In this document: positions 1-64,000 of the stretch, piece after piece | Layout: each line of letters opens with the position of its first letter | Numbering within the stretch: position 1 is the stretch's first letter | From: Candidatus Nomurabacteria bacterium | GTDB taxonomy: Bacteria; Patescibacteriota; Minisyncoccia; Phycocordibacterales; UBA9973 | Assembly (NCBI GenBank): GCA_943359485.1 | Contig: CALRHR010000002.1 | Coordinates: 24,992 to 88,991 of the forward strand | Reading direction: 5' to 3' | DNA: 64,000 bases | Made by a program: the position numbers and the translations under genes | The notes under the pieces: model-generated | Databases searched by the model: none | What the model was told of the DNA's origin: nothing | Seen by the model: only the letters and a program-made list of their open reading frames with translations

Positions 1-197
1 AACTTGTAATTTTAGAAACTTATTTACCCAAGATGTTGGAACGAAGCGAAGTTGAGAAAATAATTAAAAGTAAAAAAGAAGAGCTTGCTATTATAGACCC
101 GACAAAAAAGGGTATGCTGATTTCCTCAGTGATGAAAGATTTGAAAGGAAAAGTAGATGGCACTATGGTTAAAGAAATTATAGATTCTCTTTTTTAA
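1..197 (+). CDS. C-terminal end of a GatB/YqeY-domain protein; 5' part lies outside the window
   Basis: The open frame entering at position 3 ends ...YLPKMLERSEVEKIIKSKKEELAIIDPTKKGMLISSVMKDLKGKVDGTMVKEIIDSLF*. This matches the conserved YqeY C-terminal pattern; the stop TAA is at 195-197. Confidence 0.55.
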   Translation, partial: LVILETYLPKMLERSEVEKIIKSKKEELAIIDPTKKGMLISSVMKDLKGKVDGTMVKEIIDSLF

Positions 198-202
198 AAA
201 AA

Positions 203-817
203 ATGTATACAGTAAATATTTTACGACACCTGGTAGAGAATTATCAAGTCTGGATATATTTTTTTATTTTTCTCGGGCTTATGCTTGAGGGAGAATTTGT
301 TTTATTGTCTGTCGGGATATTTCTACACTTAGGTGTTTTGAATTTTTATTTTACTTTATTTTTTATTTGTTTAGGAATGTTGTCTAAAACTATATTTGGT
401 TATTATTTTGGAAGATTTATTGGTGAAAGATGGCGCAATACGAGGTTTTTAAGATATATTGAGAAGCGAGTCTTAAATATAATGCCCCATTTTAATCAGA
501 AACCTTTTTGGTCTATTTTTATTTCTAAATTTATTTTAGGGGTAAATAATTTAGTGATCGTGTTTTCTGGTTATCAAAAGGTTAATTTTAGTAAATATCT
601 TAAAGCGGAGTTTTTTTCTACAATAGTCTGGGCCCCACTTTTGGTATTGTTGGGCTACTTTTTTTCTCATACCGCTATCAATATCAGTCATGAAATTTGG
701 AGATTTTCTTTAATTGTTTTAATTTTAGTAATATTATTTGTTATCTTTGACAAAGTGTTAAGATATATTTATGAAATTTTCGAAGAATTTTATCATGATC
801 ACAATAAAACATTATGA
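203..817 (+). CDS. DedA-family integral membrane protein
   Basis: 204 aa and very hydrophobic, with a DedA-like G-x-x-x-E core and a VLLGYFFS-type C-terminal TM segment. A second DedA paralog lies at 40065. Confidence 0.5.
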   Translation: MYTVNILRHLVENYQVWIYFFIFLGLMLEGEFVLLSVGIFLHLGVLNFYFTLFFICLGMLSKTIFGYYFGRFIGERWRNTRFLRYIEKRVLNIMPHFNQKPFWSIFISKFILGVNNLVIVFSGYQKVNFSKYLKAEFFSTIVWAPLLVLLGYFFSHTAINISHEIWRFSLIVLILVILFVIFDKVLRYIYEIFEEFYHDHNKTL

Positions 818-1710
818 AGAAATTAATAACACATAACGGGTCTTTTCACAGCGATGATATTTTTGCTTGCGCTATTTTGTGTTTAATGTTGGAAAAGAAT
901 AATGAAACTTTTGAAATCATCCGTACTCGAGATGAAGAAATTATAAAGATGGGAGATTTTGTCTTTGATGTAGGTGGAATTTATGATGCCGAAAACAATA
1001 GATTTGACCATCATCAAATTGGTGGTGCTGGACGAAGGCCCGTTGGTAGTATTCAAATAGAATACGCTGCTGTTGGATTGGTTTGGAGAAAATTTGGTAT
1101 AAAACTTTGTGACTCACAAAAGGTGGTTGATTTTGTAGAAAAAAGATTAATTGCTCCTATTGATGCTGGTGACAATGGATTCGATTTAATTCAAAATTTA
1201 TATGAAGTATCACCGTATTTATTACAGCATCTTTTTCTTGCCATGCGACCAACCTGGAGGGAAGAGAGTCTGAAAGAGGATGAAATGTTTCTCAAGTCCT
1301 TAGAAATTGCAAAGCAAATTTTAAAGCGGGAGATAGTTCAAGCAGAAGACTCTGTTTTGGCAGAGGATTTAGTTACTTCAGCGTATCACAATTCATTAGA
1401 CAAAAGAATTATAGTTTTAGAAAAAAATTATCCCTATGAATACACCTTAAATAATTTTTCCGAGCCACTTTTTGTAATTTACCCAAGAGAAGACAATATA
1501 AATTGGGGGATTAAAGCGGTGCGAGAAGATCCAAAGACTTTTATAAACAGGAAAAATTTCCCCAAACTTTGGGCAGGATTGCGGGACGAAGAATTACAAA
1601 ATGTTTCAGGAGTTCGCGATGCCGTATTCTGCCACCGAGGGCTTTTTCTTGCTGTAGCCAAATCCAGAGAAGGCGCTATCAAATTAGCGCAATTAGCATT
1701 AGAGGATTAA
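814..1710 (+). CDS. MYG1/UPF0160-family metal-dependent hydrolase
   Basis: The N-terminus ITHNGSFHSDDIFACAIL is the hallmark of the UPF0160 (MYG1) family. Its ATGA start overlaps the previous stop. Confidence 0.7.
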   Translation: MKKLITHNGSFHSDDIFACAILCLMLEKNNETFEIIRTRDEEIIKMGDFVFDVGGIYDAENNRFDHHQIGGAGRRPVGSIQIEYAAVGLVWRKFGIKLCDSQKVVDFVEKRLIAPIDAGDNGFDLIQNLYEVSPYLLQHLFLAMRPTWREESLKEDEMFLKSLEIAKQILKREIVQAEDSVLAEDLVTSAYHNSLDKRIIVLEKNYPYEYTLNNFSEPLFVIYPREDNINWGIKAVREDPKTFINRKNFPKLWAGLRDEELQNVSGVRDAVFCHRGLFLAVAKSREGAIKLAQLALED

Positions 1711-1761
1711 AAAATGTTATTATGCTAATGCCTAGATCCTAAAGCCTAGTGCCTATTAATT

Positions 1762-2772
1762 ATGGCTTTCATTGATGAAATAAATATATATGCGGAAGCT
1801 GGTAGGGGCGGAGACGGCGTAGTACGCTGGCGGCAGGAGAAGTTCGTTCCTAAGGGTGGACCTTCCGGAGGAGATGCGGGTCGGGGTGGGGACTTTTATG
1901 TTTTGGCAGTGCGAGATGTACATATACTTTCAAAATATAAAGCCAAGAAAAGTTTTGTGGCTGAGCGAGGAGAAGATGGTGGGAATAAAAATTTACATGG
2001 GAAAAATGGAGAAGATTTTGTTTTAGAGTTGCCACTTGGTTCTATTATTACAAATCTGGCGACAGATGAAACTTGGCAGCTCACAGAAGAAGGACAAAAA
2101 ATTCAGTTATTGAAAGGTGGTTACGGAGGATTTGGCAATGAACATTTCAAAAGTTCTATAAACACAACTCCGAAAGAATCTCGCCCAGGACAAGAGGGCG
2201 AGAATGGAAATTTCAAAATCGAGCTCGAACTTTTCGCTGATATTGGACTCATTGGTTTGCCTAATGCTGGTAAAACTTCATTACTAAATACTCTCACCAA
2301 TGCCGATGCAAAAGTGGGAGATTATGCATTTACCACCCTTGATCCCAATCTTGGTGATTTTTATGGATATATTATTGCTGATATTCCAGGAATTATCGAA
2401 GGAGCATCAGAAGGCAGGGGACTTGGAGTAAAATTTTTACGACATATAAAACGCACTAAAATGCTCGCGCACTTGATCTCGTTTGAGAATTTAGCCACTA
2501 GTAGGGCAGGTATGATGAAAGTTTATAAAGAAATCCGCAAAGAGCTATCGAGGTATGACAAGAAATTAAATCTGGGGGATGATGGACTGTCAGAAAAAAA
2601 AGAAATAATAATTTTAACAAAATCTGACGCAATAACTGATGAGAAAATAATAAAGAAACAAATAGAAATATTTAAAAAAGTAAATAAAAAAGTATTTACT
2701 ATCTCGCTTTTTGATGACAAGACAGTAAAAAAGTTTCAAGACGAGCTCTCAAAGATTTTAAAGAAACAATAA
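1762..2772 (+). CDS. obg: GTPase Obg
   Basis: Glycine-rich Obg fold at the N-terminus (AGRGGDGVVRWRQEKFVPKGGPSGGDAGRGGD), the G1 motif GLIGLPNAGKTSLL, and DIPGIIEGAS. Confidence 0.9.
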   Translation: MAFIDEINIYAEAGRGGDGVVRWRQEKFVPKGGPSGGDAGRGGDFYVLAVRDVHILSKYKAKKSFVAERGEDGGNKNLHGKNGEDFVLELPLGSIITNLATDETWQLTEEGQKIQLLKGGYGGFGNEHFKSSINTTPKESRPGQEGENGNFKIELELFADIGLIGLPNAGKTSLLNTLTNADAKVGDYAFTTLDPNLGDFYGYIIADIPGIIEGASEGRGLGVKFLRHIKRTKMLAHLISFENLATSRAGMMKVYKEIRKELSRYDKKLNLGDDGLSEKKEIIILTKSDAITDEKIIKKQIEIFKKVNKKVFTISLFDDKTVKKFQDELSKILKKQ

Positions 2773-2809
2773 TTGTGAAAAAGTTTTTTTGTGTTAAGAT
2801 ATCTTTTGT

Positions 2810-4246
2810 ATGGATAAAATCATTGATTTATTTAATAAATACAAAAAAACATCTATTAGCATAGGTGTAATTTTACTTTTAGCCATAATTTATATGGTTT
2901 TTGGGCGAGGTAATGAGGATGTAGATACTTTCACAGTGGAAAGAACGGATGTGGTCCAATTAGTCATTTTATCTGGAAAAGTACAAACTACTGACAAAGC
3001 AGACCTGGGGTTTGCCTCAAGTGGAAGAATTTCAAATGTTTCAGTAAAAAATAATCAAACAGTCACAAAAGGAGCGGTGCTAGCTCAGTTAGAGATTGAT
3101 GACTTACTGGCAGACTTAAAGATAAAACAAGCAAATTTAAAATCCGCAAATGTAGACATTGAGGCTGCAAAAGAAGAGCTAGATCTTGTCATCAAACAAG
3201 AAGATGCAAAAGTACAAAGTGCTTACCGTACTTTACTCTCGAGTGGGCTTACTTCTGTTCCTCGATCTGATGATTATGATGTGGATCCTCCTACCGTGAG
3301 TGGTATTTATGATGGGCAGGAAGGACAATATAAAATTTTGATTGCCAGAGAAAATAGTACTTTGTCTGATTTTAGTTTGCTTACTTTTGGTTTAGAAAAA
3401 ACAAAAAAAATTATTGATAAAAATAGACCAACCATGCTTGGAACTGGGGGGTTATTTATTTCTTTCGGAGATAATAACATTGATTTATATCATGACACCA
3501 CTTGGTATTTAGATATTCCAAATAAATCTAGTTCTGTGTATCTTTCAAACCTCAACGCGTACAATGAAGCCAAGAAGAATCGTGATCTCATAATTCAAAA
3601 TGCAGAGGCGGAATATAAAAAAATTATAACTGAAGGAGATGATGATAGCTCATCTGTGGCCAAGGCTGAAGTTGAAAAAATAAATGCTGAAATTAGAAAA
3701 AATACAATTTATGCTCCTTTTTCAGGTAAAGTCACAAACATTGAAAAAGAAGTAGGTGAAAATGCTTCAGTCGGAGAAAGGGTCATTTCTATTATCGGAG
3801 GAAACAAATTAGAAATTGTTTTACAAGTGTCCGAACTAGATGTCTCAAGGCTAACTCCTAGAGTGCCTGTTTCTCTAAAATTTGATGCCTTAAAAGAAGA
3901 AGAATTTACAGGGATTCTACAAACCATAAACTCGAGAGAAACAGAGATAGATGGTGTTCCTGTGTATGAAGCTTTTGTGGAATTATCTCCAGACGAGCGA
4001 ATCAAGACAGGTATGAGTGCCACGGGTACAGTAATTCTCGGTGTAAAAACATCCGTACTCGCAATTCCAAAATATTTTGTAACAAAAGTTGAGGGTGAGA
4101 ATATGAAAAATATAGTACAGGTTGTAACTTCAAAAGGCAAGACAGAAGAGCGAGAAATTACTCTCGGCCTTGTCGGTACAGATAGTATGATAGAAGTAAT
4201 TTCTGGATTAGCAGAGGGGGAAAAAATAGTTTCAGCTAAAAAATAA
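2810..4246 (+). CDS. Periplasmic adaptor / membrane-fusion protein (HlyD/MacA-like) of a tripartite efflux system
   Basis: N-terminal TM anchor, a long coiled-coil middle region and a C-terminal beta-barrel-like region. It is immediately followed by an FtsX-type permease and an ABC ATPase. Confidence 0.6.
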   Translation: MDKIIDLFNKYKKTSISIGVILLLAIIYMVFGRGNEDVDTFTVERTDVVQLVILSGKVQTTDKADLGFASSGRISNVSVKNNQTVTKGAVLAQLEIDDLLADLKIKQANLKSANVDIEAAKEELDLVIKQEDAKVQSAYRTLLSSGLTSVPRSDDYDVDPPTVSGIYDGQEGQYKILIARENSTLSDFSLLTFGLEKTKKIIDKNRPTMLGTGGLFISFGDNNIDLYHDTTWYLDIPNKSSSVYLSNLNAYNEAKKNRDLIIQNAEAEYKKIITEGDDDSSSVAKAEVEKINAEIRKNTIYAPFSGKVTNIEKEVGENASVGERVISIIGGNKLEIVLQVSELDVSRLTPRVPVSLKFDALKEEEFTGILQTINSRETEIDGVPVYEAFVELSPDERIKTGMSATGTVILGVKTSVLAIPKYFVTKVEGENMKNIVQVVTSKGKTEEREITLGLVGTDSMIEVISGLAEGEKIVSAKK

Positions 4247-4248
4247 GA

Positions 4249-5538
4249 ATGAGTGAGGATAAACCAAAAAACTTGAGTCGCAAATGGTCACAGGTTATTT
4301 CTGTCGGCTGGTTTTTGGCTTTCAGGCAAATAAAAGGCTCAAACAAATCTACGACTTTTCTCATAATATTTATAATGATGTTGACCTTCTTGAACCTCGT
4401 TGTAGTTTCAGGTATTTTGGTAGGTCTAATAGAAGGTGGAAGAGTTGCAAATAAAAAACAATATTCAGGGGATGTAATTGTGACTACACTAGCTGGTGAA
4501 AATAATATAAAACGCACCAATGAAATAGAAAGTACACTGATTAAGATGAGCGGGGTTCAAAATATCAGCACTAGATACATATCTTCAGGGCAAGTTGAAG
4601 CAAACTATAAAACTCGTCGTGATTTTAGCACTCCAAAAGACATAGCAGGTACACAAGTAACGGGAATAAATATACAAGACGAAGAAGCTTTGTCTGGTAT
4701 TTCGAATTATGTAGATGAGGGTAGTTTTTTAAATGAAACCGAGAGTGGATATATTGTTTTGGGTAAAAATCTACTTCGTAGATATTCTGAAGACTTTGGA
4801 GATGTTTTCGCTTCCATCGAAGGTACTTATCCAGGCGATGAAGTAAAAGTGACAGTGGGTAAAAATACAAAAACTTTTATTGTGAAAGGAATTGTAAGCT
4901 CAAAAGTGAACCAAGTCTCTCTTCGAGCTTTTGTAACCAAGCAAGATTTCTTACGTTTAGTAGACAAGGCAGATTTAAATGCAAATGAAATCGCAATACG
5001 AATAAACCCAAATTCAAAAATTACCCCCGATGGCACAAAGGCCAATTTAATAAATGCTGGTTTTGCGAATGATGGAAAAATCCAGACAGCTGTCGAAGCC
5101 ACCCCTGAATTTCTCAATCAAATTCGAATAGCTTTTGCTCTTCTTGGAAATGTGATAGGTCTGATTGGTATCGTGGTTGCCTCTATCACTATTTTTATTG
5201 TTATTTTTATAAATGCCGTTACTCGCAGAAAGTATATTGGTATTATGAAAGGTATAGGCATATCTGAAAAAGCTATAGAAGTCTCATATATTATTCAATC
5301 CATATTTTATGCCCTAATAGGTGGGCTAATCGGTCTTTTAATTACTTTTGTTCTATTAGTACCTTTCTTTGATGCATATCCATTAAACTTTCCGTTTTCA
5401 GATGGAATATTAGTGGCACCTATTGGCGAAACTATGTTTAAATTCGGATTACTTTTATTAGTGACACTTTTAGCAGGATATATTCCTGCGAGAAATATAG
5501 TTAAGAAAAATACGTTAGATAGTATTTTAGGAAGATAA
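4249..5538 (+). CDS. ABC transporter permease, FtsX/MacB family
   Basis: TM1, a large periplasmic domain, then three C-terminal TM helices. Forms a probable operon with the adaptor upstream and the ATPase downstream. Confidence 0.7.
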   Translation: MSEDKPKNLSRKWSQVISVGWFLAFRQIKGSNKSTTFLIIFIMMLTFLNLVVVSGILVGLIEGGRVANKKQYSGDVIVTTLAGENNIKRTNEIESTLIKMSGVQNISTRYISSGQVEANYKTRRDFSTPKDIAGTQVTGINIQDEEALSGISNYVDEGSFLNETESGYIVLGKNLLRRYSEDFGDVFASIEGTYPGDEVKVTVGKNTKTFIVKGIVSSKVNQVSLRAFVTKQDFLRLVDKADLNANEIAIRINPNSKITPDGTKANLINAGFANDGKIQTAVEATPEFLNQIRIAFALLGNVIGLIGIVVASITIFIVIFINAVTRRKYIGIMKGIGISEKAIEVSYIIQSIFYALIGGLIGLLITFVLLVPFFDAYPLNFPFSDGILVAPIGETMFKFGLLLLVTLLAGYIPARNIVKKNTLDSILGR

Positions 5539-5548
5539 AAATAATTTC

Positions 5549-6226
5549 ATGATAAAAGTAAAAAATTTAACAAAAACATATAAGACTAAAGATATTGAAA
5601 CTCCGGTTTTGCGAGGGATAGATTTAAATGTAGCTCCCGGAGAATTCTTAGGAATTATGGGAAAGTCTGGGGCCGGGAAGTCTACTTTGATGTATCAGAT
5701 AGGATTACTTGATCATCCTACTTCCGGAGAAATTATTTTAAATAGTAAAAATACTGAACAGATGTCTACTGAGGAGCGAACTCAGATGAGATTATCTGAG
5801 CTAGGATATGTCTTCCAAGACTATGCTCTTATTCCAGAATTGACTGCTGTGGAAAATGTAATGATACCACTTTTAATGAAGGGATTTTCTAAATCAGAAT
5901 CATGTGATATCTCAATAAAAATGCTTGAGCGTATTGGACTTTCACATCGAGTAGACAATAAACCTGGTCAATTATCCGGTGGAGAACAACAGAGAGTATC
6001 AATAGCCAGAGCCATGGCCCACAACCCAAAAATTTTATTTGCCGATGAGCCCACTGCCAACCTAGACACCATTTCTGGATACTCAATAATTCAATTATTC
6101 AAAGAATTACACGATAAAGGTCAGACAATCGTAATGGTTACTCATGAAGAAGAATATGCAAAATATTGCGATCGAATAATTTATCTCGAAGATGGAAAGA
6201 TCGTGCGAGAGGTGAAACAAAAATAG
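5549..6226 (+). CDS. ABC transporter ATP-binding protein (MacB/LolD-like)
   Basis: Walker A GIMGKSGAGKSTLM, signature LSGGEQQRVSIARAM, Walker B ILFADEPT, and an H-loop VTHE. Confidence 0.88.
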   Translation: MIKVKNLTKTYKTKDIETPVLRGIDLNVAPGEFLGIMGKSGAGKSTLMYQIGLLDHPTSGEIILNSKNTEQMSTEERTQMRLSELGYVFQDYALIPELTAVENVMIPLLMKGFSKSESCDISIKMLERIGLSHRVDNKPGQLSGGEQQRVSIARAMAHNPKILFADEPTANLDTISGYSIIQLFKELHDKGQTIVMVTHEEEYAKYCDRIIYLEDGKIVREVKQK

Positions 6227-6278
6227 ATAGAAATTGCCTTAGACTTTTAATCTTCTGCTTGGTATACTTTTTTATATT

Positions 6279-7709
6279 ATGGCAAATAAATATTATCCTA
6301 CAATTGGACTTGAAATTCATGCAGAGCTCAAAACAAATACCAAGATGTTTTGTAGTTGCAAGAATGATCCAGATGAGAAGATGCCAAATGTGAATATTTG
6401 TCCAGTTTGTATGGCTCACCCAGGGGCGTTACCGGTGGCAAATAAAAAGGCCATAGAAAATGTTATTAAAGTTGGTCTGGCGCTTGGTGGCAATATTGCT
6501 GATTTTTCAGAATTTGATCGTAAGAATTATTTTTATCCAGACATACCAAAGGGTTATCAGATTTCACAATATAAATTCCCGATAGTTTCTGGTGGGAGTT
6601 TGGCGGGTATGAGAATCACTCGTGTGCATTTAGAAGAAGATACAGCAAACAATAAACACGACAGAGGGGACTTCTCACTTATTGATTTCAATCGTGCGGG
6701 TGTTCCACTCATGGAGCTTGTCACCGAACCACATACATTTGAAAATGCGGAAGAGACAGCAAAAGTAGCAACAAACTTTGCGAAAGAATTGCAGTTGATT
6801 CTGCAGTATTTAGGAGTTTCAGAAGCAAATTTAGAAAAAGGTGAAATGCGTGTGGAGCCAAATATTTCAGTATCTACAGATCCAAAAATTTTAAACACCA
6901 AGGTAGAAATAAAAAATTTAAATTCTTTCAAGAGCGTCGAACGGGCGGTGAAGTATGAGATTGAGAGGATGATAAAACTTTTCGAAGAAGGAAAAGAAAA
7001 AGAAATAGTGCAAGAAACACGAGGCTGGGATGAGTCCAAGCAAAAAACTTTTTCGCAAAGGAAAAAAGAGGGGAGCGCTGATTACAGATATTTCCCAGAC
7101 CCTGACTTACCAAAAATAAAGTTGCACGAAGCTTTCGATTTAGAGCAGTTAAAGAAAGACTTGCTGGAATTACCCGAAGCAAAACGCGAGAGATATAAAA
7201 AAGATTTTGGAATCAAAGAAGAAGATATTGAAGTTTACATAAACGATCCCGTGCTCGCGACTTGGTTTGAAGAAGTGGCGAATATTTTAAAAGATAAAGA
7301 GAAAATTAAAATAGCCTCAAATTACATAACGACAGATTACATTGGACTTAAGAAAAGTTCTGCCAAAGTCGGACTTCCGCAAAGTTCGAATTTCGCAGAA
7401 TTGATAAATATGCTTACTGAGGGCAAGATATCTTCTCGAGTCGCTAAGGATATTTTAGGTGAAATTGTTTTAAATGATGGATCGCCACTTGAAATAATTA
7501 CAACGAAAGGTTTATTGCAAGAAAATGATGAAGAAGCTACAAAGGTGGTTATAGAAAAAATAATTTTAGAGAATCCAGAAATTGTAGCCATTTATAAGTC
7601 TGGGAAGGAAAGTGCTATAATGTCTTTGGTTGGTAAAGTTATTAAAGAAAGTAAAGGCAAGGCGAATCCTAAAATAGTTGTAAAAATTTTAAGAGAGGAA
7701 TTAAAATAA
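6279..7709 (+). CDS. gatB: Asp-tRNA(Asn)/Glu-tRNA(Gln) amidotransferase subunit B
   Basis: MANKYYPTIGLEIHAELKTNTKMFCSC...CPVCMAHPGALP and a C-terminal GatB/YqeY domain. No gatA or gatC is adjacent. Confidence 0.92.
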   Translation: MANKYYPTIGLEIHAELKTNTKMFCSCKNDPDEKMPNVNICPVCMAHPGALPVANKKAIENVIKVGLALGGNIADFSEFDRKNYFYPDIPKGYQISQYKFPIVSGGSLAGMRITRVHLEEDTANNKHDRGDFSLIDFNRAGVPLMELVTEPHTFENAEETAKVATNFAKELQLILQYLGVSEANLEKGEMRVEPNISVSTDPKILNTKVEIKNLNSFKSVERAVKYEIERMIKLFEEGKEKEIVQETRGWDESKQKTFSQRKKEGSADYRYFPDPDLPKIKLHEAFDLEQLKKDLLELPEAKRERYKKDFGIKEEDIEVYINDPVLATWFEEVANILKDKEKIKIASNYITTDYIGLKKSSAKVGLPQSSNFAELINMLTEGKISSRVAKDILGEIVLNDGSPLEIITTKGLLQENDEEATKVVIEKIILENPEIVAIYKSGKESAIMSLVGKVIKESKGKANPKIVVKILREELK

Positions 7710-7711
7710 AA

Positions 7712-8608
7712 ATGAAAACACTGCGTGAATATATAAAACAAGCTGAGGAAAAGGGCGTAGCAATCGGGCATTTTAATATTTCTAATCTTGAAGGATTGCG
7801 TGGTATTTATAATGCAGCAAAGAAAATTTCCGCCCTAGGCGGATCCGCCTTTGGCGGAAAATTGCCAGTAATCATAGGACTTTCGGAAGGAGAAGAAAAG
7901 TTTGTTGGTAGAGCCGAAGGTGTCGCCCTCATTAATGCGATAAGAAACAGAGATAACTACCCTATATTTTTAAATGCGGATCATCATAGTAGTTTTGAAT
8001 CAGTGAAAAATGCTATCGATGCGGGTTTTGATATGGTAATTATTGATGGGGCCAAGCTTAGCTTTGAAGACAATGTAAAAATAACTAAAGAATGTGTGGA
8101 CTATGCTCGTAGTGTAAACAAAGACACAGGTAGAGACGTGTTGGTGGAAGCTGAGCTTGGCTACATAGGTTCTGGTTCTGACATCAAAGACACCATCCCC
8201 GAAGGTGCTGGCATATTAACAACACCCAAAGACGCTTTGAAGTTTGTGCAGGATACAGGGATAGATTTATTTGCACCATCTGTGGGCAGTATTCATGGAC
8301 TCATAAAGTCTGGCAAGCCACATATAAACGCAGATCTTGTAACAGAGATAAAAAAAGTTACAGGTATTCCACTTGTTTTACATGGTGGTTCAGGTTTGCG
8401 TGATGAAGATTTCACAAATGCTATTCAGGCAGGTATTTCTGTAGTACATATAAATTCAGAAATAAGACTCGCAGATAGGGACGCAGTCAAAAAAGCAATC
8501 GAAGAAAACCCAAATGAAATCGTTCCTGCAAAAATTCTCCAACCCGCCGTGGATGCTATCGAGAAAATAGTTTATGAACGACTAAAACTTTTTAATGGGG
8601 TGAAGTAG
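7712..8608 (+). CDS. fba: Class II fructose-bisphosphate aldolase
   Basis: GHFNISNLEG, metal-binding DHHSS, SVGSIHG and LVLHGGSG motifs typical of class II FBA/TBP aldolases. Confidence 0.82.
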   Translation: MKTLREYIKQAEEKGVAIGHFNISNLEGLRGIYNAAKKISALGGSAFGGKLPVIIGLSEGEEKFVGRAEGVALINAIRNRDNYPIFLNADHHSSFESVKNAIDAGFDMVIIDGAKLSFEDNVKITKECVDYARSVNKDTGRDVLVEAELGYIGSGSDIKDTIPEGAGILTTPKDALKFVQDTGIDLFAPSVGSIHGLIKSGKPHINADLVTEIKKVTGIPLVLHGGSGLRDEDFTNAIQAGISVVHINSEIRLADRDAVKKAIEENPNEIVPAKILQPAVDAIEKIVYERLKLFNGVK

Positions 8609-8648
8609 TACTCTATAATTCGTTAGAATTATAGAGTAGAAAAATTAT

Positions 8649-9329
8649 ATGGAATTAAAAATAACAACAGAAAAATTGGAGAAGAATCTTGGTCAAGGTT
8701 TTGATCCTAAAAAAGAACTGACCCCAGAAGAAAAAGAAATAGCACGGTCTTTAGAAACTTTACCGTCTCTCGATATAAGAGCCGAGATTGATTTGATACT
8801 TGTCTGGAGAAACTTAAAAAGTGCTTCTCAATTATTTTTCCCTGCTGGTACAACAGATGCTAATATGGTAAAGATAAAAGAAAGAATTGAGAAAGCTGGA
8901 CTTTTTTTTATTGATGATGGTGTGATTTTAGATAAAATGTATGGAAACGGACTTGTTAGGCTTTGTTTCATAGCCAATAATGAAAAAGACCTATATTTAT
9001 TTGCTGAGTTATGGTTCGGGGATCATATTGCTGATTCGTTGGTGTATAAAGAAATAGGTCGGATGTCGGGTTTCCCACAAAGTGCCATAGACACATATGA
9101 TAAATTTATAATGCTTTCTGGAAAAGAAAGAGATGCTGCTAAAGAAGAATTAACTCTTTCAGAAAACGAAAAGAAAGATTTATTTCCTGCAGATTTATAT
9201 CGACTTTCTTTATTTTTTTATATGTCCAGAGCACATTGGCAGACTGAGCTGGAAACTGTCCGCACATGGGTGGAAGAATTAAAAAGAGTTACACCAAGTT
9301 TATACCAGAGATTTATAGAAGAATTATGA
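8649..9329 (+). CDS. Hypothetical protein
   Basis: 226-aa ORF with no recognisable motif; coding-like composition. It is translationally coupled to the next gene by an ATGA overlap. Confidence 0.4.
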   Translation: MELKITTEKLEKNLGQGFDPKKELTPEEKEIARSLETLPSLDIRAEIDLILVWRNLKSASQLFFPAGTTDANMVKIKERIEKAGLFFIDDGVILDKMYGNGLVRLCFIANNEKDLYLFAELWFGDHIADSLVYKEIGRMSGFPQSAIDTYDKFIMLSGKERDAAKEELTLSENEKKDLFPADLYRLSLFFYMSRAHWQTELETVRTWVEELKRVTPSLYQRFIEEL

Positions 9330-9604
9330 AAAAGAAATTGGAATATAGAAAACTAGAAAGAATAGTAAAAGGATTTGCAAATCATCGAAGATTGCAAGTT
9401 TTAGAGTTGCTTGATAAACAGCCTGAACTTTCTGTGATTGAAGTAGCAGAGGAGTTAAAGTCAGACATGAAGAATATTTCTGCGCACATCAACAAAATGG
9501 CTATCGCGGGTTTGGTTATCAAAAGAAATGATATAAATATGGTGCGTCATAAACTTACAAAAAGAGGAAAAGCTATTCTACAATTCGTTAGAATTTTAGA
9601 ATAA
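9326..9604 (+). CDS. ArsR-family winged-helix transcriptional regulator
   Basis: GFANHRRLQVLELL...LSVIEVAEEL...ISAHINKMAIAGLV fits the ArsR/SmtB HTH pattern. The start was moved to the ATG at 9326 (MKKKLEY) in place of the track start at 9266. Confidence 0.6.
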   Translation: MKKKLEYRKLERIVKGFANHRRLQVLELLDKQPELSVIEVAEELKSDMKNISAHINKMAIAGLVIKRNDINMVRHKLTKRGKAILQFVRILE

Positions 9605-9608
9605 GAAA

Positions 9609-11459
9609 ATGAAAAACGAAATCAAAAAATTTTTTAAGGGGGAAGTGGAAGATGATGAGGAAACGCTTCTCAAATATTCTCATGACGCGAGCCTTTTAGA
9701 GGTGCGACCAAAACTTGTGGTTTTTCCTAAAGACAAAGAAGATGTGAAAACTTTAGTGAAGTGGGTAAATGAAAACAAAACGAAATACCCAAGGCTCTCT
9801 ATTACCGCTCGGTGTGCGGGTACGGATATGTCTGGTGGGGCGATCGGAGAGTCTATTATTATGGATTTTACGCGTTACATGGATAAATTGATCGGTGGGC
9901 CACTACCTATTGATGATAAAAATTATGTAAAAAATAAAAATAGTAAAATAAAAGATAAAATAGATAACTATCCACTAGTTCCTTCTTTCGTTACAGTACA
10001 GCCGGGGATGTTCTACCGAGATTTTGAAAAAATAACTCTGGCCAAAAATTTGATTTTACCTTGCTATACAGCTTCCAAGAGCTTAAACGCTATGGGTGGA
10101 ATGTATGGAAACAATTCTGCGGGAGAGAGGACTTTAAAATATGGAAAAACAGAAGATTATGTTTTGTCGGCCAAAGTTGTTTTTGCTGATGGGAATGAAT
10201 ATGTTGTTAAACCTCTCTCAAAAAATGAATTAGAAAAAAAAATGGTGCAAGGGGATTTTGAGGGTGCTGTTTATAAAAATATTTTTAATTTGATAAGTGA
10301 AAATGAAGGAGAAATACAACAAGCAAAACCTAAAGTACATAAAAATTCTGCGGGGTATTATATTTGGAATGTCGTAGGCCCCAAAGGGCCGAAGATCCCG
10401 AGAGTATTCGAGGGATCAAACAAAGAGTATTTTGACCTCAACAAACTTCTCGTCGGCTCGCAGGGAACGCTCGGGATTGCCACCGAGATAACTTTAAAAA
10501 TAATTCCAGACAATAAATATTCAAAACTGATGGCAATTTTTGTGAATGACCTTGCGCCTCTTGGTCGTTTAGTGGATGAAATATTAACACTTAATCCAGA
10601 AACAGTTGAAGCTTATGATGATAAGACCATGCAGCTAGCCGTGCGGTTTTTCCCGGATTTTTTTAGAAATAAAGGATTCTGGGAGATGTTAAAATTTATG
10701 TGGAGCTTTTTACCCGAATTTAAAATGATGGTAAGTACTTTTTTAGGAGGGATGGGTTTCCCAAAATTAATTATTTTGGCTGAATTTGCCGGCAATACTG
10801 AAGAGGAGGTGCATGCAAAATGTTTGGAACTTGCAAATAAATTGTCTTCCAAAGAGACTATACCTATAACTCTCGGCGGGCAGGAACCAGTCTTGGGTTG
10901 GAACCTAAAGGTTCATATTACCAAAGATAAAATAGAAGCAAATAAATATTGGGATATTAGGAGAGAAAGTTTTGCTTTGTTACGCAAACATGTGAAAGGC
11001 AAAAGAACGGCACCGTTTATAGATGACATCATCGTTCGTCCGGAATTTCTGCCAAAGTTTTTGCCAGAGCTCAATCAAATTTTAAGTAAATATGATTTGA
11101 CTTACACTCTCGCGGGGCATGCCGGGGATGGGAATTTTCACATTATTCCATTGATGGATTTCAAAAATGCTGACACTGGTAAAATAATATTGGAACTTTC
11201 CGAAAAGGTTTATGATTTGGTGGCAAAATATCACGGCTCAATTACAGCTGAACACAATGATGGCATTATTCGTACACCGTATCTTCCAAAAATGTTTGAA
11301 CCGCACATTATTGAAATTTTTACAAATATTAAAAATATTTTTGATCCCAAAAACATTTTTAACCCTGGTAAAAAAATTCCTGCGGGGAACTTTGGTGGCA
11401 CGAAAGAGTACATTTCTTCTCACATTGCAATAGAACACGATATTCATCACAAGGTCTAA
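9609..11459 (+). CDS. FAD-linked oxidase (GlcD / D-lactate dehydrogenase-like, PCMH-type FAD-binding domain)
   Basis: N-terminal FAD-binding region (ITARCAGTDMSGGAIGESIIMDF), 616 aa, C-terminal oxidase domain. Confidence 0.65.
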   Translation: MKNEIKKFFKGEVEDDEETLLKYSHDASLLEVRPKLVVFPKDKEDVKTLVKWVNENKTKYPRLSITARCAGTDMSGGAIGESIIMDFTRYMDKLIGGPLPIDDKNYVKNKNSKIKDKIDNYPLVPSFVTVQPGMFYRDFEKITLAKNLILPCYTASKSLNAMGGMYGNNSAGERTLKYGKTEDYVLSAKVVFADGNEYVVKPLSKNELEKKMVQGDFEGAVYKNIFNLISENEGEIQQAKPKVHKNSAGYYIWNVVGPKGPKIPRVFEGSNKEYFDLNKLLVGSQGTLGIATEITLKIIPDNKYSKLMAIFVNDLAPLGRLVDEILTLNPETVEAYDDKTMQLAVRFFPDFFRNKGFWEMLKFMWSFLPEFKMMVSTFLGGMGFPKLIILAEFAGNTEEEVHAKCLELANKLSSKETIPITLGGQEPVLGWNLKVHITKDKIEANKYWDIRRESFALLRKHVKGKRTAPFIDDIIVRPEFLPKFLPELNQILSKYDLTYTLAGHAGDGNFHIIPLMDFKNADTGKIILELSEKVYDLVAKYHGSITAEHNDGIIRTPYLPKMFEPHIIEIFTNIKNIFDPKNIFNPGKKIPAGNFGGTKEYISSHIAIEHDIHHKV

Positions 11460-11464
11460 GTATT

Positions 11465-11493
11465 TTGACTTTTTAAAAATATTCGGTTATACT
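11465..11493 (+). promoter_or_regulatory. Sigma70-like promoter for rplY (TTGACT, 17-bp spacer, TATACT); predicted near-leaderless transcript
   Basis: TTGACT at 11465-11470, an exact 17-bp spacer, TATACT at 11488-11493, and the ATG at 11501 only 7 nt after the -10 box. Confidence 0.4.
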
Positions 11494-11500
11494 CTTTTTA

Positions 11501-12166
11501 ATGTTTAAAATCAAAGCTGAAAATAGAAGTGAGGGTGAAAAAATAGACGATTTGAGAAAATCCGGGAGAATCCCAGCTGTTTTTTATGGTGCGGGTCAAA
11601 AAACTTCTTCCATTATTCTTTCGACTATTGAATTTAAAAAAATCTGGCGAGAAGCAGGAGAGTCTTCAGCTATTGTGGTTTCTACTCCTTCTGGCGAGAT
11701 CAATGTGATTATCCACGAAGTTCAGGTGGATCCAGTGACCAGCGAGCCGATACATGTGGACTTTTTGGCTATTGATATGAAAAAGAAAATTAAAATTAAA
11801 GTCTCAGTTGTATTTGAAGGAATTTCTAATGCAGTCAAGAACGGTGTGGGTAACCTTGTCAAAGTTCTTCATGAAATAGAAATTGAAGCCCTGCCAGCTG
11901 ATTTACCGCACAACCTTATTGCTGATATTTCTAAACTGGAAACCCTCGAAGACAGTGTTCTTGTTTCTGACATAAAATTACCAGCTGGAGTAACGGTTGT
12001 CACAAATGCGACTGATGTTGTTGCTTCAATCATTGCTCAAGTTGAAGAGAAAGAAGAGGTGGTCGCGCCAGTTGATCTCTCAGCTATCGAAGTGGAGAAG
12101 AAGGGCAAGAAAGAAGAAGAAGGTGAAGTTGGAACCGAAGCTCCTGCTACTCCAGCCAAAGAATAA
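11501..12166 (+). CDS. rplY: 50S ribosomal protein L25 / general stress protein Ctc
   Basis: RSEGEKIDDLRKSGRIPAVFYGAGQ...HEVQVDPVTSEPIHVDFLAI is the L25/Ctc N-domain, followed by a C-terminal extension. Confidence 0.85.
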   Translation: MFKIKAENRSEGEKIDDLRKSGRIPAVFYGAGQKTSSIILSTIEFKKIWREAGESSAIVVSTPSGEINVIIHEVQVDPVTSEPIHVDFLAIDMKKKIKIKVSVVFEGISNAVKNGVGNLVKVLHEIEIEALPADLPHNLIADISKLETLEDSVLVSDIKLPAGVTVVTNATDVVASIIAQVEEKEEVVAPVDLSAIEVEKKGKKEEEGEVGTEAPATPAKE

Positions 12167-12215
12167 AAAACTTAGAAGAAATAAATCCAAACCGAGATAT
12201 GATATAATAGAAGTT

Positions 12216-13625
12216 ATGGTAAAGAAAATCATAACTTTTTTTGTTTTTATTGCAACCCTGTTACCTCTTTCCCCATTTAGGGTAAATGCGGTTTTTGATT
12301 GTTCTAAATTAACAGTTGTCTCCAGTCAAGCAGATAAAAATTATTGCAAAGATGAGCTAAAGCAGATAGAGGCGGAGCTCGCCCGCCTTTTGGATTTACA
12401 AAAACAACAACAGAAAAAAACGGGGACACTTAGCGGAGATGTAAATTACTTAACCAGTCAGATTAATGCGCTTAAAACAAAAATAAAAGCTCGTTCTCTC
12501 GTTATTGCGCAATTGAAAGTAAATATTGCTGAAAAAGTTAGCACTATTAATTCTCTTTCCGAGAAGATAGAGCGAGAACATGAATCCTTGGCTCAGCTTA
12601 TCCGTAACACAAATGAATTTGATGCAAAAACGATAATGCATTTGGTTCTTTCCGACAACAGCCTTTCAAATTTTTATAACGATTTCGAATCTTATGCGTC
12701 AATCAAACAGGCAGTTAAGGCTTCTGCAGACCGTATTCGGGGCATAAAGACTGAAACCGAAGTCGCGAAGATAGACCTTGAGAAAAAACAAAATACGGAA
12801 ACGGATGCAAAAGTTGAACTAGAAAACGCTCAAAAAAAGGTGGCACAATCCGAAGCTGAAAAGAAACAACTTTTGGCCATTTCCAAGCAAACAGAAGTTG
12901 CTTATAAGCAGTTGGCTGCCGAGAAAAAGGCTCGAGCGGACAAAATCCGCGCTGCACTCTTCCCACTTCGTGACTCAGAGGCGATTCCTTTTGGTGTGGC
13001 ATTACAATATGCAGAAGAAGCTGAAAAAAAGACGGGAGTACGAGCTGCATTTATTCTTGCTATCTTGAAACAAGAATCTGACTTAGGGGCAAATGTTGGT
13101 ACATGCAATAGATCTCAAGATGTCAAAAAATGGCAAGATATCATGCCTGGACCAACTCACCTTAGCAACTATTTAAAAAACGGGAAAACATGCAATGGTC
13201 CCAACAGTCCATGTTCTTATCGTGACGACCAATCCGCTTTTTTGAGGATCACGAATTCTCTCGGTATTTCACCAGAGGGGGTTCCTCTTTCGTGTCCATT
13301 GGGTAGTGGTGGTTGGGGTGGTGCCATGGGACCGTCACAATTTATACCAACAACATGGGAGCTTTTTAAGTCAAAAATATCTTTAGTTTTAGATGTCAAA
13401 AATCCAAGCCCATGGAATCCCCGACATGCTATTATGGCCACTGCGATATATATGGATGACTTAGGAGCAGGTGCGGGGACTTTTACAGCAGAACGAGATG
13501 CCGCTTGTAAATATTATTCTGGCAGAAGTTGTTCAGACCCGAGTGTAAAAAATGTTTCTTATGGCAATAGTGTAATGACTATTGTTACGAAAATACAAAA
13601 TGATATAGATTTGCTTTACAACTAA
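12216..13625 (+). CDS. Secreted coiled-coil protein with a C-terminal lytic transglycosylase / lysozyme-like domain
   Basis: The start was moved to ATG 12216 (MVKKIITFFVFIATLLPLSPFRVNA signal peptide). A long coiled coil is followed by ILKQESDLG (catalytic Glu-Ser) ... GAMGPSQFIPTTW, resembling the SLT-domain GLMQ motif. Confidence 0.55.
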   Translation: MVKKIITFFVFIATLLPLSPFRVNAVFDCSKLTVVSSQADKNYCKDELKQIEAELARLLDLQKQQQKKTGTLSGDVNYLTSQINALKTKIKARSLVIAQLKVNIAEKVSTINSLSEKIEREHESLAQLIRNTNEFDAKTIMHLVLSDNSLSNFYNDFESYASIKQAVKASADRIRGIKTETEVAKIDLEKKQNTETDAKVELENAQKKVAQSEAEKKQLLAISKQTEVAYKQLAAEKKARADKIRAALFPLRDSEAIPFGVALQYAEEAEKKTGVRAAFILAILKQESDLGANVGTCNRSQDVKKWQDIMPGPTHLSNYLKNGKTCNGPNSPCSYRDDQSAFLRITNSLGISPEGVPLSCPLGSGGWGGAMGPSQFIPTTWELFKSKISLVLDVKNPSPWNPRHAIMATAIYMDDLGAGAGTFTAERDAACKYYSGRSCSDPSVKNVSYGNSVMTIVTKIQNDIDLLYN

Positions 13626-13695
13626 AATTATGTTAATGTTTTTTTGATAATGACCCATTCGAAAAACTCAGGGTCATGGTGAGTAAGACCGAACC

Positions 13696-13914
13696 ATGAA
13701 AAAAGAAATACATCCACAATACAATATAAAAACTTTAGCCACCTGCGCTTGCGGAGCAGTTTTTTCTGTAGGCTCAACCATGCCTTCAATCGCGATGGAA
13801 ATTTGTAGTCAATGTCATCCTTTCTATACTGGTAATGAAAAAATAATGGATACAGCTGGGCGTGTAGAGCGCTTTAATAAGCGCAAAGCTGCAACTGCAA
13901 AAGTTAAAAAATAA
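13696..13914 (+). CDS. rpmE: 50S ribosomal protein L31
   Basis: MKKEIHPQYNIKTLATCACGAVFSVGST...CSQCHPFYTG matches the L31 zinc-ribbon type. Confidence 0.9.
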   Translation: MKKEIHPQYNIKTLATCACGAVFSVGSTMPSIAMEICSQCHPFYTGNEKIMDTAGRVERFNKRKAATAKVKK

Positions 13915-13957
13915 CATAAATTCTTTCTTGGCACAACTTTTTATAAAGCAATCTATC

Positions 13958-14030
13958 TGGCGCTGATGCGAGAGCGTTCTTCTCGGGCCGTCGCCCTGCG
14001 AAAGGCTTTCTAAAAAGTGCGCCTGCGACG
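13958..14030. repeat. GC-rich island in the rpmE-prfA spacer
   Basis: tggcgctgatgcgagagcgttcttctcgggccgtcgccctgcgaaaggctttctaaaaagtgcgcctgcgacg is much more GC-rich than its surroundings. It may be related to the intragenic elements or may be a structured RNA. Confidence 0.35.
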
Positions 14031-14051
14031 AATTTATGTTATTTTAAATAT

Positions 14052-15014
14052 ATGGACCTAGAAGAACTTAAAAAAGATCACAACACAAGTTATCTGGCAG
14101 ATATGCTAGAGAAACTTTTGCGTGAAGAAAAAGAAGTGCGAGAAATGCTCGCAGGAGATGATACTTTGCATGAATTGGCGGGGAAGGAACTAAAATTTAT
14201 ACAAGAGGAAAGAAGTAGAATTGAAAATCAAGTACAAGATATTTTAGATAAGGATAAAGAAGAGGAAGAGATAACTAATGAAATAGTATTGGAAGTTCGG
14301 GCAGGTGCCGGTGGCGACGAAGCTTCTCTTTTCGCTTTCGAACTTGCGCATATGTATGAAAAGTTTTCTGAAATTGAAGGCTGGAATTGGAAAACTAATT
14401 ATGAATCAAAAAGTGATTTAAATGGTTACAAAGAGGCCTCTTTTGAAATAAAGGGCAAAGGTGTTTATGATAAAATGCGTTATGAGACGGGGGTGCATCG
14501 TGTTCAGAGAATTCCAGCAACAGAAAAGAACGGCCGAGTGCATACTTCTACGGCATCGGTGGCCGTGCTTCCAATAAGGAAAAAAATAAATTTTATTATT
14601 AATCCAGCGGAATTTGAACTGGAATATTCTCGTAGTGGTGGTAAGGGTGGGCAGAATGTGAACAAAGTTGAGACAGCCGTTCGTATAATTCACAAACCGA
14701 CAGGTCTGGATGTCCGTTCCACTAATGAGCGCAGCCAGCTTGCCAACCGTGAGAAAGCCATGATGATATTGACTGCCAAGCTTCAGCAACTCGAGGAAGA
14801 AAAAGAAGCAAAGAAATATGCGGGTGAGCGCAAAGATCAGATAGGTACAGGGGACAGGTCAGAGAAAATCCGTACATACAACTTTGCTCAGGACCGGGTG
14901 ACAGATCATCGGATAAAAAAGTCTTGGCACAATTTGCCGAAAATTCTAGAGGGTGAGATAGGGGACATCATAGCAGATATAAATTCTGGCAATGTTGGTG
15001 ATGAGGAAGAGTAA
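14052..15014 (+). CDS. prfA: Peptide chain release factor 1
   Basis: GGQ motif ([24 protein letters not shown]) and a PAT tripeptide ([14 protein letters not shown]), which is the RF1-type codon-recognition motif. Confidence 0.9.
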
Positions 15015-15213
15015 TTGTAGTAGCAGAGTAGAATTCACTACAGGACGCCTAGTCTTGGCTATTTTGTTTTTTTTGTGCCCTATGTTATACTTATTCATGT
15101 AGGTTCTCATTTAGCGAAAAGAGTTCCTACACCCGCCCAAAAAAATATTTAGTGGGGGAGGGTTTATAAATAGTTTTTTGTCCTTTTTCGTAAAAAAGGA
15201 AGAAGTAAATAGT

Positions 15214-15543
15214 ATGGCTACAAAGCTATATGTAGGGGGACTCCCTTACAGCACCCAAGAGGATGCTCTCAAAGAGCTCTTCGCACAAGCGGGTACAGTT
15301 GTTTCCGCTGTGATTATTATGGATAAGATGTCTGGTCGTTCAAAAGGTTTTGGATTCGTAGAAATGTCTACACAAGAGGAAGCTATGAAAGCTATCTCAA
15401 TGTTCAACGATCAAGAATTTGAAGGACGCAAACTTACTGTCAACGAAGCTCGCCCTATGGAAGCTCGTCCACCTCGTTCTAGTGGAGGAGGCAATGACCG
15501 AGGCGGTTACGGTGGTGGAGGAGGAGGACGCCGAGAATACTAA
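15214..15543 (+). CDS. RRM-type RNA-binding protein with a Gly/Arg-rich tail
   Basis: RNP2 KLYVGGL, RNP1 KGFGFVEM, and a C-terminal RSSGGGNDRGGYGGGGGGRREY tail. The start was moved to ATG 15214, which is preceded by AAGGAAG. Confidence 0.8.
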   Translation: MATKLYVGGLPYSTQEDALKELFAQAGTVVSAVIIMDKMSGRSKGFGFVEMSTQEEAMKAISMFNDQEFEGRKLTVNEARPMEARPPRSSGGGNDRGGYGGGGGGRREY

Positions 15544-15644
15544 TTTTTCTCTTAAACTTAAAAACAAAAAACCGTCTAATAACCTTGGGTGGTTTTTTGT
15601 TTTATTGGTTGTATTTTTAAAAAATATTATTTATAATAATAATT

Positions 15645-16361
15645 ATGGAAGATCCAAATACTTTAGTAAAGAAGGTTGTTGAACCAGTTGAACCAACTGG
15701 AGAAAAATCTCCAGAAATATTAGCACTAGAAGAAAGAATATCAAAATTAGAAATGGAAAAATCTGTGCTTGAAGAAGCCCACGCAGGGCTAGTTGAACAA
15801 GTTGAAACATTGAGCAAGCTGGCTTACCTTGATTTATTAACAGGGTTAAAAAGCAGGCTCGCTTTTGACAATGAAATAAAAATATATTTTGATCGAATTT
15901 ATAAAGAAAGTCACATACCTGAACAACGCAAAGAGGGGATGGAGAGTAATGAAAGTTTGGTTTTTGTTATTTTTGATATAGATAAGTTTAAGACAGTTAA
16001 TGATACTCTTGGACATCAAGCAGGAGATGTTGTGCTTAGGAAGGTAGCCAAGCAAATTAAGGGCTTTACTAGAGGTACTGACATCGTAGCTAGATGGGGA
16101 GGAGAAGAAATCGTGGTGGCTTTCATTGGTATGACCCCGAAAGAGGCTGAAGTAAAAACTGATTTTATTCGAAAACGAATAGCAAAGTTGGAGTTTGACG
16201 AATATCCAGACCTTAGGGTTACAATAAGCGCTGGGTTGGCTCACTCAGTTGATTTTAAAAATTCTAAAGACCTTTTTAAGGCTGCTGACGACGCACTATA
16301 TCTTTCAAAAGATGGTGGTCGCGATAAAGTGACAGTCCACAAACCAACAGAAATTAAATAA
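15645..16361 (+). CDS. GGDEF-domain protein (putative diguanylate cyclase) with an N-terminal coiled coil
   Basis: LLTGLKSRLAF...FDIDKFKTVNDTLGHQAGD...RWGGEEIVVAF. The signature reads GGEEI (GGDEF/GGEEF with F replaced by I). Confidence 0.75.
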   Translation: MEDPNTLVKKVVEPVEPTGEKSPEILALEERISKLEMEKSVLEEAHAGLVEQVETLSKLAYLDLLTGLKSRLAFDNEIKIYFDRIYKESHIPEQRKEGMESNESLVFVIFDIDKFKTVNDTLGHQAGDVVLRKVAKQIKGFTRGTDIVARWGGEEIVVAFIGMTPKEAEVKTDFIRKRIAKLEFDEYPDLRVTISAGLAHSVDFKNSKDLFKAADDALYLSKDGGRDKVTVHKPTEIK

Positions 16362-16420
16362 AAATTATTTTTGAATTGCGTATATAAACTATTTTTGGTA
16401 TAGTTTTTTTATCGTTTATC

Positions 16421-16489
16421 GTGAGCGTAGTTCAGTTTGCCTCGCCAACCACCGCCTGAGCGGGGCGAGGCGGGGTGAAGTAGAACGCT
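16421..16489 (+). pseudogene. 5' fragment of a tRNA-Ile-like gene (acceptor and D-arm) interrupted by a 44-nt GC-rich hairpin insert
   Basis: gtgagcgtagttcagt and tagaacgct match positions 1-16 and 19-27 of the intact tRNA downstream (15/16 identity). The insert ttgcctcgcc...ggcgaggcggggtgaag contains a perfect 8-bp stem gcctcgcc/ggcgaggc. No anticodon or T arm follows. Confidence 0.4.
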
Positions 16490-16513
16490 ATAGTGATTGT
16501 GTTTATAAGATTT

Positions 16514-16585
16514 GCGAGCGTAGTTCAGTGGTAGAACGCTGTCCTGATAAGACAGAGGTCGAAGGTCCGATTCCTTCCGCTCGCA
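16514..16585 (+). tRNA. tRNA-Ile (anticodon GAU)
   Basis: Cloverleaf folded by hand: acceptor gcgagcg/cgctcgc, D-stem gttc/gaac, anticodon stem ctgtc/gacag with loop ctGATaa, T-arm gaagg-tccgatt-ccttc, discriminator A. No encoded CCA. Confidence 0.8.
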
Positions 16586-16592
16586 CAAGGTT

Positions 16593-19500
16593 CTAGTCTC
16601 CTTTTTTGTTTAGATTTCGATATAAAATAGAATAATCCAAAGAATTCACAGTGCCGTCTTTATTTATGTCGTATAGTGGAATATTTTTATTCCAATTTTG
16701 AAAGATGATAGAAGAATCTATGGTGTCGATAACACTATCATTGTTGAAATCTCCGGCGGTGAGTTGTCCATAATCAATTTCCGAAGTTTGATTCAAATCA
16801 ACACCACGAATTATTTTTGGTAAAAATCCTGGCACAACTATGCGGATATCTACCACAGTTGAGGAATTAGAAATACTAGGAGTAGCTTGTCCAGAAGAAT
16901 CAGGGGAAATATTTATTTCTGAAAGTTTAGTGCTTTTACTATAAACCTCAATCTTGCCCGGAATGTTTTTTAAATTAGTTCCTTCTAAACTTAACTTTAT
17001 AGATTTTATTTTGGTAGTAGCTTGTGGTGCGCTCTGGGATGGGGTAGGTGTCGGAGTTGGTACTGGTACTGGGGTCGGTGTGGGTATTGGAGCTGGTACA
17101 GGTGTGGGTGTAGGTGCAGGAGTTGGAATAGGGGTGGGAGCTGGCACAGGTGCTGGGGCAGGAGCTGGTGCAGGTACAGGGGTGGGTGTCGGAGCTGGCA
17201 CAGGTGCTGGGGTGACTACTGGATTTCCAATATAATATTTAAAATCTACTGGCACATATGATGTGCGCGAAATTCCAGTAATGCTGTATCCGCTGCCATT
17301 AAAATACACACCTTTGTTTACAGTGGCTTCAGATTTAGTATTTAAGATTGTGTTGCCGTTGTTGTGCCACTTGTCACTGTCTGTAGTTTCTTGGCTTACT
17401 ATGTAATAAGTAGTATTAGCCAAAAGTCCGAGAGGAGAAGCGAGGTCAGTATATGCAAATTGGCCAGCAGTTTTTCCTGCAGTAGATAATTTTACGGAAC
17501 CTAAGTCCGCATTGTCAGAAGCACGAACTATTTTTATTGTATGCGCCTGATTATTTCCAGATACAATATATCGGCCAAGTGCAGTGATGGTGATAGCTTG
17601 GTTGCCTGTCGTCATGGAAAATCCTACCCAGCCCGTATAGTCATTGCGCAAGATGTCTAAAGAAGAGATTGAAGTTACAAAAGCACCTGGCGAAGTCACG
17701 AGGGGGGAAGGTGATGGTGAAGGTGATGGCTGTGGGTTAGCTACTGTAGTCGGTACTGGTGCCGAAACTGGGGCCGGCGTAGGTGCCACAGCACCGCCAG
17801 TAACATTTATATTACTGCTTACGGCGTTGCCATTTGTAGAAAAAGTATTACCGGAACCAGTTATACCAGAAAATGTGGAACCGCCTGTACCATAAATACC
17901 AAAGGACGCATTTCCTGAAAAATTGTTTCCAGAAATTATTACATTTTGTACTTGAGTAGGAGTATCCCAAAAAGTGATTCCGTCACGACTGTGACCGCTA
18001 AAAATATTATTACTAATATTTACAGTGCTTAGGTTGGCATTTCCACCAAAGACTATTCCTGCATACTGAGGTAGGGGATTGGTGCTCGACATAGTGTTAC
18101 CACTTATAGTTACATTTTGCCCGCCATTGTTGAAGTAAATACCACCAGAGAGATTTGAACTTTTATTATTTCGGATTATATTATTGGAAATTGTAGAGTT
18201 GCGCAAAATTTCAGAAGAATTTGTATCTTCGTTTACTACATAGATACCACTCTGGGTGTTTTCCTCAGCAGTATTTCCTGTGATGGTCACATTGCGTGCA
18301 CCATAATTCAGTGTGAGCTGTAAGCCATGGCAGTCGTTACGGTTGGTAGTATTTCCTGAGTACAATGCAGTACTTGATGGATTGTAATAACCATCCATCA
18401 AGAGTTTTATTCCCGCGCACCCAGTGTTGTTGCTGACATTATTTAGAACTTTAACAGTGCCAGAAGCTTGAACGACTATACCAGAGTGTCCTGTTTTATA
18501 AACATGGTTGTTTTCCACTGTGATATTTTTTTCTATCGCGGATTGCCACCAGTTGCCGAGCCACATACCTCGCATTACGCGTAAATTTGGCACTGGCACA
18601 TTCGAAGTATCTCTGTCGATGGTGATATTTTGGTAAGTATTGCCGGTGTTACCAGATGCTTGAAATACAGCTGAGGCTTGACTATCAGGACCACACTGCA
18701 TATTCATGTTGCGAATATTTAAATTTTCGAAAGTTGTATTTGTGTTGTTTGTGGCCCCAAATGCTGCGGTGCAAAAATTGTTGTTGCCATCAACATTTAG
18801 ATTTTTTATTACACAGTTTGTGCAGCTGCGGACATCAAATAAAATTCCACCTGTTATGCCGTTGCTGGCCGTGCCGACACCTGTAATTCTAAAACCACCT
18901 CCGTTTATGCCTTGGACAGTGATGCCAGTTTTCCCGTTTAGGCTAACAGTGCTTCCTATATCTGCCACACAATCAAAATTTATAGTTCCATTGTCAGCTA
19001 CTGCTCCAAAGGCTTGAGTAATAGCCGCCGCTGCATCTCCAGCACCACAAGCTCCATAGTCACTAATGCTTACGTTTGTGGCTACACCTTTTACAATTCC
19101 GTTGATCGAGGAGTTCATTTTCAGTTTTGTCTTCGGACCTATAAGACCATCCGCCACCAAGCCGTGGTTCTTTTGCCATGTTTTAATAACGTTGATAGTC
19201 TTGGGTCCAAGTACGCCGTCGATCACTAGGCCGAGGTTTAAAACTTGGTTCAGAAATTTCTGCAATTCTTTCACTGCTTCACCTCTACTTCCGTTCTTTA
19301 AAGTTACAGCGCCAAAGTTGTACGCAGTTTTGGTTTCAGCTTTTGGTAATGCATAAGTAGTTGCATTATTTTTTGTAGTGCTCACAGGTGAGTATGTGGA
19401 AACTTTCTTACTTCCACCGCCTCCACCACCCCCTCCGCCACCACTTGAACTACTACTATTTGCATTTTGAACGATTCCAATAATATTGTATTCAGCAGAA

Positions 19501-20015
19501 CTCACAGAAGATAAAACGTCTGCACCATTTGAGGCTATGTTCGTATCTGACGTGCTTCCAGACATAAAATCAAAATACAAATTTGTTTTTCCAATATTTT
19601 TGGGTAAAAAAGTTATGGTGGCCAAGACGCCGTTTCCATTGTAAACACCACTACCAGGGGCTACTTGTGCAAAACTAATTCTTCCGTTGGTAGAGTCTGC
19701 AGAATTTACCACAGTGTTTGACATCAAGCTGCCTGGAGAGATTTGTATTCCGGGTGCACCTCCATCCGCATCTACTACCTCTAAAAAAGATGGATTGTAA
19801 TTTAAATACAAGATGTCTACGCCCTCAACACTCGCGTCTTGTGTGTCGAGAAAGATGCTAACCGTAAAGTTGGAGTTCTGAGTTACATTTTGGGAAGAAG
19901 GAGAAAGGTACAGCGTGGCTGCCTCAGTGTTCGTAGCAAAACATAAAAGCATAAGGCCAAACAAGAATACGAGTAATTTGTCTTTTGAGTTTGATTCTTT
20001 TTTCATTTTATACAC
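16593..20015 (-). CDS. Giant secreted multidomain surface protein: signal peptide, cohesin-like domain, Gly10 linker, PG-binding domain, parallel beta-helix (pectate-lyase/NosD-like), PT-linkers, C-terminal dockerin-like repeats
   Basis: 1140 aa with an N-terminal signal peptide ([19 protein letters not shown]). A cohesin-like segment ([14 protein letters not shown]...[19 protein letters not shown]) is followed by a poly-Gly linker and then PG_binding_1 ([15 protein letters not shown]...DGVLGPKT...ADGLIGPKT). Beta-helix repeats have NxN/GxxxN ladders ([24 protein letters not shown]). Long (P[AT]P)n linkers precede a C-terminal dockerin pattern [12 protein letters not shown]...[12 protein letters not shown]. 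Confidence 0.7.
17017..17222 (-). repeat. Low-complexity coding repeat encoding the (PxP[AT])n Pro-Thr linker of the giant protein
   Basis: The repeated ggtgc(t/a)gg(g/t)g(c/t)agg units translate on the minus strand to [20 protein letters not shown]... Confidence 0.7.
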
Positions 20016-20071
20016 TCATTCTAACGGTTTCGTGTCTTAAAAGCAAACAAAATATAATGTGGACAAGCTGT

Positions 20072-20099
20072 TTACTTGATTTCTTGAATCTGCTAGAAT
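20072..20099 (+). promoter_or_regulatory. Putative promoter (TTACTT, 16-bp spacer, TAGAAT) for the 20106 ORF; leaderless geometry
   Basis: The -10 TAGAAT ends 7 nt before the ATG at 20106, and no SD is present. Confidence 0.3.
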
Positions 20100-20105
20100 G
20101 GAATC

Positions 20106-20423
20106 ATGAAAAAAGTAGCTAAAAAATCAACTGGAAAATATGTAACAGAAAAAACCTTCAATGCTTTTGAAGATAGATTTGATAGTAGTTCGAGAGCTAT
20201 CGCGCAATCATTTGCTGACAATGCTGAAGTTACTTCAAGAATGCTTGTAGAACTTAAAAATATAAATGCCGCTACAACTCTTATTCTAAAAGAAATTACA
20301 GCTATACATGAAGATGGAAAAAAGTTTAGAGAAAATATTTCCAGTTTAAATAGTGATGGTTTATCTTGCGATAGAAGAATTAATAATCTAACTATTCGAG
20401 TGGAAAAGCTGGAGTCTAAGTAA
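20106..20423 (+). CDS. Small hypothetical coiled-coil protein
   Basis: 105-aa ORF, Lys/Glu-rich and predicted helical, with no known motif. It lies inside the putative island. Confidence 0.4.
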   Translation: MKKVAKKSTGKYVTEKTFNAFEDRFDSSSRAIAQSFADNAEVTSRMLVELKNINAATTLILKEITAIHEDGKKFRENISSLNSDGLSCDRRINNLTIRVEKLESK

Positions 20424-20425
20424 AT

Positions 20426-20454
20426 TTGCATGCCTTTCTTCTTTATATTATTAT
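20426..20454 (+). promoter_or_regulatory. Promoter-like element copy 1 (TTGCAT, 17-bp spacer, TATTAT) upstream of hicB-like gene
   Basis: A ~40-bp block aatttgcat(g/c)(c/t)ctttcttctttatattattat is shared with 22628-22668 upstream of atpI. The -35/-10 hexamers have an exact 17-bp spacing. Confidence 0.45.
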
Positions 20455-20465
20455 GATATAAGCAT

Positions 20466-20720
20466 ATGATATCAAAATTTATTGAACAAAAATTAAGAAT
20501 GGCAAAATACAAACTACTTACAGACGGTACTTTTTTTGCTGAGGTACCTTCGATTAGGGGTGTTTGGGCAAATGCTAAAACACTAGAAAAATACAGAGAA
20601 GAACTCGCAGAAGTTCTGGAAGACTGGTTATTTTTAAATATTAGAGAAAAAAGAAGTATCCCGGGCTTTCCAGCTAAAACAAATTTCAAGGTACTTTTCA
20701 AGCCAAGGGCTTATGCTTAA
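20466..20720 (+). CDS. HicB-like antitoxin (UPF0150/DUF1902 fold)
   Basis: KYKLLTDGTFFAEVPSIRGVWANAKTLEKYREELAEVLEDWL fits the HicB N-domain pattern Y..DG...AEVP...G....G.T.EEA. Confidence 0.5.
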   Translation: MISKFIEQKLRMAKYKLLTDGTFFAEVPSIRGVWANAKTLEKYREELAEVLEDWLFLNIREKRSIPGFPAKTNFKVLFKPRAYA

Positions 20721-20746
20721 AAACATCTCGTTCAAGAATCTTGTAA

Positions 20747-20926
20747 TTAAGTTTAAAGACCTTGGTTTTTTCTGGTCCATATGCTGGCGGTAGACATTTA
20801 TTTATGGAGAAAAGAAATTTAAAAATTTATATCCCTAATCCGCAAAAAGGTGATATTCCCAAATCTCTAGTTGCTGAGATTTTGCGCCAGGCTGGGATTT
20901 CGAAAGATGACTGGAATGATGCATAG
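20747..20926 (+). pseudogene. Degenerate HicA-like toxin remnant
   Basis: The frame from the upstream stop translates ...FSGPYAGGRHLFMEKRNLKIYIPNPQKGDIPKSLVAEILRQAGISKDDWNDA*. The C-terminus matches the HicA ...TVP.H..KDL..GTL..ILKQAGL end. The N-terminus is degenerate, and the only ATG (20804) would give a 40-aa product. Confidence 0.35.
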
Positions 20927-21011
20927 TCAAAGAGTCTAACCTGTCCCGTAGCGATCTCTACCGTGTACTGAGCTTGCTCTAGTACTGCGGTTCGCTGTTT
21001 TGTACCGGGAC

Positions 21012-21028
21012 TCCTTCCGCTCGCACAA
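21012..21028 (+). repeat. 17-bp direct repeat of the tRNA-Ile 3' end (attR-like)
   Basis: tccttccgctcgcacaa is identical to 16572-16588 (T-stem 3' half, acceptor 3' strand and 3 nt beyond). Two further upstream matches (ga) extend it to 20 positions with one mismatch. Confidence 0.6.
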
Positions 21029-21076
21029 ATTTGCACTATATTTATTTATAATGTATAGTTATAATGATTTTATCGT

Positions 21077-22588
21077 ATGATTTTAGAAACTTTAAACAAT
21101 CCAGAAAAATCTCCCAAACATCCTGCAGTGACGAGGCTTCTTGAGGCGGCTGAGCATTATGTTTCGCCAAAATATCTTAATAAAAATAGAAACCCATGGA
21201 GGAAGAAAGATGATAGTGTTCTCGAATTCATACCGGAGCAATATGACACCGCAGATCCTTTTAATCACAAGTATGACGGAAAAGTTTGGGTTCCTAAGGG
21301 AAACCCGGATTCTGTTATGCCTGATGCTCTAGATTTGAACAATTTAAAATTTATTTCTAAGGAAAAAGCTCAAGAGGCACTGGATCGTTTAGAAGAGTTT
21401 ACTCGTGATATTAAATCCAGCGAGCAGTTGTCACTAGTAATTGGGACTGGTGGTACTATTGCTATGTCACTTCAAAATGGAGAGCTGATTCCAAAACTAG
21501 ACACTGATGCAATCCTGGAATTTGCTGGACAGCGCTTGAGAAACCAATTCAGATTAACAGGCTTGGAATTTCCCAGAGCCATGGATAGTTCTCAGATGTG
21601 TTCTGATTTTACAATGGATATATTAATAGCGATTTCAGCCATTTGGGATAAAGCTTCAGATAATCTAAAGAAACACTTCGCTGGATTTTTAGTTACGCAC
21701 GGTACTGATACTTTAGCATGGAGCGCTGCTGATATGGCAATGGCACTAGGTCCTAACCCGCCTTTTAGTGTTGCTTTTGTCGGTGCCCAACAAACAACAG
21801 AAGCTACTTTTTCTGATGTTGCATCAAATGTAGCTTTCTCTCTTAAATCACTTTCTAGACTAAAAGAGAATAATATAAATACCGTTATGATTGGAATTGG
21901 GGGTACTGCCGGAGCTGCATACAGCGGTTTGGGTGCCATAAAGGTTAGTGATGTGGATGCTAAAGCCTTTGACACTCCCGGACACAAAGTTTTAATTAAT
22001 TGGTCAGATTTTGGTAAAAGTGGAACCAGTAATGAATTTTTACAAAAATCACCTGCAAAAAAAAGAGAAGATTCCTTCAGACCCTTAATTTTTAGTGGTC
22101 CCAGACCATTTTTCCGCATATCGCCAGACCAAGGAAGCAATCCTAATGCAGAATACCAACGTGTTTTAAATTCACCCGAACCTGTAATTATTTTAGAGTC
22201 ATTTGGTACTGGTACTGCCCATAGAGATATTGTTGAAGCTGTGATGACCGCAGCTAAAGAATCGGGAAAAGTAGTTTTTCTGTCCAGCCCTTTGGCTACC
22301 GGTAGTTTAGATCATAAATATGCAGATGCATTATATGCGGTAGAAAGGGGAGCTATCCCCGTAGAAATGATGCCGGCTGCGTTAGCGGCAAAGATTCATC
22401 TAGCCGTTACTATGATTGGTGTTAAAGATAAAGAACGTTTTGTTGATTTTGTAAAAAATCGAAATTATGCAGGAGAACAGTTCGCGGAATGGAAACCCAA
22501 AAATCGGGGAACATCTCCCGGTAATCCTTTCTTTAGAATTGGAGCACCAAGAGGTTTCTCTGATGTTGCATGGACGGGAACAATGTAG
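21077..22588 (+). CDS. L-asparaginase-family protein (asparaginase/glutaminase fold)
   Basis: The VIGTGGTIAMS threonine motif is the asparaginase N-terminal catalytic signature. 503 aa with an unusual ~110-aa N-terminal extension. Confidence 0.55.
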   Translation: MILETLNNPEKSPKHPAVTRLLEAAEHYVSPKYLNKNRNPWRKKDDSVLEFIPEQYDTADPFNHKYDGKVWVPKGNPDSVMPDALDLNNLKFISKEKAQEALDRLEEFTRDIKSSEQLSLVIGTGGTIAMSLQNGELIPKLDTDAILEFAGQRLRNQFRLTGLEFPRAMDSSQMCSDFTMDILIAISAIWDKASDNLKKHFAGFLVTHGTDTLAWSAADMAMALGPNPPFSVAFVGAQQTTEATFSDVASNVAFSLKSLSRLKENNINTVMIGIGGTAGAAYSGLGAIKVSDVDAKAFDTPGHKVLINWSDFGKSGTSNEFLQKSPAKKREDSFRPLIFSGPRPFFRISPDQGSNPNAEYQRVLNSPEPVIILESFGTGTAHRDIVEAVMTAAKESGKVVFLSSPLATGSLDHKYADALYAVERGAIPVEMMPAALAAKIHLAVTMIGVKDKERFVDFVKNRNYAGEQFAEWKPKNRGTSPGNPFFRIGAPRGFSDVAWTGTM

Positions 22589-22630
22589 GTTGGTCAAGCC
22601 GCATAAACTTTACAAGAAAGTTACTATAAT

Positions 22631-22659
22631 TTGCATCTCTTTCTTCTTTATATTATTAT
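22631..22659 (+). promoter_or_regulatory. Promoter-like element copy 2 (TTGCAT, 17-bp spacer, TATTAT) for the atp operon
   Basis: Same block as 20426-20454. It is followed by the leader aagcccccAGGAGacATG with an SD-like AGGAG before atpI. Confidence 0.5.
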
Positions 22660-22680
22660 AGTAATAAGCCCCCAGGAGAC

Positions 22681-22986
22681 ATGCAGGGCTTTATTTTTGT
22701 GGATAAAGATACCAAAGCAGAAAATTTAGAGGCATGGTGGAAACCGGCCTTAGAGATTTTTACTGAAGTATCTACCTGGATAGTAGTACCCATAGTGTTT
22801 GCTCTGGGTGTGGGTAAAGTCTTGGATAGGTATTTTGGTACTAAGCCCTGGATATTTATTATTTTAGCTATTCTTGGTTTTGTTTTTTCTTCTATGAAAA
22901 TAGTTAGTATTGTAAAGAAATATGTTGAAAATTTAAAAAATAAAGAAATAGAGAAAAATAATATAAAACAAGATGTCGGTAAATAA
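22681..22986 (+). CDS. atpI: ATP synthase protein I / AtpZ-like small membrane protein
   Basis: 101 aa with two TM helices, in the first position of the atp operon directly before atpB. Confidence 0.55.
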   Translation: MQGFIFVDKDTKAENLEAWWKPALEIFTEVSTWIVVPIVFALGVGKVLDRYFGTKPWIFIILAILGFVFSSMKIVSIVKKYVENLKNKEIEKNNIKQDVGK

Positions 22987-23926
22987 AGAAGATACTATAA
23001 TTCAAGAACAAGATCTTAGTGTTGCAAATACAACAGAGACAAAAGATACCAATAGAGAAATATCTCATACGGTGACGCTTTATGCAGAACCCATAATACA
23101 TTTTAAATATTTTACTATTACAAATGCCTTGGCTACTTCTTGGGTAGTAATAATTATAATAGCTATAATAGCTATTACTTTAAATAAAAAAATAAAAGAA
23201 GTTCCAGGTAAATTACAAAACCTGTTTGAAATAATAATAGAAGGAGCGCTTACTTTATGTGATCAAGTGACAAATTCAAGATTGCTATCTCTCCAAATTT
23301 TTCCAATAGCCATTTCTGCTTTCTTTTTTATTTTAATAAATAACTGGTTGGGAATATCTCCCTTTGGTGGATTTGGGTTGCTTGAAGATGGAGATCATGG
23401 ACTTGCTTTTATTCCATTTCTTCGTGGGGGAACAGCTGATTTAAATACCACAATAGCTTTATCAGTTGTCGCTGTATTGGGTGCAAATGTTTTCGGTGTT
23501 ATTTCTATTGGCATGTGGAAAACCATTAATAAATATGTTAATCTAAAAGCGCTGGGGGGGATATATACAAAAATACGAAAAGAGCCGACAGTTATTATCG
23601 TAGCTCCTATCACATTCTTTGTTGGATTGATAGAAATAGCTGGTGAATTTGCCAAGGTTGCTTCTCTGTCCTTTCGTCTTTTTGGTAATATCTTGGCGGG
23701 AGAAGTTCTCCTGGCATCTATTTCTGCTCTCTTGGTGTTTGCCGCTCCGATACCTTTTTTCTTTCTAGAGATATTAGTAGGAGTAGTTCAAGCTTTGATA
23801 TTCTCCATACTTTTAGTTGTTTATTTTACAGTTTCGGCAACCGACCATGACCATGAAGAACACAAAGGTATGTCAAAAGAAGAAGGAGATGAGGTTGAAG
23901 AAATAGAAAATATTGTTCATGCATAA
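22973..23926 (+). CDS. atpB: F0F1 ATP synthase subunit a
   Basis: LSFRLFGNILAGEVLL (with the conserved Arg) and NNWLGI, plus an acidic His-rich C-terminal tail. The true start may be an internal Met. Confidence 0.85.
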   Translation: MSVNKEDTIIQEQDLSVANTTETKDTNREISHTVTLYAEPIIHFKYFTITNALATSWVVIIIIAIIAITLNKKIKEVPGKLQNLFEIIIEGALTLCDQVTNSRLLSLQIFPIAISAFFFILINNWLGISPFGGFGLLEDGDHGLAFIPFLRGGTADLNTTIALSVVAVLGANVFGVISIGMWKTINKYVNLKALGGIYTKIRKEPTVIIVAPITFFVGLIEIAGEFAKVASLSFRLFGNILAGEVLLASISALLVFAAPIPFFFLEILVGVVQALIFSILLVVYFTVSATDHDHEEHKGMSKEEGDEVEEIENIVHA

Positions 23927-23982
23927 TCATTTATTATTAAGTAGTCGAAATTATTATTAATTATTATTTAATCACCGCGTAA

Positions 23983-24204
<222 letters not shown>

Positions 24205-24286
24205 TAGTTAATTGGGTCCTAGTTCTGGGTTCTAGTCTGTAATTTTTTATGGCTAGTACCTAGTCACTAGTACCTAAAATAAAAAC

Positions 24287-24781
24287 ATGGAATCAATTAT
24301 TTCAACATTTCACATAGACTGGAAAATTATTATTGCTCAAGGTATAAATTTCGGGGTAGTTTTTTTTGTATTATATCGTTATGCAATAAAGCCATTACTG
24401 AAGACAATGAATGTTCGTCAAGAAAAGATAGCTCAAGGTTTAAAAGATGCAAAAGATAATGCAGATATTTTACTTGAAACAGAAACAAAACATGAAGAAA
24501 TATTATCTCAAGCTAGATTAGAAGCGCATGAGGTGTTCCAAGATATAAAAAATGAAGCAGAGATTAAAAAAGCGGAAATAATTGAAGAAGCTAAAAAAGA
24601 AGCTATTTATATAGTTGAAAATGGTAAAAAAATATTAGAGAATGAAAAAAGGAAAATGATTTCGGAAGAACATGAAGAAATCATAGGATTAATAATCAAA
24701 GGTACGGAAAAGTTGCTCGGACAAAAATCTGATGCTTCTTTGAATGAAAAAGCTATTAAAGATTTAAGCGCTATATTGTAA
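24287..24781 (+). CDS. atpF: F0F1 ATP synthase subunit b
   Basis: N-terminal TM helix followed by a long charged helix (KPLLKTMNVRQEKIAQGLKDAKD). Confidence 0.8.
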   Translation: MESIISTFHIDWKIIIAQGINFGVVFFVLYRYAIKPLLKTMNVRQEKIAQGLKDAKDNADILLETETKHEEILSQARLEAHEVFQDIKNEAEIKKAEIIEEAKKEAIYIVENGKKILENEKRKMISEEHEEIIGLIIKGTEKLLGQKSDASLNEKAIKDLSAIL

Positions 24782-24787
24782 TCACAT

Positions 24788-25195
24788 ATGGGAATTTTAA
24801 CAAACAACGAAATAGCAGAAAATATTTTTTCTTTAATAAAAAATACAAATCAAAAAGGTTTAGTTGAAATTATAGAAAAAGTTGTATTTTTAGACAGACA
24901 GCGTTTGGCTGGGCAGACTAAAATCATACTCTCTAGTATAAAAGATATTTTATATAAACAAAACAAAATTTTAGAAGTAGATCTCATTAGTGCTATTCTT
25001 TTAGAAAATAGTCAGAAAGAGAAGTTGTCTTTAATTTTAAAAAATAGTTTCGATGCTAATGAAATTATTTTTAATGAAAAAATCGACAAGGATGTATTGG
25101 GAGGATTTAAGATAGAAGTGAAAGATGAAGTCATAGACCTGACTCTTAGAAAAAAAATTTTAAAATTACAAGAACATTTAATAAATAAAATATGA
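24788..25195 (+). CDS. atpH: F0F1 ATP synthase subunit delta (OSCP), short form
   Basis: 135 aa, in the position between atpF and atpA. C-terminal ...[24 protein letters not shown] resembles the delta C-terminus. Confidence 0.6.
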
Positions 25196-26694
25196 GTCAC
25201 GATCAGATTATAGAAAATTTAAAGAAAGACATGCAAAGTTTTACACTAGAAAATAAAGTAGAACATGTTGGTAAAGTTTTGGAACTTTTTGATGGCATTG
25301 CCAAAGTTTCTGGGCTTTCTAATGTTAAGTCTTCCGAAATGGTTACTTTCTCTGGAGGAGAAGTCGGTGTGGTTTTGAACCTCGAAACAGATGTAGTTGG
25401 TATCATTATATTGGGTGACTATTCCAAAATTAAAGAAGGTGATGAAGTAAAGGCGACAGGGAGAATTTTAGAAATTCCTGTTTCAGACAATATTTTAGGA
25501 CGAGTGGTAGATAGTTTGGGTGTTCCGATTGACGGTAAGGGTGTCATTAAAAGTGAGAAAAGCTATCCTATTGAAAAAGTTGCTCCGGGGGTTGTGACCA
25601 GACAAAGCGTCAGTGAACCAGTTGCGACTGGGATAAAAGTTATTGATGCTATCATTCCCGTTGGTCGCGGTCAGCGTGAGCTTATAATAGGTGACAGACA
25701 AACAGGCAAGACTGCTCTCGCTATAGATGCTATTTTAAATCAAAAAGGTCAGAACATGATTTGTGTTTATGTTTCTATTGGGCAAAAAGATTCTAAGCTT
25801 CGTAAACTAGAAGCTCGTCTTGAAGAAGGCGGGGCGATGAAATACACAGTTATCGTATCTGCAGGTGCTTCCGAGCCTGCTTCTATGTCATACATTGCTC
25901 CGTATGCTGGAGTTTCTATTGCAGAATATTTTATGGATCAAGGAAAAGATGTACTTATTATTTATGATGATCTTTCTAAACACGCTGTCGCTTATCGAGA
26001 AATTTCTTTACTACTTCGTCGTCCACCTGGGCGTGAAGCTTATCCGGGAGATGTATTTTATTTACACTCGAGACTTCTTGAGCGCGCTTGCAGGAGGAAT
26101 GAAAAATACGGAGGAGGGTCTATTACTGCATTTCCAATTATTGAAACACAAGCTGGAGATATCTCAGCTTATATTCCCACAAATGTTATTTCTATTACTG
26201 ATGGGCAGATTTTCTTAGAGACTGACCTTTTTTATAAAGGTATACGCCCTGCGGTAAATGTCGGAAGTTCTGTGTCTCGCGTTGGTTCAGCTGCGCAGAT
26301 AAAAGCTATGAAAAAAGTAGCTGGAACACTCAAACTCGACCTTGCGCAGTATCGTGAACTTGAAGCATTTTCTCAGTTCGGTTCAGATCTGGATGATGCC
26401 ACAAAGAAACAATTAGAAAGAGGCAAAAGGTCAGTTGAAGTTTTAAAGCAACTACAGTATGCCCCAGTAAAAACAGAACACCAAGTTGTTGTTTTCTACG
26501 CTTTAACGAAAGGTTTTATGGATGATGTCGCTATTGATAAAATAAAGACTTTTGAAAGTGAGCTGATAGACTACAGTGAAAACAATGCTAAAACTTTTTA
26601 TAAAGAAATTCGTGAGTCAAAAATGTGGACAGAAAAAGGCGAAGAGGAATTGAAGAAAATTATTACAGAATTTAAAACAAGTTTTGTGAAGTAA
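25192..26694 (+). CDS. atpA: F0F1 ATP synthase subunit alpha
   Basis: P-loop GDRQTGKTA and the alpha-type signature ...[26 protein letters not shown]. Confidence 0.95.
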
Positions 26695-26707
26695 AAATAT
26701 AAATATT

Positions 26708-26734
26708 ATTTATGCCCGGAACAAAAGAAATTAA
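26708..26734 (+). repeat. 27-bp direct repeat, copy 1 (duplicate of the atpG 5' end and 8 nt upstream)
   Basis: atttatgcccggaacaaaagaaattaa is identical to 27265-27291. The copy would encode a truncated MPGTKEIKKIEKNINI* peptide. Confidence 0.8.
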
Positions 26735-26771
26735 GAAGATTGAAAAAAACATAAATATATAGTAATATAAA

Positions 26772-27011
26772 GTGGTTATGAAAAAATCAATTCACAATTA
26801 TACAGCCGTATTTGAAAGAAATGAAAACAATGGCTATACTGTTACGGTTCCTTCGCTTCCTGGTCTTGTTACCGAAGGGAGGAACTTAGATGATGCTCGT
26901 AAAATGGCAACCGAAGCTATCGAGTGCTATTTAGCAGGCCTTAAAGTAGACAAGAAGCAACTTCCAGTCGAGGGAGATATTGCCAGCATCAGGCTTTCGG
27001 TATTTGCATAA
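26772..27011 (+). CDS. hicB: HicB-family antitoxin
   Basis: YTAVFERNENNGYTVTVPSLPGLVTEGRNLDDARKMATEAIECYLAG is the canonical HicB/UPF0150 N-domain. Confidence 0.8.
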   Translation: MVMKKSIHNYTAVFERNENNGYTVTVPSLPGLVTEGRNLDDARKMATEAIECYLAGLKVDKKQLPVEGDIASIRLSVFA

Positions 27012-27012
27012 T

Positions 27013-27243
27013 ATGCCTCGACTCAAGCGTCTTACCGCCAAGGATGTATGTAAAATTCTACACAGTTCTGGATTCTTTGTGCATCATACTCATGGTAGCC
27101 ATGTGCACTTACGACATCCTGAAAAATTGCATTTGCGTGTGGTCGTGCCATATCACAACCGAATTCTTGCACCAAAAACATTGAAATCAATCATTGTTCA
27201 AGCAGAATTATCCAGGGAGGAAATTAAGAATTTTTTTAATTAA
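27013..27243 (+). CDS. hicA: HicA-family mRNA interferase toxin
   Basis: MPRLKRLTAKDVCKILHSSGFFVHHTHGSHVHLRHPEKLHLRVVVPYHNRILAPKTLKSIIVQAEL is the YcfA/HicA fold with the conserved His. It starts 2 nt after the hicB stop. Confidence 0.8.
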   Translation: MPRLKRLTAKDVCKILHSSGFFVHHTHGSHVHLRHPEKLHLRVVVPYHNRILAPKTLKSIIVQAELSREEIKNFFN

Positions 27244-27268
27244 AATAAGAAAATGTTAGTATAAATTT

Positions 27269-29616
<2,348 letters not shown>

Positions 29617-29626
29617 TAGGCAACTA

Positions 29627-29682
29627 GGCACTAGGCTCTAGGAAACTAGTTAAAGCCTAACGCCTAAAGCCTAACGCCTATG
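29627..29682 (+). repeat. CTAG-rich intergenic element with a 4x heptamer array (a/c)GCCTAA ending in the atpC start codon
   Basis: ggcactaggctctaggaaactagttaaagcctaa then (c/a)gcctaa repeats ending ..cgcctATG. The 34-bp core is identical to 32725-32758. Confidence 0.7.
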
Positions 29683-30129
29683 AATTCCAAGCAATTAAAA
29701 TTAAAACTAATCACAACAGAGCGTCTCGTCTTAGAAGAGATGGTAGACCAAGTCAGCATACCCACCACTCTTGGCGAGATAACCGTATTGCCGGATCATA
29801 TACCGTTAGTCACTGAGCTTACTTCTGGAGATATGGTAGCATTTCAAGGAAAAGAGCTTGTTCCTTTTGCTGTTGTAGGTGGATTTCTAGAAATAAAAAA
29901 TGGTGAAGATGGTGTGACAGAAGTAGCAATCTTGGCAGATTTTGCTGAACATGTGTCAGAATTGTCTGATGAAAAGATCAAACAGGCAAAAATGCAAGCA
30001 GAAGAACTCAAAAAGCAAAAAGAAAATAATAAGATTGTAGACTTCGAACACTTTGAAGCTGAACTCGAACGCTCACTGACCAGAGTAAAAATCGCGGACA
30101 AGTGGAGGACAAAGAAGTATAGGAGATAG
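29680..30129 (+). CDS. atpC: F0F1 ATP synthase subunit epsilon
   Basis: Beta-sandwich N-domain (LKLITTERLVLEEMVDQVSIPTTLGEITVLPDHIPLVTEL) followed by a helical C-terminus. Confidence 0.85.
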   Translation: MNSKQLKLKLITTERLVLEEMVDQVSIPTTLGEITVLPDHIPLVTELTSGDMVAFQGKELVPFAVVGGFLEIKNGEDGVTEVAILADFAEHVSELSDEKIKQAKMQAEELKKQKENNKIVDFEHFEAELERSLTRVKIADKWRTKKYRR

Positions 30130-30169
30130 AATTTATTTTTTGTTATTATTAATTTAATATATTAAATAT

Positions 30170-30580
30170 ATGGGAAGAGAAGATCTGCTGAAACCAAAAA
30201 AATCTGAAAAAACCCTAGAAAGAAAACCAGAAAGAAAAAAAGTCAGCCAAGAGCAAGCAACTGAGGAAATGATAAGAGAAATTTTTTTAACTTTTTCTGG
30301 GATGGTTTTTGATTTCTTGGAACGTAATCAGCCTGAAGTAGCAATGGTTCTAAAGAATGATTTTGAAAAGTTTACAGTGGTTTTAACTGAAGTAACTGGG
30401 GAAAGTGATTGGTCTCTTGAAGATCTAAGGAAGAGAATTCCAAATAATATGTGGCTTGTCTATTTAGATGGCTATTTATTGAAGCTAAAAACACTAACTG
30501 CTGATGAAATTTCTGAAGAAGATTTAAGAGGATTGAGAGAAGATGTAGAAAAAAGAACTAGCGAGGAAAATAAAAATTAA
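30170..30580 (+). CDS. Hypothetical acidic protein
   Basis: 136-aa ORF, Glu/Lys-rich, with no motif recognised. Confidence 0.35.
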   Translation: MGREDLLKPKKSEKTLERKPERKKVSQEQATEEMIREIFLTFSGMVFDFLERNQPEVAMVLKNDFEKFTVVLTEVTGESDWSLEDLRKRIPNNMWLVYLDGYLLKLKTLTADEISEEDLRGLREDVEKRTSEENKN

Positions 30581-30584
30581 ATAA

Positions 30585-31328
30585 ATGTCTAATTTCTACA
30601 TTGTGGCGACGCCAATAGGAAATATGGGGGACATCACACTCCGGGCAATTGAGACACTTAAAAATGTGGATTTAATTTTATGTGAAGATACCCGCCAGAC
30701 GAAAAAACTTTTAGATAAATATAATATTAATAAACTGACGATGAGCTATCCATCTGATGATGTAGCCGAGAAAAATTCTAGGCAGAGTAATAAATTAGAC
30801 AAAATTTTTGCATTTCTAGAAGAAGGGAAAGATTTAGCCCTAGTGTCAGACGCTGGCACACCGGGTATTTCTGATCCGGGGGCAATGCTCGTGTCAAAAA
30901 TTAAAGAAAGATTCGACCTCTCCCCCAGCCCCTCTCCGAATCTCGGAGAGGGTGGCCGAAGGCCGGGTGAGGTGAATGTGATTCCTATACCCGGCCCCTC
31001 TGCCGTAATCACCGCGCTGTCGGCTTCGGGATTACCAACGCATGAATTCACATTTCTTGGATTTTTGCCACACAAAAAGGGAAGGGAGACATTGTTTAAA
31101 GAAATTGCGCTAGCGAAAAGGACTTTTGCGTTTTACGAATCTCCGCACAGAATTTTAAAAACTTTAGAATCGCTCGTTAAATTCTGTCCAGAGAAAAAAG
31201 TCTGCCTTGCTCGCGAGCTTACGAAAATTTATGAAGAATTCAAAACTGGCTCACCCAGAGAGGTTTTGGAATATCTAGAAAAAAATAAAGAAAAACAAAG
31301 AGGGGAATTCACAGTTATTGTTTCATAG
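30585..31328 (+). CDS. rsmI: 16S rRNA (cytidine1402-2'-O)-methyltransferase
   Basis: YIVATPIGNMGDIT...LALVSDAGTPGISDPG...IPIPGPSAVITALSASGLP...FLGFLP matches RsmI throughout. It carries a ~19-aa in-frame insert (FDLSPSPSPNLGEGGRRPGE). Confidence 0.85.
   Translation: MSNFYIVATPIGNMGDITLRAIETLKNVDLILCEDTRQTKKLLDKYNINKLTMSYPSDDVAEKNSRQSNKLDKIFAFLEEGKDLALVSDAGTPGISDPGAMLVSKIKERFDLSPSPSPNLGEGGRRPGEVNVIPIPGPSAVITALSASGLPTHEFTFLGFLPHKKGRETLFKEIALAKRTFAFYESPHRILKTLESLVKFCPEKKVCLARELTKIYEEFKTGSPREVLEYLEKNKEKQRGEFTVIVS
30915..30977 (+). repeat. GC-rich palindromic mini-element, family A/B, inserted in frame in rsmI
   Basis: gacctctcccccagcccctctccgaatctcggagagggtggccgaaggccgggtgaggtgaat. It shares its 5' and 3' ends (gacctctcccc.a.cccctctcc ... 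ggtgaggtgaat) with 35195-35254 and has stem ctctcc/ggagag. Confidence 0.7.
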
Positions 31329-31333
31329 TATAA

Positions 31334-31657
31334 TTATTTCAACTTATGTTTCAAGCAAGTGATGATAGACCAGTCGAAGCCACCCCGCTCGGCGAGGTAT
31401 TTCATTTTATCCAGCGCCCAGATGCAATCGTCGAGTTCTTCATTACACGCCACATAAAGCTTTTTTGCTTCGCTTGCTAGTTTGTTGTAAGCATATCTAC
31501 CGTTATAAAATGCCTTCGGCATTTTTTCCCAGCCGTTCATTTTGTAGTAACAGTTGACTATTTCATGCACTGGATTTACGGCTTGTTTATGTTTTTTTAA
31601 GTTATCCAAATAGCCTTCAAAGGGATTTTTTAGAGTATCGTTTTCTTTTTGAGTCAT
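31334..31657 (-). CDS. Hypothetical protein (sole minus-strand gene in this neighbourhood)
   Basis: 107-aa ORF with Cys/Trp/Tyr-rich composition and no motif recognised. Confidence 0.35.
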   Translation of the reverse strand: MTQKENDTLKNPFEGYLDNLKKHKQAVNPVHEIVNCYYKMNGWEKMPKAFYNGRYAYNKLASEAKKLYVACNEELDDCIWALDKMKYLAERGGFDWSIITCLKHKLK

Positions 31658-31695
31658 ACTTTGATTTTAGCACAAATATAATATATTATGACCAT

Positions 31696-32709
31696 ATGGG
31701 TATTTTTACTAAAAAGCTAGGAATAGACCTGGGGACAGCCAATACCCTGGTCTTTTTTCCGGGTAAAGGGATTATCTTAAACGAGCCTTCGGTAGTAGCG
31801 GTTTCTGAACGAGACAATAAAATTCTAGCTATAGGTTTCGAAGCCAAGGATATGATAGGCAAAACTCCGGAATCTATAGTAACTTATTTGCCAATGAAAG
31901 ATGGAGTGATTGCGGATTATCGGGTGACAGAAGCGATGCTCCATTATTTTATAAACAAAGTCCTTGGAAGATTTAACTTTTTTAAACCAGATGTAATGAT
32001 TTCTGTGCCGGCGGGAGTAACGAGCACAGAGAGGCGAGCAGTGATAGAGGCGGCGATTCGCGCAGGTGCCAAGAATGCATTCGTTGTGAAAGAGCCAATT
32101 CTTGCAGCTATCGGTGCAGGAATTCCGATTTACGAATCAAAAGGACACATGGTTGTGGATATCGGTGGAGGTACGACAGATGTGGCAGTGATATCACTCG
32201 GAGGAATCGTTGCTTCGACTTCAGTAAAATGCGCCGGTAATAAAATAGATGCTGCAATAGCAGACTATATCAAAAAAACTTTCAACCTAGCCATCGGAGA
32301 CAGAACTGCCGAAGAAGTAAAAATAAAAATCGGCGCAGCAGTGCCACTAGAAGAAGAGCTCAGTGTTACTATAAAAGGAAGGGATTATATCCAAGGTTTA
32401 CCACGTTCAGCCAGAGTCTCGACAAATGAGATAGTAAAAGCTATCGATCCAGAACTTAGGCAAATAATCAAAGCTATCAAGGAAGTTCTACAAGAAACTC
32501 CGCCGGAGCTCGCTTCAGATATTATTGACCAAGGAATTATTATGACTGGTGGGTCATCACTCTTGCGGAATTTTCCTGATTTGGTTTACCGCAAAACCGG
32601 AGTGAAAGCGTCCCTAGCTGAAGATGCCCTATTTTGTGTCGCTAAAGGTACGGGGATAGCCTTAGAACACTTAGATGTCTACAAGAAGACTGTGCTCAGT
32701 AAAAAATAA
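31696..32709 (+). CDS. mreB: Rod-shape-determining actin homolog MreB
   Basis: LGIDLGTANTLVF (phosphate-1), DIGGGTTDVAVISLGG (phosphate-2), and an adenosine motif near the C-terminus. Confidence 0.9.
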   Translation: MGIFTKKLGIDLGTANTLVFFPGKGIILNEPSVVAVSERDNKILAIGFEAKDMIGKTPESIVTYLPMKDGVIADYRVTEAMLHYFINKVLGRFNFFKPDVMISVPAGVTSTERRAVIEAAIRAGAKNAFVVKEPILAAIGAGIPIYESKGHMVVDIGGGTTDVAVISLGGIVASTSVKCAGNKIDAAIADYIKKTFNLAIGDRTAEEVKIKIGAAVPLEEELSVTIKGRDYIQGLPRSARVSTNEIVKAIDPELRQIIKAIKEVLQETPPELASDIIDQGIIMTGGSSLLRNFPDLVYRKTGVKASLAEDALFCVAKGTGIALEHLDVYKKTVLSKK

Positions 32710-32724
32710 TAAATCAGGTCGTTA

Positions 32725-32780
32725 GGCACTAGGCTCTAGGAAACTAGTTAAAGCCTAAAGCCTAAAGCCTAAAGCCTATG
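32725..32780 (+). repeat. CTAG-rich intergenic element with (AGCCTAA)x4 array ending in the start codon of the holB-like gene
   Basis: ggcactaggctctaggaaactagttaaagcctaaagcctaaagcctaaagcctATG. Its core is identical to 29627-29660. Confidence 0.7.
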
Positions 32781-33500
32781 ATTTCAAAACATTTAGATAA
32801 AGATAACCTGCATCACGCCTACCTGATAGAGGGTGCGCGGGAAGAAATTTTACAGGAAGTTTTAGAATTTATTGAAAGCTTAGGAATACAGACTAACGCT
32901 AACCCAGATTTTCTCCATATTTCGTTTGATTCTTTTAAAGTCGATGATGCGCGTGAATTGAAATCTTTAGGAAAAGAAAAAGGTTTTTCTGTTGAAAAAA
33001 ATTCCAAGAAAATATTCATAATTTCTGCCAACAGTTTTCTCCTAGAAGCCCAAAATACTCTCTTAAAGATGTTTGAAGAGCCTATAGAGAACACGCACTT
33101 TTTTGTTATAGTCCCAGACAAGAATGCATTGCTGGACACTTTTGTTTCCAGATTTTATTTGATTTCTCATATATCTAAGATAGGTGAAGGGGTCAAAGAT
33201 GCGGAGAAGTTTATCGCTATGTCGTTGCGTAACAGAATTGATTTTATAAAAGAATTACTGGCTGAACCAGAAGAAGGGGAAGACGAGGGAGAAACTATTA
33301 TTTTGGATTCTACACGCTCAAAAGCTATAAAATTTTTAAATGAGCTTGAATCTATTTTACACCAAAAGTTTGTGTCAAAGACCGTCTTTGACACTAGTTT
33401 ATTTGAACACTTTTTTAAAGTTCGTGAATTCTTGCGTATGCCTGGTAGTTCGACCAAAACTTTAATGGAATCTGTGGCACTCATTATTCCTAATTTTTGA
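32778..33500 (+). CDS. holB: DNA polymerase III delta-prime-like clamp-loader subunit (short)
   Basis: HAYLIEGAREE mirrors the HolB HAYLF.G N-terminal motif. No Walker A (expected for delta prime); 240 aa. Confidence 0.5.
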   Translation: MISKHLDKDNLHHAYLIEGAREEILQEVLEFIESLGIQTNANPDFLHISFDSFKVDDARELKSLGKEKGFSVEKNSKKIFIISANSFLLEAQNTLLKMFEEPIENTHFFVIVPDKNALLDTFVSRFYLISHISKIGEGVKDAEKFIAMSLRNRIDFIKELLAEPEEGEDEGETIILDSTRSKAIKFLNELESILHQKFVSKTVFDTSLFEHFFKVREFLRMPGSSTKTLMESVALIIPNF

Positions 33501-33529
33501 AATTGATATTTTAATGTTATACTAAAACC

Positions 33530-34081
33530 ATGCAATACAATTTTACGACTTTCAAAACGGAATTAAAAAAGGTGGAGGAGTTTTTGGGCAAGGAATATAG
33601 GGAGCTCAATATCGGGCGGGCGTCACCCATGGTTTTGGATAGTATTTCTGTTGAATCATATGGGGCATGGGTGCCACTCAAAAATGTCGCCACGGTGTCC
33701 ATCGAAGATCCGAAGACTTTGCGTATTGCTCCCTGGGACAAGAGCCAAGTAAAAGAAATAGAGAAAGCTATTAATGTTGCAAATCTAGGGTTGTCAGTTG
33801 CGACTGACGACATGGGTATCAGAGTTATTTTTCCGCAGTTGACAACAGAGACCAGGCAAACCTTGGCAAAAGTTTTGAAAGAAAAATTAGAGGAATCGAG
33901 GATTACCGTGCGTCGCGAGCGGGAGAAAATTTCGAAAGATATAGAGGAAAAAGAAAAGTTAGGGGAGATGACGGAAGATGAAAAATTCCGTGCCAAGGAT
34001 GAACTACAAAAAATTATTGATGAAGTAAATAAAAACCTAGAAGCAAGTTTTGAAAAGAAAGAGAAGGAAGTAATGGGCTAA
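33530..34081 (+). CDS. frr: Ribosome recycling factor
   Basis: LNIGRASPMVLDSISVESYGAWVPLKNVATVSIEDPKTLRIAPWDKS...TTETRQTLAKVLK. Confidence 0.9.
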   Translation: MQYNFTTFKTELKKVEEFLGKEYRELNIGRASPMVLDSISVESYGAWVPLKNVATVSIEDPKTLRIAPWDKSQVKEIEKAINVANLGLSVATDDMGIRVIFPQLTTETRQTLAKVLKEKLEESRITVRREREKISKDIEEKEKLGEMTEDEKFRAKDELQKIIDEVNKNLEASFEKKEKEVMG

Positions 34082-34086
34082 AGTAA

Positions 34087-35196
34087 ATGAATATTTTAAT
34101 TTTTGTCATAATTTTATTGGTCTTAGTTTTAGTTCATGAGTTTGGGCATTTTTTTACTGCGAAAAAATTCGGTATTAGGGTGGATGAATTTGGTTTTGGT
34201 TTTCCACCAAAATTATTTGGCATAAAAAAAGGGGAGACCGAATACACATTCAACTTATTACCTATTGGGGGTTTTGTGAAGATTTTCGGTGAGAATCCTG
34301 ATGAAGAAAATACGAATGGGCCAGATAGTAAAAGAAGTTTTGTAAATAAACCAAAATGGAAACAAGCCATAGTTCTTTTTGCTGGAGTTTTCATGAATTT
34401 TATGTTGGCTTGGTTTTTATTTTCTATTGGTTTTATGTCTGGGCTTCCGACTTCAGTCGGTAGTGAACCATGGGGTTATGAGCTTTCTGATGTCAACACA
34501 GTAATAGTTTCTGTATTACCAGATTCTCCTGCTGAAAAAGCAGGATTAAAATCAGGAGATAAAATATTTTCTATGTATTATCCACATCAATCTATTGGTA
34601 TTTCTCCGGGTTCAACAAGTCCAGTTCTTATTAAGGATGCAATAATTAGAAATCCTAACCAAGAAATTGTAATTACATATATTCGTGGTAAAAATCAACT
34701 ATATAAAACAAAAGTAATTCCTGTAGTTAGTTCTACTAGTGGCAAACCCTCAATAGGCATAGCCATGGATCAAATAGGCACAGCCAAATTGCCATTTTTT
34801 ACAGCTTTTAAAGAAGGAATGGCTCTAACTCTATTTGTGACCAAAGGCACTGTGCTAGGGCTTTATGGGCTTATTCTAGATAGCATACAAGGCAAAGGTA
34901 GCTTTGATTCAGTCACGGGGCCTATCGGTATGGTGGGCATAGTGGGGGATGCGTATGAATTTGGTTTTGTGTATTTGCTCAGTTTTGCTGCCCTTATTTC
35001 TATCAACTTGGCAATTATAAATTTACTTCCATTCCCGGCGCTTGATGGTGGACGACTTTTTTTCCTGCTAATTGAAAAAATAAAAGGTTCACGGATGAAT
35101 CCAAAATTTACTAATATGGCAAACATGATCGGTTTTGTGTTACTTATAATTCTAATGCTGGTAGTTACTTATCACGATGTGGTGAAATTGTTTTGA
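34087..35196 (+). CDS. rseP: Site-2 zinc metalloprotease RseP
   Basis: HEFGHFFTAKKFG (HExxH), a PDZ segment (VSVLPDSPAEKAGLKSGDKI), and the C-terminal LPFPALDGG motif. Confidence 0.85.
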   Translation: MNILIFVIILLVLVLVHEFGHFFTAKKFGIRVDEFGFGFPPKLFGIKKGETEYTFNLLPIGGFVKIFGENPDEENTNGPDSKRSFVNKPKWKQAIVLFAGVFMNFMLAWFLFSIGFMSGLPTSVGSEPWGYELSDVNTVIVSVLPDSPAEKAGLKSGDKIFSMYYPHQSIGISPGSTSPVLIKDAIIRNPNQEIVITYIRGKNQLYKTKVIPVVSSTSGKPSIGIAMDQIGTAKLPFFTAFKEGMALTLFVTKGTVLGLYGLILDSIQGKGSFDSVTGPIGMVGIVGDAYEFGFVYLLSFAALISINLAIINLLPFPALDGGRLFFLLIEKIKGSRMNPKFTNMANMIGFVLLIILMLVVTYHDVVKLF

Positions 35197-35254
35197 CCTC
35201 TCCCCAACCCCTCTCCTTGACAAGGAGAGGGGGAAGAAAGGGGTGAGGTGAATT
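35195..35254 (+). repeat. GC-rich palindromic mini-element, family A/B, filling the rseP-M24 peptidase spacer exactly
   Basis: gacctctccccaacccctctccttgacaaggagagggggaagaaaggggtgaggtgaat. It starts inside the rseP stop codon and ends 3 nt before the next ATG. Confidence 0.7.
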
Positions 35255-35257
35255 AAT

Positions 35258-35995
35258 ATGCAAAAAGTAAAGCTAATTCACGAAATTCGTGCAGTTAAAA
35301 ACAAAAAGGAACTTGCGAATATTGTTCGTGCGCAGAGAATAAGTGAGAAAGTACTAAGATATATCATCGGAGAATTAAAGTCTGGCATTACTGAAATACA
35401 AATTGCTAATTTAATTAAAAAAAAGTATATCAGCCATGGCGTAAATGTGTTATCTTTTCCGCCGATAGTTTCTTTTGGCAAAAATACAGCTAATATTCAC
35501 CATGAGCCTTCAAAAACAAAATTAAAAAAGGGAGACATAATAATGTTTGATTTCGGCTGTACGGTGAACCACTATTGTTCAGATATGACCCGAACATATT
35601 TCTGGGGTGATCCCAATATAAAGCAGAAGAAAGTTTATTTAGCGACCTTAGAAGCCATGGACAGAGCAATAAAGAAAATAGAAAGTGGTGAACGACGAGC
35701 AAAAATTATAGATAAATCTGCCAGAAGTTTTCTTGCAAAAAAATACAAAAATAATTTTCAACATGGTTTAGGTCATGGGGTAGGTACAGTTATACACGAG
35801 TGGCCGAATTTCAAACCGAAAAGCGAGGATATTTTGCCGACTGGCTGTGTGATGACTGTTGAGCCGGGGATATACATAAAAGGATTCGGTGGCGTGAGGG
35901 TTGAAGACATGATATTGATTACCCAAAAAAGTTGTAAAAATCTGACTAAAATACCTAAAAACTTGCAAAAAATAATATTAAACCCTATAATATAA
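35258..35995 (+). CDS. M24-family metallopeptidase (methionine aminopeptidase / Xaa-Pro peptidase-like)
   Basis: Pita-bread fold motifs: D..G..NHY.SDMTRT, HGLGHGVGTVIHEWP, and EPGIY...GGVRVED. Confidence 0.7.
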   Translation: MQKVKLIHEIRAVKNKKELANIVRAQRISEKVLRYIIGELKSGITEIQIANLIKKKYISHGVNVLSFPPIVSFGKNTANIHHEPSKTKLKKGDIIMFDFGCTVNHYCSDMTRTYFWGDPNIKQKKVYLATLEAMDRAIKKIESGERRAKIIDKSARSFLAKKYKNNFQHGLGHGVGTVIHEWPNFKPKSEDILPTGCVMTVEPGIYIKGFGGVRVEDMILITQKSCKNLTKIPKNLQKIILNPII

Positions 35996-35997
35996 GG

Positions 35998-38448
35998 GTG
36001 AACAAAAAACAAAATTTTGCAAAAATGCCTAAAAAAAGTCAAATTAGCGTGGCAATATTGTGTGGCGGACCTTCACTCGAACGGGGAATCTCGTTAAATT
36101 CTGCACGCAGTGTTCTTGACCATCTAGGTAGTCAGGGGGTCGAGATTGTACCCATCTATTTTAATGAAAAAAGAACTCCCTATAAAATTTCAAATGCGCA
36201 ACTTTATTCAAACACCCCGTCTGATTTTGATTTTAAGTTAAAAAAAACTGGCAGAGAACTTTCGCAGTCCGCCCTCGTTAAAATTTTAAAAAGTGTAACA
36301 ATTGTTTTCCCTTGCATGCACGGCACATTTGGCGAGGATGGAGAGATTCAAAGTTTTTTAGAAAAACACGGTATTCCTTTTATTGGTTCAGGATCGCAAG
36401 CATGCAAGACGGCTTTTGATAAATTTAGAGCGAACGAATACATTCGCTCGCTTGGGTTTTATGCTCCGCAATCCATTGTACTCAAGATCACCGACACAGA
36501 AAAAGAGATTAGAAAAAAAGTTTATAGTTTTTGGAAAAACGAAAAGATAAAATGCGCTATAGTCAAGCCAGCTTCCGGGGGTTCAAGTATTGGTGTATTT
36601 TCTACAGGAAACATAGATGATAGTATAGACCGAATAAAAAGCCTATTCAGTAAACGCAGAGATACACGCGTGGTAGTGGAGCGTTTTGCGGAAGGAAAAG
36701 AGTTTACGGTAATTATTTTACAAAACAGACTTAATATGCCGGTGGCTATTTTACCCACTGAACAGGAAATGGATTATAGCAAACATCAATTCTTTGATTT
36801 CCGTAAAAAATACTTACCGACCCGTCAGGTTACCTATCATTGTCCACCTCGATTTCCAAACGAAATAATTGAAAAAATACAGATACAGGCCGAACAGCTT
36901 TTTTCTGTTTTTGGCATGACGGACTTTGCTCGTTTTGACGGATTTCTGATGCCCGATGGGAATATTTGGTTTTCAGATTTTAATCCAATTTCTGGCATGG
37001 AGCAGAACAGTTTTCTTTTTCAACAAGCATCTCGTATCGGCATGACCCATCAAGATATTTTGCGTTTTATAGTAAACAACGCCTGTTTACGCCGGGGTAT
37101 TCCGGTGGTATTAGAAAATTTATTTTTACACGAAAATTTAGACAAGAAAAGAAAACCACTGGCTGTGCTTTTCGGTGGGGAAACAGCGGAAAAGCAAGTC
37201 TCGCTCATGAGTGGCACAAACACCTGGCTTAAATTGCGTGGATCTCAAGTATATAAACCATTTCCATATCTTTTAGCAAAAAAAGATGAAATTTGGGAAC
37301 TTCCGTATTCTTACATTCTCAATCACACAGTTGAAGAAATAATAGAAAATGCAGAAAAAGCCCCAAGGGATATAAAAAGATTATTATTTTTACTTGAAAA
37401 GGTGAAAATGAGATTATTCTTAAAAGAATCTGATGCCACAGAAGACTTTTTTATGCCTAGAAAATACACCTTAAATAAAATCCTAGCAAAGCACCCCTTT
37501 ATATTCTTAGCCTTGCATGGTGGAATTGGTGAAGACGGGACAATACAGCGAATTTTGGAAAAAAATAAGATAAAATACAACGGCTCCGACAGCTCAACTT
37601 CCAAACTCTGTATGGACAAATGGTTAACTAATGAAATAATATCGCAGGCGAATTTAAGTGGAGTAAAAACTGCTCCGCATGTACTTCTGAAGGTAGAAGA
37701 TTTTTCTAAACTTTCTATGAGTAAAACACAAGAGGATTACTGGCAAATGCTTTTAGGAACACTCGGAGGAAAAACAGTTATTGCTAAACCTCGAGGTGAT
37801 GGATGTTCGGCTGGAGTGGTGCGACTTTTTAATAAAAAAGATTTAGCTACATATATTTGGTTTATAAAAAATAAATATTCTGTCGCTAAACCCGGTACTT
37901 TTACTAATCAAAATAATTTAATTCAAATGCCAGAAGGTGAGGTCATGGATATTATTTTTGAATCATTTATTGAAACAGATAAATTAAAAATCCATGGAGA
38001 TAAGATTGTGCACATTAGGAAGAGCGGTTTTCTGGAAATGACTGTGGGTGTAGTAGAAGAAAAAAATTCTGGCAATGGCAAAGGTCGCATAAAAGCATTA
38101 TCTCCCTCCATTACTGTGGCTGAAGATACAATACTGTCTGTTGAAGAAAAGTTTCAAGGAGGTACTGGTGTAAATATTACTCCGCCACCAGCTCACATTA
38201 TCTCGCGAAAAAACCTTAATAAAGTTAAAAAGTCTATTGAACTTGTGGCGGAAAAACTTAGAATTCGTGGTTACGCCAGAATTGATATTTTTACCCAAGT
38301 CAAAACTGGGAATATTATTGTAATTGAAATAAATACTCTACCGGCGCTTACTCCGTCAACCGTTATTTATCATCAGGCGTTAGCAGAAAAAGAACCAATT
38401 TTCCCTAAACAATTTATGGAATTAGTTGTAGAAAACAAAGAATCATAA
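35998..38448 (+). CDS. ddl: Tandem-duplicated D-alanine--D-alanine ligase (two Ddl-like ATP-grasp modules fused)
   Basis: Module 1: ISVAILCGGPSLERGISLNSARSV ... KPASGGSSIGVF. Module 2 (from about residue 390): LAVLFGGETAEKQVSLMSGTN ... KPRGDGCSAGVVRLF. Alanine racemase follows immediately. Confidence 0.65.
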   Translation: MNKKQNFAKMPKKSQISVAILCGGPSLERGISLNSARSVLDHLGSQGVEIVPIYFNEKRTPYKISNAQLYSNTPSDFDFKLKKTGRELSQSALVKILKSVTIVFPCMHGTFGEDGEIQSFLEKHGIPFIGSGSQACKTAFDKFRANEYIRSLGFYAPQSIVLKITDTEKEIRKKVYSFWKNEKIKCAIVKPASGGSSIGVFSTGNIDDSIDRIKSLFSKRRDTRVVVERFAEGKEFTVIILQNRLNMPVAILPTEQEMDYSKHQFFDFRKKYLPTRQVTYHCPPRFPNEIIEKIQIQAEQLFSVFGMTDFARFDGFLMPDGNIWFSDFNPISGMEQNSFLFQQASRIGMTHQDILRFIVNNACLRRGIPVVLENLFLHENLDKKRKPLAVLFGGETAEKQVSLMSGTNTWLKLRGSQVYKPFPYLLAKKDEIWELPYSYILNHTVEEIIENAEKAPRDIKRLLFLLEKVKMRLFLKESDATEDFFMPRKYTLNKILAKHPFIFLALHGGIGEDGTIQRILEKNKIKYNGSDSSTSKLCMDKWLTNEIISQANLSGVKTAPHVLLKVEDFSKLSMSKTQEDYWQMLLGTLGGKTVIAKPRGDGCSAGVVRLFNKKDLATYIWFIKNKYSVAKPGTFTNQNNLIQMPEGEVMDIIFESFIETDKLKIHGDKIVHIRKSGFLEMTVGVVEEKNSGNGKGRIKALSPSITVAEDTILSVEEKFQGGTGVNITPPPAHIISRKNLNKVKKSIELVAEKLRIRGYARIDIFTQVKTGNIIVIEINTLPALTPSTVIYHQALAEKEPIFPKQFMELVVENKES

Positions 38449-38449
38449 A

Positions 38450-39619
38450 ATGAAAAAAAGTACGCCGTTGTCTTTTATAGAATTATCCAAAACAAACCTC
38501 ATTTACAATATTAGACAATTTAAAAATTTAGCAAAAAAAGGAACAAAGTTTGGAGTAGCAATCAAAGGGAACGCTTATGGTCATGGACAAAACGAAATAG
38601 CAAAAATTCTAGAGCCTTTCGCTGATTATTTTTTTGTAGATGGCGTAGAGGAACTAGAATTATTACGCAAGGCAAGCAAGAAACAGGTGTTGCTTCTAGG
38701 GTTCGTGCAAAAAAAAGATTTAGAAAAAGCTATCAAGCTCGGTTGTATCCTGGGAGTTTTCTCTCTTGAATCCTTGAAAGAGATATCAGAAGTAGCAAAA
38801 AAATCACAAAGAAGACAAGAAGTGCATATTTCCATAGATGCATTTTTGGGTCGCGAAGGGTTTCTCTTCAATGAGTTAGTTGAATTATTCCTAAAAATAA
38901 AAAATACAGAATATATAAAACTTTCCGGAATTTACGCGCACTTTGCTAATATTGAGGACACTCAGTTGACGGAAAAATCATTTTGGCGTACAAAAAATTC
39001 TACACATGCGTACAAGCAAATCGATAGTTTCTCGCAAGCGGTTGAACTGGCAGAAAAATTCGGCTTCAATAATCTGCAAACCCACATCTCTTCTACTTCA
39101 GGATTTTTGGCTTATGAAAAAAAATTAGGGATTAACCCGATCATTCGGCTTGGTATTGGCATTTACGGCATGTGGCCCTCAAAATATCTGAGGTCAAGAT
39201 ATAGAAATAAAAAATTTAATTTAAAACCGGTTCTGTCCTGGAAAACAAAAGTTGCTCAAATTAAAATTTTACCAGAAGGTCATACCATCGGTTATGGACT
39301 TACCTATAGAACAACAACAGAAACAAAAATTGCTCTTATTCCACAAGGATACTCTGATGGTATTGATAGGGGATTTTCAAACAAGGGAGAGGTTTTGATT
39401 GCTGGCACTAGATGTAAAATTCTCGGTAGGGTTTCAATGAATATGTTTGTAGTTGATGTAAGTCATTTAAAAAATTTAAAACAAGAAGATGAAGTAGTAA
39501 TTTTGGGTAGGCAAGGCAGGATAGAAATTACAGCGGAAGAGATGGCAGATAGAATTGGTACAATAAATTATGAAATAACTACGCGTATTAGTCCACTACT
39601 GCCTCGAGTTTTTGTTTAA
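38450..39619 (+). CDS. alr: Alanine racemase
   Basis: The PLP-binding Lys motif VAIKGNAYGHG near the N-terminus and a C-terminal beta-domain (TKVAQIKILPEGHTIGYG). Confidence 0.85.
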   Translation: MKKSTPLSFIELSKTNLIYNIRQFKNLAKKGTKFGVAIKGNAYGHGQNEIAKILEPFADYFFVDGVEELELLRKASKKQVLLLGFVQKKDLEKAIKLGCILGVFSLESLKEISEVAKKSQRRQEVHISIDAFLGREGFLFNELVELFLKIKNTEYIKLSGIYAHFANIEDTQLTEKSFWRTKNSTHAYKQIDSFSQAVELAEKFGFNNLQTHISSTSGFLAYEKKLGINPIIRLGIGIYGMWPSKYLRSRYRNKKFNLKPVLSWKTKVAQIKILPEGHTIGYGLTYRTTTETKIALIPQGYSDGIDRGFSNKGEVLIAGTRCKILGRVSMNMFVVDVSHLKNLKQEDEVVILGRQGRIEITAEEMADRIGTINYEITTRISPLLPRVFV

Positions 39620-39724
39620 AAAATTTTATTCACAATTTCTACTATATTAAACATATACTTGAGATAGTAGAATAATAGATTGGGGGAATTTGCCTTTTTT
39701 GGGTTTTTAATGTAATATAAAAAT

Positions 39725-39883
39725 ATGTCACAAGATAGACTTATAAAACTTGCCTGTGCCACATGTAAGCGCATAAATTACTGGTCCAGCAAAAACAAGA
39801 AACTCGTCACTAAAAAGATCGAGCTAGAAAAATTCTGCAAATGGTGCAAGAAAGGAGTTAAGCACAAAGAGATTAAGAAATAG
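39725..39883 (+). CDS. rpmG: 50S ribosomal protein L33 (C4 zinc-ribbon type); absent from the ORF track because it is under 60 aa
   Basis: MSQDRLIKLACATCKRINYWSSKNKKLVTKKIELEKFCKWCKKGVKHKEIKK: two CxxC pairs and a TKNKK-like core typical of L33. tRNA-Trp follows, as in the conserved rpmG/tRNA-Trp neighbourhood. Confidence 0.8.
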   Translation: MSQDRLIKLACATCKRINYWSSKNKKLVTKKIELEKFCKWCKKGVKHKEIKK

Positions 39884-39949
39884 AATTTTTTGGTTTTTAT
39901 GCTATACTTAAAGACGGCTCAATGGTCGTTTTTTTGTTATAAAATTTAT

Positions 39950-40020
39950 GGGCGGTTAGTTAAGTGGTATAACTTCTCTCTCCAAAAGAGCGATCGGGGG
40001 TCCGATTCCCTCACCGCCCG
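39950..40020 (+). tRNA. tRNA-Trp (anticodon CCA)
   Basis: Hand fold: acceptor gggcggt/accgccc, D-stem gtta/taac, anticodon loop ctCCAaa, T-arm ggggg-tccgatt-ccctc, discriminator G. One mismatch at pair 27-43. Confidence 0.7.
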
Positions 40021-40064
40021 CAAAAGTGTAACTTTTCCACAAGAAGACATGCTACAATGTTTTC

Positions 40065-40661
40065 ATGACCCAAATTTTTGACATTCCGCACATTATTAGC
40101 ACCTACGGTTATGTGGGCATTTTTATAATTGTTTTCTTCGAATCTGGAATATTTTTTGCTTTACCGGGGGATTCGCTACTTTTTACCGCTGGGCTGCTGG
40201 CTTCTGTGCTCAGTTTAGATATTGCATTTTTAATCCCACTTATTTTTGTCTCTACATTTTTGGGTGGCATTGTGGGTTATGAGATAGGGGTAAACCTAGA
40301 AAGACTGAGGAAATTTTCTTTTTTTCGAAGAATTTTTAAAGATACCTATATAGAAAAAACTCACGAATTTTTCGACAAGCATGGTTCTTTTACAGTCATA
40401 TTTTCACGATTTGTTCCAATTGTGAGAACTTTTGTGCCAATAGTCGCGGGGATAGTGCGCATGCGTTATGGTGTTTTTATTAAATATAGTTTAATAAGTT
40501 CATTTTTGTGGTCCACAACAGTTACACTGCTCGGATATTTCTTGGGGCAAATATTTCCGCATATCAAAAATTACATGTCTTGGATTATAATTTTGATTAT
40601 CATAGCTTCGATTTTGCCAATAATTTATGAATATACAAAAAAGCCGAAGCAGGATTTGTAA
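40065..40661 (+). CDS. DedA-family membrane protein
   Basis: GYVGIFIIVFFESGIFFALPGDSLLFTAG ... F.RFVPIVRTFVPIVAG is the canonical DedA/SNARE-associated core. Confidence 0.7.
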   Translation: MTQIFDIPHIISTYGYVGIFIIVFFESGIFFALPGDSLLFTAGLLASVLSLDIAFLIPLIFVSTFLGGIVGYEIGVNLERLRKFSFFRRIFKDTYIEKTHEFFDKHGSFTVIFSRFVPIVRTFVPIVAGIVRMRYGVFIKYSLISSFLWSTTVTLLGYFLGQIFPHIKNYMSWIIILIIIASILPIIYEYTKKPKQDL

Positions 40662-41562
40662 ACCATTTTATTTCTTTGTCGCGCTTAAACCAGGTCATCT
40701 GGCGTTTAGCGTATTTTAAAGTTTCGGAAATCACTTTATCGTGGGTTGGATTGTTGTATTCAAAGCCGAGCTCACGAAATCTTTTTTTTGAGACTCCAGA
40801 CTTTTTTAATTTTTTTATTTCACGAAGCAATCCAAACTGAAACATTCCTTTTACTCTTTTTTCTATTTTTTTCCTTAATTCATTTTCGGGTAAATATAAA
40901 CCAATTTTAATAAATTTATAACTTGAAGGAACAGTCTCCAAGCAGGGGACTCTGCCTAATGCCTTGGCTATCTCAATCGCTCGGATTAGTCTAACTTTAT
41001 TATTCTGTTCACTTTTATTTCTGATGTCTTGTGCTCTTTTTTGGTCTAGTTTTTTTAATGTTAGAAATAATGCTATCGCAGAAAATCTAACAAGTTGCTT
41101 ACGCAGTTTATTGTTTGGCGGGACTTCTGGGAAAATTGTGCCCCTAGTTACGGCATCAATATAAAATCCTGTGCCCCCGCAGATGATCGGGATATTTTTT
41201 CTATCAATAATTTCTTTTATTTTTTCTTCGGCAAGTTTTTTATATTCTGAAACGGTAAATTGCTTTTTTGGATTTGCGACATCCAATAAATGATGCGGTA
41301 TACCCTTCATTTCTTTTTTAGAAATTTTTCCCGTACCAATATCCAGGCCTTTGTAAACCTGCCTTGAGTCCGCAGAAATTATTTCTCCGCCAAATTTTTG
41401 AGCCGAAGGTCTCATCGAGCCTGAGGGCTTCTCAGAGCCTGAACGGCCTGAGCGAAGTCGAAGGGCAATTTTTACTGCCAAACTACTTTTTCCTGTGGCA
41501 GTTTGACCTAAAACTACAATAACTTTTTTTCTCATTTGATTTGGCGAAATCATGCCGCGCAA
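40600..41562 (-). CDS. miaA: tRNA dimethylallyltransferase
   Basis: P-loop VLGQTATGKS, GEIISADSRQVYKGLDIGTGK, and LIRAIE. It carries a ~20-aa GC-rich in-frame insert (RSGRSGSEKPSGSMRPSAQ) directly after the P-loop helix. The 3' end overlaps the DedA gene by 62 bp in convergent orientation. Confidence 0.85.
   Translation of the reverse strand: MRGMISPNQMRKKVIVVLGQTATGKSSLAVKIALRLRSGRSGSEKPSGSMRPSAQKFGGEIISADSRQVYKGLDIGTGKISKKEMKGIPHHLLDVANPKKQFTVSEYKKLAEEKIKEIIDRKNIPIICGGTGFYIDAVTRGTIFPEVPPNNKLRKQLVRFSAIALFLTLKKLDQKRAQDIRNKSEQNNKVRLIRAIEIAKALGRVPCLETVPSSYKFIKIGLYLPENELRKKIEKRVKGMFQFGLLREIKKLKKSGVSKKRFRELGFEYNNPTHDKVISETLKYAKRQMTWFKRDKEIKWFTNPASAFLYIHKLLAKSKL
41401..41468. repeat. GC-rich element inside miaA (in-frame insertion)
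   Basis: gagccgaaggtctcatcgagcctgagggcttctcagagcctgaacggcctgagcgaagtcgaagggca has internal gagcctga-type repeats and is far more GC-rich than the flanking sequence. Confidence 0.55.
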
Positions 41563-41569
41563 TCGTCCA

Positions 41570-42916
41570 TTAAAGCGCGGCCTTCAAAATTTTAATATCC
41601 GCGCCAATAGAATTTAATCTCGTAGCTATTTCTTCATAACCACGATTTATCATATAAACATTACGTAAAATAGAAATTCCTTTAGCGGCAAGCATACAAA
41701 TAAAGATTACCATTGATGGACGTAAAGCAGGTGGACAAACGACTTGGGCTGGTTTAAGGGGCGTACCACCTTGAATATAAAGACGATGTGGATCTGCTAG
41801 GGTAACATTAGCACCCAAGCGATTTAATTCAGTCATGTAAATCATTCGTACTTCATAAAACCAATCATGAATCATTGTTGTACCCTTGGCTTTGATAGCA
41901 ATTGGTACGAAAAAGGGTAGATTGTCTATATTTATTCCTGGATAAATATTGGCATGGATTTTATCTTCTAGGGCTTTTAATGTGCTAGGTAAAATTTCTA
42001 TATCAACAAGTTTAGTCCGACCATTATATGAATAATAATTTTTTGAAATTTTATATTTTAAATTCATTCTTTTTAATTTTTCCATTTCAAGAGAAAGAAA
42101 ATCTATTGGAACTCGAGTAATGGTCAGGTGTGAGTCAGTAACTATTCCAGCTGAAATAAACATCATTGATTCAATAGGATCTTCACTATTCCAATATTCA
42201 ATATTTTTATTTATTTCACTTACTCCATGTACAACAAGGGTTGAAGTGCCAATGCCATCTATTTTTATTCCTAATTTTTCTAAAAAGAAACAAACTTCTT
42301 GGACCATATAGTTATTGCTCATAAAACTTACCGTTGTATTTCCGGGAATTAAACTAGAAGCAAATAAAACATTTTCGCATGCAGTTTCCCCAGTCTCATA
42401 CATGACTATATCTCTTTCTTTGTTTTTTATTTTTTTCACAATTATTTCATAATTTTTTTCTGTTGTTTTTATTCTTACTCCAAGATCACTTAGAGCATAT
42501 ATATGGGCAGCAATAGTTCGTTTACCTAAATGGCATCCATGTGAATGAGGAATAGAAAAGTTGGATAGTTTATGAATGAGCGGACCAATTAGCATTATGA
42601 TCGAACGAGTTTTTGTTGCCGATTCAACATTAATATTTTCTAAAGTAAATTTCTTCGGAGGGGTAATCGTCACCGTGTTCTGGTCAAGCCACGATACTTT
42701 CACTCCAATACTTTCCAAAATTTCAATTACTCGATAGACTTCCTCAATGCGAGCAATGCCGTGCAGAGTCGTCGTGCCACTATTTAAAAGAGAAGCACAA
42801 AGCAAACCCACTGAACCATTTTTAGAAAAATTCGTCTTGATACTGCCACTTAATTTTTTCCCGCCATTTACTTCAAAATCGATAGAACTGTTTAATTGTA
42901 TTTTTGATTTTTTCAT
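41570..42916 (-). CDS. murA: UDP-N-acetylglucosamine 1-carboxyvinyltransferase
   Basis: EPT-fold two-domain protein with the N-terminal FEVNGGKKLSGSIKTNFSKNGSVGLLCASLL and a Cys-containing catalytic loop. Confidence 0.88.
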   Translation of the reverse strand: MKKSKIQLNSSIDFEVNGGKKLSGSIKTNFSKNGSVGLLCASLLNSGTTTLHGIARIEEVYRVIEILESIGVKVSWLDQNTVTITPPKKFTLENINVESATKTRSIIMLIGPLIHKLSNFSIPHSHGCHLGKRTIAAHIYALSDLGVRIKTTEKNYEIIVKKIKNKERDIVMYETGETACENVLFASSLIPGNTTVSFMSNNYMVQEVCFFLEKLGIKIDGIGTSTLVVHGVSEINKNIEYWNSEDPIESMMFISAGIVTDSHLTITRVPIDFLSLEMEKLKRMNLKYKISKNYYSYNGRTKLVDIEILPSTLKALEDKIHANIYPGINIDNLPFFVPIAIKAKGTTMIHDWFYEVRMIYMTELNRLGANVTLADPHRLYIQGGTPLKPAQVVCPPALRPSMVIFICMLAAKGISILRNVYMINRGYEEIATRLNSIGADIKILKAAL

Positions 42917-42932
42917 TTATTTATATTTTTTG

Positions 42933-43016
42933 TGCCGGAGGGGAGACTCGAACTCCCAAGGGGTTGCCCCCGATTGATTTTGAGTCAATTGCGGTTACCA
43001 ATTTCGCCACTCCGGC
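42933..43016 (-). tRNA. tRNA-Leu (anticodon CAA), type II with a long variable arm
   Basis: Reverse complement gccggag-tg-gcgaaattggtaaccgc-attga-ctCAAaa-tcaat-cgggggcaaccccttg-ggagttcgagtctccc-ctccggc-a. Confidence 0.8.
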
Positions 43017-43111
43017 AATTTTTTAAACATTCCGAACAAGCCAATACAATATACTAAGAAATCAACACAAAATCAACATTCGATTTTTAAAAAGTATGTT
43101 AAGATAAACCT

Positions 43112-44089
43112 ATGTCCAATTTGTATTCCAATTCAATTTTCTGGATAGATACTGACAAGATCAAACCAAATCCTTTTCAGCCAAGGCGGGATTTTGACGA
43201 AGCACGCTTGCGGGATTTGGCAGATTCTATAAAACAATACGGAGTGCTACAGCCATTGACAGTTTCTCGAACTGAATTAGAAAAAGAAGACGGTGGTCTT
43301 GTGACTGAATACGAATTGATTGCCGGAGAACGCAGACTTCGCGCTGCCAAGATGGCTGGAGTCTCGCAGGTGCCGGCAATTATCCGAGTTGGCGATACCG
43401 CCATGATGAAGCTCGAACTGGCCATCATCGAGAATCTCCAGCGTGAAGATTTGAATGTAGTTGACCGCGCTCGGGCCTTTTTTCGTTTGTATCATGAATT
43501 TAAATTTACCCACAATGAAATAGCTAAAAAAATGGGTAAAAGCAGGGAATATGTTTCCAACTCGCTACGCATTTTAACCTTGCCGGAAGAAATAATCGTT
43601 GGGGTATCAGAAGGTAAAATCACTGATGGGCATACTCGACCACTTTTGATGCTGGCTGACCATCCAGAGGAGCAGATGGTGCTTTTTAAAGAAATTATTT
43701 ACAAGAAAATCACTGTACGCGAAGCGGAAAGGCTGGCTCGCAAGATTGCCTATGACCGAGTACGCAAGAAAGAGTTTATGCCTGACCCAGAGATTACAGA
43801 ACTTGAAGAAGAATTTCAAGAAAAGCTCGGAACTCGCGTGCATATAGACAGAAAGGAATCAGGCGGACAAATTAAGATAGATTATTTTTCCACCGAAGAC
43901 TTGCGTACTATTCTAGAATTGATTCAAAAAGGAGATTCCATAAAAAACACTACAGAACTACTAGATAATCATATTGCCAAAAGCACCCTTCTAGAAGAAG
44001 TTCTAGAAACACCCGTAGATGACAGAAGTAAAGAGGAGATAAGGTCAGATGATGAAGACCTGTATAATATTTCTAATTTTAGCGTCTAA
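43112..44089 (+). CDS. parB: ParB/Spo0J-family partition protein
   Basis: ParB N-domain GVLQPLTV...ELIAGERRLRAAKMAGV..VPAIIR and an HTH NEIAKKMGKSREYVSNSLRIL. No parA is adjacent. Confidence 0.8.
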   Translation: MSNLYSNSIFWIDTDKIKPNPFQPRRDFDEARLRDLADSIKQYGVLQPLTVSRTELEKEDGGLVTEYELIAGERRLRAAKMAGVSQVPAIIRVGDTAMMKLELAIIENLQREDLNVVDRARAFFRLYHEFKFTHNEIAKKMGKSREYVSNSLRILTLPEEIIVGVSEGKITDGHTRPLLMLADHPEEQMVLFKEIIYKKITVREAERLARKIAYDRVRKKEFMPDPEITELEEEFQEKLGTRVHIDRKESGGQIKIDYFSTEDLRTILELIQKGDSIKNTTELLDNHIAKSTLLEEVLETPVDDRSKEEIRSDDEDLYNISNFSV

Positions 44090-45579
44090 GATTGCCCGAA
44101 AGATTTTAGCTTTGAAAGTAAGCTATTTTTTTCCAGATATGATTTTATATGTTTTTTAGCAATGGTTGTCTTTGTATATTCTAGCCATTTTGTAGATGGG
44201 TGAGCATCTTTTTTATTAATTATTTCTACTATATCTCCATTTTTTAATTTAGAGAAAATTTGCGACATTTTTCCATTTATTTTTGCGCCAGAAATATGGT
44301 TACCGATATCTGTGTGTATCGAATAAGCAAAGTCTATTGGATTTGAGTCTTCTGGTAAATCGACGACATCACCTTTTGGCGTGTAGATAAAAATACGGTC
44401 ATTAAAAAAATCCATTTTAAGATGTTCGAGAAACTTCTTTGGTTCATCTGGCGAATAATTTAATTCTTTTAATTCTTCGATCCAGTTAAATTTACTTAAA
44501 TCATTTTGAATTTTATAAGAGACTTTCTTGTTACCTTGTTCCTTGTAGGCAAAGTGCGCGGCAATACCATAGGCAGCTTCTGCGTGCATTTCTTTTGTTC
44601 TTATTTGAATTTCCGCTGTTCCACCATTGCCTGTAAAAATAGTAGTATGAATAGATCGGTAGCCATTTGGCTTAGGGACTGCAATATAGTCTTTAATCCT
44701 CCCAGGCAGGGGTTTCCAGATAGAATGTACTAGTCCTAAAACCCTATAACATTCTTCAATATTTTCGACAACGACACGCAAAGCCACGACATCAAATATT
44801 TTTTCAATATCCATTTCACGCTTGGAAAGTTTTTTCCATAAGCTATATTTATGTTTCAATCGGTAGTTAATTTCAACTACTTTGATTTTATTTTTATTTA
44901 ATTCTTTTTCAAGCTCTCTTTGTACTTCTGATAAATTTTTCTCATATACATCTTTTTTTTCTTTTAGTATTTCTTCTATCTGCTCGTATTCTTTTGTATA
45001 AGCATAAGGAAAAGCAGCATCTTCTAGTTCGCCTTTTAATTTTCCCATTCCGAGACGGTTGGCAAGCGGAGCATAAACTTCGATAGATTCGATAGCAATT
45101 CTTGTTCTTTTATCAGGGCGCACGAATTCCAGTGTTCTTAAATTATGTAGTCGGTCAGCAAATTTTACGATTACTACTCGTAGGTCATTAGCCATAGCCA
45201 CAAAGAATTTTCGCAGAGATTCCACATGGCGCTCATGTCCACGATATTTTAGAGTTCCCAATTTTGTTACACCCTTTATCAAAAATAAAATATCATCACC
45301 AAATATTTTTTGTATTTCTTCTTCTGTTGTTTTTGTATCTTCGAGCACATCGTGTAGCAACCCAGTAGCAATAGTTTGTATATCCATTCCCATCTTAGCT
45401 AAAATTTTTGCAGTTTCAAAAACATGGATAAAATAAGGTTCTCCACTTAATCTTTTTTGTCCTAAATGCGCATTCTCGGCAAAAACAAAAGCTTTATTTA
45501 GAAGTTCTACTTCTTTTTTACTTAATCCGTTTTCTATAAGATCAATGATTTCAGTTACATTTTTTGTGGTATTCGGCAT
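44086..45579 (-). CDS. rel: Short RelA/SpoT-family (p)ppGpp synthetase/hydrolase (HD, synthetase and TGS domains; no ACT)
   Basis: HD motif HLGQKRLSGEPYFIHVFETA...LLHDVLEDT, synthetase motif RIKDYIAVPKPNGYRSIHTTI, and a TGS domain (IFIYTPKGDVVDLPEDSNPIDFAYSIHTDIG). 497 aa. Confidence 0.8.
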   Translation of the reverse strand: MPNTTKNVTEIIDLIENGLSKKEVELLNKAFVFAENAHLGQKRLSGEPYFIHVFETAKILAKMGMDIQTIATGLLHDVLEDTKTTEEEIQKIFGDDILFLIKGVTKLGTLKYRGHERHVESLRKFFVAMANDLRVVIVKFADRLHNLRTLEFVRPDKRTRIAIESIEVYAPLANRLGMGKLKGELEDAAFPYAYTKEYEQIEEILKEKKDVYEKNLSEVQRELEKELNKNKIKVVEINYRLKHKYSLWKKLSKREMDIEKIFDVVALRVVVENIEECYRVLGLVHSIWKPLPGRIKDYIAVPKPNGYRSIHTTIFTGNGGTAEIQIRTKEMHAEAAYGIAAHFAYKEQGNKKVSYKIQNDLSKFNWIEELKELNYSPDEPKKFLEHLKMDFFNDRIFIYTPKGDVVDLPEDSNPIDFAYSIHTDIGNHISGAKINGKMSQIFSKLKNGDIVEIINKKDAHPSTKWLEYTKTTIAKKHIKSYLEKNSLLSKLKSFGQS

Positions 45580-45602
45580 ATTGTCATTATACCTTTTTTT
45601 AT

Positions 45603-47849
45603 TCAGGATTCAATTTTAGGTATTTTATGAGGATTATGCATAATACAAGCTTTATTACTACAGCGTTCAGGTATAGTTTTTGTGCCTTCCATCATTAAAG
45701 ACCCACATTCTTTGCAAATATTTCCTGTTGGTTTGGCTTTGATAGCAAATTTACAATCTGGATAATTTGAGCAAGAATAAAAAATGCCAAATCTGCCTCG
45801 TCTTTCAGAGATGTCACCTACTTTGCAAGTCGGACACAGTACCCCTGTTCTTTTTTTAGCTTCACTTGCTTCGTCTTTTTTAATAAATTTACATTTTGGA
45901 TAACGAGAACAAGAGATGAAACTACCAGTGCCGTCGCGACGCTCCTTGATGACGAGTTTTCCTCCCATATCTTTCTTTCTTTTCCCCCCAGCCTCTGCTT
46001 TCGCTACGGCGGGCGCAGAACACTCTGGGCACGGTTCGCCAGTTTCTTCAGGTCCTTTTAATTCTGTACCATCCAACATTAATGCTCCATCACATTCTGG
46101 ATATTTTGAACAAGAATAAAATTTTCCTCCGCGCGAAAGTTTTATAATCATTTTTTCTCCACATTTTGGACATTTTGTACCTTCCGGTGCATCACCGAGG
46201 TTAGTAGCTTTTTCTAATTTTTCCTTCAACTTAACATCTTTTAAAAATGGTCCATAGAAATCTCTAAGTGTTTTTTCATATTCGCGTTCACCTCGAGAAA
46301 TTTCATCTAACTCATTTTCCATCTCGGCGGTAAAAGTGTCCGAAATATAATTAGCGAAATGTTTTTCCAAGAAATCAGACACCACTTCGCCTGTATCTGT
46401 CGGGAATAAAGTTTTTCCCTCTTTTTTTACATAACCTCGTTCTTCGATTGTTTTCATAATAGACGCATAAGTGGAAGGCCTACCGATGTCTCTCGCTTCC
46501 AGTTCTTTAATAAGTCCAGCTTCACTATACCTGCCGAGTGGTTCAGTAAATTTTTCTTCGTTTTGTAGGTCTAAAAGTTTTAATTCTTCTCCGAGGGCAC
46601 ACTTTGGTAGTTCGACATCTTCACCTCGAGCACCTGTATCTACTGCGAGCCAACCAGGGAAAAGAAGACGGGAACCAGTAACCCCAAAGTCCGGAAGGTC
46701 TTCATGATCTACTATTTGAGCACTTACTTTTGTTTTTAATAATTTTGCATCAGACATTTGTGATGAGACAGCTCGCTCCCAGATGAGTTTGTAGAGTCTG
46801 TCTTGTTCGTCATTTCCTGTGTGAAGTTTGTCTATATGGGTTGGACGGATGGCCTCATGGGCTTCTTGGGCGTTTTTGGATTTTGTTTTATAAATTCTTG
46901 ATTGCATATAAGTTTCTCCATATTCTTTTTTTATAAAAGCTAAAATAGCATTCTGAGCGACCACGCCGAGAGTTGTGCTGTCTGTCCTCATATATGTTAT
47001 GTGTCCTCCCTCATAGAGTTTTTGGGCTATTTGCATTGTGCGTGAAGGGGAGTAGCCAAGGCGTGAACTCGCAGTCTGCTGTAGGGTCGAAGTTGTGAAA
47101 GGTGCGCGCGGAGTTCGTTTTTGTTCAGATTCTTTTACTTCAGAAATTTTCCAACTTCCATTATTTCCAGCTTCCATTATTTCTGTGACCAGTTTTGAAT
47201 CGCGTGGCTCTTTGGAACAAGTTAGAGTAATTTGATCTTTTTTAAGAGTTTGGAATAAACCAAAAATTCTCCAATATTTTTCGGGGACAAAAGCACGAAT
47301 TTCTCTTTCACGCTCCATAATGATCCGAAGTGCCGGAGACTGTACTCGTCCAGCTGAAAGTCCATAGCGAACTTTTTTCCAAATGAGTCCAGAGAGATCG
47401 TAACCAACTAATCGATCCAGCACTCGACGCGCTTCTTGTGCCTTGCGCAGATTTGTGTCAATTTTCCGTGGATGTTGCAGGGCTTCTTTTACAGCTTCTT
47501 TGGTAATTTCATGAAATGCCACTCGCTCAATAGAAGCTTTGACTTTTGGGTCTTCATTTAAAAGTGTCTCTATGTGCCAAGCAATCGCTTCGCCTTCACG
47601 GTCTGGGTCAGTCGCGAGAATTATTTCATTTGCTTTTTCTGCCAAGTGCTGAAGTTCGTGTACAATTTTTTCTTTTCCTTTTGAAATTTCATAATGCGGA
47701 ACAAAACCGCCCTCAATGTCTATGGCTGTTTTGTTTGATTTTGGTAAATCACGAATGTGCCCCACTGACGCGCGTACAGTGAATTCTCCCTCGAGATATT
47801 TCTCTATAGTTTTTGCTTTTGATGGTGACTCAACGATAAGAAGTTTCAT
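45603..47849 (-). CDS. topA: DNA topoisomerase I
   Basis: Toprim domain (KLLIVESPSKAKTIEKYL...RASVGHIRDLP), the catalytic Tyr region, and C-terminal repeated C4 zinc ribbons. Confidence 0.95.
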   Translation of the reverse strand: MKLLIVESPSKAKTIEKYLEGEFTVRASVGHIRDLPKSNKTAIDIEGGFVPHYEISKGKEKIVHELQHLAEKANEIILATDPDREGEAIAWHIETLLNEDPKVKASIERVAFHEITKEAVKEALQHPRKIDTNLRKAQEARRVLDRLVGYDLSGLIWKKVRYGLSAGRVQSPALRIIMEREREIRAFVPEKYWRIFGLFQTLKKDQITLTCSKEPRDSKLVTEIMEAGNNGSWKISEVKESEQKRTPRAPFTTSTLQQTASSRLGYSPSRTMQIAQKLYEGGHITYMRTDSTTLGVVAQNAILAFIKKEYGETYMQSRIYKTKSKNAQEAHEAIRPTHIDKLHTGNDEQDRLYKLIWERAVSSQMSDAKLLKTKVSAQIVDHEDLPDFGVTGSRLLFPGWLAVDTGARGEDVELPKCALGEELKLLDLQNEEKFTEPLGRYSEAGLIKELEARDIGRPSTYASIMKTIEERGYVKKEGKTLFPTDTGEVVSDFLEKHFANYISDTFTAEMENELDEISRGEREYEKTLRDFYGPFLKDVKLKEKLEKATNLGDAPEGTKCPKCGEKMIIKLSRGGKFYSCSKYPECDGALMLDGTELKGPEETGEPCPECSAPAVAKAEAGGKRKKDMGGKLVIKERRDGTGSFISCSRYPKCKFIKKDEASEAKKRTGVLCPTCKVGDISERRGRFGIFYSCSNYPDCKFAIKAKPTGNICKECGSLMMEGTKTIPERCSNKACIMHNPHKIPKIES

Positions 47850-47958
47850 ATAAATTAGTTTCTAGGTGCTAGTGACCAGTTGCTAGTGAAAATTTTACAA
47901 ACTAGAACCTAATTCACAGTATTACATGAAATAGTTTTTCAATGCAAATTTAGAGAAA

Positions 47959-48822
47959 TTAAGCTAGCCTAATCTCACCCATTTCTTCTTTTATCAATCC
48001 TTTGATTTCCATGACAGAAAGCAGGGCATTAGCTTGTGCTGTACTTTTTTGCATCATTCTGATCAGATCATCTCTGGCTTGAGGTTCGCGAAGAAGTTTC
48101 ATGACCTCTTTTTCTTCTGGCCGTGCGTCCGCAAATAGACTTTCTTGTTTACTTTGTTCATCCACTTTAAATCCGAGAGCTCTTAAAATATCCTCCGGGG
48201 AAGTTATAGGGGTCGCTCCATTTTGGATAAGTTTATTTGTGCCTTTTGAATTTGGAGAATAAATATTTCCCGGTACTGCCAATACTTCTCGATTATAATC
48301 GAGAGCCATGCGCGCCGTTATGAGAGTTCCAGATTTTTCTTCGGCTTCTATTATCAGAGCCGCTTTTGAAATGCCTGCTACGAGCCTGTTACGCATCGGA
48401 AAAGTATAATACTGCGCCTTCATGTCCGGTTCAAATTCAGAAAGTATGCAACCGCCCGCCTCAATTATCCTGTGAGCTAGTTTTAAACTAGTCGGAGGAA
48501 AGAATACTTCATCAGAAATTCCCGATCCAGGAAATGCTACAGCCAAGAGTCCCGCATTTAGGGCTGCTTCATGTGAAAGAGAATCTATGCCCATAGCCAG
48601 GCCGGAAACAATAGCAATAGGGTAACCTCGCAATCCCTCGATTAATTTTCTGACAATATCTTTACCATAAGTAGTACACTTACGCGAACCGACGACTGCC
48701 AAGCACACAGTCCCTGGGGGCGGAAGTTTCCCCGCGATGTATAATTTTGTCGGTGGTTGTGGAATTTCTTTTAAACCTTCGGGAATATCTTTTCCCTCAA
48801 GAATTTTCAAATCGAATTTCAT
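47959..48822 (-). CDS. dprA: DNA processing protein DprA (Smf)
   Basis: Rossmann-like core AVVGSRKCTTYGK...GLAMGIDSLSHEAAL. It lies upstream of topA, as is commonly conserved. Confidence 0.85.
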   Translation of the reverse strand: MKFDLKILEGKDIPEGLKEIPQPPTKLYIAGKLPPPGTVCLAVVGSRKCTTYGKDIVRKLIEGLRGYPIAIVSGLAMGIDSLSHEAALNAGLLAVAFPGSGISDEVFFPPTSLKLAHRIIEAGGCILSEFEPDMKAQYYTFPMRNRLVAGISKAALIIEAEEKSGTLITARMALDYNREVLAVPGNIYSPNSKGTNKLIQNGATPITSPEDILRALGFKVDEQSKQESLFADARPEEKEVMKLLREPQARDDLIRMMQKSTAQANALLSVMEIKGLIKEEMGEIRLA

Positions 48823-48860
48823 ATTTTGTAATTTTATTAATTTTATTATATACTACTTAT

Positions 48861-50129
48861 ATGCTAGACATCAAATTCATTCGGGAGAATAAAAACATCG
48901 TGCAGGCCGGCGCCAAAAAGAAGCATGTCGAGATAGATATTGAAAAGCTTATTACGCTGGATGATGAACGGCTAAAAGTCTTAAAAGAAGTCGAGGACTT
49001 ACGCGCAGAAGTAAACAGGGTTTCGAGTGGAATCTCTCGCGACCAAGAATCCTCGCACAAGGTTCAGCTCATCGAAGAGATGAGGATTGTCAAAGAAGAA
49101 ATAAAAGAGAAAGAAGAAAAATTAAAACAAATAATCGAAGAGTGGCAAAAATTAATGCTACAAGTACCAAATGTGCCGGATATTTCTGTTCCAGATGGCG
49201 AAACAGACGCAGAAAACCAGGAGGTAAAAGTTTGGGGGGAAATTCCTAAATTTGATTTTACTCCAAAAAGTCATGTGGAACTTATGTTGCTTCATGATAT
49301 GGCAGATTTTGAACGCGGGAGTAAGGTGGCTGGCTTTCGTGGATATTTTATGAAAAATGATGGGGCTCGTTTGGAATGGGCATTAATGCGTTTTGTTGAA
49401 GATCGTTTTATAGACCGCGAAGGTTTTACTCCGATGATTGTACCATCTCTTTTGCGTCGCGAGTCTTTTGTGGGCACAGGATATTTACCTCAAAGCGAAG
49501 ATGATTTATACAAAACTCAAGATGACACTTATCTTGCGGGGACAGCCGAAGTAGCTATGATGGGTTATTATATGAATGAGGTATTGGATAAGAAAAATCT
49601 ACCCCTTAAATTTTTCTGTTTCTCTCCATGTTTTCGTCGTGAAGCTGGAAGTCACGGAAAAGACACCAAGGGGATATTCAGAATTCACGAATTTGTAAAA
49701 TATGAGCAAGTTGTTTTATGTGAGGCTTCTCACGAAGAGTCTAGGCGTCTGCACGAAGAACTTACCGCAAACTCCGAAGCCCTTTTACAAGAGCTACAGC
49801 TTCCATATCATGTGGTTGTAAATTGTGGTGGAGATCTGGGCTTGGGTCAGGTAAAAAAATATGACATAGAGGCATGGATGCCAAGCGATAATAAATATAG
49901 AGAGACTCACTCGTCTTCTTACTTTCATGATTTTCAAACGAGGAGGCTTGGTATCAGATATAAAGACGAAAATGGTAAACTACACTTTGTTCATTCTTTA
50001 AACAACACAGCGCTCGCCATGCCTCGTATAATGTGCCAAATAGTTGAAAACTATCAACAGGCTGACGGTTCAATAAAAATTCCAGAAGTCTTACGAAAAT
50101 ACATGGGAGGGAGGGAGTTTATAAAATAA
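48861..50129 (+). CDS. serS: Seryl-tRNA synthetase
   Basis: N-terminal coiled coil; class II motifs FRREAGSHGKDTKGIFRIHEF (motif 2) and GLG...RTL-like (motif 3). The start was moved to ATG 48861 (MLDIKFIRENK). Confidence 0.9.
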   Translation: MLDIKFIRENKNIVQAGAKKKHVEIDIEKLITLDDERLKVLKEVEDLRAEVNRVSSGISRDQESSHKVQLIEEMRIVKEEIKEKEEKLKQIIEEWQKLMLQVPNVPDISVPDGETDAENQEVKVWGEIPKFDFTPKSHVELMLLHDMADFERGSKVAGFRGYFMKNDGARLEWALMRFVEDRFIDREGFTPMIVPSLLRRESFVGTGYLPQSEDDLYKTQDDTYLAGTAEVAMMGYYMNEVLDKKNLPLKFFCFSPCFRREAGSHGKDTKGIFRIHEFVKYEQVVLCEASHEESRRLHEELTANSEALLQELQLPYHVVVNCGGDLGLGQVKKYDIEAWMPSDNKYRETHSSSYFHDFQTRRLGIRYKDENGKLHFVHSLNNTALAMPRIMCQIVENYQQADGSIKIPEVLRKYMGGREFIK

Positions 50130-50132
50130 ATA

Positions 50133-50171
50133 CAAGGCAAGACCTTGTATTTTGTACAAGGTCTTGCCTTG
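50133..50171. other. Perfect 17-bp inverted repeat hairpin 4 nt after the serS stop
   Basis: caaggcaagaccttgta-ttttg-tacaaggtcttgccttg. There is no downstream U-tract, and the next ATG is 7 nt beyond the hairpin. Confidence 0.5.
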
Positions 50172-50177
50172 ATAACT

Positions 50178-51026
50178 ATGCAAAAAAAAATTATTTTAAA
50201 TTCTCCACGGCTTTTGGAATTAAAAAAGCATAAACGAAAGATTTTTTTGAGTAAATTCTGTTTCGTGCTTATTGGGCTGATAATAATTTTTGTTGGTCTT
50301 GGATTTCTATCTCGGATAAACAGATTAAATATCACGAATATTAATATTAATGGTAATAAAATAGTGGAGGTTGAAGAAATAAAAGAAAAAGTGGACCAAA
50401 ACCTTTTAGGTTATTATTTATGGCTTTTTCCAAAAACAAATATATTTTTCTATCCGAAAAGTAAAATAATACAAAGTTTATCCACAGAAATCAAAAGATT
50501 AAAAGATATCAACCTCACTATTAATGACAGTGGGACGCTGGAGGTTTTAGTTAAAGAGCGCACTGGTTTGTATACCTGGTGTGGTGTAATATTTGAGCCG
50601 GTTAGTGATAAAAGTAGTATGTGTTATTTTTTAGACGAAGATGGTTTTATGTTTGATGAGGCACCGTATTTTTCAGGGGAAGTTTATTTTAAATTTTATG
50701 GGGAAACAGTCGATTCTTATTTTGCAAAAAATAATTTTACTAAATTAGTTTTATTTAAAGAGATCTTGCAGCAAATGGGGTTAAAACCTGTCATGCTATA
50801 TAAAATGGGGAACAGTGATGTTAAAATTTTACTTTCAGCCACAAAATTCTCTACTACTAACCCGGAAATAATTTTCAAAACAGATGCTGATTTAGACATT
50901 ATGGCTGAAAATTTAGATGCTGCTCTAGACACTGAACCATTAAAAACCGATTTCCCAAAAAAGTATTCCTCACTTTTGTATATTGATTTACGGTATGGAA
51001 ATAAAGTAGTCTACAAATTCAAGTGA
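50178..51026 (+). CDS. Membrane-anchored FtsQ/DivIB-like (POTRA) protein
   Basis: N-terminal TM anchor (FCFVLIGLIIIFVGLGFL) followed by an ITNININGNKIVEVEEIKEKV POTRA-like start. The start was moved to ATG 50178. Confidence 0.4.
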   Translation: MQKKIILNSPRLLELKKHKRKIFLSKFCFVLIGLIIIFVGLGFLSRINRLNITNININGNKIVEVEEIKEKVDQNLLGYYLWLFPKTNIFFYPKSKIIQSLSTEIKRLKDINLTINDSGTLEVLVKERTGLYTWCGVIFEPVSDKSSMCYFLDEDGFMFDEAPYFSGEVYFKFYGETVDSYFAKNNFTKLVLFKEILQQMGLKPVMLYKMGNSDVKILLSATKFSTTNPEIIFKTDADLDIMAENLDAALDTEPLKTDFPKKYSSLLYIDLRYGNKVVYKFK

Positions 51027-52066
51027 GTAATTTCTGGGAAAAACTTAAAAAACCAATTTTTGCCCTAGCGCCAATGGCTGATGTTACTGACTGCGCTTTC
51101 AGACAAATAATTGCAAAATACGGCAAACCGGATATTTTCTGGACTGAATTCGTTTCAGCGGATGGCCTCGCTCATCCTATAGCCAGAGAAAAACTTTTGA
51201 TTGATTTAAAATATGGAGAGAATGAAAGGCCTATCGTGGCGCAAATTTTCGGAGGGAAGCCGGAGAATATAAAAATTGCCGCGGCCTTATGCAAAGATCT
51301 TGGCTTTGATGGTATAGACATAAATATGGGTTGCCCAGATAAGTCTGTTGAAAAGCAGTGCGCTGGCGCCGCGATGATGAAAAATCCCAAATTAGCTCGA
51401 GAAATTATTCGTGCAGCGCGCGAGGGTGGAGGCGGACTGCCGATTTCCGTGAAAACTCGGGTTGGTTATAATAGAAACGAAATTGAAACTTGGATTCCAG
51501 AACTTTTAAAAGAAAATTTAGCGGCGCTTACTGTGCATCTGCGTACTCGTAAAGAAATGTCGGATGTGCCGGCGCATTGGGAGATGATGAAAAGAATTGT
51601 AGAAATACGGGATGAGATGGGTGTGGAGACTTTAATTTTAGGAAATGGAGACATTATGAATTTAAAAGAAGCCGAAGAAAAAGTAAAAGAAACTGGATGC
51701 GATGGAGTGATGCTCGGTCGAGCAATTTTTGGGAATCCATTTTTATTCGCCCCCTGTGAAGGGGGAGATGCCAAAGGCAGAGGGGGTAAAGATGAAAAAA
51801 GAAAACTTGAAGTACTAATCGAGCACACAAAGCTTTTTGAAGAAATGCTTGGGAACAACCCCCTTCGCCCTCGCTACGCCAAGGCTACGCCGGGCGAGCA
51901 AGGCTTCGGCGGGTCAAGTAAAAATTTTGCTATTATGAAAAAGCATTTCAAGGCTTATGTCAATGGTTTTGACGGCGCCAAAGAACTGCGCATGAAATTA
52001 ATGGAGACTGAAAATGCTGCACAAGTAGAAGAAATAGTAAGTGATTTTTTAACCCGCCTTCGCTAA
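51023..52066 (+). CDS. dus: tRNA-dihydrouridine synthase
   Basis: ALAPMADVTDCAFRQI, INMGCP, and VMLGR. It contains two GC-rich in-frame inserts (APCEGGDAKGRGGKD and NPLRPRYAKATPGEQGFGGSS). Confidence 0.85.
   Translation: MSNFWEKLKKPIFALAPMADVTDCAFRQIIAKYGKPDIFWTEFVSADGLAHPIAREKLLIDLKYGENERPIVAQIFGGKPENIKIAAALCKDLGFDGIDINMGCPDKSVEKQCAGAAMMKNPKLAREIIRAAREGGGGLPISVKTRVGYNRNEIETWIPELLKENLAALTVHLRTRKEMSDVPAHWEMMKRIVEIRDEMGVETLILGNGDIMNLKEAEEKVKETGCDGVMLGRAIFGNPFLFAPCEGGDAKGRGGKDEKRKLEVLIEHTKLFEEMLGNNPLRPRYAKATPGEQGFGGSSKNFAIMKKHFKAYVNGFDGAKELRMKLMETENAAQVEEIVSDFLTRLR
51747..51787 (+). repeat. GC-rich palindromic mini-element, family E/F, inserted in frame in dus
   Basis: tcgccccctgtgaagggggagatgccaaaggcagagggggta is near-identical to 28182-28226. 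Confidence 0.65.
51857..51915 (+). repeat. Second GC-rich element inserted in frame in dus
   Basis: acccccttcgccctcgctacgccaaggctacgccgggcgagcaaggcttcggcgggtc shares cccttcgccct with the dnaX element. Confidence 0.55.
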
Positions 52067-52107
52067 AAGCTATGGCGAGGCAAGATAAAATTTGCTAAGA
52101 TTAAACT

Positions 52108-53211
52108 ATGCACGATTTAGCACTATACAGAAAATATAGACCTAAAACTTTCAAAGAGGTTTTAGGGCAAGACCATATAGTAAAAGTCTTAGAAAGTTCA
52201 ATAGAAACGAATAAAGTTTCTCACGCCTACCTTTTTGTCGGCTCGCGTGGTACAGGCAAGACTTCTGTTGCCAGAATTTTTGCGAATGAAATTGGTGTAT
52301 CTCCAAATGACCTTTATGAAATTGATGCCGCTTCCAACAGGGGAATCGAGGACATAAAAGAACTGCGCGATGGCGCAAGAGTTCTGCCTTTTGATTCGAA
52401 ATACAAAATTTACATAATTGATGAAGTGCATATGCTTTCCAAAGACGCCTGGGGCGCGCTCTTGAAAACTCTCGAAGAACCACCCAAGCATGTAATTTTT
52501 ATTTTGGCGACAACCGAACTCCAAAAAGTTCCAGAGACGATAATTTCTCGTTGTCAGGTTTTTTCTTTTAAAAAAGCGTCGGACGCAATCTGTAAAAAAA
52601 TGTTGATTGATGTAGCCAAGAGTGAGGGCTTCGAACTCGATCCCGGAAGCGCTGAGCTTTTGACAATCTTAGCCGATGGGTCATTTCGTGATGGACTAGG
52701 AGAGCTACAGAAGGTCTTGAATTTTCACCCCACCCTTCGCCCTCCCCTTGTTAAGGGGAGGGTTGGGGAGGGGTCTAAAAAAATTACTCGAGAAGATGTG
52801 GAGAAAATAACCGGTGCGCCAAAGACGATCCTGGTGAATGATTTTATTTCAGCTATTGTCGAGAAAAATTTAGAAAGGGGAATTCAGACTGTTAAACATG
52901 CTTCGGAGATGAATTTAGATATGAAACTATATCTCAAACTTATTATCACAAAATTTCGCATGGCCATAATTCTTCGCTATGCGCCAAAACTCATAAGTGA
53001 CCCTTCGAATGAACTCAGGGCAAGCATGGCAGAGGATTTAAGTGAGACGGATTTGAATTTTTTGAAAACTTTAGTAAAAGAAGACCACGAAGGAATGATC
53101 CGTTCACCCGGGTTGGCGATACTGCTTGAAGCATATCAAAACATAGATTCGGCGTTTATCGCTGAGTTGCCACTCGAGCTTGCGTTGGTGAAGATTTTGG
53201 GGCAAGATTAA
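52108..53211 (+). CDS. dnaX: DNA polymerase III subunit gamma/tau (short form)
   Basis: YRPKTFKEVLGQDHIVKVL..HAYLFVGSRGTGKTSVARIFANE (Walker A), DEVHMLS, and the SRC motif (SRCQVFSF). It carries a ~17-aa GC-rich in-frame insert. Confidence 0.85.
   Translation: MHDLALYRKYRPKTFKEVLGQDHIVKVLESSIETNKVSHAYLFVGSRGTGKTSVARIFANEIGVSPNDLYEIDAASNRGIEDIKELRDGARVLPFDSKYKIYIIDEVHMLSKDAWGALLKTLEEPPKHVIFILATTELQKVPETIISRCQVFSFKKASDAICKKMLIDVAKSEGFELDPGSAELLTILADGSFRDGLGELQKVLNFHPTLRPPLVKGRVGEGSKKITREDVEKITGAPKTILVNDFISAIVEKNLERGIQTVKHASEMNLDMKLYLKLIITKFRMAIILRYAPKLISDPSNELRASMAEDLSETDLNFLKTLVKEDHEGMIRSPGLAILLEAYQNIDSAFIAELPLELALVKILGQD
52727..52775 (+). repeat. GC-rich palindromic mini-element, family C/D, inserted in frame in dnaX
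   Basis: caccccacccttcgccctccccttgttaaggggagggttggggaggggtc, with stem ccctcccc/ggggaggg. It is homologous to 60916-60966. Confidence 0.65.
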
Positions 53212-53225
53212 AAGAATAACTTAAT

Positions 53226-53296
53226 TTGGGATATCGTCTAATGGTAGGACAGAGGCCTTTGAAGCCTTTAATCGTGGTTCGAATCCATGTATCCCA
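53226..53296 (+). tRNA. tRNA-Gln (anticodon UUG)
   Basis: Hand fold: acceptor tgggata/tatccca, D-stem gtct/ggac, anticodon stem gaggc/gcctt with loop ctTTGaa, T-arm cgtgg-ttcgaat-ccatg. Confidence 0.7.
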
Positions 53297-53367
53297 GCAC
53301 TTCTTCGCCTTCGCATCAAGCTCCCAGTCGGTGTTTTTTAACCCAATAAGGTGTATAATGTAATTAT

Positions 53368-53721
53368 ATGATTATATTTTTTATAGTTGGACTGTCGCTG
53401 GGAGTGGTCTCTGTTATTTTTGCATTACAAAATACCGTAGTGGTAACAATTTCTTTTTTCTCTTGGCATTTCACGGGCTCTCTGGCTTTAATTTTATTAA
53501 TAACTATTACTTCCGGAATACTCATTACCACACTTCTCTTACTTCCAGAATTTATTAACAACTATCTTAAATATAAAAATTTAAAAAAAGAAAATAAAGA
53601 TCTTGCTGAAGAACTTCGAAAACAAAAAGAACTGACTGTTTTTGCTAAAAATACACCTCCAACTGAAGAAGAAATTTCAAAAATAGAACATGGGGCTGTT
53701 GATGATACAGTTCATCAATAA
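53368..53721 (+). CDS. LapA/YciS-like (DUF1049) small inner-membrane protein
   Basis: Two TM helices followed by a charged helical tail (KENKDLAEELRKQKEL). Confidence 0.45.
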   Translation: MIIFFIVGLSLGVVSVIFALQNTVVVTISFFSWHFTGSLALILLITITSGILITTLLLLPEFINNYLKYKNLKKENKDLAEELRKQKELTVFAKNTPPTEEEISKIEHGAVDDTVHQ

Positions 53722-53834
53722 AAAAAGTAGCCGGACGCAGAAATTAACCCTTATTTTCTGACAAAGTGGTTCCAACTTCGCACCAAACAGCAACAGCAAA
53801 TGAATTTTAAGTTTATTTTTGTTATACTATTCTC

Positions 53835-54206
53835 ATGATTAAAAGAATAGATTTAGTTAAAGCATTTCATAAAAAATTCAAAGCCCCTGTACTTAAAAAG
53901 CCATCATTAATTCCAAAAGATAGGTCAAACTTTAGATACGAGTTAATGAAAGAAGAAGTGGAAGAATACCTGCTTGGAGTCAAGAATGGCGACTTAGAAA
54001 ACATAGCAAAAGAATTAGTAGATATACTGTATGGAGTATACGGAACCATTCTTGAACATGGGTTACAAGATAAGATAGACGCAGTGTTTAAAGAAGTGCA
54101 TCTTTCCCATATGAGTAAAGATTATAGTAAATATAAAATGATAAAGGGCAAGAATTACTTTAAACCCAAACTTAAGAAGATTTTAGGTAGATATGCAAAA
54201 AATTAA
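53835..54206 (+). CDS. MazG-like nucleotide pyrophosphohydrolase-family protein
   Basis: The helical EE..E pattern R..L.KEEVEEYL.....GDLENIAKELVDILYGVYGT resembles the MazG/HisE all-alpha NTP-PPase core. Confidence 0.4.
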   Translation: MIKRIDLVKAFHKKFKAPVLKKPSLIPKDRSNFRYELMKEEVEEYLLGVKNGDLENIAKELVDILYGVYGTILEHGLQDKIDAVFKEVHLSHMSKDYSKYKMIKGKNYFKPKLKKILGRYAKN

Positions 54207-54486
54207 TTTTGGAAAATTAAAAGGCACTTTGTTTCAGAAAAAAGTCTGGAGAGAAATTTTGAAAATTCCAAAAGGGGAAACCATAACTTACAAAGAACTT
54301 GCGAGAAAGATTGGTAAACCTCTAGCCGTACGAGTGGTGGAAAATGCCGTCGGGGCAAATCCACTTCCGATAACTATTCCTTGTCATCGAGTCATTCGGA
54401 GTGATGGAGCCTTGGGTGGATATTCGGGAAAGGGTGGAGCTAAAATCAAGAAAACTCTTTTACGCAAAGAAGGTGTTATAATTTAA
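54193..54486 (+). CDS. ogt: Methylated-DNA--protein-cysteine methyltransferase, C-terminal (active-site) domain only
   Basis: TYKELARKIGKPLAVRVVENAVGANPLPITIPCHRVIRSDGALGGY contains the PCHRV active-site motif. 97 aa. Confidence 0.75.
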   Translation: MQKINFGKLKGTLFQKKVWREILKIPKGETITYKELARKIGKPLAVRVVENAVGANPLPITIPCHRVIRSDGALGGYSGKGGAKIKKTLLRKEGVII

Positions 54487-54491
54487 CTCTC

Positions 54492-55061
54492 ATGAATATA
54501 ATAACGACCACAGATGCCAAAGACCCTTCCGAATTTATTGCATCTAAAATTTTAAAACAACTGGAACAGGGCAAAAAAGTTTTGTGGCTTATCCCGGGCG
54601 GATCGGCGGAGAAGGTAGCTCTACTCTCAATAGAGACGATTTCTCGACATCCGCATGAAAATTTAACAGTCAGCTTAACCGACGAGAGATTGGGTAAAGT
54701 CGGACATCAGGATTCCAACTGGCGGGAGTGGAATTTGCCCGAAGCGAAGCTCATACCGGTTTTAGGTACAGGAAATTGGCTTAAAGTTTTAGCACGGGAA
54801 ATTGAAAATAATGATTACAAAATAGGACTCTTTGGTATAGGCGAAGATGGTCATACTGCCGGTTTGCTACCTGAAAAAAGTGTGTCAAAATGGAAAAGGG
54901 TCAGCATAACTCCCGAACTCATTAAAAAACTAGACGAAGCAGTTTTGTATGCAGAAGGGAAAAACAAACAGCCTATTTTGGACAGTTTCCAAAAAGGGAT
55001 GTCCATGCCAGCTCAAGTTTTAAAAGAAGTTCCTAAGCTTAAAATTTTTTATGCCAAATAA
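54492..55061 (+). CDS. pgl: 6-phosphogluconolactonase (compact)
   Basis: WLIPGGSAEKV...LTDERLG...GIGEDGHTAGLLPE is typical of the Pgl/NagB superfamily. It sits directly upstream of zwf. Confidence 0.65.
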   Translation: MNIITTTDAKDPSEFIASKILKQLEQGKKVLWLIPGGSAEKVALLSIETISRHPHENLTVSLTDERLGKVGHQDSNWREWNLPEAKLIPVLGTGNWLKVLAREIENNDYKIGLFGIGEDGHTAGLLPEKSVSKWKRVSITPELIKKLDEAVLYAEGKNKQPILDSFQKGMSMPAQVLKEVPKLKIFYAK

Positions 55062-56070
55062 TAAAACAACTTATGTAATTTTCGGCGCTTCTGGAGACTT
55101 AGCTAAACGCTACCTGTTTCCTGCACTTAAAAATATGAATTTTGAAGGCGCAGTTGTTCCTGTTTCTAGAAAGGATTACGGAAATTTAAAAAATTTAGTT
55201 AAAGGGGAAGGGGAAAAAATATTTCATTTAGCCATTCCACCCGAAGCAGTTAGTGACGCGGTAAAACTAATCAGCGATAATTTTGGAAATGTAGGTATTA
55301 AAATATTACTAGAGAAACCATTTGGAGGGGGTCTAAAGTCAGCACAGGATTTAATCAAACATATTGCTAAATATTTTAAGGAAGATCAGATATTTAGAGT
55401 TGATCATTATTTAGCCAAGCAATCACTTCATGCTGTAATAACTGAAACATGGAGTAAAGATGATGTATTTAGTATCGAAATTGTCGCCAGTGAGAAAATA
55501 GATATCGAGGGACGGATAAATTTTTACGAACAAACTGGCGCGCTTAAAGACTTTGTGCAGAGCCATCTCCTCGAGATGACGGCTGTGGTTTTGTCGGGGT
55601 CATTTGAAACAGCCCGTAGATATGAAGCTTTACAAAAAGCTTCTGTCGTTTGTGATATAACCAAAGAAAAATGCGTCAAGCGCGGGCAGTATGAGGGTTA
55701 CAGGCAAGAAGTTGGGAATAGAGAAAGTATGACGGAAACTTTTGTCTACATAAACACAGCATCAAATGATCCCAGATGGAGAGGTGTACAAATACTACTC
55801 ACTACCGGCAAAGGTTTGGCCGAAAAATTGACCCAAATTAAAATTACATATAAAAATGGAACCGTTAGGGTTTTTGATATTAAACATGAACCGAATGCCT
55901 ACCAGCGGGTAATTTCTGCGGCTATAGAAGGGAATCACGACTTATTTATCGGGAGCGGTGAAGTACTCGAGAGTTGGCGGATTTTGGATGCGATTATGCA
56001 GACTTGGAAAAACTCAAAAGATGATTTAATAATTTATCCCAAAGGCAGTTACATTAATGACATAAAGTAG
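55051..56070 (+). CDS. zwf: Glucose-6-phosphate dehydrogenase (compact, 339 aa)
   Basis: YVIFGASGDLAKRYLFPAL (NAD(P)-binding), the EKPFG region, and RVDHYLAKQ, which corresponds to the conserved RIDHYLGK active-site motif. Confidence 0.78.
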   Translation: MPNNKTTYVIFGASGDLAKRYLFPALKNMNFEGAVVPVSRKDYGNLKNLVKGEGEKIFHLAIPPEAVSDAVKLISDNFGNVGIKILLEKPFGGGLKSAQDLIKHIAKYFKEDQIFRVDHYLAKQSLHAVITETWSKDDVFSIEIVASEKIDIEGRINFYEQTGALKDFVQSHLLEMTAVVLSGSFETARRYEALQKASVVCDITKEKCVKRGQYEGYRQEVGNRESMTETFVYINTASNDPRWRGVQILLTTGKGLAEKLTQIKITYKNGTVRVFDIKHEPNAYQRVISAAIEGNHDLFIGSGEVLESWRILDAIMQTWKNSKDDLIIYPKGSYINDIK

Positions 56071-56103
56071 ATAAACCTATTAATTGACTCGAAATATTTT
56101 TCC

Positions 56104-57600
56104 ATGTATAGTGAAACCAAGATGAAGAAAAATACCAACTCTAAAAACCTAAAAAACTTAGGGCAAGGATTAACATTTGACGATGTGCTTTTGGTGCCAA
56201 ATCATAGTGAAGTTTTACCGCGCAATGTCATTACAAAAACCCGCCTGACGAAAAATATAGCTCTCCATATTCCTCTGATGTCCGCGGCAATGGACACAGT
56301 GACTGAGGGAGCTATGGCCATAGCCATGGCAGAGCAAGGTGGTATTGGCATCATTCATAAAAATTTATCGATCGAAGATCAGGCTAAGGAAGTCGAACGA
56401 GTAAAGCGTTATGAATCTGGCCGAATATCAAATCCAATTACTCTCACGGTGGGGCAGACGGTGGGAGATGTTTTGAAAATAAAAGCCAAATATCATTTTG
56501 GAGGATTCCCTGTTTTAGATAAGAGTGGTAAGTTGGTGGGCATTATTACGAATCGCGATCTTCGATTTCAAAAAAATAACTCTACTTTGGTAGAGAAAAT
56601 TATGACAATCAAGCTTGTTACCGGCGGACCACACACAACCATTGAAGAAGCCAATGACTTATTTCAAAAATACGGTATTGAAAAACTTCCACTCGTAGAT
56701 AAGATGGGTAAATTAGTCGGGCTGATTACCTATCGTGATACGGAAAAAAGCAAAGAACACCCAAACGCTACCAAGGACAAAGAAGGAAGGCTTTGCGTAG
56801 GGGCGGCAGTAGGCGCGGGCAGTGATGTTCTCTCTCAAGTTGAAGCCCTTGTTAAAGCTGGGATAGACATTATATGTGTAGACACAGCTCATGGACATTC
56901 CAAGGGTGTGATTGAAACAGTAAAAAAAATTCGTAAAGCTTATCCAAAACTCGACATTATTGCTGGAAATATCGCTACCGGCGAAGCCGCGCTCGCGCTT
57001 ATAACTGCTGGAGCGAATGCGGTAAAAGTCGGCATTGGTCCTGGTTCGATTTGTACCACGCGGGTTGTCTCAGGCGTCGGAGTACCACAACTCTCTGCTG
57101 TTTCTTCTGTGTATGAAGTTTGTAAGAAATTAAATATTCCAGTTATTGCTGACGGCGGGATAAAACATAGCGGAGATGTGGTCAAGGCTCTCGCTTTTGG
57201 CGCCGATGTAGTAATGGGTGGCAGTATGTTTGCTGGGACAGATGAATCTCCGGGCGACATAATTACACTAAACGACCAAAAATTTAAAAAATATCGAGGC
57301 ATGGGTAGTCTCGGCGCGATGCAGAGAGGTTCCAAGGATCGTTATTTTCAAGAAGATCAGTATGATCTGACCAAGCTCGTACCCGAAGGTGTTTCTGGGC
57401 ATGTGTCTTATAAAGGCCCAGTATCTGGTATAATTCATCAATACATTGGTGGACTTCGCGCAGGCATGGGCTATCTGGGAGCCGAAAACATTCAAACTAT
57501 GCGCAACGCTTCTTTTTATACTATTACTTCGGCTGGCCTATCAGAAAGTCATATACATGATGTTTTTATGGTAAAGTCTGCGCCAAATTACAAGAAATAG
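56104..57600 (+). CDS. guaB: IMP dehydrogenase
   Basis: [14 protein letters not shown], a CBS pair, the catalytic [11 protein letters not shown] loop, and GGIKHSGD. Confidence 0.92.
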
Positions 57601-57634
57601 GTTTTAGTTGCTAGCTTCTAGGTTCTAGAAAAAA

Positions 57635-59065
57635 ATGAATAAAAATAAAAATTTAAAAGTTACCCCTTTAATTGGTCTACAATGGGGAGATGAAGGCAAG
57701 GGTAAGGGCGTAGCGCGCATCGCGTCGAGTTTATCGAAAAATGATTTAGTCACTAGATTCCAGGGTGGGAATAACGCAGGGCATACTATTTTTCACAAAG
57801 GCAAATCATATGTGTTTCAATTAATTCCTTCGGGTGTGTTCGGCAAGGTCAAGATTCACCTCGGCGCTGGAATGGTTATAAATCCCTACGCCTTTTTAAA
57901 AGAAACGGAAAGAATTCCGGAAGAAATTTCATTCTTATCACGGCTTTCTGTCTCACCTCATGCTGTACTGGTAATGCCGACACATCTATTTCTAGATTCT
58001 ATTTCTGAAAAGTCTAAAGGCAAGAAAAAAATTGGCTCGACCGGAAAAGGAATCTCGCCTTCATATACTGACCTAGTTATGCGTCGGGCTCTGCGCATTG
58101 GGGATATTTCACAACGAGACTTCAAAAATAGATATAAAATACTCCGCGATGAACATAAGAAAATTCTAAAAAATATTTTTCAGTATAAAGTTTCCGACAA
58201 GGAATTAAGAGAGAGTGAAAGAAATTTTTGGCAGGGAATAAAATTCATCCGCAGTCTTATAATTAAAAACTCAGCAGAACTAGTGGCAGAAACACTTGCA
58301 AAAAATGGGAAAGTTATCGCCGAAGGTGCGCAGGGGACTTTGCATGATATCAGATTCGGCAATTATCCATTTGTGACTTCTTCACATACCTTTGCCGGAG
58401 GGGTAGCTACTGGCTTGGGAATCCCGCCAGCTCTTATTGGCGGTTCAATTGGAATTTTAAAAGCATACTCGACGCGAGTTGGAGAAGGACCTTTCCCCAC
58501 AGAACTTGGGGGTGAAAAATCAGCGGTCTGGTGTAGAGATAAAAAAGTTATTGATGAAAAAGAGAAATTTCCACATCCCCAAATAGGCAGTATGCTAAAT
58601 AGTAAAGATGAATTCATACAGGGCGTGGCCCTCCGTAAGGCGGGATCAGAGATTGGCGCGGTCACAGGAAGACTGCGTCGCACTGGTTGGCTGGATATTC
58701 CTTTAGTTAAATTTGCTATGAAGATAAATAATACCACCGAACTTGTTCTGACCAAGCTGGATGTTTTTAACAACTTTAAAAAAATAAAAGTTTGTACGCA
58801 TTACATCATAGACGGTAAAGCAACTACAAAAATTCCATTTGATCTTTCGCGAGAAAAAATAAAGTGTATCTATAAGTCGTTTCCTATTTGGAAAGGGAAG
58901 TTGTCTGACTATCATGGTAAACCCACCCGACTGAACAGTCGTTCGGGCGAGCTTCCCAAAGAAGCCATAAATTACATAAAATATTTAGAAAAAACTCTCG
59001 GCGCCAAAATTATCTATGTCTGCACTGGTCCCGAAGAGCATGAGTGTATCGAACGGTATTGGTAG
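57635..59065 (+). CDS. purA: Adenylosuccinate synthetase
   Basis: GLQWGDEGKGK (P-loop), GGNNAGHT, TGKGISPSY, and GTTGRRCGWLD-like VTGRLRRTGWLD. Confidence 0.92.
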   Translation: MNKNKNLKVTPLIGLQWGDEGKGKGVARIASSLSKNDLVTRFQGGNNAGHTIFHKGKSYVFQLIPSGVFGKVKIHLGAGMVINPYAFLKETERIPEEISFLSRLSVSPHAVLVMPTHLFLDSISEKSKGKKKIGSTGKGISPSYTDLVMRRALRIGDISQRDFKNRYKILRDEHKKILKNIFQYKVSDKELRESERNFWQGIKFIRSLIIKNSAELVAETLAKNGKVIAEGAQGTLHDIRFGNYPFVTSSHTFAGGVATGLGIPPALIGGSIGILKAYSTRVGEGPFPTELGGEKSAVWCRDKKVIDEKEKFPHPQIGSMLNSKDEFIQGVALRKAGSEIGAVTGRLRRTGWLDIPLVKFAMKINNTTELVLTKLDVFNNFKKIKVCTHYIIDGKATTKIPFDLSREKIKCIYKSFPIWKGKLSDYHGKPTRLNSRSGELPKEAINYIKYLEKTLGAKIIYVCTGPEEHECIERYW

Positions 59066-59128
59066 AGATTAAAAGTTGAACCTAGCTCTGTGATGGTAAA
59101 ATACTATGAATTAGTATAATATACCTAT

Positions 59129-62053
59129 ATGATTTCTCGTATTTATGTGGTGCCTAAATCTGGAGCAACTAGGGCGGATTCTTATTTGCTTGACTCAAAA
59201 TTATCCAAAAAAGAGATCAAGAAACTGGCTGAGGCACTCGCCAATCCAATACTAGAAAACTACTATATAGATGAATCCCCAACAGTGGGGAATTTTTCTT
59301 TTGCGATCGAAATAGGTTTTAAGCCAGGGGTAACGGACAATGTTGGGAACACCGTGAAAGAAATTGCCAAAGATTTACTGCGCACAAAAAATAATTCTGA
59401 ATTTCAGGTTTACACTTCAAAAATTTTCTTCGTCTCCGGTTCAAAAAAAGATGCGGAGGAATTTGCCAGTTCGCTATATAACCCACTGATTGAGCGCGCC
59501 ACAGTTGTGTCAGTAAAAAATGGAACAATAAATTTCCCCACCCAAATGCCAAAAGTAATTCTCAAAAAAAGAAAGTCTGTGATAAATGTTTCCCTGAATG
59601 TTCCCAATGAAGAACTGATAAGAATAGGCAAAGAGGGGGTAATGGATCCAGATGGTACAAGAAGGGGTCCTTTGGCACTTGATTTATCGAGTATGCAGGT
59701 GATTCGTGATTATTTTAAAAAATTAAAGAGGAGCCCAACAGATATCGAGCTCGAATCTTTAGCACAAACATGGTCTGAACACTGCAAACACACGATTTTT
59801 GCAAATCCAATTGACGATATCAAAGATGGTTTGTATAAAACTTACATCAAAGGCGCGACAAATTTAATCCGCAAGCAAAAAAGCCAGAGAGGTCAGCAGG
59901 ATTTTTGTGTTTCTGTTTTCAGTGATAATTCCGGTGGAATAATTTTTGAAAAAGATTATTTAATCACGCATAAAGTAGAAACTCATAATAGTCCTTCCGC
60001 GCTCGACCCATTTGGTGGGGCCATCACCGGCATCGTAGGAGTGAATCGGGACACTATCGGCTTTGGATTAGGTGCTAAGCCCGTAGCAAATACTTATGGA
60101 TTTTGTTTTGGGTATCCAGAAGATAAAAGAAAATTATTCAAAAATAAAGACAAGAATGGCAACCCAACAAACCTCATGCTACCTCCGAGTAGAATCATGG
60201 ATGGAGTAATTAAGGGCATCAATGCTGGCGGAAACTGTTCCGGAATTCCGACTCTCAATGGATTTGTAAAATATGACGACAGGTATCGAGGTAAACCTCT
60301 GGTCTTCGCTGGAACTGTGGGGTTGATTCCACGAAAGTTGGGGACAAAATTTTTACACGAAAAAAAAGCCCGAGTTGGGGACTATATAGTGGTAGTTGGC
60401 GGAAAAGTTGGCCTCGACGGAGTGCATGGCGCTACATTTTCATCAGTGGCACTTGATTCAAATTCTCCAGCAACCGCAGTGCAGATAGGTGATCCGATTA
60501 CACAAAAAAAATTAAGTGACGCAATAGTAAAAGAAGCACGCGACATGAATTTATACCACAGCATCACCGACAACGGTGCAGGAGGAATTTCCTGTTCAGT
60601 AGCCGAAATGGCCAAGGAGTGTGGAGGAGCTGAAGTAAATCTTGAAAAAGTTCCGCTTAAATATCTTGGTCTGCGTCCTTGGGAAATTTGGATTTCAGAG
60701 TCCCAAGAGCGCATGACGCTTGCTGTACCTCCAAAAAAGTGGAAAAAATTTAAAGCGTTACTAGAGAGCCGTGGAGTTGAAGCGATGGCAATCGGGGAAT
60801 TTACGAATTCCAGAAAATGCGTAGTAAATTACAACGGCAAAAAAATAATGGATATGGATATGGAATTTCTACATAATGGATTACCAAAACAGCACTTACA
60901 AACAGAAAAAATTATACCCCCTCCTTTCTCCTCCCCCTACAGTAGGGGGAGGTTGGGTAGGGGTAATGATTACACCAAAACTTTGGAAACTCTACTTGGA
61001 AATATTAATTTAAGTGGATTTTCATTTATTTCACAACAATACGATCATGAAGTGCAAGGCTCTTCTGTGCTAAAACCTCTTTCCGGAAAGGGGCGTATAA
61101 ATACGGATGCGCAAATTTTTAAACCAGTTTTAAATTCAAACAAAGGAGTTGTCTTATCATCTGCGCTGTATCCTTCATATGGTGATATCAGCACTTACGA
61201 TATGGCTGCTTGCGCGCTCGACACTGCTGTCCGAAATACGATAGCTTGTGGCGGTAAATTGTCGCACTTGGCAATTTTAGATAATTTTTGCTGGTGCTCT
61301 TCTCACGACCCAAAACGGCTAGCGCAACTCGTGGATTCTGTAAAAGCTTGTTATGACTACGCGGTCGGCTACGGTACACCTTTTATCTCTGGTAAGGATA
61401 GCATGTTTAATGATTTTAAAGGTTATGACGAGAAAGGAAATCCTATCGCGATCTCTATTCCACCGACACTTCTGATATCTTCCATTGGAGTAATGCCCGA
61501 CATTTACAAAACTGTTTCGCCAGAATTTAAAAATAGTGGAGATATAATTTATTTACTCGGAGAGACAAAAGACGAACTTGGTGGTAGTAAATATTTAAAA
61601 ATGCTTACCCGCCGTAGCCTTGGCGAAGGCCGGGTCCCACAAGTTGATATTCAGAAGAATTTGAAAACTTACAAAGCTCTAGAGCAAGTTATAGAGCAGG
61701 AATTGGTAGCTTCGGCACTTTCTGTGACTTCGGGAGGTCTTGCAATAGCGCTCGCCAAAGCTTGCATAGGTGGAATGCTCGGCGCTAAAATTAGTGCGAC
61801 AAGCATACTGGAAGAATCAACCTCCTCTGAGGTAAAACTTTTTTCCGAAAGCCAGGGAAGAATTTTAGTATCTGTCTCGCCCAAAAATGTAAAAGAATTT
61901 GAAAAAATGATGAAAGGAGTTCCTTGTGCGAAGCTAGGAAAAGTTTCCAAAGGTAAAGAAGTAGTAGTTACTGATGGGAAGAATAAAATAATCAACACAA
62001 CCGTTAAAAATTTATACAAAATTTACCATAGATTTTCTAATTCTCAAAAATGA
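59129..62053 (+). CDS. purL: Phosphoribosylformylglycinamidine synthase (PurL, with N-terminal PurS-like domain)
   Basis: AIR-synthase-related duplicated domains (WSEHCKH, HNSPSALDPFGGAITG, DNGAGG). 974 aa. It contains a GC-rich in-frame insert (PPPFSSPYSRGRLGRGN). Confidence 0.88.
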   Translation: MISRIYVVPKSGATRADSYLLDSKLSKKEIKKLAEALANPILENYYIDESPTVGNFSFAIEIGFKPGVTDNVGNTVKEIAKDLLRTKNNSEFQVYTSKIFFVSGSKKDAEEFASSLYNPLIERATVVSVKNGTINFPTQMPKVILKKRKSVINVSLNVPNEELIRIGKEGVMDPDGTRRGPLALDLSSMQVIRDYFKKLKRSPTDIELESLAQTWSEHCKHTIFANPIDDIKDGLYKTYIKGATNLIRKQKSQRGQQDFCVSVFSDNSGGIIFEKDYLITHKVETHNSPSALDPFGGAITGIVGVNRDTIGFGLGAKPVANTYGFCFGYPEDKRKLFKNKDKNGNPTNLMLPPSRIMDGVIKGINAGGNCSGIPTLNGFVKYDDRYRGKPLVFAGTVGLIPRKLGTKFLHEKKARVGDYIVVVGGKVGLDGVHGATFSSVALDSNSPATAVQIGDPITQKKLSDAIVKEARDMNLYHSITDNGAGGISCSVAEMAKECGGAEVNLEKVPLKYLGLRPWEIWISESQERMTLAVPPKKWKKFKALLESRGVEAMAIGEFTNSRKCVVNYNGKKIMDMDMEFLHNGLPKQHLQTEKIIPPPFSSPYSRGRLGRGNDYTKTLETLLGNINLSGFSFISQQYDHEVQGSSVLKPLSGKGRINTDAQIFKPVLNSNKGVVLSSALYPSYGDISTYDMAACALDTAVRNTIACGGKLSHLAILDNFCWCSSHDPKRLAQLVDSVKACYDYAVGYGTPFISGKDSMFNDFKGYDEKGNPIAISIPPTLLISSIGVMPDIYKTVSPEFKNSGDIIYLLGETKDELGGSKYLKMLTRRSLGEGRVPQVDIQKNLKTYKALEQVIEQELVASALSVTSGGLAIALAKACIGGMLGAKISATSILEESTSSEVKLFSESQGRILVSVSPKNVKEFEKMMKGVPCAKLGKVSKGKEVVVTDGKNKIINTTVKNLYKIYHRFSNSQK
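60916..60966 (+). repeat. GC-rich palindromic mini-element, family C/D, inserted in frame in purL
   Basis: accccctcctttctcctccccctacagtagggggaggttgggtaggggta, with stem ctccccc/gggggag. Confidence 0.65.
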
Positions 62054-63756
62054 AAACTGAAACTAGGAATTGCCAAAACTGTAAAAAAGACTTTGTAATA
62101 GAGACGGACGATTTTTCTTTTTACGAAAAAATAAAAGTGCCACCTCCAACTTTTTGCCCTGAATGCCGTTCCGTAAGACGCATGAGCAGCACAAATGAAC
62201 GTGTTTTATATAAAAGAAAATGTGATCTTACAGGCGAGCCGATTTTTAGTATGTACACTGAAGATGCCCCGTTTCCTGTATATAAAACCAGCAAGTGGTA
62301 TTCTGACGAATGGGATCCATACCAATACGGGCAAGAATACAACTTTTCTAAATCATTTTTTGAGCAATTTTTAGAGTTGAGAAATAAAGTGCCAAAGATG
62401 GCGCTTGTTCGGCAAGGATTCTCTGCTAATAGTGAATATACCCATCGTGTTACTGATATGAAGAATTCATACATGGTTTTTCGTATGACTCGCAGTACTG
62501 ATTCTATGTACAGCTATATCGGGAAAGACCTGATGGATTCAGCTGACTGTTTTACGATTTCGGCAGTTGAATTGTGTTACGAATGTATTGACTGCAATAA
62601 ATGCTATAAGACAAGATTTGCGCAAGAATGCGTAGAATGCCGCGAATCAATGTTTTTGTATGCCTGCAAAAATTGCTCTAACTGTGTTGGTTGTGTAAAT
62701 TTAATAAACAAAGAATATCATATTTTTAATGAGCCATATACCAGAGAAGTATATCTTGAAAAATTAAAGGAATTGAGACTAAATACATATTCGGGGATTG
62801 AAGAGATGAAGGGAAAATTTGAAGAATTTAGAAAGAAATTTCCACAGCGTGCAATAATGTCTCTAAAATCTAACAATGTTTCGGGCAACTGGTTCACTAA
62901 CTGCGAGAATGTTAAAAATTCTTTTTGGTGTTTGGACTTGAAAGATTGTAGATATATTTATTTCTCTTTTTCAGCACAAGATTGTATGGATTATTTTCAA
63001 TGGGGTAACGCTTCCGAACTTGTATACGAGTCCGAAAACTGCGGTATAAATTGTTCGAGAATTTATTTTTGTACTCAATGCTGGACTGGCGCACATGATT
63101 TATTCTATTGCGATTCTTGCCCAAGCTCTAGTAACTGTTTCGGTTGTATAGGATTAAAAAAGGGAGAATATGCGATTTTGAATAAAAGATATACAAAAGA
63201 GGAATACGAAAAAATGCTACCGCAAGTAATTGAACATATGAAAACTATGCCTTATATAGATAAAAGAGGGATAGAATATAAATTTGGAGAACATTTTCCT
63301 TACGAGCTTTCACCCTTTGCTTATAACGAAACGGCAGCTATTGATTTTTATCCATTATCCAAAGAAGAAGCGATTTCCCGAGGGTATAAATGGAAAGAAA
63401 AAGAAAAGAAAAATTATACGACTACCATGAAAGGTTCTGCCTTACCTGAAACAATAAACGAAGTGAGCGACTCTATCTTAAACGAAGTGATTGAGTGTGC
63501 TGATAAAGATCAGCCATATTCTGTCGGTGCTTATCGTATTACACAAAACGAGCTTTCTTTTTATCGCAGAATGGATTTACCGCTACCGAGAGTCTGTTTT
63601 GATGTTCGTCACACACGTCGTCTATACAAGCGCCCACCACTTCGCACAATCAAACGCTTGTGCTCAAAATGCAATGTGGAAGTAGAAACAGTTTACGATG
63701 AAAAATACTCCCCGATAGTTTATTGTGAAAAATGTTATCAGCAAGAAATATATTAA
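62050..63756 (+). CDS. Cys-rich protein of unknown function (multiple CxxC / zinc-ribbon-like motifs) wedged between purL and purQ
   Basis: 568 aa. It has an N-terminal CQNCKK...CPECRS, central clusters CYECIDCNKCYK, CVECRES..CKNCSNCVGC and CTQC...CDSCPSSSNCFGC, and a C-terminal CSKCN...CEKC. Its ATGA start overlaps the purL stop, and purQ starts 3 nt after its stop. Confidence 0.6.
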   Translation: MKTETRNCQNCKKDFVIETDDFSFYEKIKVPPPTFCPECRSVRRMSSTNERVLYKRKCDLTGEPIFSMYTEDAPFPVYKTSKWYSDEWDPYQYGQEYNFSKSFFEQFLELRNKVPKMALVRQGFSANSEYTHRVTDMKNSYMVFRMTRSTDSMYSYIGKDLMDSADCFTISAVELCYECIDCNKCYKTRFAQECVECRESMFLYACKNCSNCVGCVNLINKEYHIFNEPYTREVYLEKLKELRLNTYSGIEEMKGKFEEFRKKFPQRAIMSLKSNNVSGNWFTNCENVKNSFWCLDLKDCRYIYFSFSAQDCMDYFQWGNASELVYESENCGINCSRIYFCTQCWTGAHDLFYCDSCPSSSNCFGCIGLKKGEYAILNKRYTKEEYEKMLPQVIEHMKTMPYIDKRGIEYKFGEHFPYELSPFAYNETAAIDFYPLSKEEAISRGYKWKEKEKKNYTTTMKGSALPETINEVSDSILNEVIECADKDQPYSVGAYRITQNELSFYRRMDLPLPRVCFDVRHTRRLYKRPPLRTIKRLCSKCNVEVETVYDEKYSPIVYCEKCYQQEIY

Positions 63757-63758
63757 TT

Positions 63759-64000
63759 ATGAGAAAAAAACCAATACATTCGCATAGCTCAGCATCTTCG
63801 GCTAAAAAGCCTCGAATTATAATCATGTCCGGATACGGACTCAATTGCGAAGAGGAGACCAAATTTGCTTTTGAAACTGCGGGCGGGGCCGCGGACATTG
63901 TGCATATTAACGACTTAATCAAGAAACCGAAAATACTCTCAAGCTACCAGATATTGGTTTTTCCTGGTGGATTTTCTTATGGCGATGACACAGGCAGTGG
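63759..64000 (+). CDS. purQ: Phosphoribosylformylglycinamidine synthase glutamine amidotransferase subunit PurQ (5' part; continues beyond the window)
   Basis: MRKKPIHS...PRIIIMSGYGLNCEEETKFAFETAGG...ILVFPGGFSYGDD is the class I GATase N-terminus of PurQ. Confidence 0.8.
   Translation, partial: MRKKPIHSHSSASSAKKPRIIIMSGYGLNCEEETKFAFETAGGAADIVHINDLIKKPKILSSYQILVFPGGFSYGDDTGS

Follow-up and report, generated by a model that had tools for sequence, protein, structure and literature searches.

The two short G/C-rich repeats described here, copies A and B, lie in a window of 64,000 nucleotides from a contig of Candidatus Nomurabacteria and belong to a known kind of repeat, the pan-bacterial intrastrand-triplex class that includes BoxC, the PIT elements and TM. 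We place the family in the BoxC/PIT class because its members join a hairpin to a mirror-image G-block, and we assign a probability of about 0.72 to the following reading: copies A and B are small non-coding repeats of this class that are gained and lost, are tolerated in protein loops and intergenic spacers, and most likely stem from cassettes encoding a DUF559 endonuclease.

Copy A (30915-30977, 63 nt, plus strand) is a four-block palindrome within rsmI (30585-31328, plus strand), the gene for the 16S rRNA C1402 2'-O-methyltransferase; it starts at a codon boundary and adds 21 codons with the peptide DLSPSPSPNLGEGGRRPGEVN, in agreement with its earlier description as an in-frame insert. It is built from a 5' mirror C-block (CCTCTCCCC, 30917-30925), a pyrimidine arm (CCCTCTCC, 30930-30937), a purine arm (GGAGAGGG, 30945-30952), a second loop holding a mini-hairpin (tggccgaaggcc), a mirror G-block (GGGTGAGG, 30965-30972) and the tail TGAAT. 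Copy B (35195-35253, 59 nt, plus strand), also a four-block palindrome, reads CCTCTCCCC aa CCCCTCTCCT tgaca AGGAGAGGGG gaagaaa GGGGTGAGGT gaat and runs from the stop of an rseP-like M50 peptidase gene (34087-35196, plus strand) towards the start of an M24 peptidase gene (35258-35995, plus strand). Its first base is the G of the rseP stop codon TGA (35194-35196), as the first-pass annotation had it; the gap of 3 nt which that annotation placed before the M24 ATG is really 4 nt (TAAT), since the common 12-mer ends at 35253, the earlier end coordinate of 35254 took in one T too many, and the ATG stands at 35258. Copy B does make up nearly the entire rseP-M24 spacer, the orthologous spacers in two relatives (L004 and L005) measuring 3 nt (TAG act ATG, TAA gct ATG). 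The RseP C-terminus (..HDVVKLF) is the same as in orthologs; the interval 35194-35253 comprises 60 nt, a multiple of three, and the in-frame TAA that directly follows it (35254-35256) is probably the original rseP stop.

That copies A and B represent one dispersed family with conserved ends, as first proposed, is borne out by pairwise alignment, which recovers the opening gacctctcccc(c/a)a(g/a)cccctctcc, the ctctcc/ggagag stem and the common 3' end, with 11 nt identical at the 5' end and 12 nt at the 3' end. The 5' 11-mer GACCTCTCCCC and the 3' 12-mer GGTGAGGTGAAT each match the window exactly twice; with up to one mismatch, the 11-mer has six matches where 0.33 are expected. The refuting check suggested in the first-pass annotation does not overturn the family: further copies are present within this window and elsewhere on the contig, as well as among relatives and across bacteria. 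The defining feature of the family is the hairpin with its mirror-image G-block (and C-block), rather than the termini.

The window contains no fewer than six copies and the contig no fewer than eight; four of those in the window, C to F, had been overlooked, as had the mirror symmetry of the blocks. Copy C (52723-52775, minus strand), another four-block palindrome, sits within dnaX without breaking the frame (ORF 52108-53211; peptide HPTLRPPLVKGRVGEGS), and its stems differ from those of copies A and B by compensatory T-to-C and A-to-G changes. Copy D (60916-60964, minus strand) lies in frame in a variable linker of purL (ORF 59129-62053; peptide IPPPFSSPYSRGRLGRG), with the hairpin CCTCCCCCT/AGGGGGAGG, the mirror block GGAGGGGGT and, on the 5' side, the degenerate block ACCCCTACCC. 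Copy E (28185-28226, plus strand), in the atpG-atpD spacer, is a three-block, long-loop form (CCCCCTT gtg AAGGGGG) whose second loop holds the mini-hairpin tgtcc-gga-ggaca before the mirror block GGGGGTA. Copy F (51750-51787, plus strand), of the copy E subfamily, lies in frame in dus (ORF 51023-52066; peptide APCEGGDAKGRGGKD) and consists of CCCCCT gtga AGGGGG, the mini-hairpin tgcc-aaa-ggca and the mirror block GGGGGT. Four of the six window copies (those in rsmI, dnaX, purL and dus) are thus in frame in genes, in either orientation. In this tiny candidate-phylum genome, the repeat occurs mostly in frame within essential genes.

Each copy contains a hairpin in which one arm is homopyrimidine (CCCCTCTCC) and the other homopurine (GGAGAGGGG), and the G-block after the hairpin mirrors the purine arm (GGGGTGAGG). 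Copies A, B and C also have a mirror C-block on the 5' side, so that the whole element is a nested palindrome presenting the motif on both strands; copy B follows the class II triplex rule strictly on both strands with 10-nt blocks. Because the G-block mirrors the purine arm, a single DNA strand could fold as an intrastrand triplex, in which the hairpin would receive a third strand via G.GC, A.AT and T.AT triplets, and such folding may occur in vivo. Folded as DNA into nested hairpins, the copies have dG values between -18 and -20 kcal/mol, with z-scores from -4.1 to -4.7. The published triplex class is defined with a second loop of 1-6 nt; this loop is longer, at 7-18 nt, in copies E and F and in A and B when read on the plus strand. 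Among 146 matches across phyla, the variable purine of the stem equals that of the tail in 145, and in 139 the G-run of the tail is as long as that of the stem or one longer. The motif occurs across many phyla, at no fewer than hundreds of loci among the genome-scan matches listed, including the Nomurabacteria sequence L048, and also in viral contigs among the matches listed from the viral scan. In the window, the hairpin-plus-tail pattern has 3 matches versus 0.00 expected, and a strict, zero-mismatch scan for class II triplexes gave 9 matches at 6 loci, versus none in 30 simulated windows. These counts refute a chance likeness of GC-rich low-complexity sequence, a reading suggested by the C-runs and G-runs of the blocks; together with the identical ends, the compensatory stem changes and the recurrence of one architecture at so many loci, they leave it a negligible probability.

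Orthologous sites in related Nomurabacteria are variously occupied. For example, at the rsmI site the window has a forward element, L003 and L004 have one in reverse orientation, and L005 and L006 have none. DnaX orthologs are likewise empty (NFS-KSKKI) or filled (NFHPTLRPPL.KGRVGEGSKKI), and the dus ortholog of L048 has an A/B-type element (TSPPTPLLDKERGAKGEVRS) at the site where the window has the copy F subfamily. Copy E is absent from the atpG-atpD spacers of L003-L006, and the PurL comparison for copy D involves distant homologs, all at 64% identity or less. Copy numbers range from nine in 20 kb of L004 to none in L005 and L006. Since orthologous sites are empty or oppositely oriented, the copies are gained and lost at the DNA level, as judged from these sequence comparisons. 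In the predicted structure of RsmI, the insert forms a loop, with pLDDT < 50 at residues 114-127, between a helix (98-109) and a strand (130-135), and in E. coli RsmI (5hw4) the loop at the corresponding position is LVRTCRE-AG-IRVVPLPG. The host genome is compact and AT-rich, and the confinement of the copies found to tiny spacers or, in frame, to protein loops and linkers suggests that only such placements are tolerated; the scarcity of stop codons in the copies follows from their G/C richness.

The evidence for a parent element comes from other bacteria and from viral contigs, in which the motif is associated with genes for DUF559, a Vsr-like PD-(D/E)XK endonuclease. At motif-selected loci, all seven DUF559 ORFs are bracketed by inverted motifs. 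Of 72 metagenome loci picked by DUF559 protein similarity alone, 43 had a strict motif within 150 nt upstream, 45 had one within that distance downstream and 34 had motifs on both sides; motif density beside DUF559 (3.4 per kb) was about 18-fold that farther off (0.18 per kb). Among 80 loci that were the best matches to one motif-flanked DUF559 query, and that therefore sample one subfamily, 24 lie in open frames of more than 250 aa, which are host genes wherever they were inspected. At 11 of 24 viral DUF559 loci, motifs flank the gene on either side, and about 170 nt downstream of ycjD, a DUF559 gene of E. coli, lies a BoxC. Each end of a cassette is a complete hairpin, the two being inverted relative to each other, and where a cassette lies in LeuRS its ends encode peptides (DLTPNPSP ... 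SPLLGRGVGGEV) that match those of the solo copies in RsmI (NLTPSPLSLSRRGVGGEV; DLSPSPSP..GEV). If such a cassette, a DUF559 gene between two inverted triplex motifs, lost everything between its end hairpins, exactly the four-block palindrome of copies A, B and C would remain. Copies A and B would accordingly most likely be solo, MITE-like remnants of the cassette, arisen by deletion, or derivatives mobilised in trans, and the DUF559 endonuclease may be the enzyme that moves the repeat. About 84 kb of the source contig (the window with 10 kb on either side) and about 90 kb from related Nomurabacteria yielded no DUF559 gene, and a search for cassette, solo and empty states together at one site found none.

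Mobility could instead have a more conventional basis. An ordinary MITE, that is, an IS deletion derivative moved by a DDE transposase acting on the terminal inverted repeats GACCTCTCCCC / GGGGTGAGGTG with target-site duplication, would account for the imperfect inverted repeat of 10-11 bp formed by the outer arms, for the multiple copies and for the empty and filled orthologous sites. However, the target-site duplications that the first-pass annotation had proposed to look for are absent at every copy, the Pfam listings for the contig contain no transposase gene, the 5' arm is wholly missing from many copies in other phyla, and the mirror-repeat rule plays no part in DDE transposition, all of which makes this origin very unlikely. 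Slightly less credible still is a REP/REPIN-type palindrome moved as a single-stranded hairpin by a RAYT (an IS200/IS605-like tyrosine transposase). The family does occur as short, GC-rich hairpins without target duplications, as singlets and inverted pairs, and a single-stranded DNA stage would suit the triplex constraint, but the stem has no GTAG or CGTC tag beside it (tags as given in PMC3733652), Y1 transposases are absent from the contig Pfam listings, and the motif-bracketed gene is DUF559 rather than a RAYT. It is somewhat more conceivable, although still improbable, that the repeats arise and spread without a dedicated enzyme, through slippage during replication, template switching or gene conversion, at G/C tracts prone to form structures, and that the DUF559 association is secondary, e.g. 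as an endonuclease gene homing into motifs already there. The same protein sites are occupied repeatedly by differing subfamilies and orientations, no endonuclease gene was found on the contig, and the class has been tied in print to local instability and not to mobile elements (PMC4666352). Against this stand the near-identical stretches of 50-60 nt at unrelated sites and across phyla, which are hard to make de novo, and the structure of the cassettes, whose two complete inverted terminal hairpins are not those of an ORF within one motif.

A selected cis-regulatory function, with copy B as a promoter, ribosome-binding site or stabilising or terminating hairpin of the M24 gene, is also very unlikely. 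The TTGACA noted earlier in the loop of copy B is indeed present (35218-35223), GAGGTGA lies 6 nt before the M24 ATG, and the copy is a strong hairpin. Yet the promoter activity proposed for the loop finds no counterpart in the predictions, as no sigma-70-like site takes in that hexamer (GGGGTG lies 17 nt downstream of it) and no promoter-like or terminator-like site was called at copy B. The loop is unconserved, differing in every other copy (gaatctc, ttaacaa, tactgta); most copies lie within coding sequence, in either orientation; and a Shine-Dalgarno motif is missing in 40 of 44 long ORFs of the window, so that the organism appears not to rely on one. Additionally, assays by Maher and colleagues, so far as PMC4666352 cites them, gave neither promoter nor terminator activity for PIT elements. 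The copies are not promoters, terminators or RNA genes, and an origin from DUF559 cassettes remains the preferred reading.

Several known systems resemble this family in part. Rickettsia palindromic elements (RPE) are small palindromic repeats of about 100-150 bp that lie in frame in conserved housekeeping genes of a reduced, AT-rich genome and add a short peptide to the host protein, a close parallel at the genome level; to our knowledge they are limited to Rickettsia and lack the homopurine/homopyrimidine mirror design, and no sequence relation to the window repeat was seen. The GC clusters and double-hairpin elements of fungal mitochondria are similarly short, G/C-rich hairpins scattered through a very AT-rich genome, sometimes in frame in coding sequence and with presence/absence polymorphism, but they belong to another host system and have other sequences, and we know of no description of a triplex mirror block in them. 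MITEs and REP/REPIN share with our repeats the character of short, non-autonomous palindromes, and a nuclease-encoding parent is proposed here too; the differences lie in the lack of target-site duplications, of the GTAG/CGTC tag and of a DDE or Y1 transposase, the candidate partner being a DUF559 PD-(D/E)XK endonuclease. Among Vsr-like/EDxHD homing endonucleases, the DUF559 clade includes I-Bth0305I in group I introns and is linked to 'fractured genes' (PMC2677866; PD-(D/E)XK survey, PMC3424549). These share the fold family of the motif-bracketed gene and the location inside host genes, but known members reside in introns or between split inteins, whereas the DUF559 cassettes described here are bounded by triplex-type inverted repeats with in-frame read-through and have no intron or intein signature by Pfam.

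The closest relatives are the BoxC/PIT/TM_ECO repeats known from E. coli, along with related, G/C-rich triplex motifs in cyanobacteria (Bachellier et al. 1990s, Hoyne et al. 2000, Holder et al. 2015, PMC4666352). The isolated single strand of TM_ECO/BoxC/PIT forms a triplex in vitro, and in E. coli the triplex was undetected by DMS footprinting in vivo (PMC4666352). None of the window copies matches the strict consensus, CCCTCNCCC N3-6 GGGNGAGGG N3 GGGNGAGGG (PMC4666352), some have a long second loop holding a mini-hairpin, and the host is a candidate-phyla-radiation bacterium; moreover, TM_ECO is reported as intergenic without exception (PMC4666352), in contrast to the four in-frame copies of the window. 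BoxC was found in 5409 of 5426 E. coli genomes, and an E. coli four-block palindrome, present in 17 genomes, is 85% identical to a four-block query derived from copy B. Our repeats share with this class the block order of a class II purine motif (pyrimidine arm, loop, purine arm, short loop, mirror G-block), the core sequences CCCTCTCC / GGAGAGGG / GGGTGAGG, on one strand the second-loop types TT, TTA and CC(G), and a multi-copy distribution without target duplications that includes inverted pairs and varies strongly in number among relatives.

The first-pass annotation had proposed that two segments of the window are related through shared ends and a shared stem: copy A (30915-30977), read from the sequence inside the rsmI open reading frame (30585-31328), and copy B (35195-35253), read in the same way in the spacer between rseP and the downstream M24 peptidase gene. 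Pairwise alignment bears this out, as both copies have the 5' end GACCTCTCCCC, the 3' end GGTGAGGTGAAT and, between them, a CCCTCTCC/GGAGAGGG stem. The 5' 11-mer and the 3' end are each present exactly twice in the 64 kb, and with one mismatch allowed the 11-mer has six matches in the window vs 0.33 expected. With a G+C content of 65-70% against ~37% for the window, the A/B-type segments are conspicuous. Copy A starts at a codon boundary and contributes 21 codons to rsmI, in keeping with the proposal that it is read in frame. Copy B had been described as bridging the rseP stop to the next start; it does begin at the G of the rseP TGA, but the M24 ATG lies 4 nt, not 3 nt, beyond the shared end. 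The further proposal that A and B belong to one dispersed element family also holds, and the family occupies six loci in the window.

These loci were found by a hairpin scan and then by a formal triplex-motif scan of the window, the latter specifying a perfect hairpin with an all-purine 3' arm and a downstream third block that mirrors the arm, in which each G of the arm faces G and each A faces A or T. The formal scan returned nine matches at the six loci vs none in 30 simulated windows, and the simpler hairpin-plus-tail pattern is likewise over-represented in the window (0 expected). Besides A and B, the copies are C and D on the minus strand, inside dnaX (52723-52775) and purL (60916-60964), respectively, E in the spacer between atpG and atpD (28185-28226), and F inside dus (51750-51787), such that four of the six lie in coding sequence. 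The window is part of a 102-kb metagenome contig, which holds eight copies in total, six of them in coding sequence; the two that lie outside the window are both within called genes. The ATP synthase operon also contains a hicB/hicA toxin-antitoxin pair, which separates atpA from atpG (L001 6194-6659; window about 26780-27245).

All six copies have perfect stems of 6-10 bp, composed of a homopyrimidine block and its Watson-Crick complementary homopurine block, and in all six the third block mirrors the arm through G.GC, A.AT and T.AT triplets only, with zero mismatches. In A, B and C, a 5' C-block (CCTCTCCCC) additionally mirrors the pyrimidine arm, so that the element is a nested palindrome in which both strands obey the rule; the formal scan accordingly recovers A, B and C on both strands. 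The conserved T.T "mismatch" of the outer stem arises because each outer block mirrors the inner duplex rather than simply complementing the other outer block. T-to-C and A-to-G changes in copy C preserve the pairing of both stems. Folded as single-stranded DNA with Watson-Crick pairing only, the copies reach free energies between -18 and -20 kcal/mol, with z-scores between -4.1 and -4.7. The loops are 2-5 nt long in C, D and the minus strands of A and B, within the 1-6 nt of the ITxF definition, whereas the second loops in E, F and the plus strands of A and B span 7-18 nt, often with a mini-hairpin. From this design, the copies are predicted to fold as intrastrand triplexes. A separate GC hairpin at 16432-16489 (TTTGCCTCGCC...GGCGAGGCGGG, dG -20.9, z -5.3), followed by GGGGTGAAGT and, 25 nt downstream, by a tRNA (16514-16585), could be related to the family, although not every base of its arm is a pyrimidine.

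Comparisons with orthologous sites reveal both gain and loss of the element. The RsmI and DnaX homologs of ~80% identity come from genomes named Candidatus Nomurabacteria or Paceibacterota, and among the RsmI proteins the site of copy A is a hot spot: many orthologs are empty (for example, KEKLI-DVKVIPVPG), and others carry inserts reading NLTPSPLSLSRRGVGGEV or NPTLRPPLSGEGWGEV. At the DNA level, the rsmI site is empty in the related Nomurabacteria loci L005 and L006 and is occupied in L003 and L004 by an element opposite in orientation to that of the window. Between rseP and the M24 gene, L004 and L005 have 3 nt where the window has 61 nt. At the dnaX site, some orthologs lack the insert (NFS-KSKKI) and others contain it (NFHPTLRPPL.KGRVGEGSKKI). 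One Dus site is occupied in the window by an E/F-type copy and in Nomurabacteria locus L048 by a copy of the A/B type. The same protein sites have been struck repeatedly and in either orientation. For purL, the comparison drew on distant homologs with a variable linker, among which an empty site is not demonstrable. Copy number also differs among relatives, from nine in 20 kb of L004 to none in L005 and L006.

The inserts occupy positions at which, judging from structural modeling of RsmI, the proteins can tolerate extra residues. In an alignment with E. coli RsmI (5hw4), the RsmI insert falls in the loop that joins LVRTCRE to IRVVPLPG, and in the AlphaFold model it forms an unstructured loop between a helix (98-109) and a strand (130-135), with pLDDT <50 for residues 114-127. 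At the rseP site, the copy B region (35194-35253) comprises 60 nt, a multiple of three, and is followed by an in-frame TAA that is probably the old rseP stop; since the insert brings its own TGA at the original stop position, RseP terminates at the same residue as in relatives. Such inserts enlarge and diversify housekeeping proteins, and annotation and phylogeny can be misled by them. Other short inserts were encountered in the same genes: a second GC-rich in-frame insert of ~60 nt in dus (51855-51918; NNPLRPRYAKATPGEQGFGGSS), absent from the L048 ortholog, was considered as a family member and set aside (z -0.29, no significant fold, no triplex motif); dnaX has a second small indel at 52990-53020 (PSNELRAS), common to some DnaX orthologs; and RsmI and Dus orthologs have further short inserts with RAG/AKAG-type peptides. 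Several mini-insert families seem to populate the housekeeping genes of this group.

Several other identities were weighed for these segments, beginning with functions that copy B might confer on its neighbors. The loop of B contains TTGACA, from which the first-pass annotation had suggested promoter activity; a sigma-70 search, which requires a -10 hexamer located 16-18 nt downstream of the -35 hexamer, calls no promoter-like site at 35218, where the -10 position reads GGGGTG, and the loop sequence is different in every copy. A GAGGTGA located 6 nt before the M24 ATG could in principle donate a Shine-Dalgarno sequence, an idea that was dropped because such motifs are nearly missing window-wide (40 of 44 long ORFs have none at -20 to -4). 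Upstream of another start codon in the window, that of the holB-like ORF at 32778, the heptamer taaagcc is repeated four times in tandem (32742-32777) and abuts the ATG. The hairpin of B might also serve as a terminator, yet it has no T-run and no site is called there; for the E. coli repeats discussed below, earlier work found neither promoter nor terminator activity (cited in Holder et al. 2015, PMC4666352). A structured RNA is similarly disfavored, as every Rfam match at B falls far under threshold, and only tRNAs reach the gathering threshold in the window and eight other loci. RNA does not adopt purine-motif triplexes (PMC4666352), and copies are present in both orientations relative to transcription, so the constraint acts on DNA.

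Among mobile DNA classes, a MITE would account for the inverted ends, but a check for target-site duplications, as called for by the first-pass annotation, found none at any copy. A GATTC that flanks A on both sides was rejected as such a duplication, given that the implied length breaks the reading frame and that it is absent at the other copies. REP/REPIN elements are also palindromic repeats, but the stems here lack a GTAG or CGTC tag, and the contig's Pfam listings contain no Y1 transposase.

The window family instead belongs to a known class, the class II intrastrand-triplex repeats (BoxC/PIT/TM), and shares the design of E. coli TM_ECO, formerly termed BoxC or PIT elements (Holder et al. 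2015, PMC4666352). The TM_ECO consensus is CCCTCNCCC N3-6 GGGNGAGGG N3 GGGNGAGGG; 3610 copies were reported across 262 genomes of Proteobacteria, and G/C-rich motifs abound in cyanobacteria (PMC4666352). Salmonella, by contrast with E. coli, is reported to lack TM_ECO. As a single strand, the E. coli sequence, as distinct from the window copies, forms a triplex in vitro, and in vivo a triplex was not detected; TM_ECO was tied to local sequence variability and not to mobile elements (PMC4666352). In our searches, a BoxC-like query matched 5409 of 5426 E. coli genomes at a median of 17 places per genome, and 17 E. coli genomes yielded a four-block palindrome (CCCTCACCCCaaCCCTCTCCCacaGGGAGAGGGttGGGGTGAGGG) with 85% identity to a four-block query from copy B. 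The inner-hairpin-plus-tail pattern was found at 120 or more loci in a species-representative genome collection, the matches listed including Cyanobacteria, Chloroflexota, Bacteroidota, Planctomycetota, Proteobacteria, Acidobacteriota and one Nomurabacteria genome and spanning 31-71% G+C; many matches, at least the number listed, were also found in viral contigs. Among the 146 cross-phylum matches listed, the free purine of the stem equals that of the tail in 145, and the G-run of the tail equals that of the stem or is one longer in 139; equality is observed in 58% vs 27% by permutation, and the design is a mirror repeat. Local clusters also occur, with three motifs in tandem at a 78-nt period in a Bacteroidales MAG (L018 61-252) and five copies in 7.3 kb of viral contig L132.

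A candidate parent of these repeats emerged from matches in other bacteria. In low-G+C genomes elsewhere, 10 of 47 motif matches lie in long open frames, with Pfam-confirmed host genes encoding Proton_antipo_M (NADH:quinone oxidoreductase/Mrp-antiporter membrane subunit), succinate dehydrogenase flavoprotein and LeuRS. In the LeuRS genes of L025 and L089, two motif matches bracket an in-frame DUF559 domain, a Vsr-like PD-(D/E)XK endonuclease whose clade includes a group I intron homing endonuclease (PMC3424549). Inverted motifs bracket all seven DUF559 ORFs in motif-selected loci; the flanks of one of the seven, in L066, fall outside the search pattern and so did not cause that locus to be selected. 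The order is [mirror C-block, hairpin] ORF [hairpin, mirror G-block], or flipped, with the mirror blocks inward, and deleting the DNA between the two hairpins of the cassette ends of L025, L089 and L086 yields the four-block form of A, B and C. At the peptide level, the cassette ends (DLTPNPSP ... SPLLGRGVGGEV) correspond to the two halves of the RsmI solo peptides, encoded by the repeat alone (NLTPSPLSLSRRGVGGEV; DLSPSPSP...GEV).

To lessen selection bias, 80 metagenome loci were chosen by similarity to DUF559 alone, all from one DUF559 subfamily, and flanking motifs were counted in the 72 whose sequence continues for at least 150 nt on each side. The strict motif occurs within 150 nt of DUF559 upstream in 43/72, downstream in 45/72 and on both sides in 34/72, at a density of 3.4 per kb vs 0.18 per kb farther off in the same loci. 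These flanking motifs lie on either strand in near-equal numbers and are mutually inverted in the loci listed individually. In 24 of the 80, the cassette sits in an open frame of >250 aa; the hosts of several, read from the flanking sequence, are RecG, TsaB, LeuRS and a chorismate-synthase-like protein, and Pfam confirms LeuRS and a Type ISP restriction enzyme as hosts of in-frame cassettes, RecG and TsaB being assigned only by flanking sequence. In-frame cassettes in host genes of other bacteria are located at L025 6560-7160, L089 6860-7480 and L080 4440-5080 and in L308, L310, L313 and L300. Viral contigs contributed 24 DUF559 loci of greater distance, of which 11 have motifs on both sides and four on one side. 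In E. coli K-12, a degenerate hairpin lies at the stop codon of the DUF559 gene ycjD, and a BoxC element follows ~170 nt downstream of the gene. The start codon of ycjD is overlapped by a perfect palindrome of 16 bp (CACCTCATTCTGACAA...TTGTCAGAATGAGGTG; L248 16760-16830) whose outer bases are similar to the CACCTCA/TGAGGTG termini of the window element.

We tentatively propose, at a probability of roughly 0.45, that BoxC/PIT repeats form the terminal inverted repeats of a mobile cassette, pan-bacterial and also carried by phages, whose gene product is a Vsr-like endonuclease with a DUF559 domain. Both the cassette and the solo remnants of 50-60 nt that it leaves would be built to be read through in frame and could thereby lodge in essential genes, namely those for LeuRS, RecG, TsaB and the Type ISP enzyme elsewhere and for RsmI, DnaX, PurL and Dus in the window. 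The triplex-capable ends would be the structure recognized by the endonuclease on single-stranded DNA, an enzymatic role that we infer for DUF559. The cassette reading draws its support from outside the Nomurabacteria lineage. No DUF559 gene was found in ~84 kb of the contig (window plus 20 kb of flanks in total) or in ~90 kb of related Nomurabacteria DNA (L003-L006 and L048), no Nomurabacteria-like DNA among the 80 DUF559 loci, and no link of DUF559 or ycjD with BoxC in the literature searched. At the LeuRS site where the L089 and L300 cassettes are inserted, ~45 related LeuRS gene fragments are empty and one unclear 25-aa insert was seen, and no single site with cassette, solo and empty states together was found among the LeuRS relatives. 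The top LeuRS relatives are all 146-415 aa long, even on contigs of 0.6-3.6 Mb (proteins P0391-P0510); in these Bacteroidota, the genes could have been called in pieces, perhaps through breakage by cassettes, or the short lengths could be a search artefact.

To our knowledge, the repeat class has been recognized for about thirty years, an orphan since the 1990s, without a known origin, mover or function. The DUF559 endonuclease gene bracketed by repeats, often in frame in host genes, is a testable candidate parent; if the proposal is correct, a cassette origin would explain the BoxC/PIT repeats and would give DUF559, a very large domain family whose function is unknown, a role. The present findings also extend the class into the candidate phyla radiation, where, in a compact genome, copies lie in frame in loops of essential proteins, as with the Rickettsia palindromic elements. 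The latter are about 100-150 bp long and belong to Rickettsia; the likeness is confined to in-frame behavior, whereas the window copies are 53-63 nt long in another host, a distinction drawn from length and host.

With the BoxC/PIT/TM repeats the correspondence extends to the second loops, the commonest of which among the cross-phylum matches (TT, TTA and CC) match types A and B of Holder et al. (2015, PMC4666352). The window copies nevertheless diverge from TM_ECO in detail: the strict consensus has no match among them, their arms are offset by one G (CCCCTCTCC instead of CCCTCTCCC), and some loops are longer. TM_ECO was reported to be always intergenic in E. coli (PMC4666352), whereas the window copies lie mostly within coding sequence. 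The family differs from the known class in its mostly in-frame placement in essential genes of a candidate-phyla-radiation genome and in its four-block and long-loop forms.

Follow-up and report, generated by a model that had tools for sequence, protein, structure and literature searches.

The window analysed here, a stretch of 64,000 nucleotides, ends in a purine biosynthesis operon in which a 568-aa open reading frame (ORF) lies between purL and purQ (Table 1). The ORF begins with an ATG (62050-62052) that shares bases with the TGA stop codon of the upstream ORF of 974 aa, and its TAA stop (63754-63756) is followed after a 2-nt gap by the purQ ATG at 63759. On the source contig purQ has a complete length of 267 aa. 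At locus L088 the gene order is purQ, purF, purN, purD, purE, an unannotated ORF, purM, purC and purB. An earlier note, made from the letters of this DNA, had pointed out the gene wedged between purL and purQ, and we find it as described. The ATGA shared with purL is consistent with translational coupling, and co-expression with purL and purQ, which the note had proposed, can fairly be expected; the overlap is seen again in related operons. The note had also held that the ORF is not PurS, and this is borne out: there is no match to PurS (PF02700) in Pfam/NCBIfam searches at E<=10, and the PurS-like region lies in PurL, so we rejected PurS as a candidate. As for PurS being fused to the PurL N-terminus, a PurS-like region is indeed there (aa 59-126), but its match falls below threshold (20.2 bits versus a cut-off of 22.2).

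Table 1. Genes and predicted protein features at the purL-purQ junction, in coordinates of the window.
Feature	Coordinates	Strand	Basis or detail
purL	59129..62053	+	974 aa; Pfam AIRS_C 7.7e-49, AIRS 2.5e-18, FGAR-AT_linker 5.5e-16
ATGA start/stop overlap, purL/ORF	62050..62053	+	Translational coupling signature; from sequence
568-aa ORF	62050..63756	+	Ortholog group 'A' of a Patescibacteria zinc-finger/double beta-solenoid paralog family
Predicted N-terminal treble-clef zinc finger, zf_Tbcl type	62071..62166	+	C8, C11, C36, C39; FY-helix, PxP..CPxCR motif
Second N-terminal finger, CxxC-x17-CxxC type in paralogs	62221..62304	+	Paralog alignment, Cys column frequencies
Predicted beta-solenoid 1	62401..62733	+	aa ~118-228; about nine 12-residue coils
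Predicted helical cap/connector	62734..62859	+	aa 229-270; helices H232-242, H247-261 in model
Predicted beta-solenoid 2	62860..63189	+	aa ~271-380; internal duplicate of solenoid 1; strands in model
Predicted helix and conserved linker domain	63190..63489	+	aa 381-480; family motif G-E-F-F-P...S-P-F-A-Y-N-E-T...F-P-L-T-K-E-E-A...G..W
C-terminal zf_Tbcl-type finger copy	63496..63609	+	Family Cys columns 483, 491, 516, 519
Predicted C-terminal zinc finger, zf_Tbcl_2/TIGR04272 type	63661..63735	+	Exact CxxC-x17-CxxC
purQ, 5' part	63759..64000	+	GATase_5 2.4e-18; continues beyond window

By all sequence indications the ORF is a real gene, because its homologs are numerous, dN is low while synonymous sites are saturated, and codon usage (RSCU) is native. 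Its orthologs align over the full length at 63-80% identity, and dN is 0.15-0.25; since synonymous sites are saturated, dN/dS is not expressible as a ratio. Selection on the ORF is strongly purifying. The product carries no signal peptide, transmembrane (TM) segment or hydrophobic segment (over 19 residues the Kyte-Doolittle value peaks at 1.06) and is predicted to be soluble and cytoplasmic.

The ORF belongs to a large family, with 4,516 clusters at 50% identity and more than 6,859 at 90% identity, and every member seen is annotated 'hypothetical'. Species-representative genomes yield at least 583 family matches, all named ones from Patescibacteria, and judged by these matches the family is restricted to this phylum, mainly to Parcubacteria/Paceibacteria. 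We distinguish at least 24 paralog groups among the collected copies. The one that includes the window copy comprises 32 members and is still distinct at 50% identity, and single ortholog groups show about the conservation of GrpE or DnaJ. Searches of Pfam, NCBIfam (E<=10) and PDB sequences give no match to the window protein, and a relative over the full length is found in none of these collections. An anti-phage defence system was rejected, as PADLOC models matched the protein with 0 families at E<=10. Among viral collections, PHROG 15341, a family without assigned function, matches aa 159-219 (6e-8), BFVD returns short zinc-ribbon or HNH-like fragments only (E>=0.03), the phage genomes searched contain no family match and IMG/VR contains one fragment. 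We found no description of the family in the literature on Patescibacteria Cys-rich, treble-clef, beta-solenoid or paralog proteins, and Meheust et al. (2019), who list 106 poorly annotated CPR-enriched families, do not describe it. The family is previously undescribed and is without name, domain model or structural relative.

The protein is rich in paired cysteines, as had been noted (34 Cys, 6.0% of residues), with CxxC pairs at both termini (C8/C11, C36/C39, C538/C541, C559/C562). We assign these terminal pairs to treble-clef and CxxC-x17-CxxC zinc fingers, and the suspicion in the earlier note that the protein is of a metal-binding type is thereby supported at the level of sequence. In the N-terminal finger (C8-x2-C11-x24-C36-x2-C39) family-wide conservation of the cysteines is 88-98%, and in the C-terminal finger (C538-x2-C541-x17-C559-x2-C562) 93-97%; among orthologs the cysteines of both intact fingers are 100% conserved. 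The other two of the four finger sites are lost in the window copy. The second N-terminal finger is degenerate throughout its ortholog group, C58 alone remaining (aa 51-83 of a paralog give a sub-threshold zf_Tbcl_2 match), and the C-terminal zf_Tbcl-type copy is half-degenerate, with C483 and C516 retained and S491 and V519 replacing their partners. N- and C-terminal modules match each other in BLASTP (E 3e-7), and from their alignment the C-terminal finger pair is homologous to the N-terminal pair.

These modules share Cys spacing with zf_Tbcl (PF13451) and zf_Tbcl_2 (PF23477/TIGR04272). Of 75 aligned family members, 17 match PF13451 (E<=0.01, best 2.2e-7) and 23 match PF23477 (E<=0.01, best 2e-6); the window protein, with its two decayed sites, stays under the model thresholds and matches no zinc-finger model in Pfam/NCBIfam at E<=10. 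Whereas zf_Tbcl and zf_Tbcl_2 proteins are short stand-alone domains, the present family has two finger pairs flanking a 400-aa solenoid body. The CxxC-x17-CxxC domain has been found experimentally to bind zinc in small proteins of Methanosarcina (M. mazei; PMC12704099). LIM adaptors likewise have tandem Cys-rich zinc fingers as end modules, and one family member matches Pfam LIM. However, the match of the family profile to the LIM domains of CRP and PINCH over the C-terminal finger (E 0.05-0.3) is not significant and LIM proteins are eukaryotic; we draw a functional analogy and claim no homology.

Between the finger pairs, structure prediction points to a double beta-solenoid. An AF2 model from 144 sequences reached a pLDDT of 95.8 and a pTM of 0.92, and it replaces an earlier run with 33 orthologs in which both solenoids stayed at pLDDT 38-65 and fold searches turned up nothing significant. 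In the model the DSSP pattern EEEE--E--E-- recurs every 12 residues. In the sequence, Cys frequency has a periodicity of 3 residues and cysteines form ladders exactly 12 residues apart (columns 140/152/164/176/212 and 185/197/209). The two halves of the body are recognizable as internal repeats (aa 101-250 versus 251-400 in BLASTP: E 8e-17, 29% identity), and near-invariant residues mark the linker (G413, F416, P417, S421, Y425, N426, A430, P435, G445, W448). Taken together, sequence, internal repeats and the high-confidence model show a predicted architecture of a finger pair, two narrow solenoids (12 residues per turn) with helices after each one, a linker domain and a second finger pair. 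The sole PDB structures retrieved by Foldseek are left-handed beta-helix enzymes (GlmU, LpxA, LpxD, gamma-carbonic anhydrase; E 2e-4 to 4e-2), with which the model has local beta-solenoid geometry in common. Nevertheless, the TM-score does not exceed 0.11 (query) or 0.21 (target), rmsd is 9-20 A, the enzymes have 18 residues per turn rather than 12, and the protein has neither a Hexapep Pfam match nor conserved catalytic residues. Given the missing Hexapep match, the period of 12 and the TM-scores, we reject membership of the left-handed beta-helix acyltransferase/gamma-carbonic-anhydrase superfamily.

The central cysteine clusters given in the earlier note are largely as it had them: two CxxCxxCxxC runs are present (C176/179/182/185 and C206/209/212/215), as is the cluster C341/344 ... 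C354/357-x5-C363/366, with a spacer of 5 residues and not the 4 that had been noted. The runs C176-185 and C206-215 have ferredoxin-like spacing, and members of the ortholog group retain these cysteines at 82-100%, both of which would suit a protein whose CxxCxxCxxC clusters hold iron-sulfur clusters and transfer electrons. Across the family, however, the same columns are 16-94% Cys, mostly exchanged with Ser, the cysteines obey the 3- and 12-residue period of the solenoid interior, and no Fer4 or other Fe-S family matches at E<=10. We therefore reject a ferredoxin-type Fe-S protein and regard any Fe-S or redox function as scarcely plausible; the clusters are not a conserved redox or Fe-S site. 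According to the model, each CxxCxxCxxC run is instead the four inward-pointing positions of a single solenoid turn. Inward positions filled by Cys or Ser explain the runs, and Ser is frequent at these positions in paralogs.

The purL-purQ junction is variably occupied across relatives. In the closest PurL clade purL directly adjoins purQ in 4 of 11 operons, and the other 7 have 1-3 family copies at this place, drawn from different paralog groups; identity among the groups of the occupants in other genomes is 35-47%. All 5 operons of the sister clade have purQ immediately after purL, and so do nearly all more distant ones, about 60 in number. A family member also stands at this junction independently in L086 and L127. 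The ATGA overlap is kept in five loci, with L090, L098, L101 and L130 carrying other paralogs. In a check for a recombinant origin of the window copy, from a junction-resident paralog and group A, its first 30 codons proved 82% identical to those in L098 and 63-78% identical to those of its own orthologs, but the N-terminus is conserved family-wide.

The earlier note had suggested a metal- or redox-dependent accessory of FGAM synthase, a PurL/PurQ partner that translational coupling would keep at a fixed ratio. The overlap with purL and its conservation in five loci, the 2-nt gap to purQ and the recurrent occupancy (7/11, with L086 and L127 independent) all speak for such a role. Orthologs (61-79% identity) nonetheless lie elsewhere, PurL/PurQ being present within 7 kb at 0 of 23 ortholog loci; the junction occupants come from divergent paralog groups; and 78 of the 79 loci found via the family itself are without pur genes. 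The conservation check that the note had proposed thus went against the accessory: in homologous loci, 4/11 in the close clade and 5/5 in its sister, purL runs directly into purQ, and orthologs of the ORF in other genomes lie elsewhere. We conclude that the purine operon carries this gene as a passenger and that its product is not an FGAM synthase subunit, and we consider the accessory role highly improbable. Still, occupancy of 7/11 junctions with a conserved ATGA overlap is above random expectation and leaves some room for a pur-related benefit. The practical point for annotation is that close packing in an operon, even with a start/stop overlap, is here no sign of a common pathway, and the interest lies in the family rather than in the purine link.

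A selfish insertion, the other suggestion in the note, holds only in the weak sense that the gene is a passenger. Copies that inserted themselves between genes like free-standing homing genes, with purL-purQ as a target site, would produce the patchy occupancy of one junction by 0-3 copies of different paralogs and the very high copy number in tiny genomes, and the 5' and 3' gene ends, conserved in DNA, could allow cassette exchange by recombination. Yet nuclease, transposase and integrase domains are absent (Pfam, NCBIfam), the 2-nt gap is too tight for terminal repeats, codon usage is native, phage genomes hold no match and IMG/VR a single fragment, and ortholog identity (61-80%) and synteny are kept under strong purifying selection. 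A mobile element or homing endonuclease gene is rejected on the absence of such a domain, the native RSCU and the lack of a phage match, and the self-inserting gene in general seems very unlikely.

We defined orthologs at >=60% identity and took loci from species-representative genomes. Family copies are often multiple, with at least 2 in 53 of 79 loci and at least 4 in 16. A VirD4-like ATPase gene is present in 20 of the 79, directly adjoining a family copy in 16, and grpE, dnaK or dnaJ in 18; ATPase/Hsp70 linkage extends to about one third of loci. At nine of the 23 ortholog loci the neighbours are grpE/dnaK/dnaJ and genes for soluble VirD4/TraG-like ATPases, and in other genomes orthologs and paralogs are interleaved with these genes. 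The neighbouring ATPases lack TM segments and the membrane anchor that true coupling proteins have at the N-terminus, and one carries the same CxxC-x17-CxxC finger, which is alignable to the C-terminal finger of the family. Among the Pfam-annotated genes of eight family loci examined there is no virB4.

Such neighbours raise a further reading, in which the proteins are exported effectors or surface proteins, diversified substrates of the VirD4-like ATPases delivered to the host cell of an episymbiont. Adjoining ATPase genes in 16 loci favour it, and so do the large diversified arrays, which recall the CPR arrays of 2-11 strongly diverged VirB2-like pilin paralogs in reduced genomes (10.1101/2025.01.22.634366). 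The solenoid cysteines would then be extracellular disulfides, as in the beetle antifreeze helix (TmAFP of Tenebrio molitor, PDB 1ezg), which has the 12-residue coil, the narrow core filled with Cys/Ser/Thr and the i/i+6 Cys pairs in common with our protein; the weak profile match to 1ezg (aa 157-219, E=5) is not evidence of homology. However, TmAFP is secreted and disulfide-bonded, whereas the family lacks a signal peptide or TM segment and has four Cys4 zinc fingers that suggest a reducing cytoplasm. VirB2-like pilins are small, secreted and virB4-linked, unlike the family proteins of about 570 aa, cytoplasmic by prediction and linked to orphan VirD4-like ATPases and Hsp70 genes. In addition, the ATPases are without the anchor of true coupling proteins, CPR VirD4 homologs lie mostly away from virB4 (10.1101/2025.01.22.634366), and ortholog groups are conserved like GrpE/DnaJ, unlike fast-evolving effectors. 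Export is, on this evidence, distinctly unlikely.

Our preferred reading is therefore a Patescibacteria paralog family with the architecture described, one copy of which rides as a passenger in the purine operon, and we put the probability of these three elements jointly at roughly 0.6. As to mechanism, architecture and neighbourhood lead us to propose, tentatively and with more doubt than confidence, that the protein is a zinc-stabilised, rigid cytoplasmic scaffold or adaptor. It would dock partners, protein or nucleic acid, through its terminal finger pairs in a LIM-like manner, and it may act with soluble orphan VirD4/TraG-like ATPases and the GrpE-DnaK-DnaJ system, a partnership that we propose because, in other genomes, the genes for both lie interspersed with paralogs and orthologs. 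A bolder and rather unlikely version is an undescribed cytoplasmic machine of Parcubacteria-type CPR, composed of solenoid paralogs, GrpE-DnaK-DnaJ and two VirD4/TraG-like ATPases, both highly conserved and without membrane anchor and one with the CxxC-x17-CxxC finger. One possibility is that the paralogs form a hetero-oligomeric solenoid assembly stapled by metal, resembling a filament or scaffold, which a hexameric translocase would build or remodel; copies seeded in operons such as at purL-purQ might tie supply of the machine to core metabolism.

Genomes of CPR/Patescibacteria are among the smallest known, and the family fills a notable share of such very small genomes. A large, constrained and lineage-specific family probably supports something central to these cells. 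A recent survey reported thousands of orphan VirD4-like ATPases in CPR genomes with no role assigned, and the recurrent linkage described here supplies candidate partners for them. The longest tandem array that we found holds 13 diverged family copies of about 1.7 kb each in 23.5 kb of one contig (L039 + L055).

A cysteine-rich ORF between purL and purQ, reported in the earlier note, lies where it was placed (see the table). Its ATG overlaps the TGA stop of purL as ATGA, its own TAA stop occupies 63754-63756, and the ATG of the next ORF follows 2 nt further on. The upstream ORF is PurL by its AIRS, AIRS_C and FGAR-AT linker domains, with a sub-threshold PurS-like stretch at residues 59-126, and the downstream fragment is PurQ (GATase_5). 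On the source contig of the window, L088, the ORF is embedded in a full purine operon. Codon usage in the window copy is native, and its sharply separated ortholog group (group A; 32 orthologs, 61-79% identical to the window copy in species-representative genomes) has a dN of 0.15-0.25 with saturated synonymous sites. The gene is real and strongly constrained, and it is probably a passenger that shares the purL transcript and is translationally coupled to purL.

The de novo purine operon is complete in this Patescibacteria genome; to our knowledge, most members of Patescibacteria lack the pathway. With an N-terminal PurS-like stretch, an FGAR-AT linker and a separate PurQ, the window PurL is intermediate between a "small" PurL with PurS and a fused "large" PurL, and its length recurs in about 80 related loci. 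Neither the 57-aa nor the 281-aa ORF of the operon has a Pfam or NCBIfam match; the latter could supply a missing pur step as a non-orthologous substitute.

Coordinates of the purine operon, family loci and other features
Sequence	Coordinates	Strand	Feature
Window	62050-63756	+	568-aa ORF (X)
Window, then L088	56104-64000, then 4055-20875		guaB-purA-purL-X-purQ-(57 aa)-purF-purN-purD-purE-(281 aa)-purM-purC-purB
Window	59129-62053		PurL, 974 aa
L088	12529-12702		57-aa ORF, purQ/purF interval
L088	16562-17407		281-aa ORF, purE/purM interval
L086	5229-7004		MsbA/HlyB-type ABC exporter gene, 591 aa, flanked by two family copies
CAIMWV010000010.1 (L039/L055)	about 13.9-37.5 kb		13-copy array
L004 and equivalents	9751-10278		175-aa winged-helix + PaaX_M (Cas2-like) protein
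L002; L004 and equivalents	10397-11845; 13699-15807		two soluble VirD4/TraG-like ATPases without membrane anchor
Ortholog context 1			grpE-FAM-FAM-FAM(ortholog)-[PaaX_M-type regulator, opposite strand]-dnaK-[VirD4/TraG-like ATPase]-FAM (FAM, family copy)
Ortholog context 2			[ATPase]-FAM-FAM(ortholog)-[rsmE, opposite strand]-[second ATPase]-dnaJ
Window	35998-38448		816-aa ORF, two sets of D-Ala-D-Ala ligase N- and C-domains
Window	16593-20015	-	1140 aa; peptidoglycan-binding domain, right-handed beta-helix region, C-terminal dockerin domain

The window protein is one member of a huge, lineage-specific family of paralogs that have zinc fingers at both ends and, between them, a doubled solenoid of 12 residues per turn. 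At E<=10 the window protein matched none of the Pfam, NCBIfam or PADLOC models; no PDB sequence matched it either, and the full-length family architecture is without a domain model or solved relative. Among 8,000 candidates, a word-indexed search scored 6,859 clusters (90% identity) as homologous; the best 120 align at 63-80% identity over their full length (524-584 aa), are called "hypothetical protein" wherever a name is given, and, where the source is named, all come from Nomurabacteria, Paceibacterota or Patescibacteria. An exhaustive profile search gave 4,516 clusters at 50% identity, with lengths of 540-600 aa in nearly every case, and 1,917 reached E<=1e-30. Scanning a single genome per GTDB species yielded at least 583 coding matches, and the named hosts among those listed are Parcubacteria-type (Nomura-, Staskawicz-, Lipton-, Jorgensen-, Giovannoni- and Sungiibacteria). 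As a rival reading, a mobile gene is unlikely and fails at least one direct test; the family was not found in phage genomes, and IMG/VR held one fragment.

The position of the window copy invites a second rival, an accessory of FGAM synthase. This too is unlikely and fails at least one direct test, and the purine-pathway role suggested by the earlier note was not borne out: none of 23 ortholog loci contains pur genes, group A orthologs of the window copy are not pur-linked, and the junction is variably filled by differing paralogs. We mapped pur genes and family copies in 80 metagenomic loci fetched by PurL. In the closest PurL clade (>=70% identity; 11 operons including the window), family copies occupy the junction in 7, singly in the window, L090, L092, L098, L101 and L135 and as three copies in L130, and purL directly adjoins purQ in the other 4 (L089, L091, L093, L094). 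Occupied and empty junctions are interspersed on the PurL tree. The sister clade has junction copies in none of 5 operons, and of about 60 operons farther off, L127 alone carries family copies downstream of purL. In L086, a species-representative locus from the family scan, the junction holds two copies and an MsbA-like ABC transporter gene. The occupants are not mutually orthologous, with pairwise identities of 35-47% apart from L092/L101 (68%) and L090/L130 copy 2 (64%). Among those compared, only the window has a group A copy at this site; the genome owning L086 carries its group A ortholog elsewhere, in L014. The ATGA overlap with the purL stop is common to the window, L090, L098, L101 and L130. 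The simplest history is one old insertion in the clade, after which copies were lost, changed in number or had their gene bodies replaced; recombination at the 5' and 3' ends, which are conserved among family genes, could have brought about such replacement.

Among the 34 cysteines of the window protein are terminal CxxC pairs (8/11, 36/39, 538/541, 559/562), two central CxxCxxCxxC runs (176-185, 206-215) and the set C341/344...C354/357-x5-C363/366. At family level the end modules, each a zinc-finger pair, are of the zf_Tbcl (PF13451; 17 of 75 members matched) and zf_Tbcl_2 (PF23477; 23 of 75; CxxC-x17-CxxC) domain types. The CxxC-x17-CxxC (TIGR04272) spacing recurs exactly in the final finger of the window protein (C538-x2-C541-x17-C559-x2-C562), and purified M. 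mazei proteins with this domain bind zinc (PMC12704099). Two of the four finger sites have decayed in group A: C58 alone remains of the second N-terminal finger, and the first C-terminal finger keeps C483 and C516, with S491 and V519 at the other two positions. We infer that the window protein is cytoplasmic and zinc-bound. Its sequence contains neither a hydrophobic segment (maximum 1.06) nor a signal-like N-terminus. An exported effector, likewise a rival reading, is unlikely and fails at least one direct test.

The window protein is internally duplicated in mirror-like order, residues 101-250 aligning with 251-400 (E 8e-17) and the N-terminal 100 residues with the C-terminal part (E 3e-7). 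AlphaFold2 depended strongly on alignment depth: with 33 orthologs the middle region was poorly defined, and with 144 orthologs and paralogs pLDDT reached 95.8 and pTM 0.92. The latter model, with the strand pattern EEEE--E--E-- every 12 residues at about 120-225 and 275-376, describes two predicted, very narrow beta-solenoids with helices after each. Family cysteine columns fall at exact multiples of 12 (140/152/164/176/212, 185/197/209, 182/194/206) and cysteine frequency is strictly 3-periodic. It follows that each CxxCxxCxxC run represents the four residues of one turn that point inward. Cysteine-rich runs might also suggest an Fe-S protein, a reading that is likewise unlikely and fails at least one direct test; across paralogs the inward-facing columns are 16-94% Cys, mostly alternating with Ser. 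In the PDB, Foldseek matched left-handed beta-helix enzymes only (E down to 2e-4); their TM-scores, no higher than 0.11 (query) and 0.21 (target), make them local solenoid likenesses and not global relatives. A profile search of PDB sequences gave only non-significant matches, to LIM domains on the last finger and to the beetle antifreeze helix (E=5), itself a 12-residue helix. The family body resembles known beta-solenoids locally only, and its likeness to LIM-type adaptors is by analogy alone. The family fits no described functional kind, and its sequences are already public as hypothetical proteins.

Gene neighbourhoods were sampled in 79 species-representative loci, none longer than 15.8 kb. 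Group A orthologs recur in two settings, given in the table as ortholog contexts 1 and 2. At least two family copies occur in 53 and at least four in 16; the overlapping loci L039 and L055, from one contig, hold 13 distinct copies in about 23.5 kb. Copies within arrays are 30-47% identical, and 212 near-full-length copies form 24 groups at 50% identity and 71 at 55%. Because the loci were picked by similarity to group A, linkage frequencies are indicative rather than unbiased: grpE, dnaK or dnaJ in 18 of the 79, pur genes in 1, and a VirD4-like ATPase gene in 20, directly adjoining a family copy in 16. The 13-copy array is interrupted only by one CutA1-like and one VirD4-like ATPase gene, and at least six loci (L005, L006, L033, L052, L055, L060) have a CutA1-like gene beside a family copy. 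In many genomes the gene for the 175-aa PaaX_M protein lies divergently between the family array and dnaK; its product may stand in for HrcA as regulator of the heat-shock-like cluster.

The ATPases have TrwB/DUF87/TraG-D_C domains, and no membrane segment was found in them. The longer carries a zf_Tbcl_2/TIGR04272 finger (4e-12 and 5e-13) that aligns with the C-terminal finger of the family. In a CPR survey only 148 of 5,713 VirD4-like homologs from 2,918 genomes were near virB4 (10.1101/2025.01.22.634366), and these ATPases are therefore known orphans. We propose that family proteins may be rigid adaptors or scaffolds whose finger pairs would dock partners, and that they may cooperate with the soluble VirD4-like ATPases and the Hsp70 system. 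The whole proposal, this partnership included, is tentative, with a probability of roughly 0.25-0.3. The family is of interest because it is very large, constrained and unnamed in genomes that are minimal, because its predicted architecture is unmatched and because it is linked to orphan ATPases.

Across species-representative genomes the shorter ATPase shares 73-93% identity with the reference copy, and 83-93% in loci with group A orthologs; the values for DnaK are similar (81-93%). Elsewhere in the window, the 816-aa ORF looks like a tandem-duplicated or fused Ddl, and the 1140-aa protein is probably a surface or host-interaction protein.
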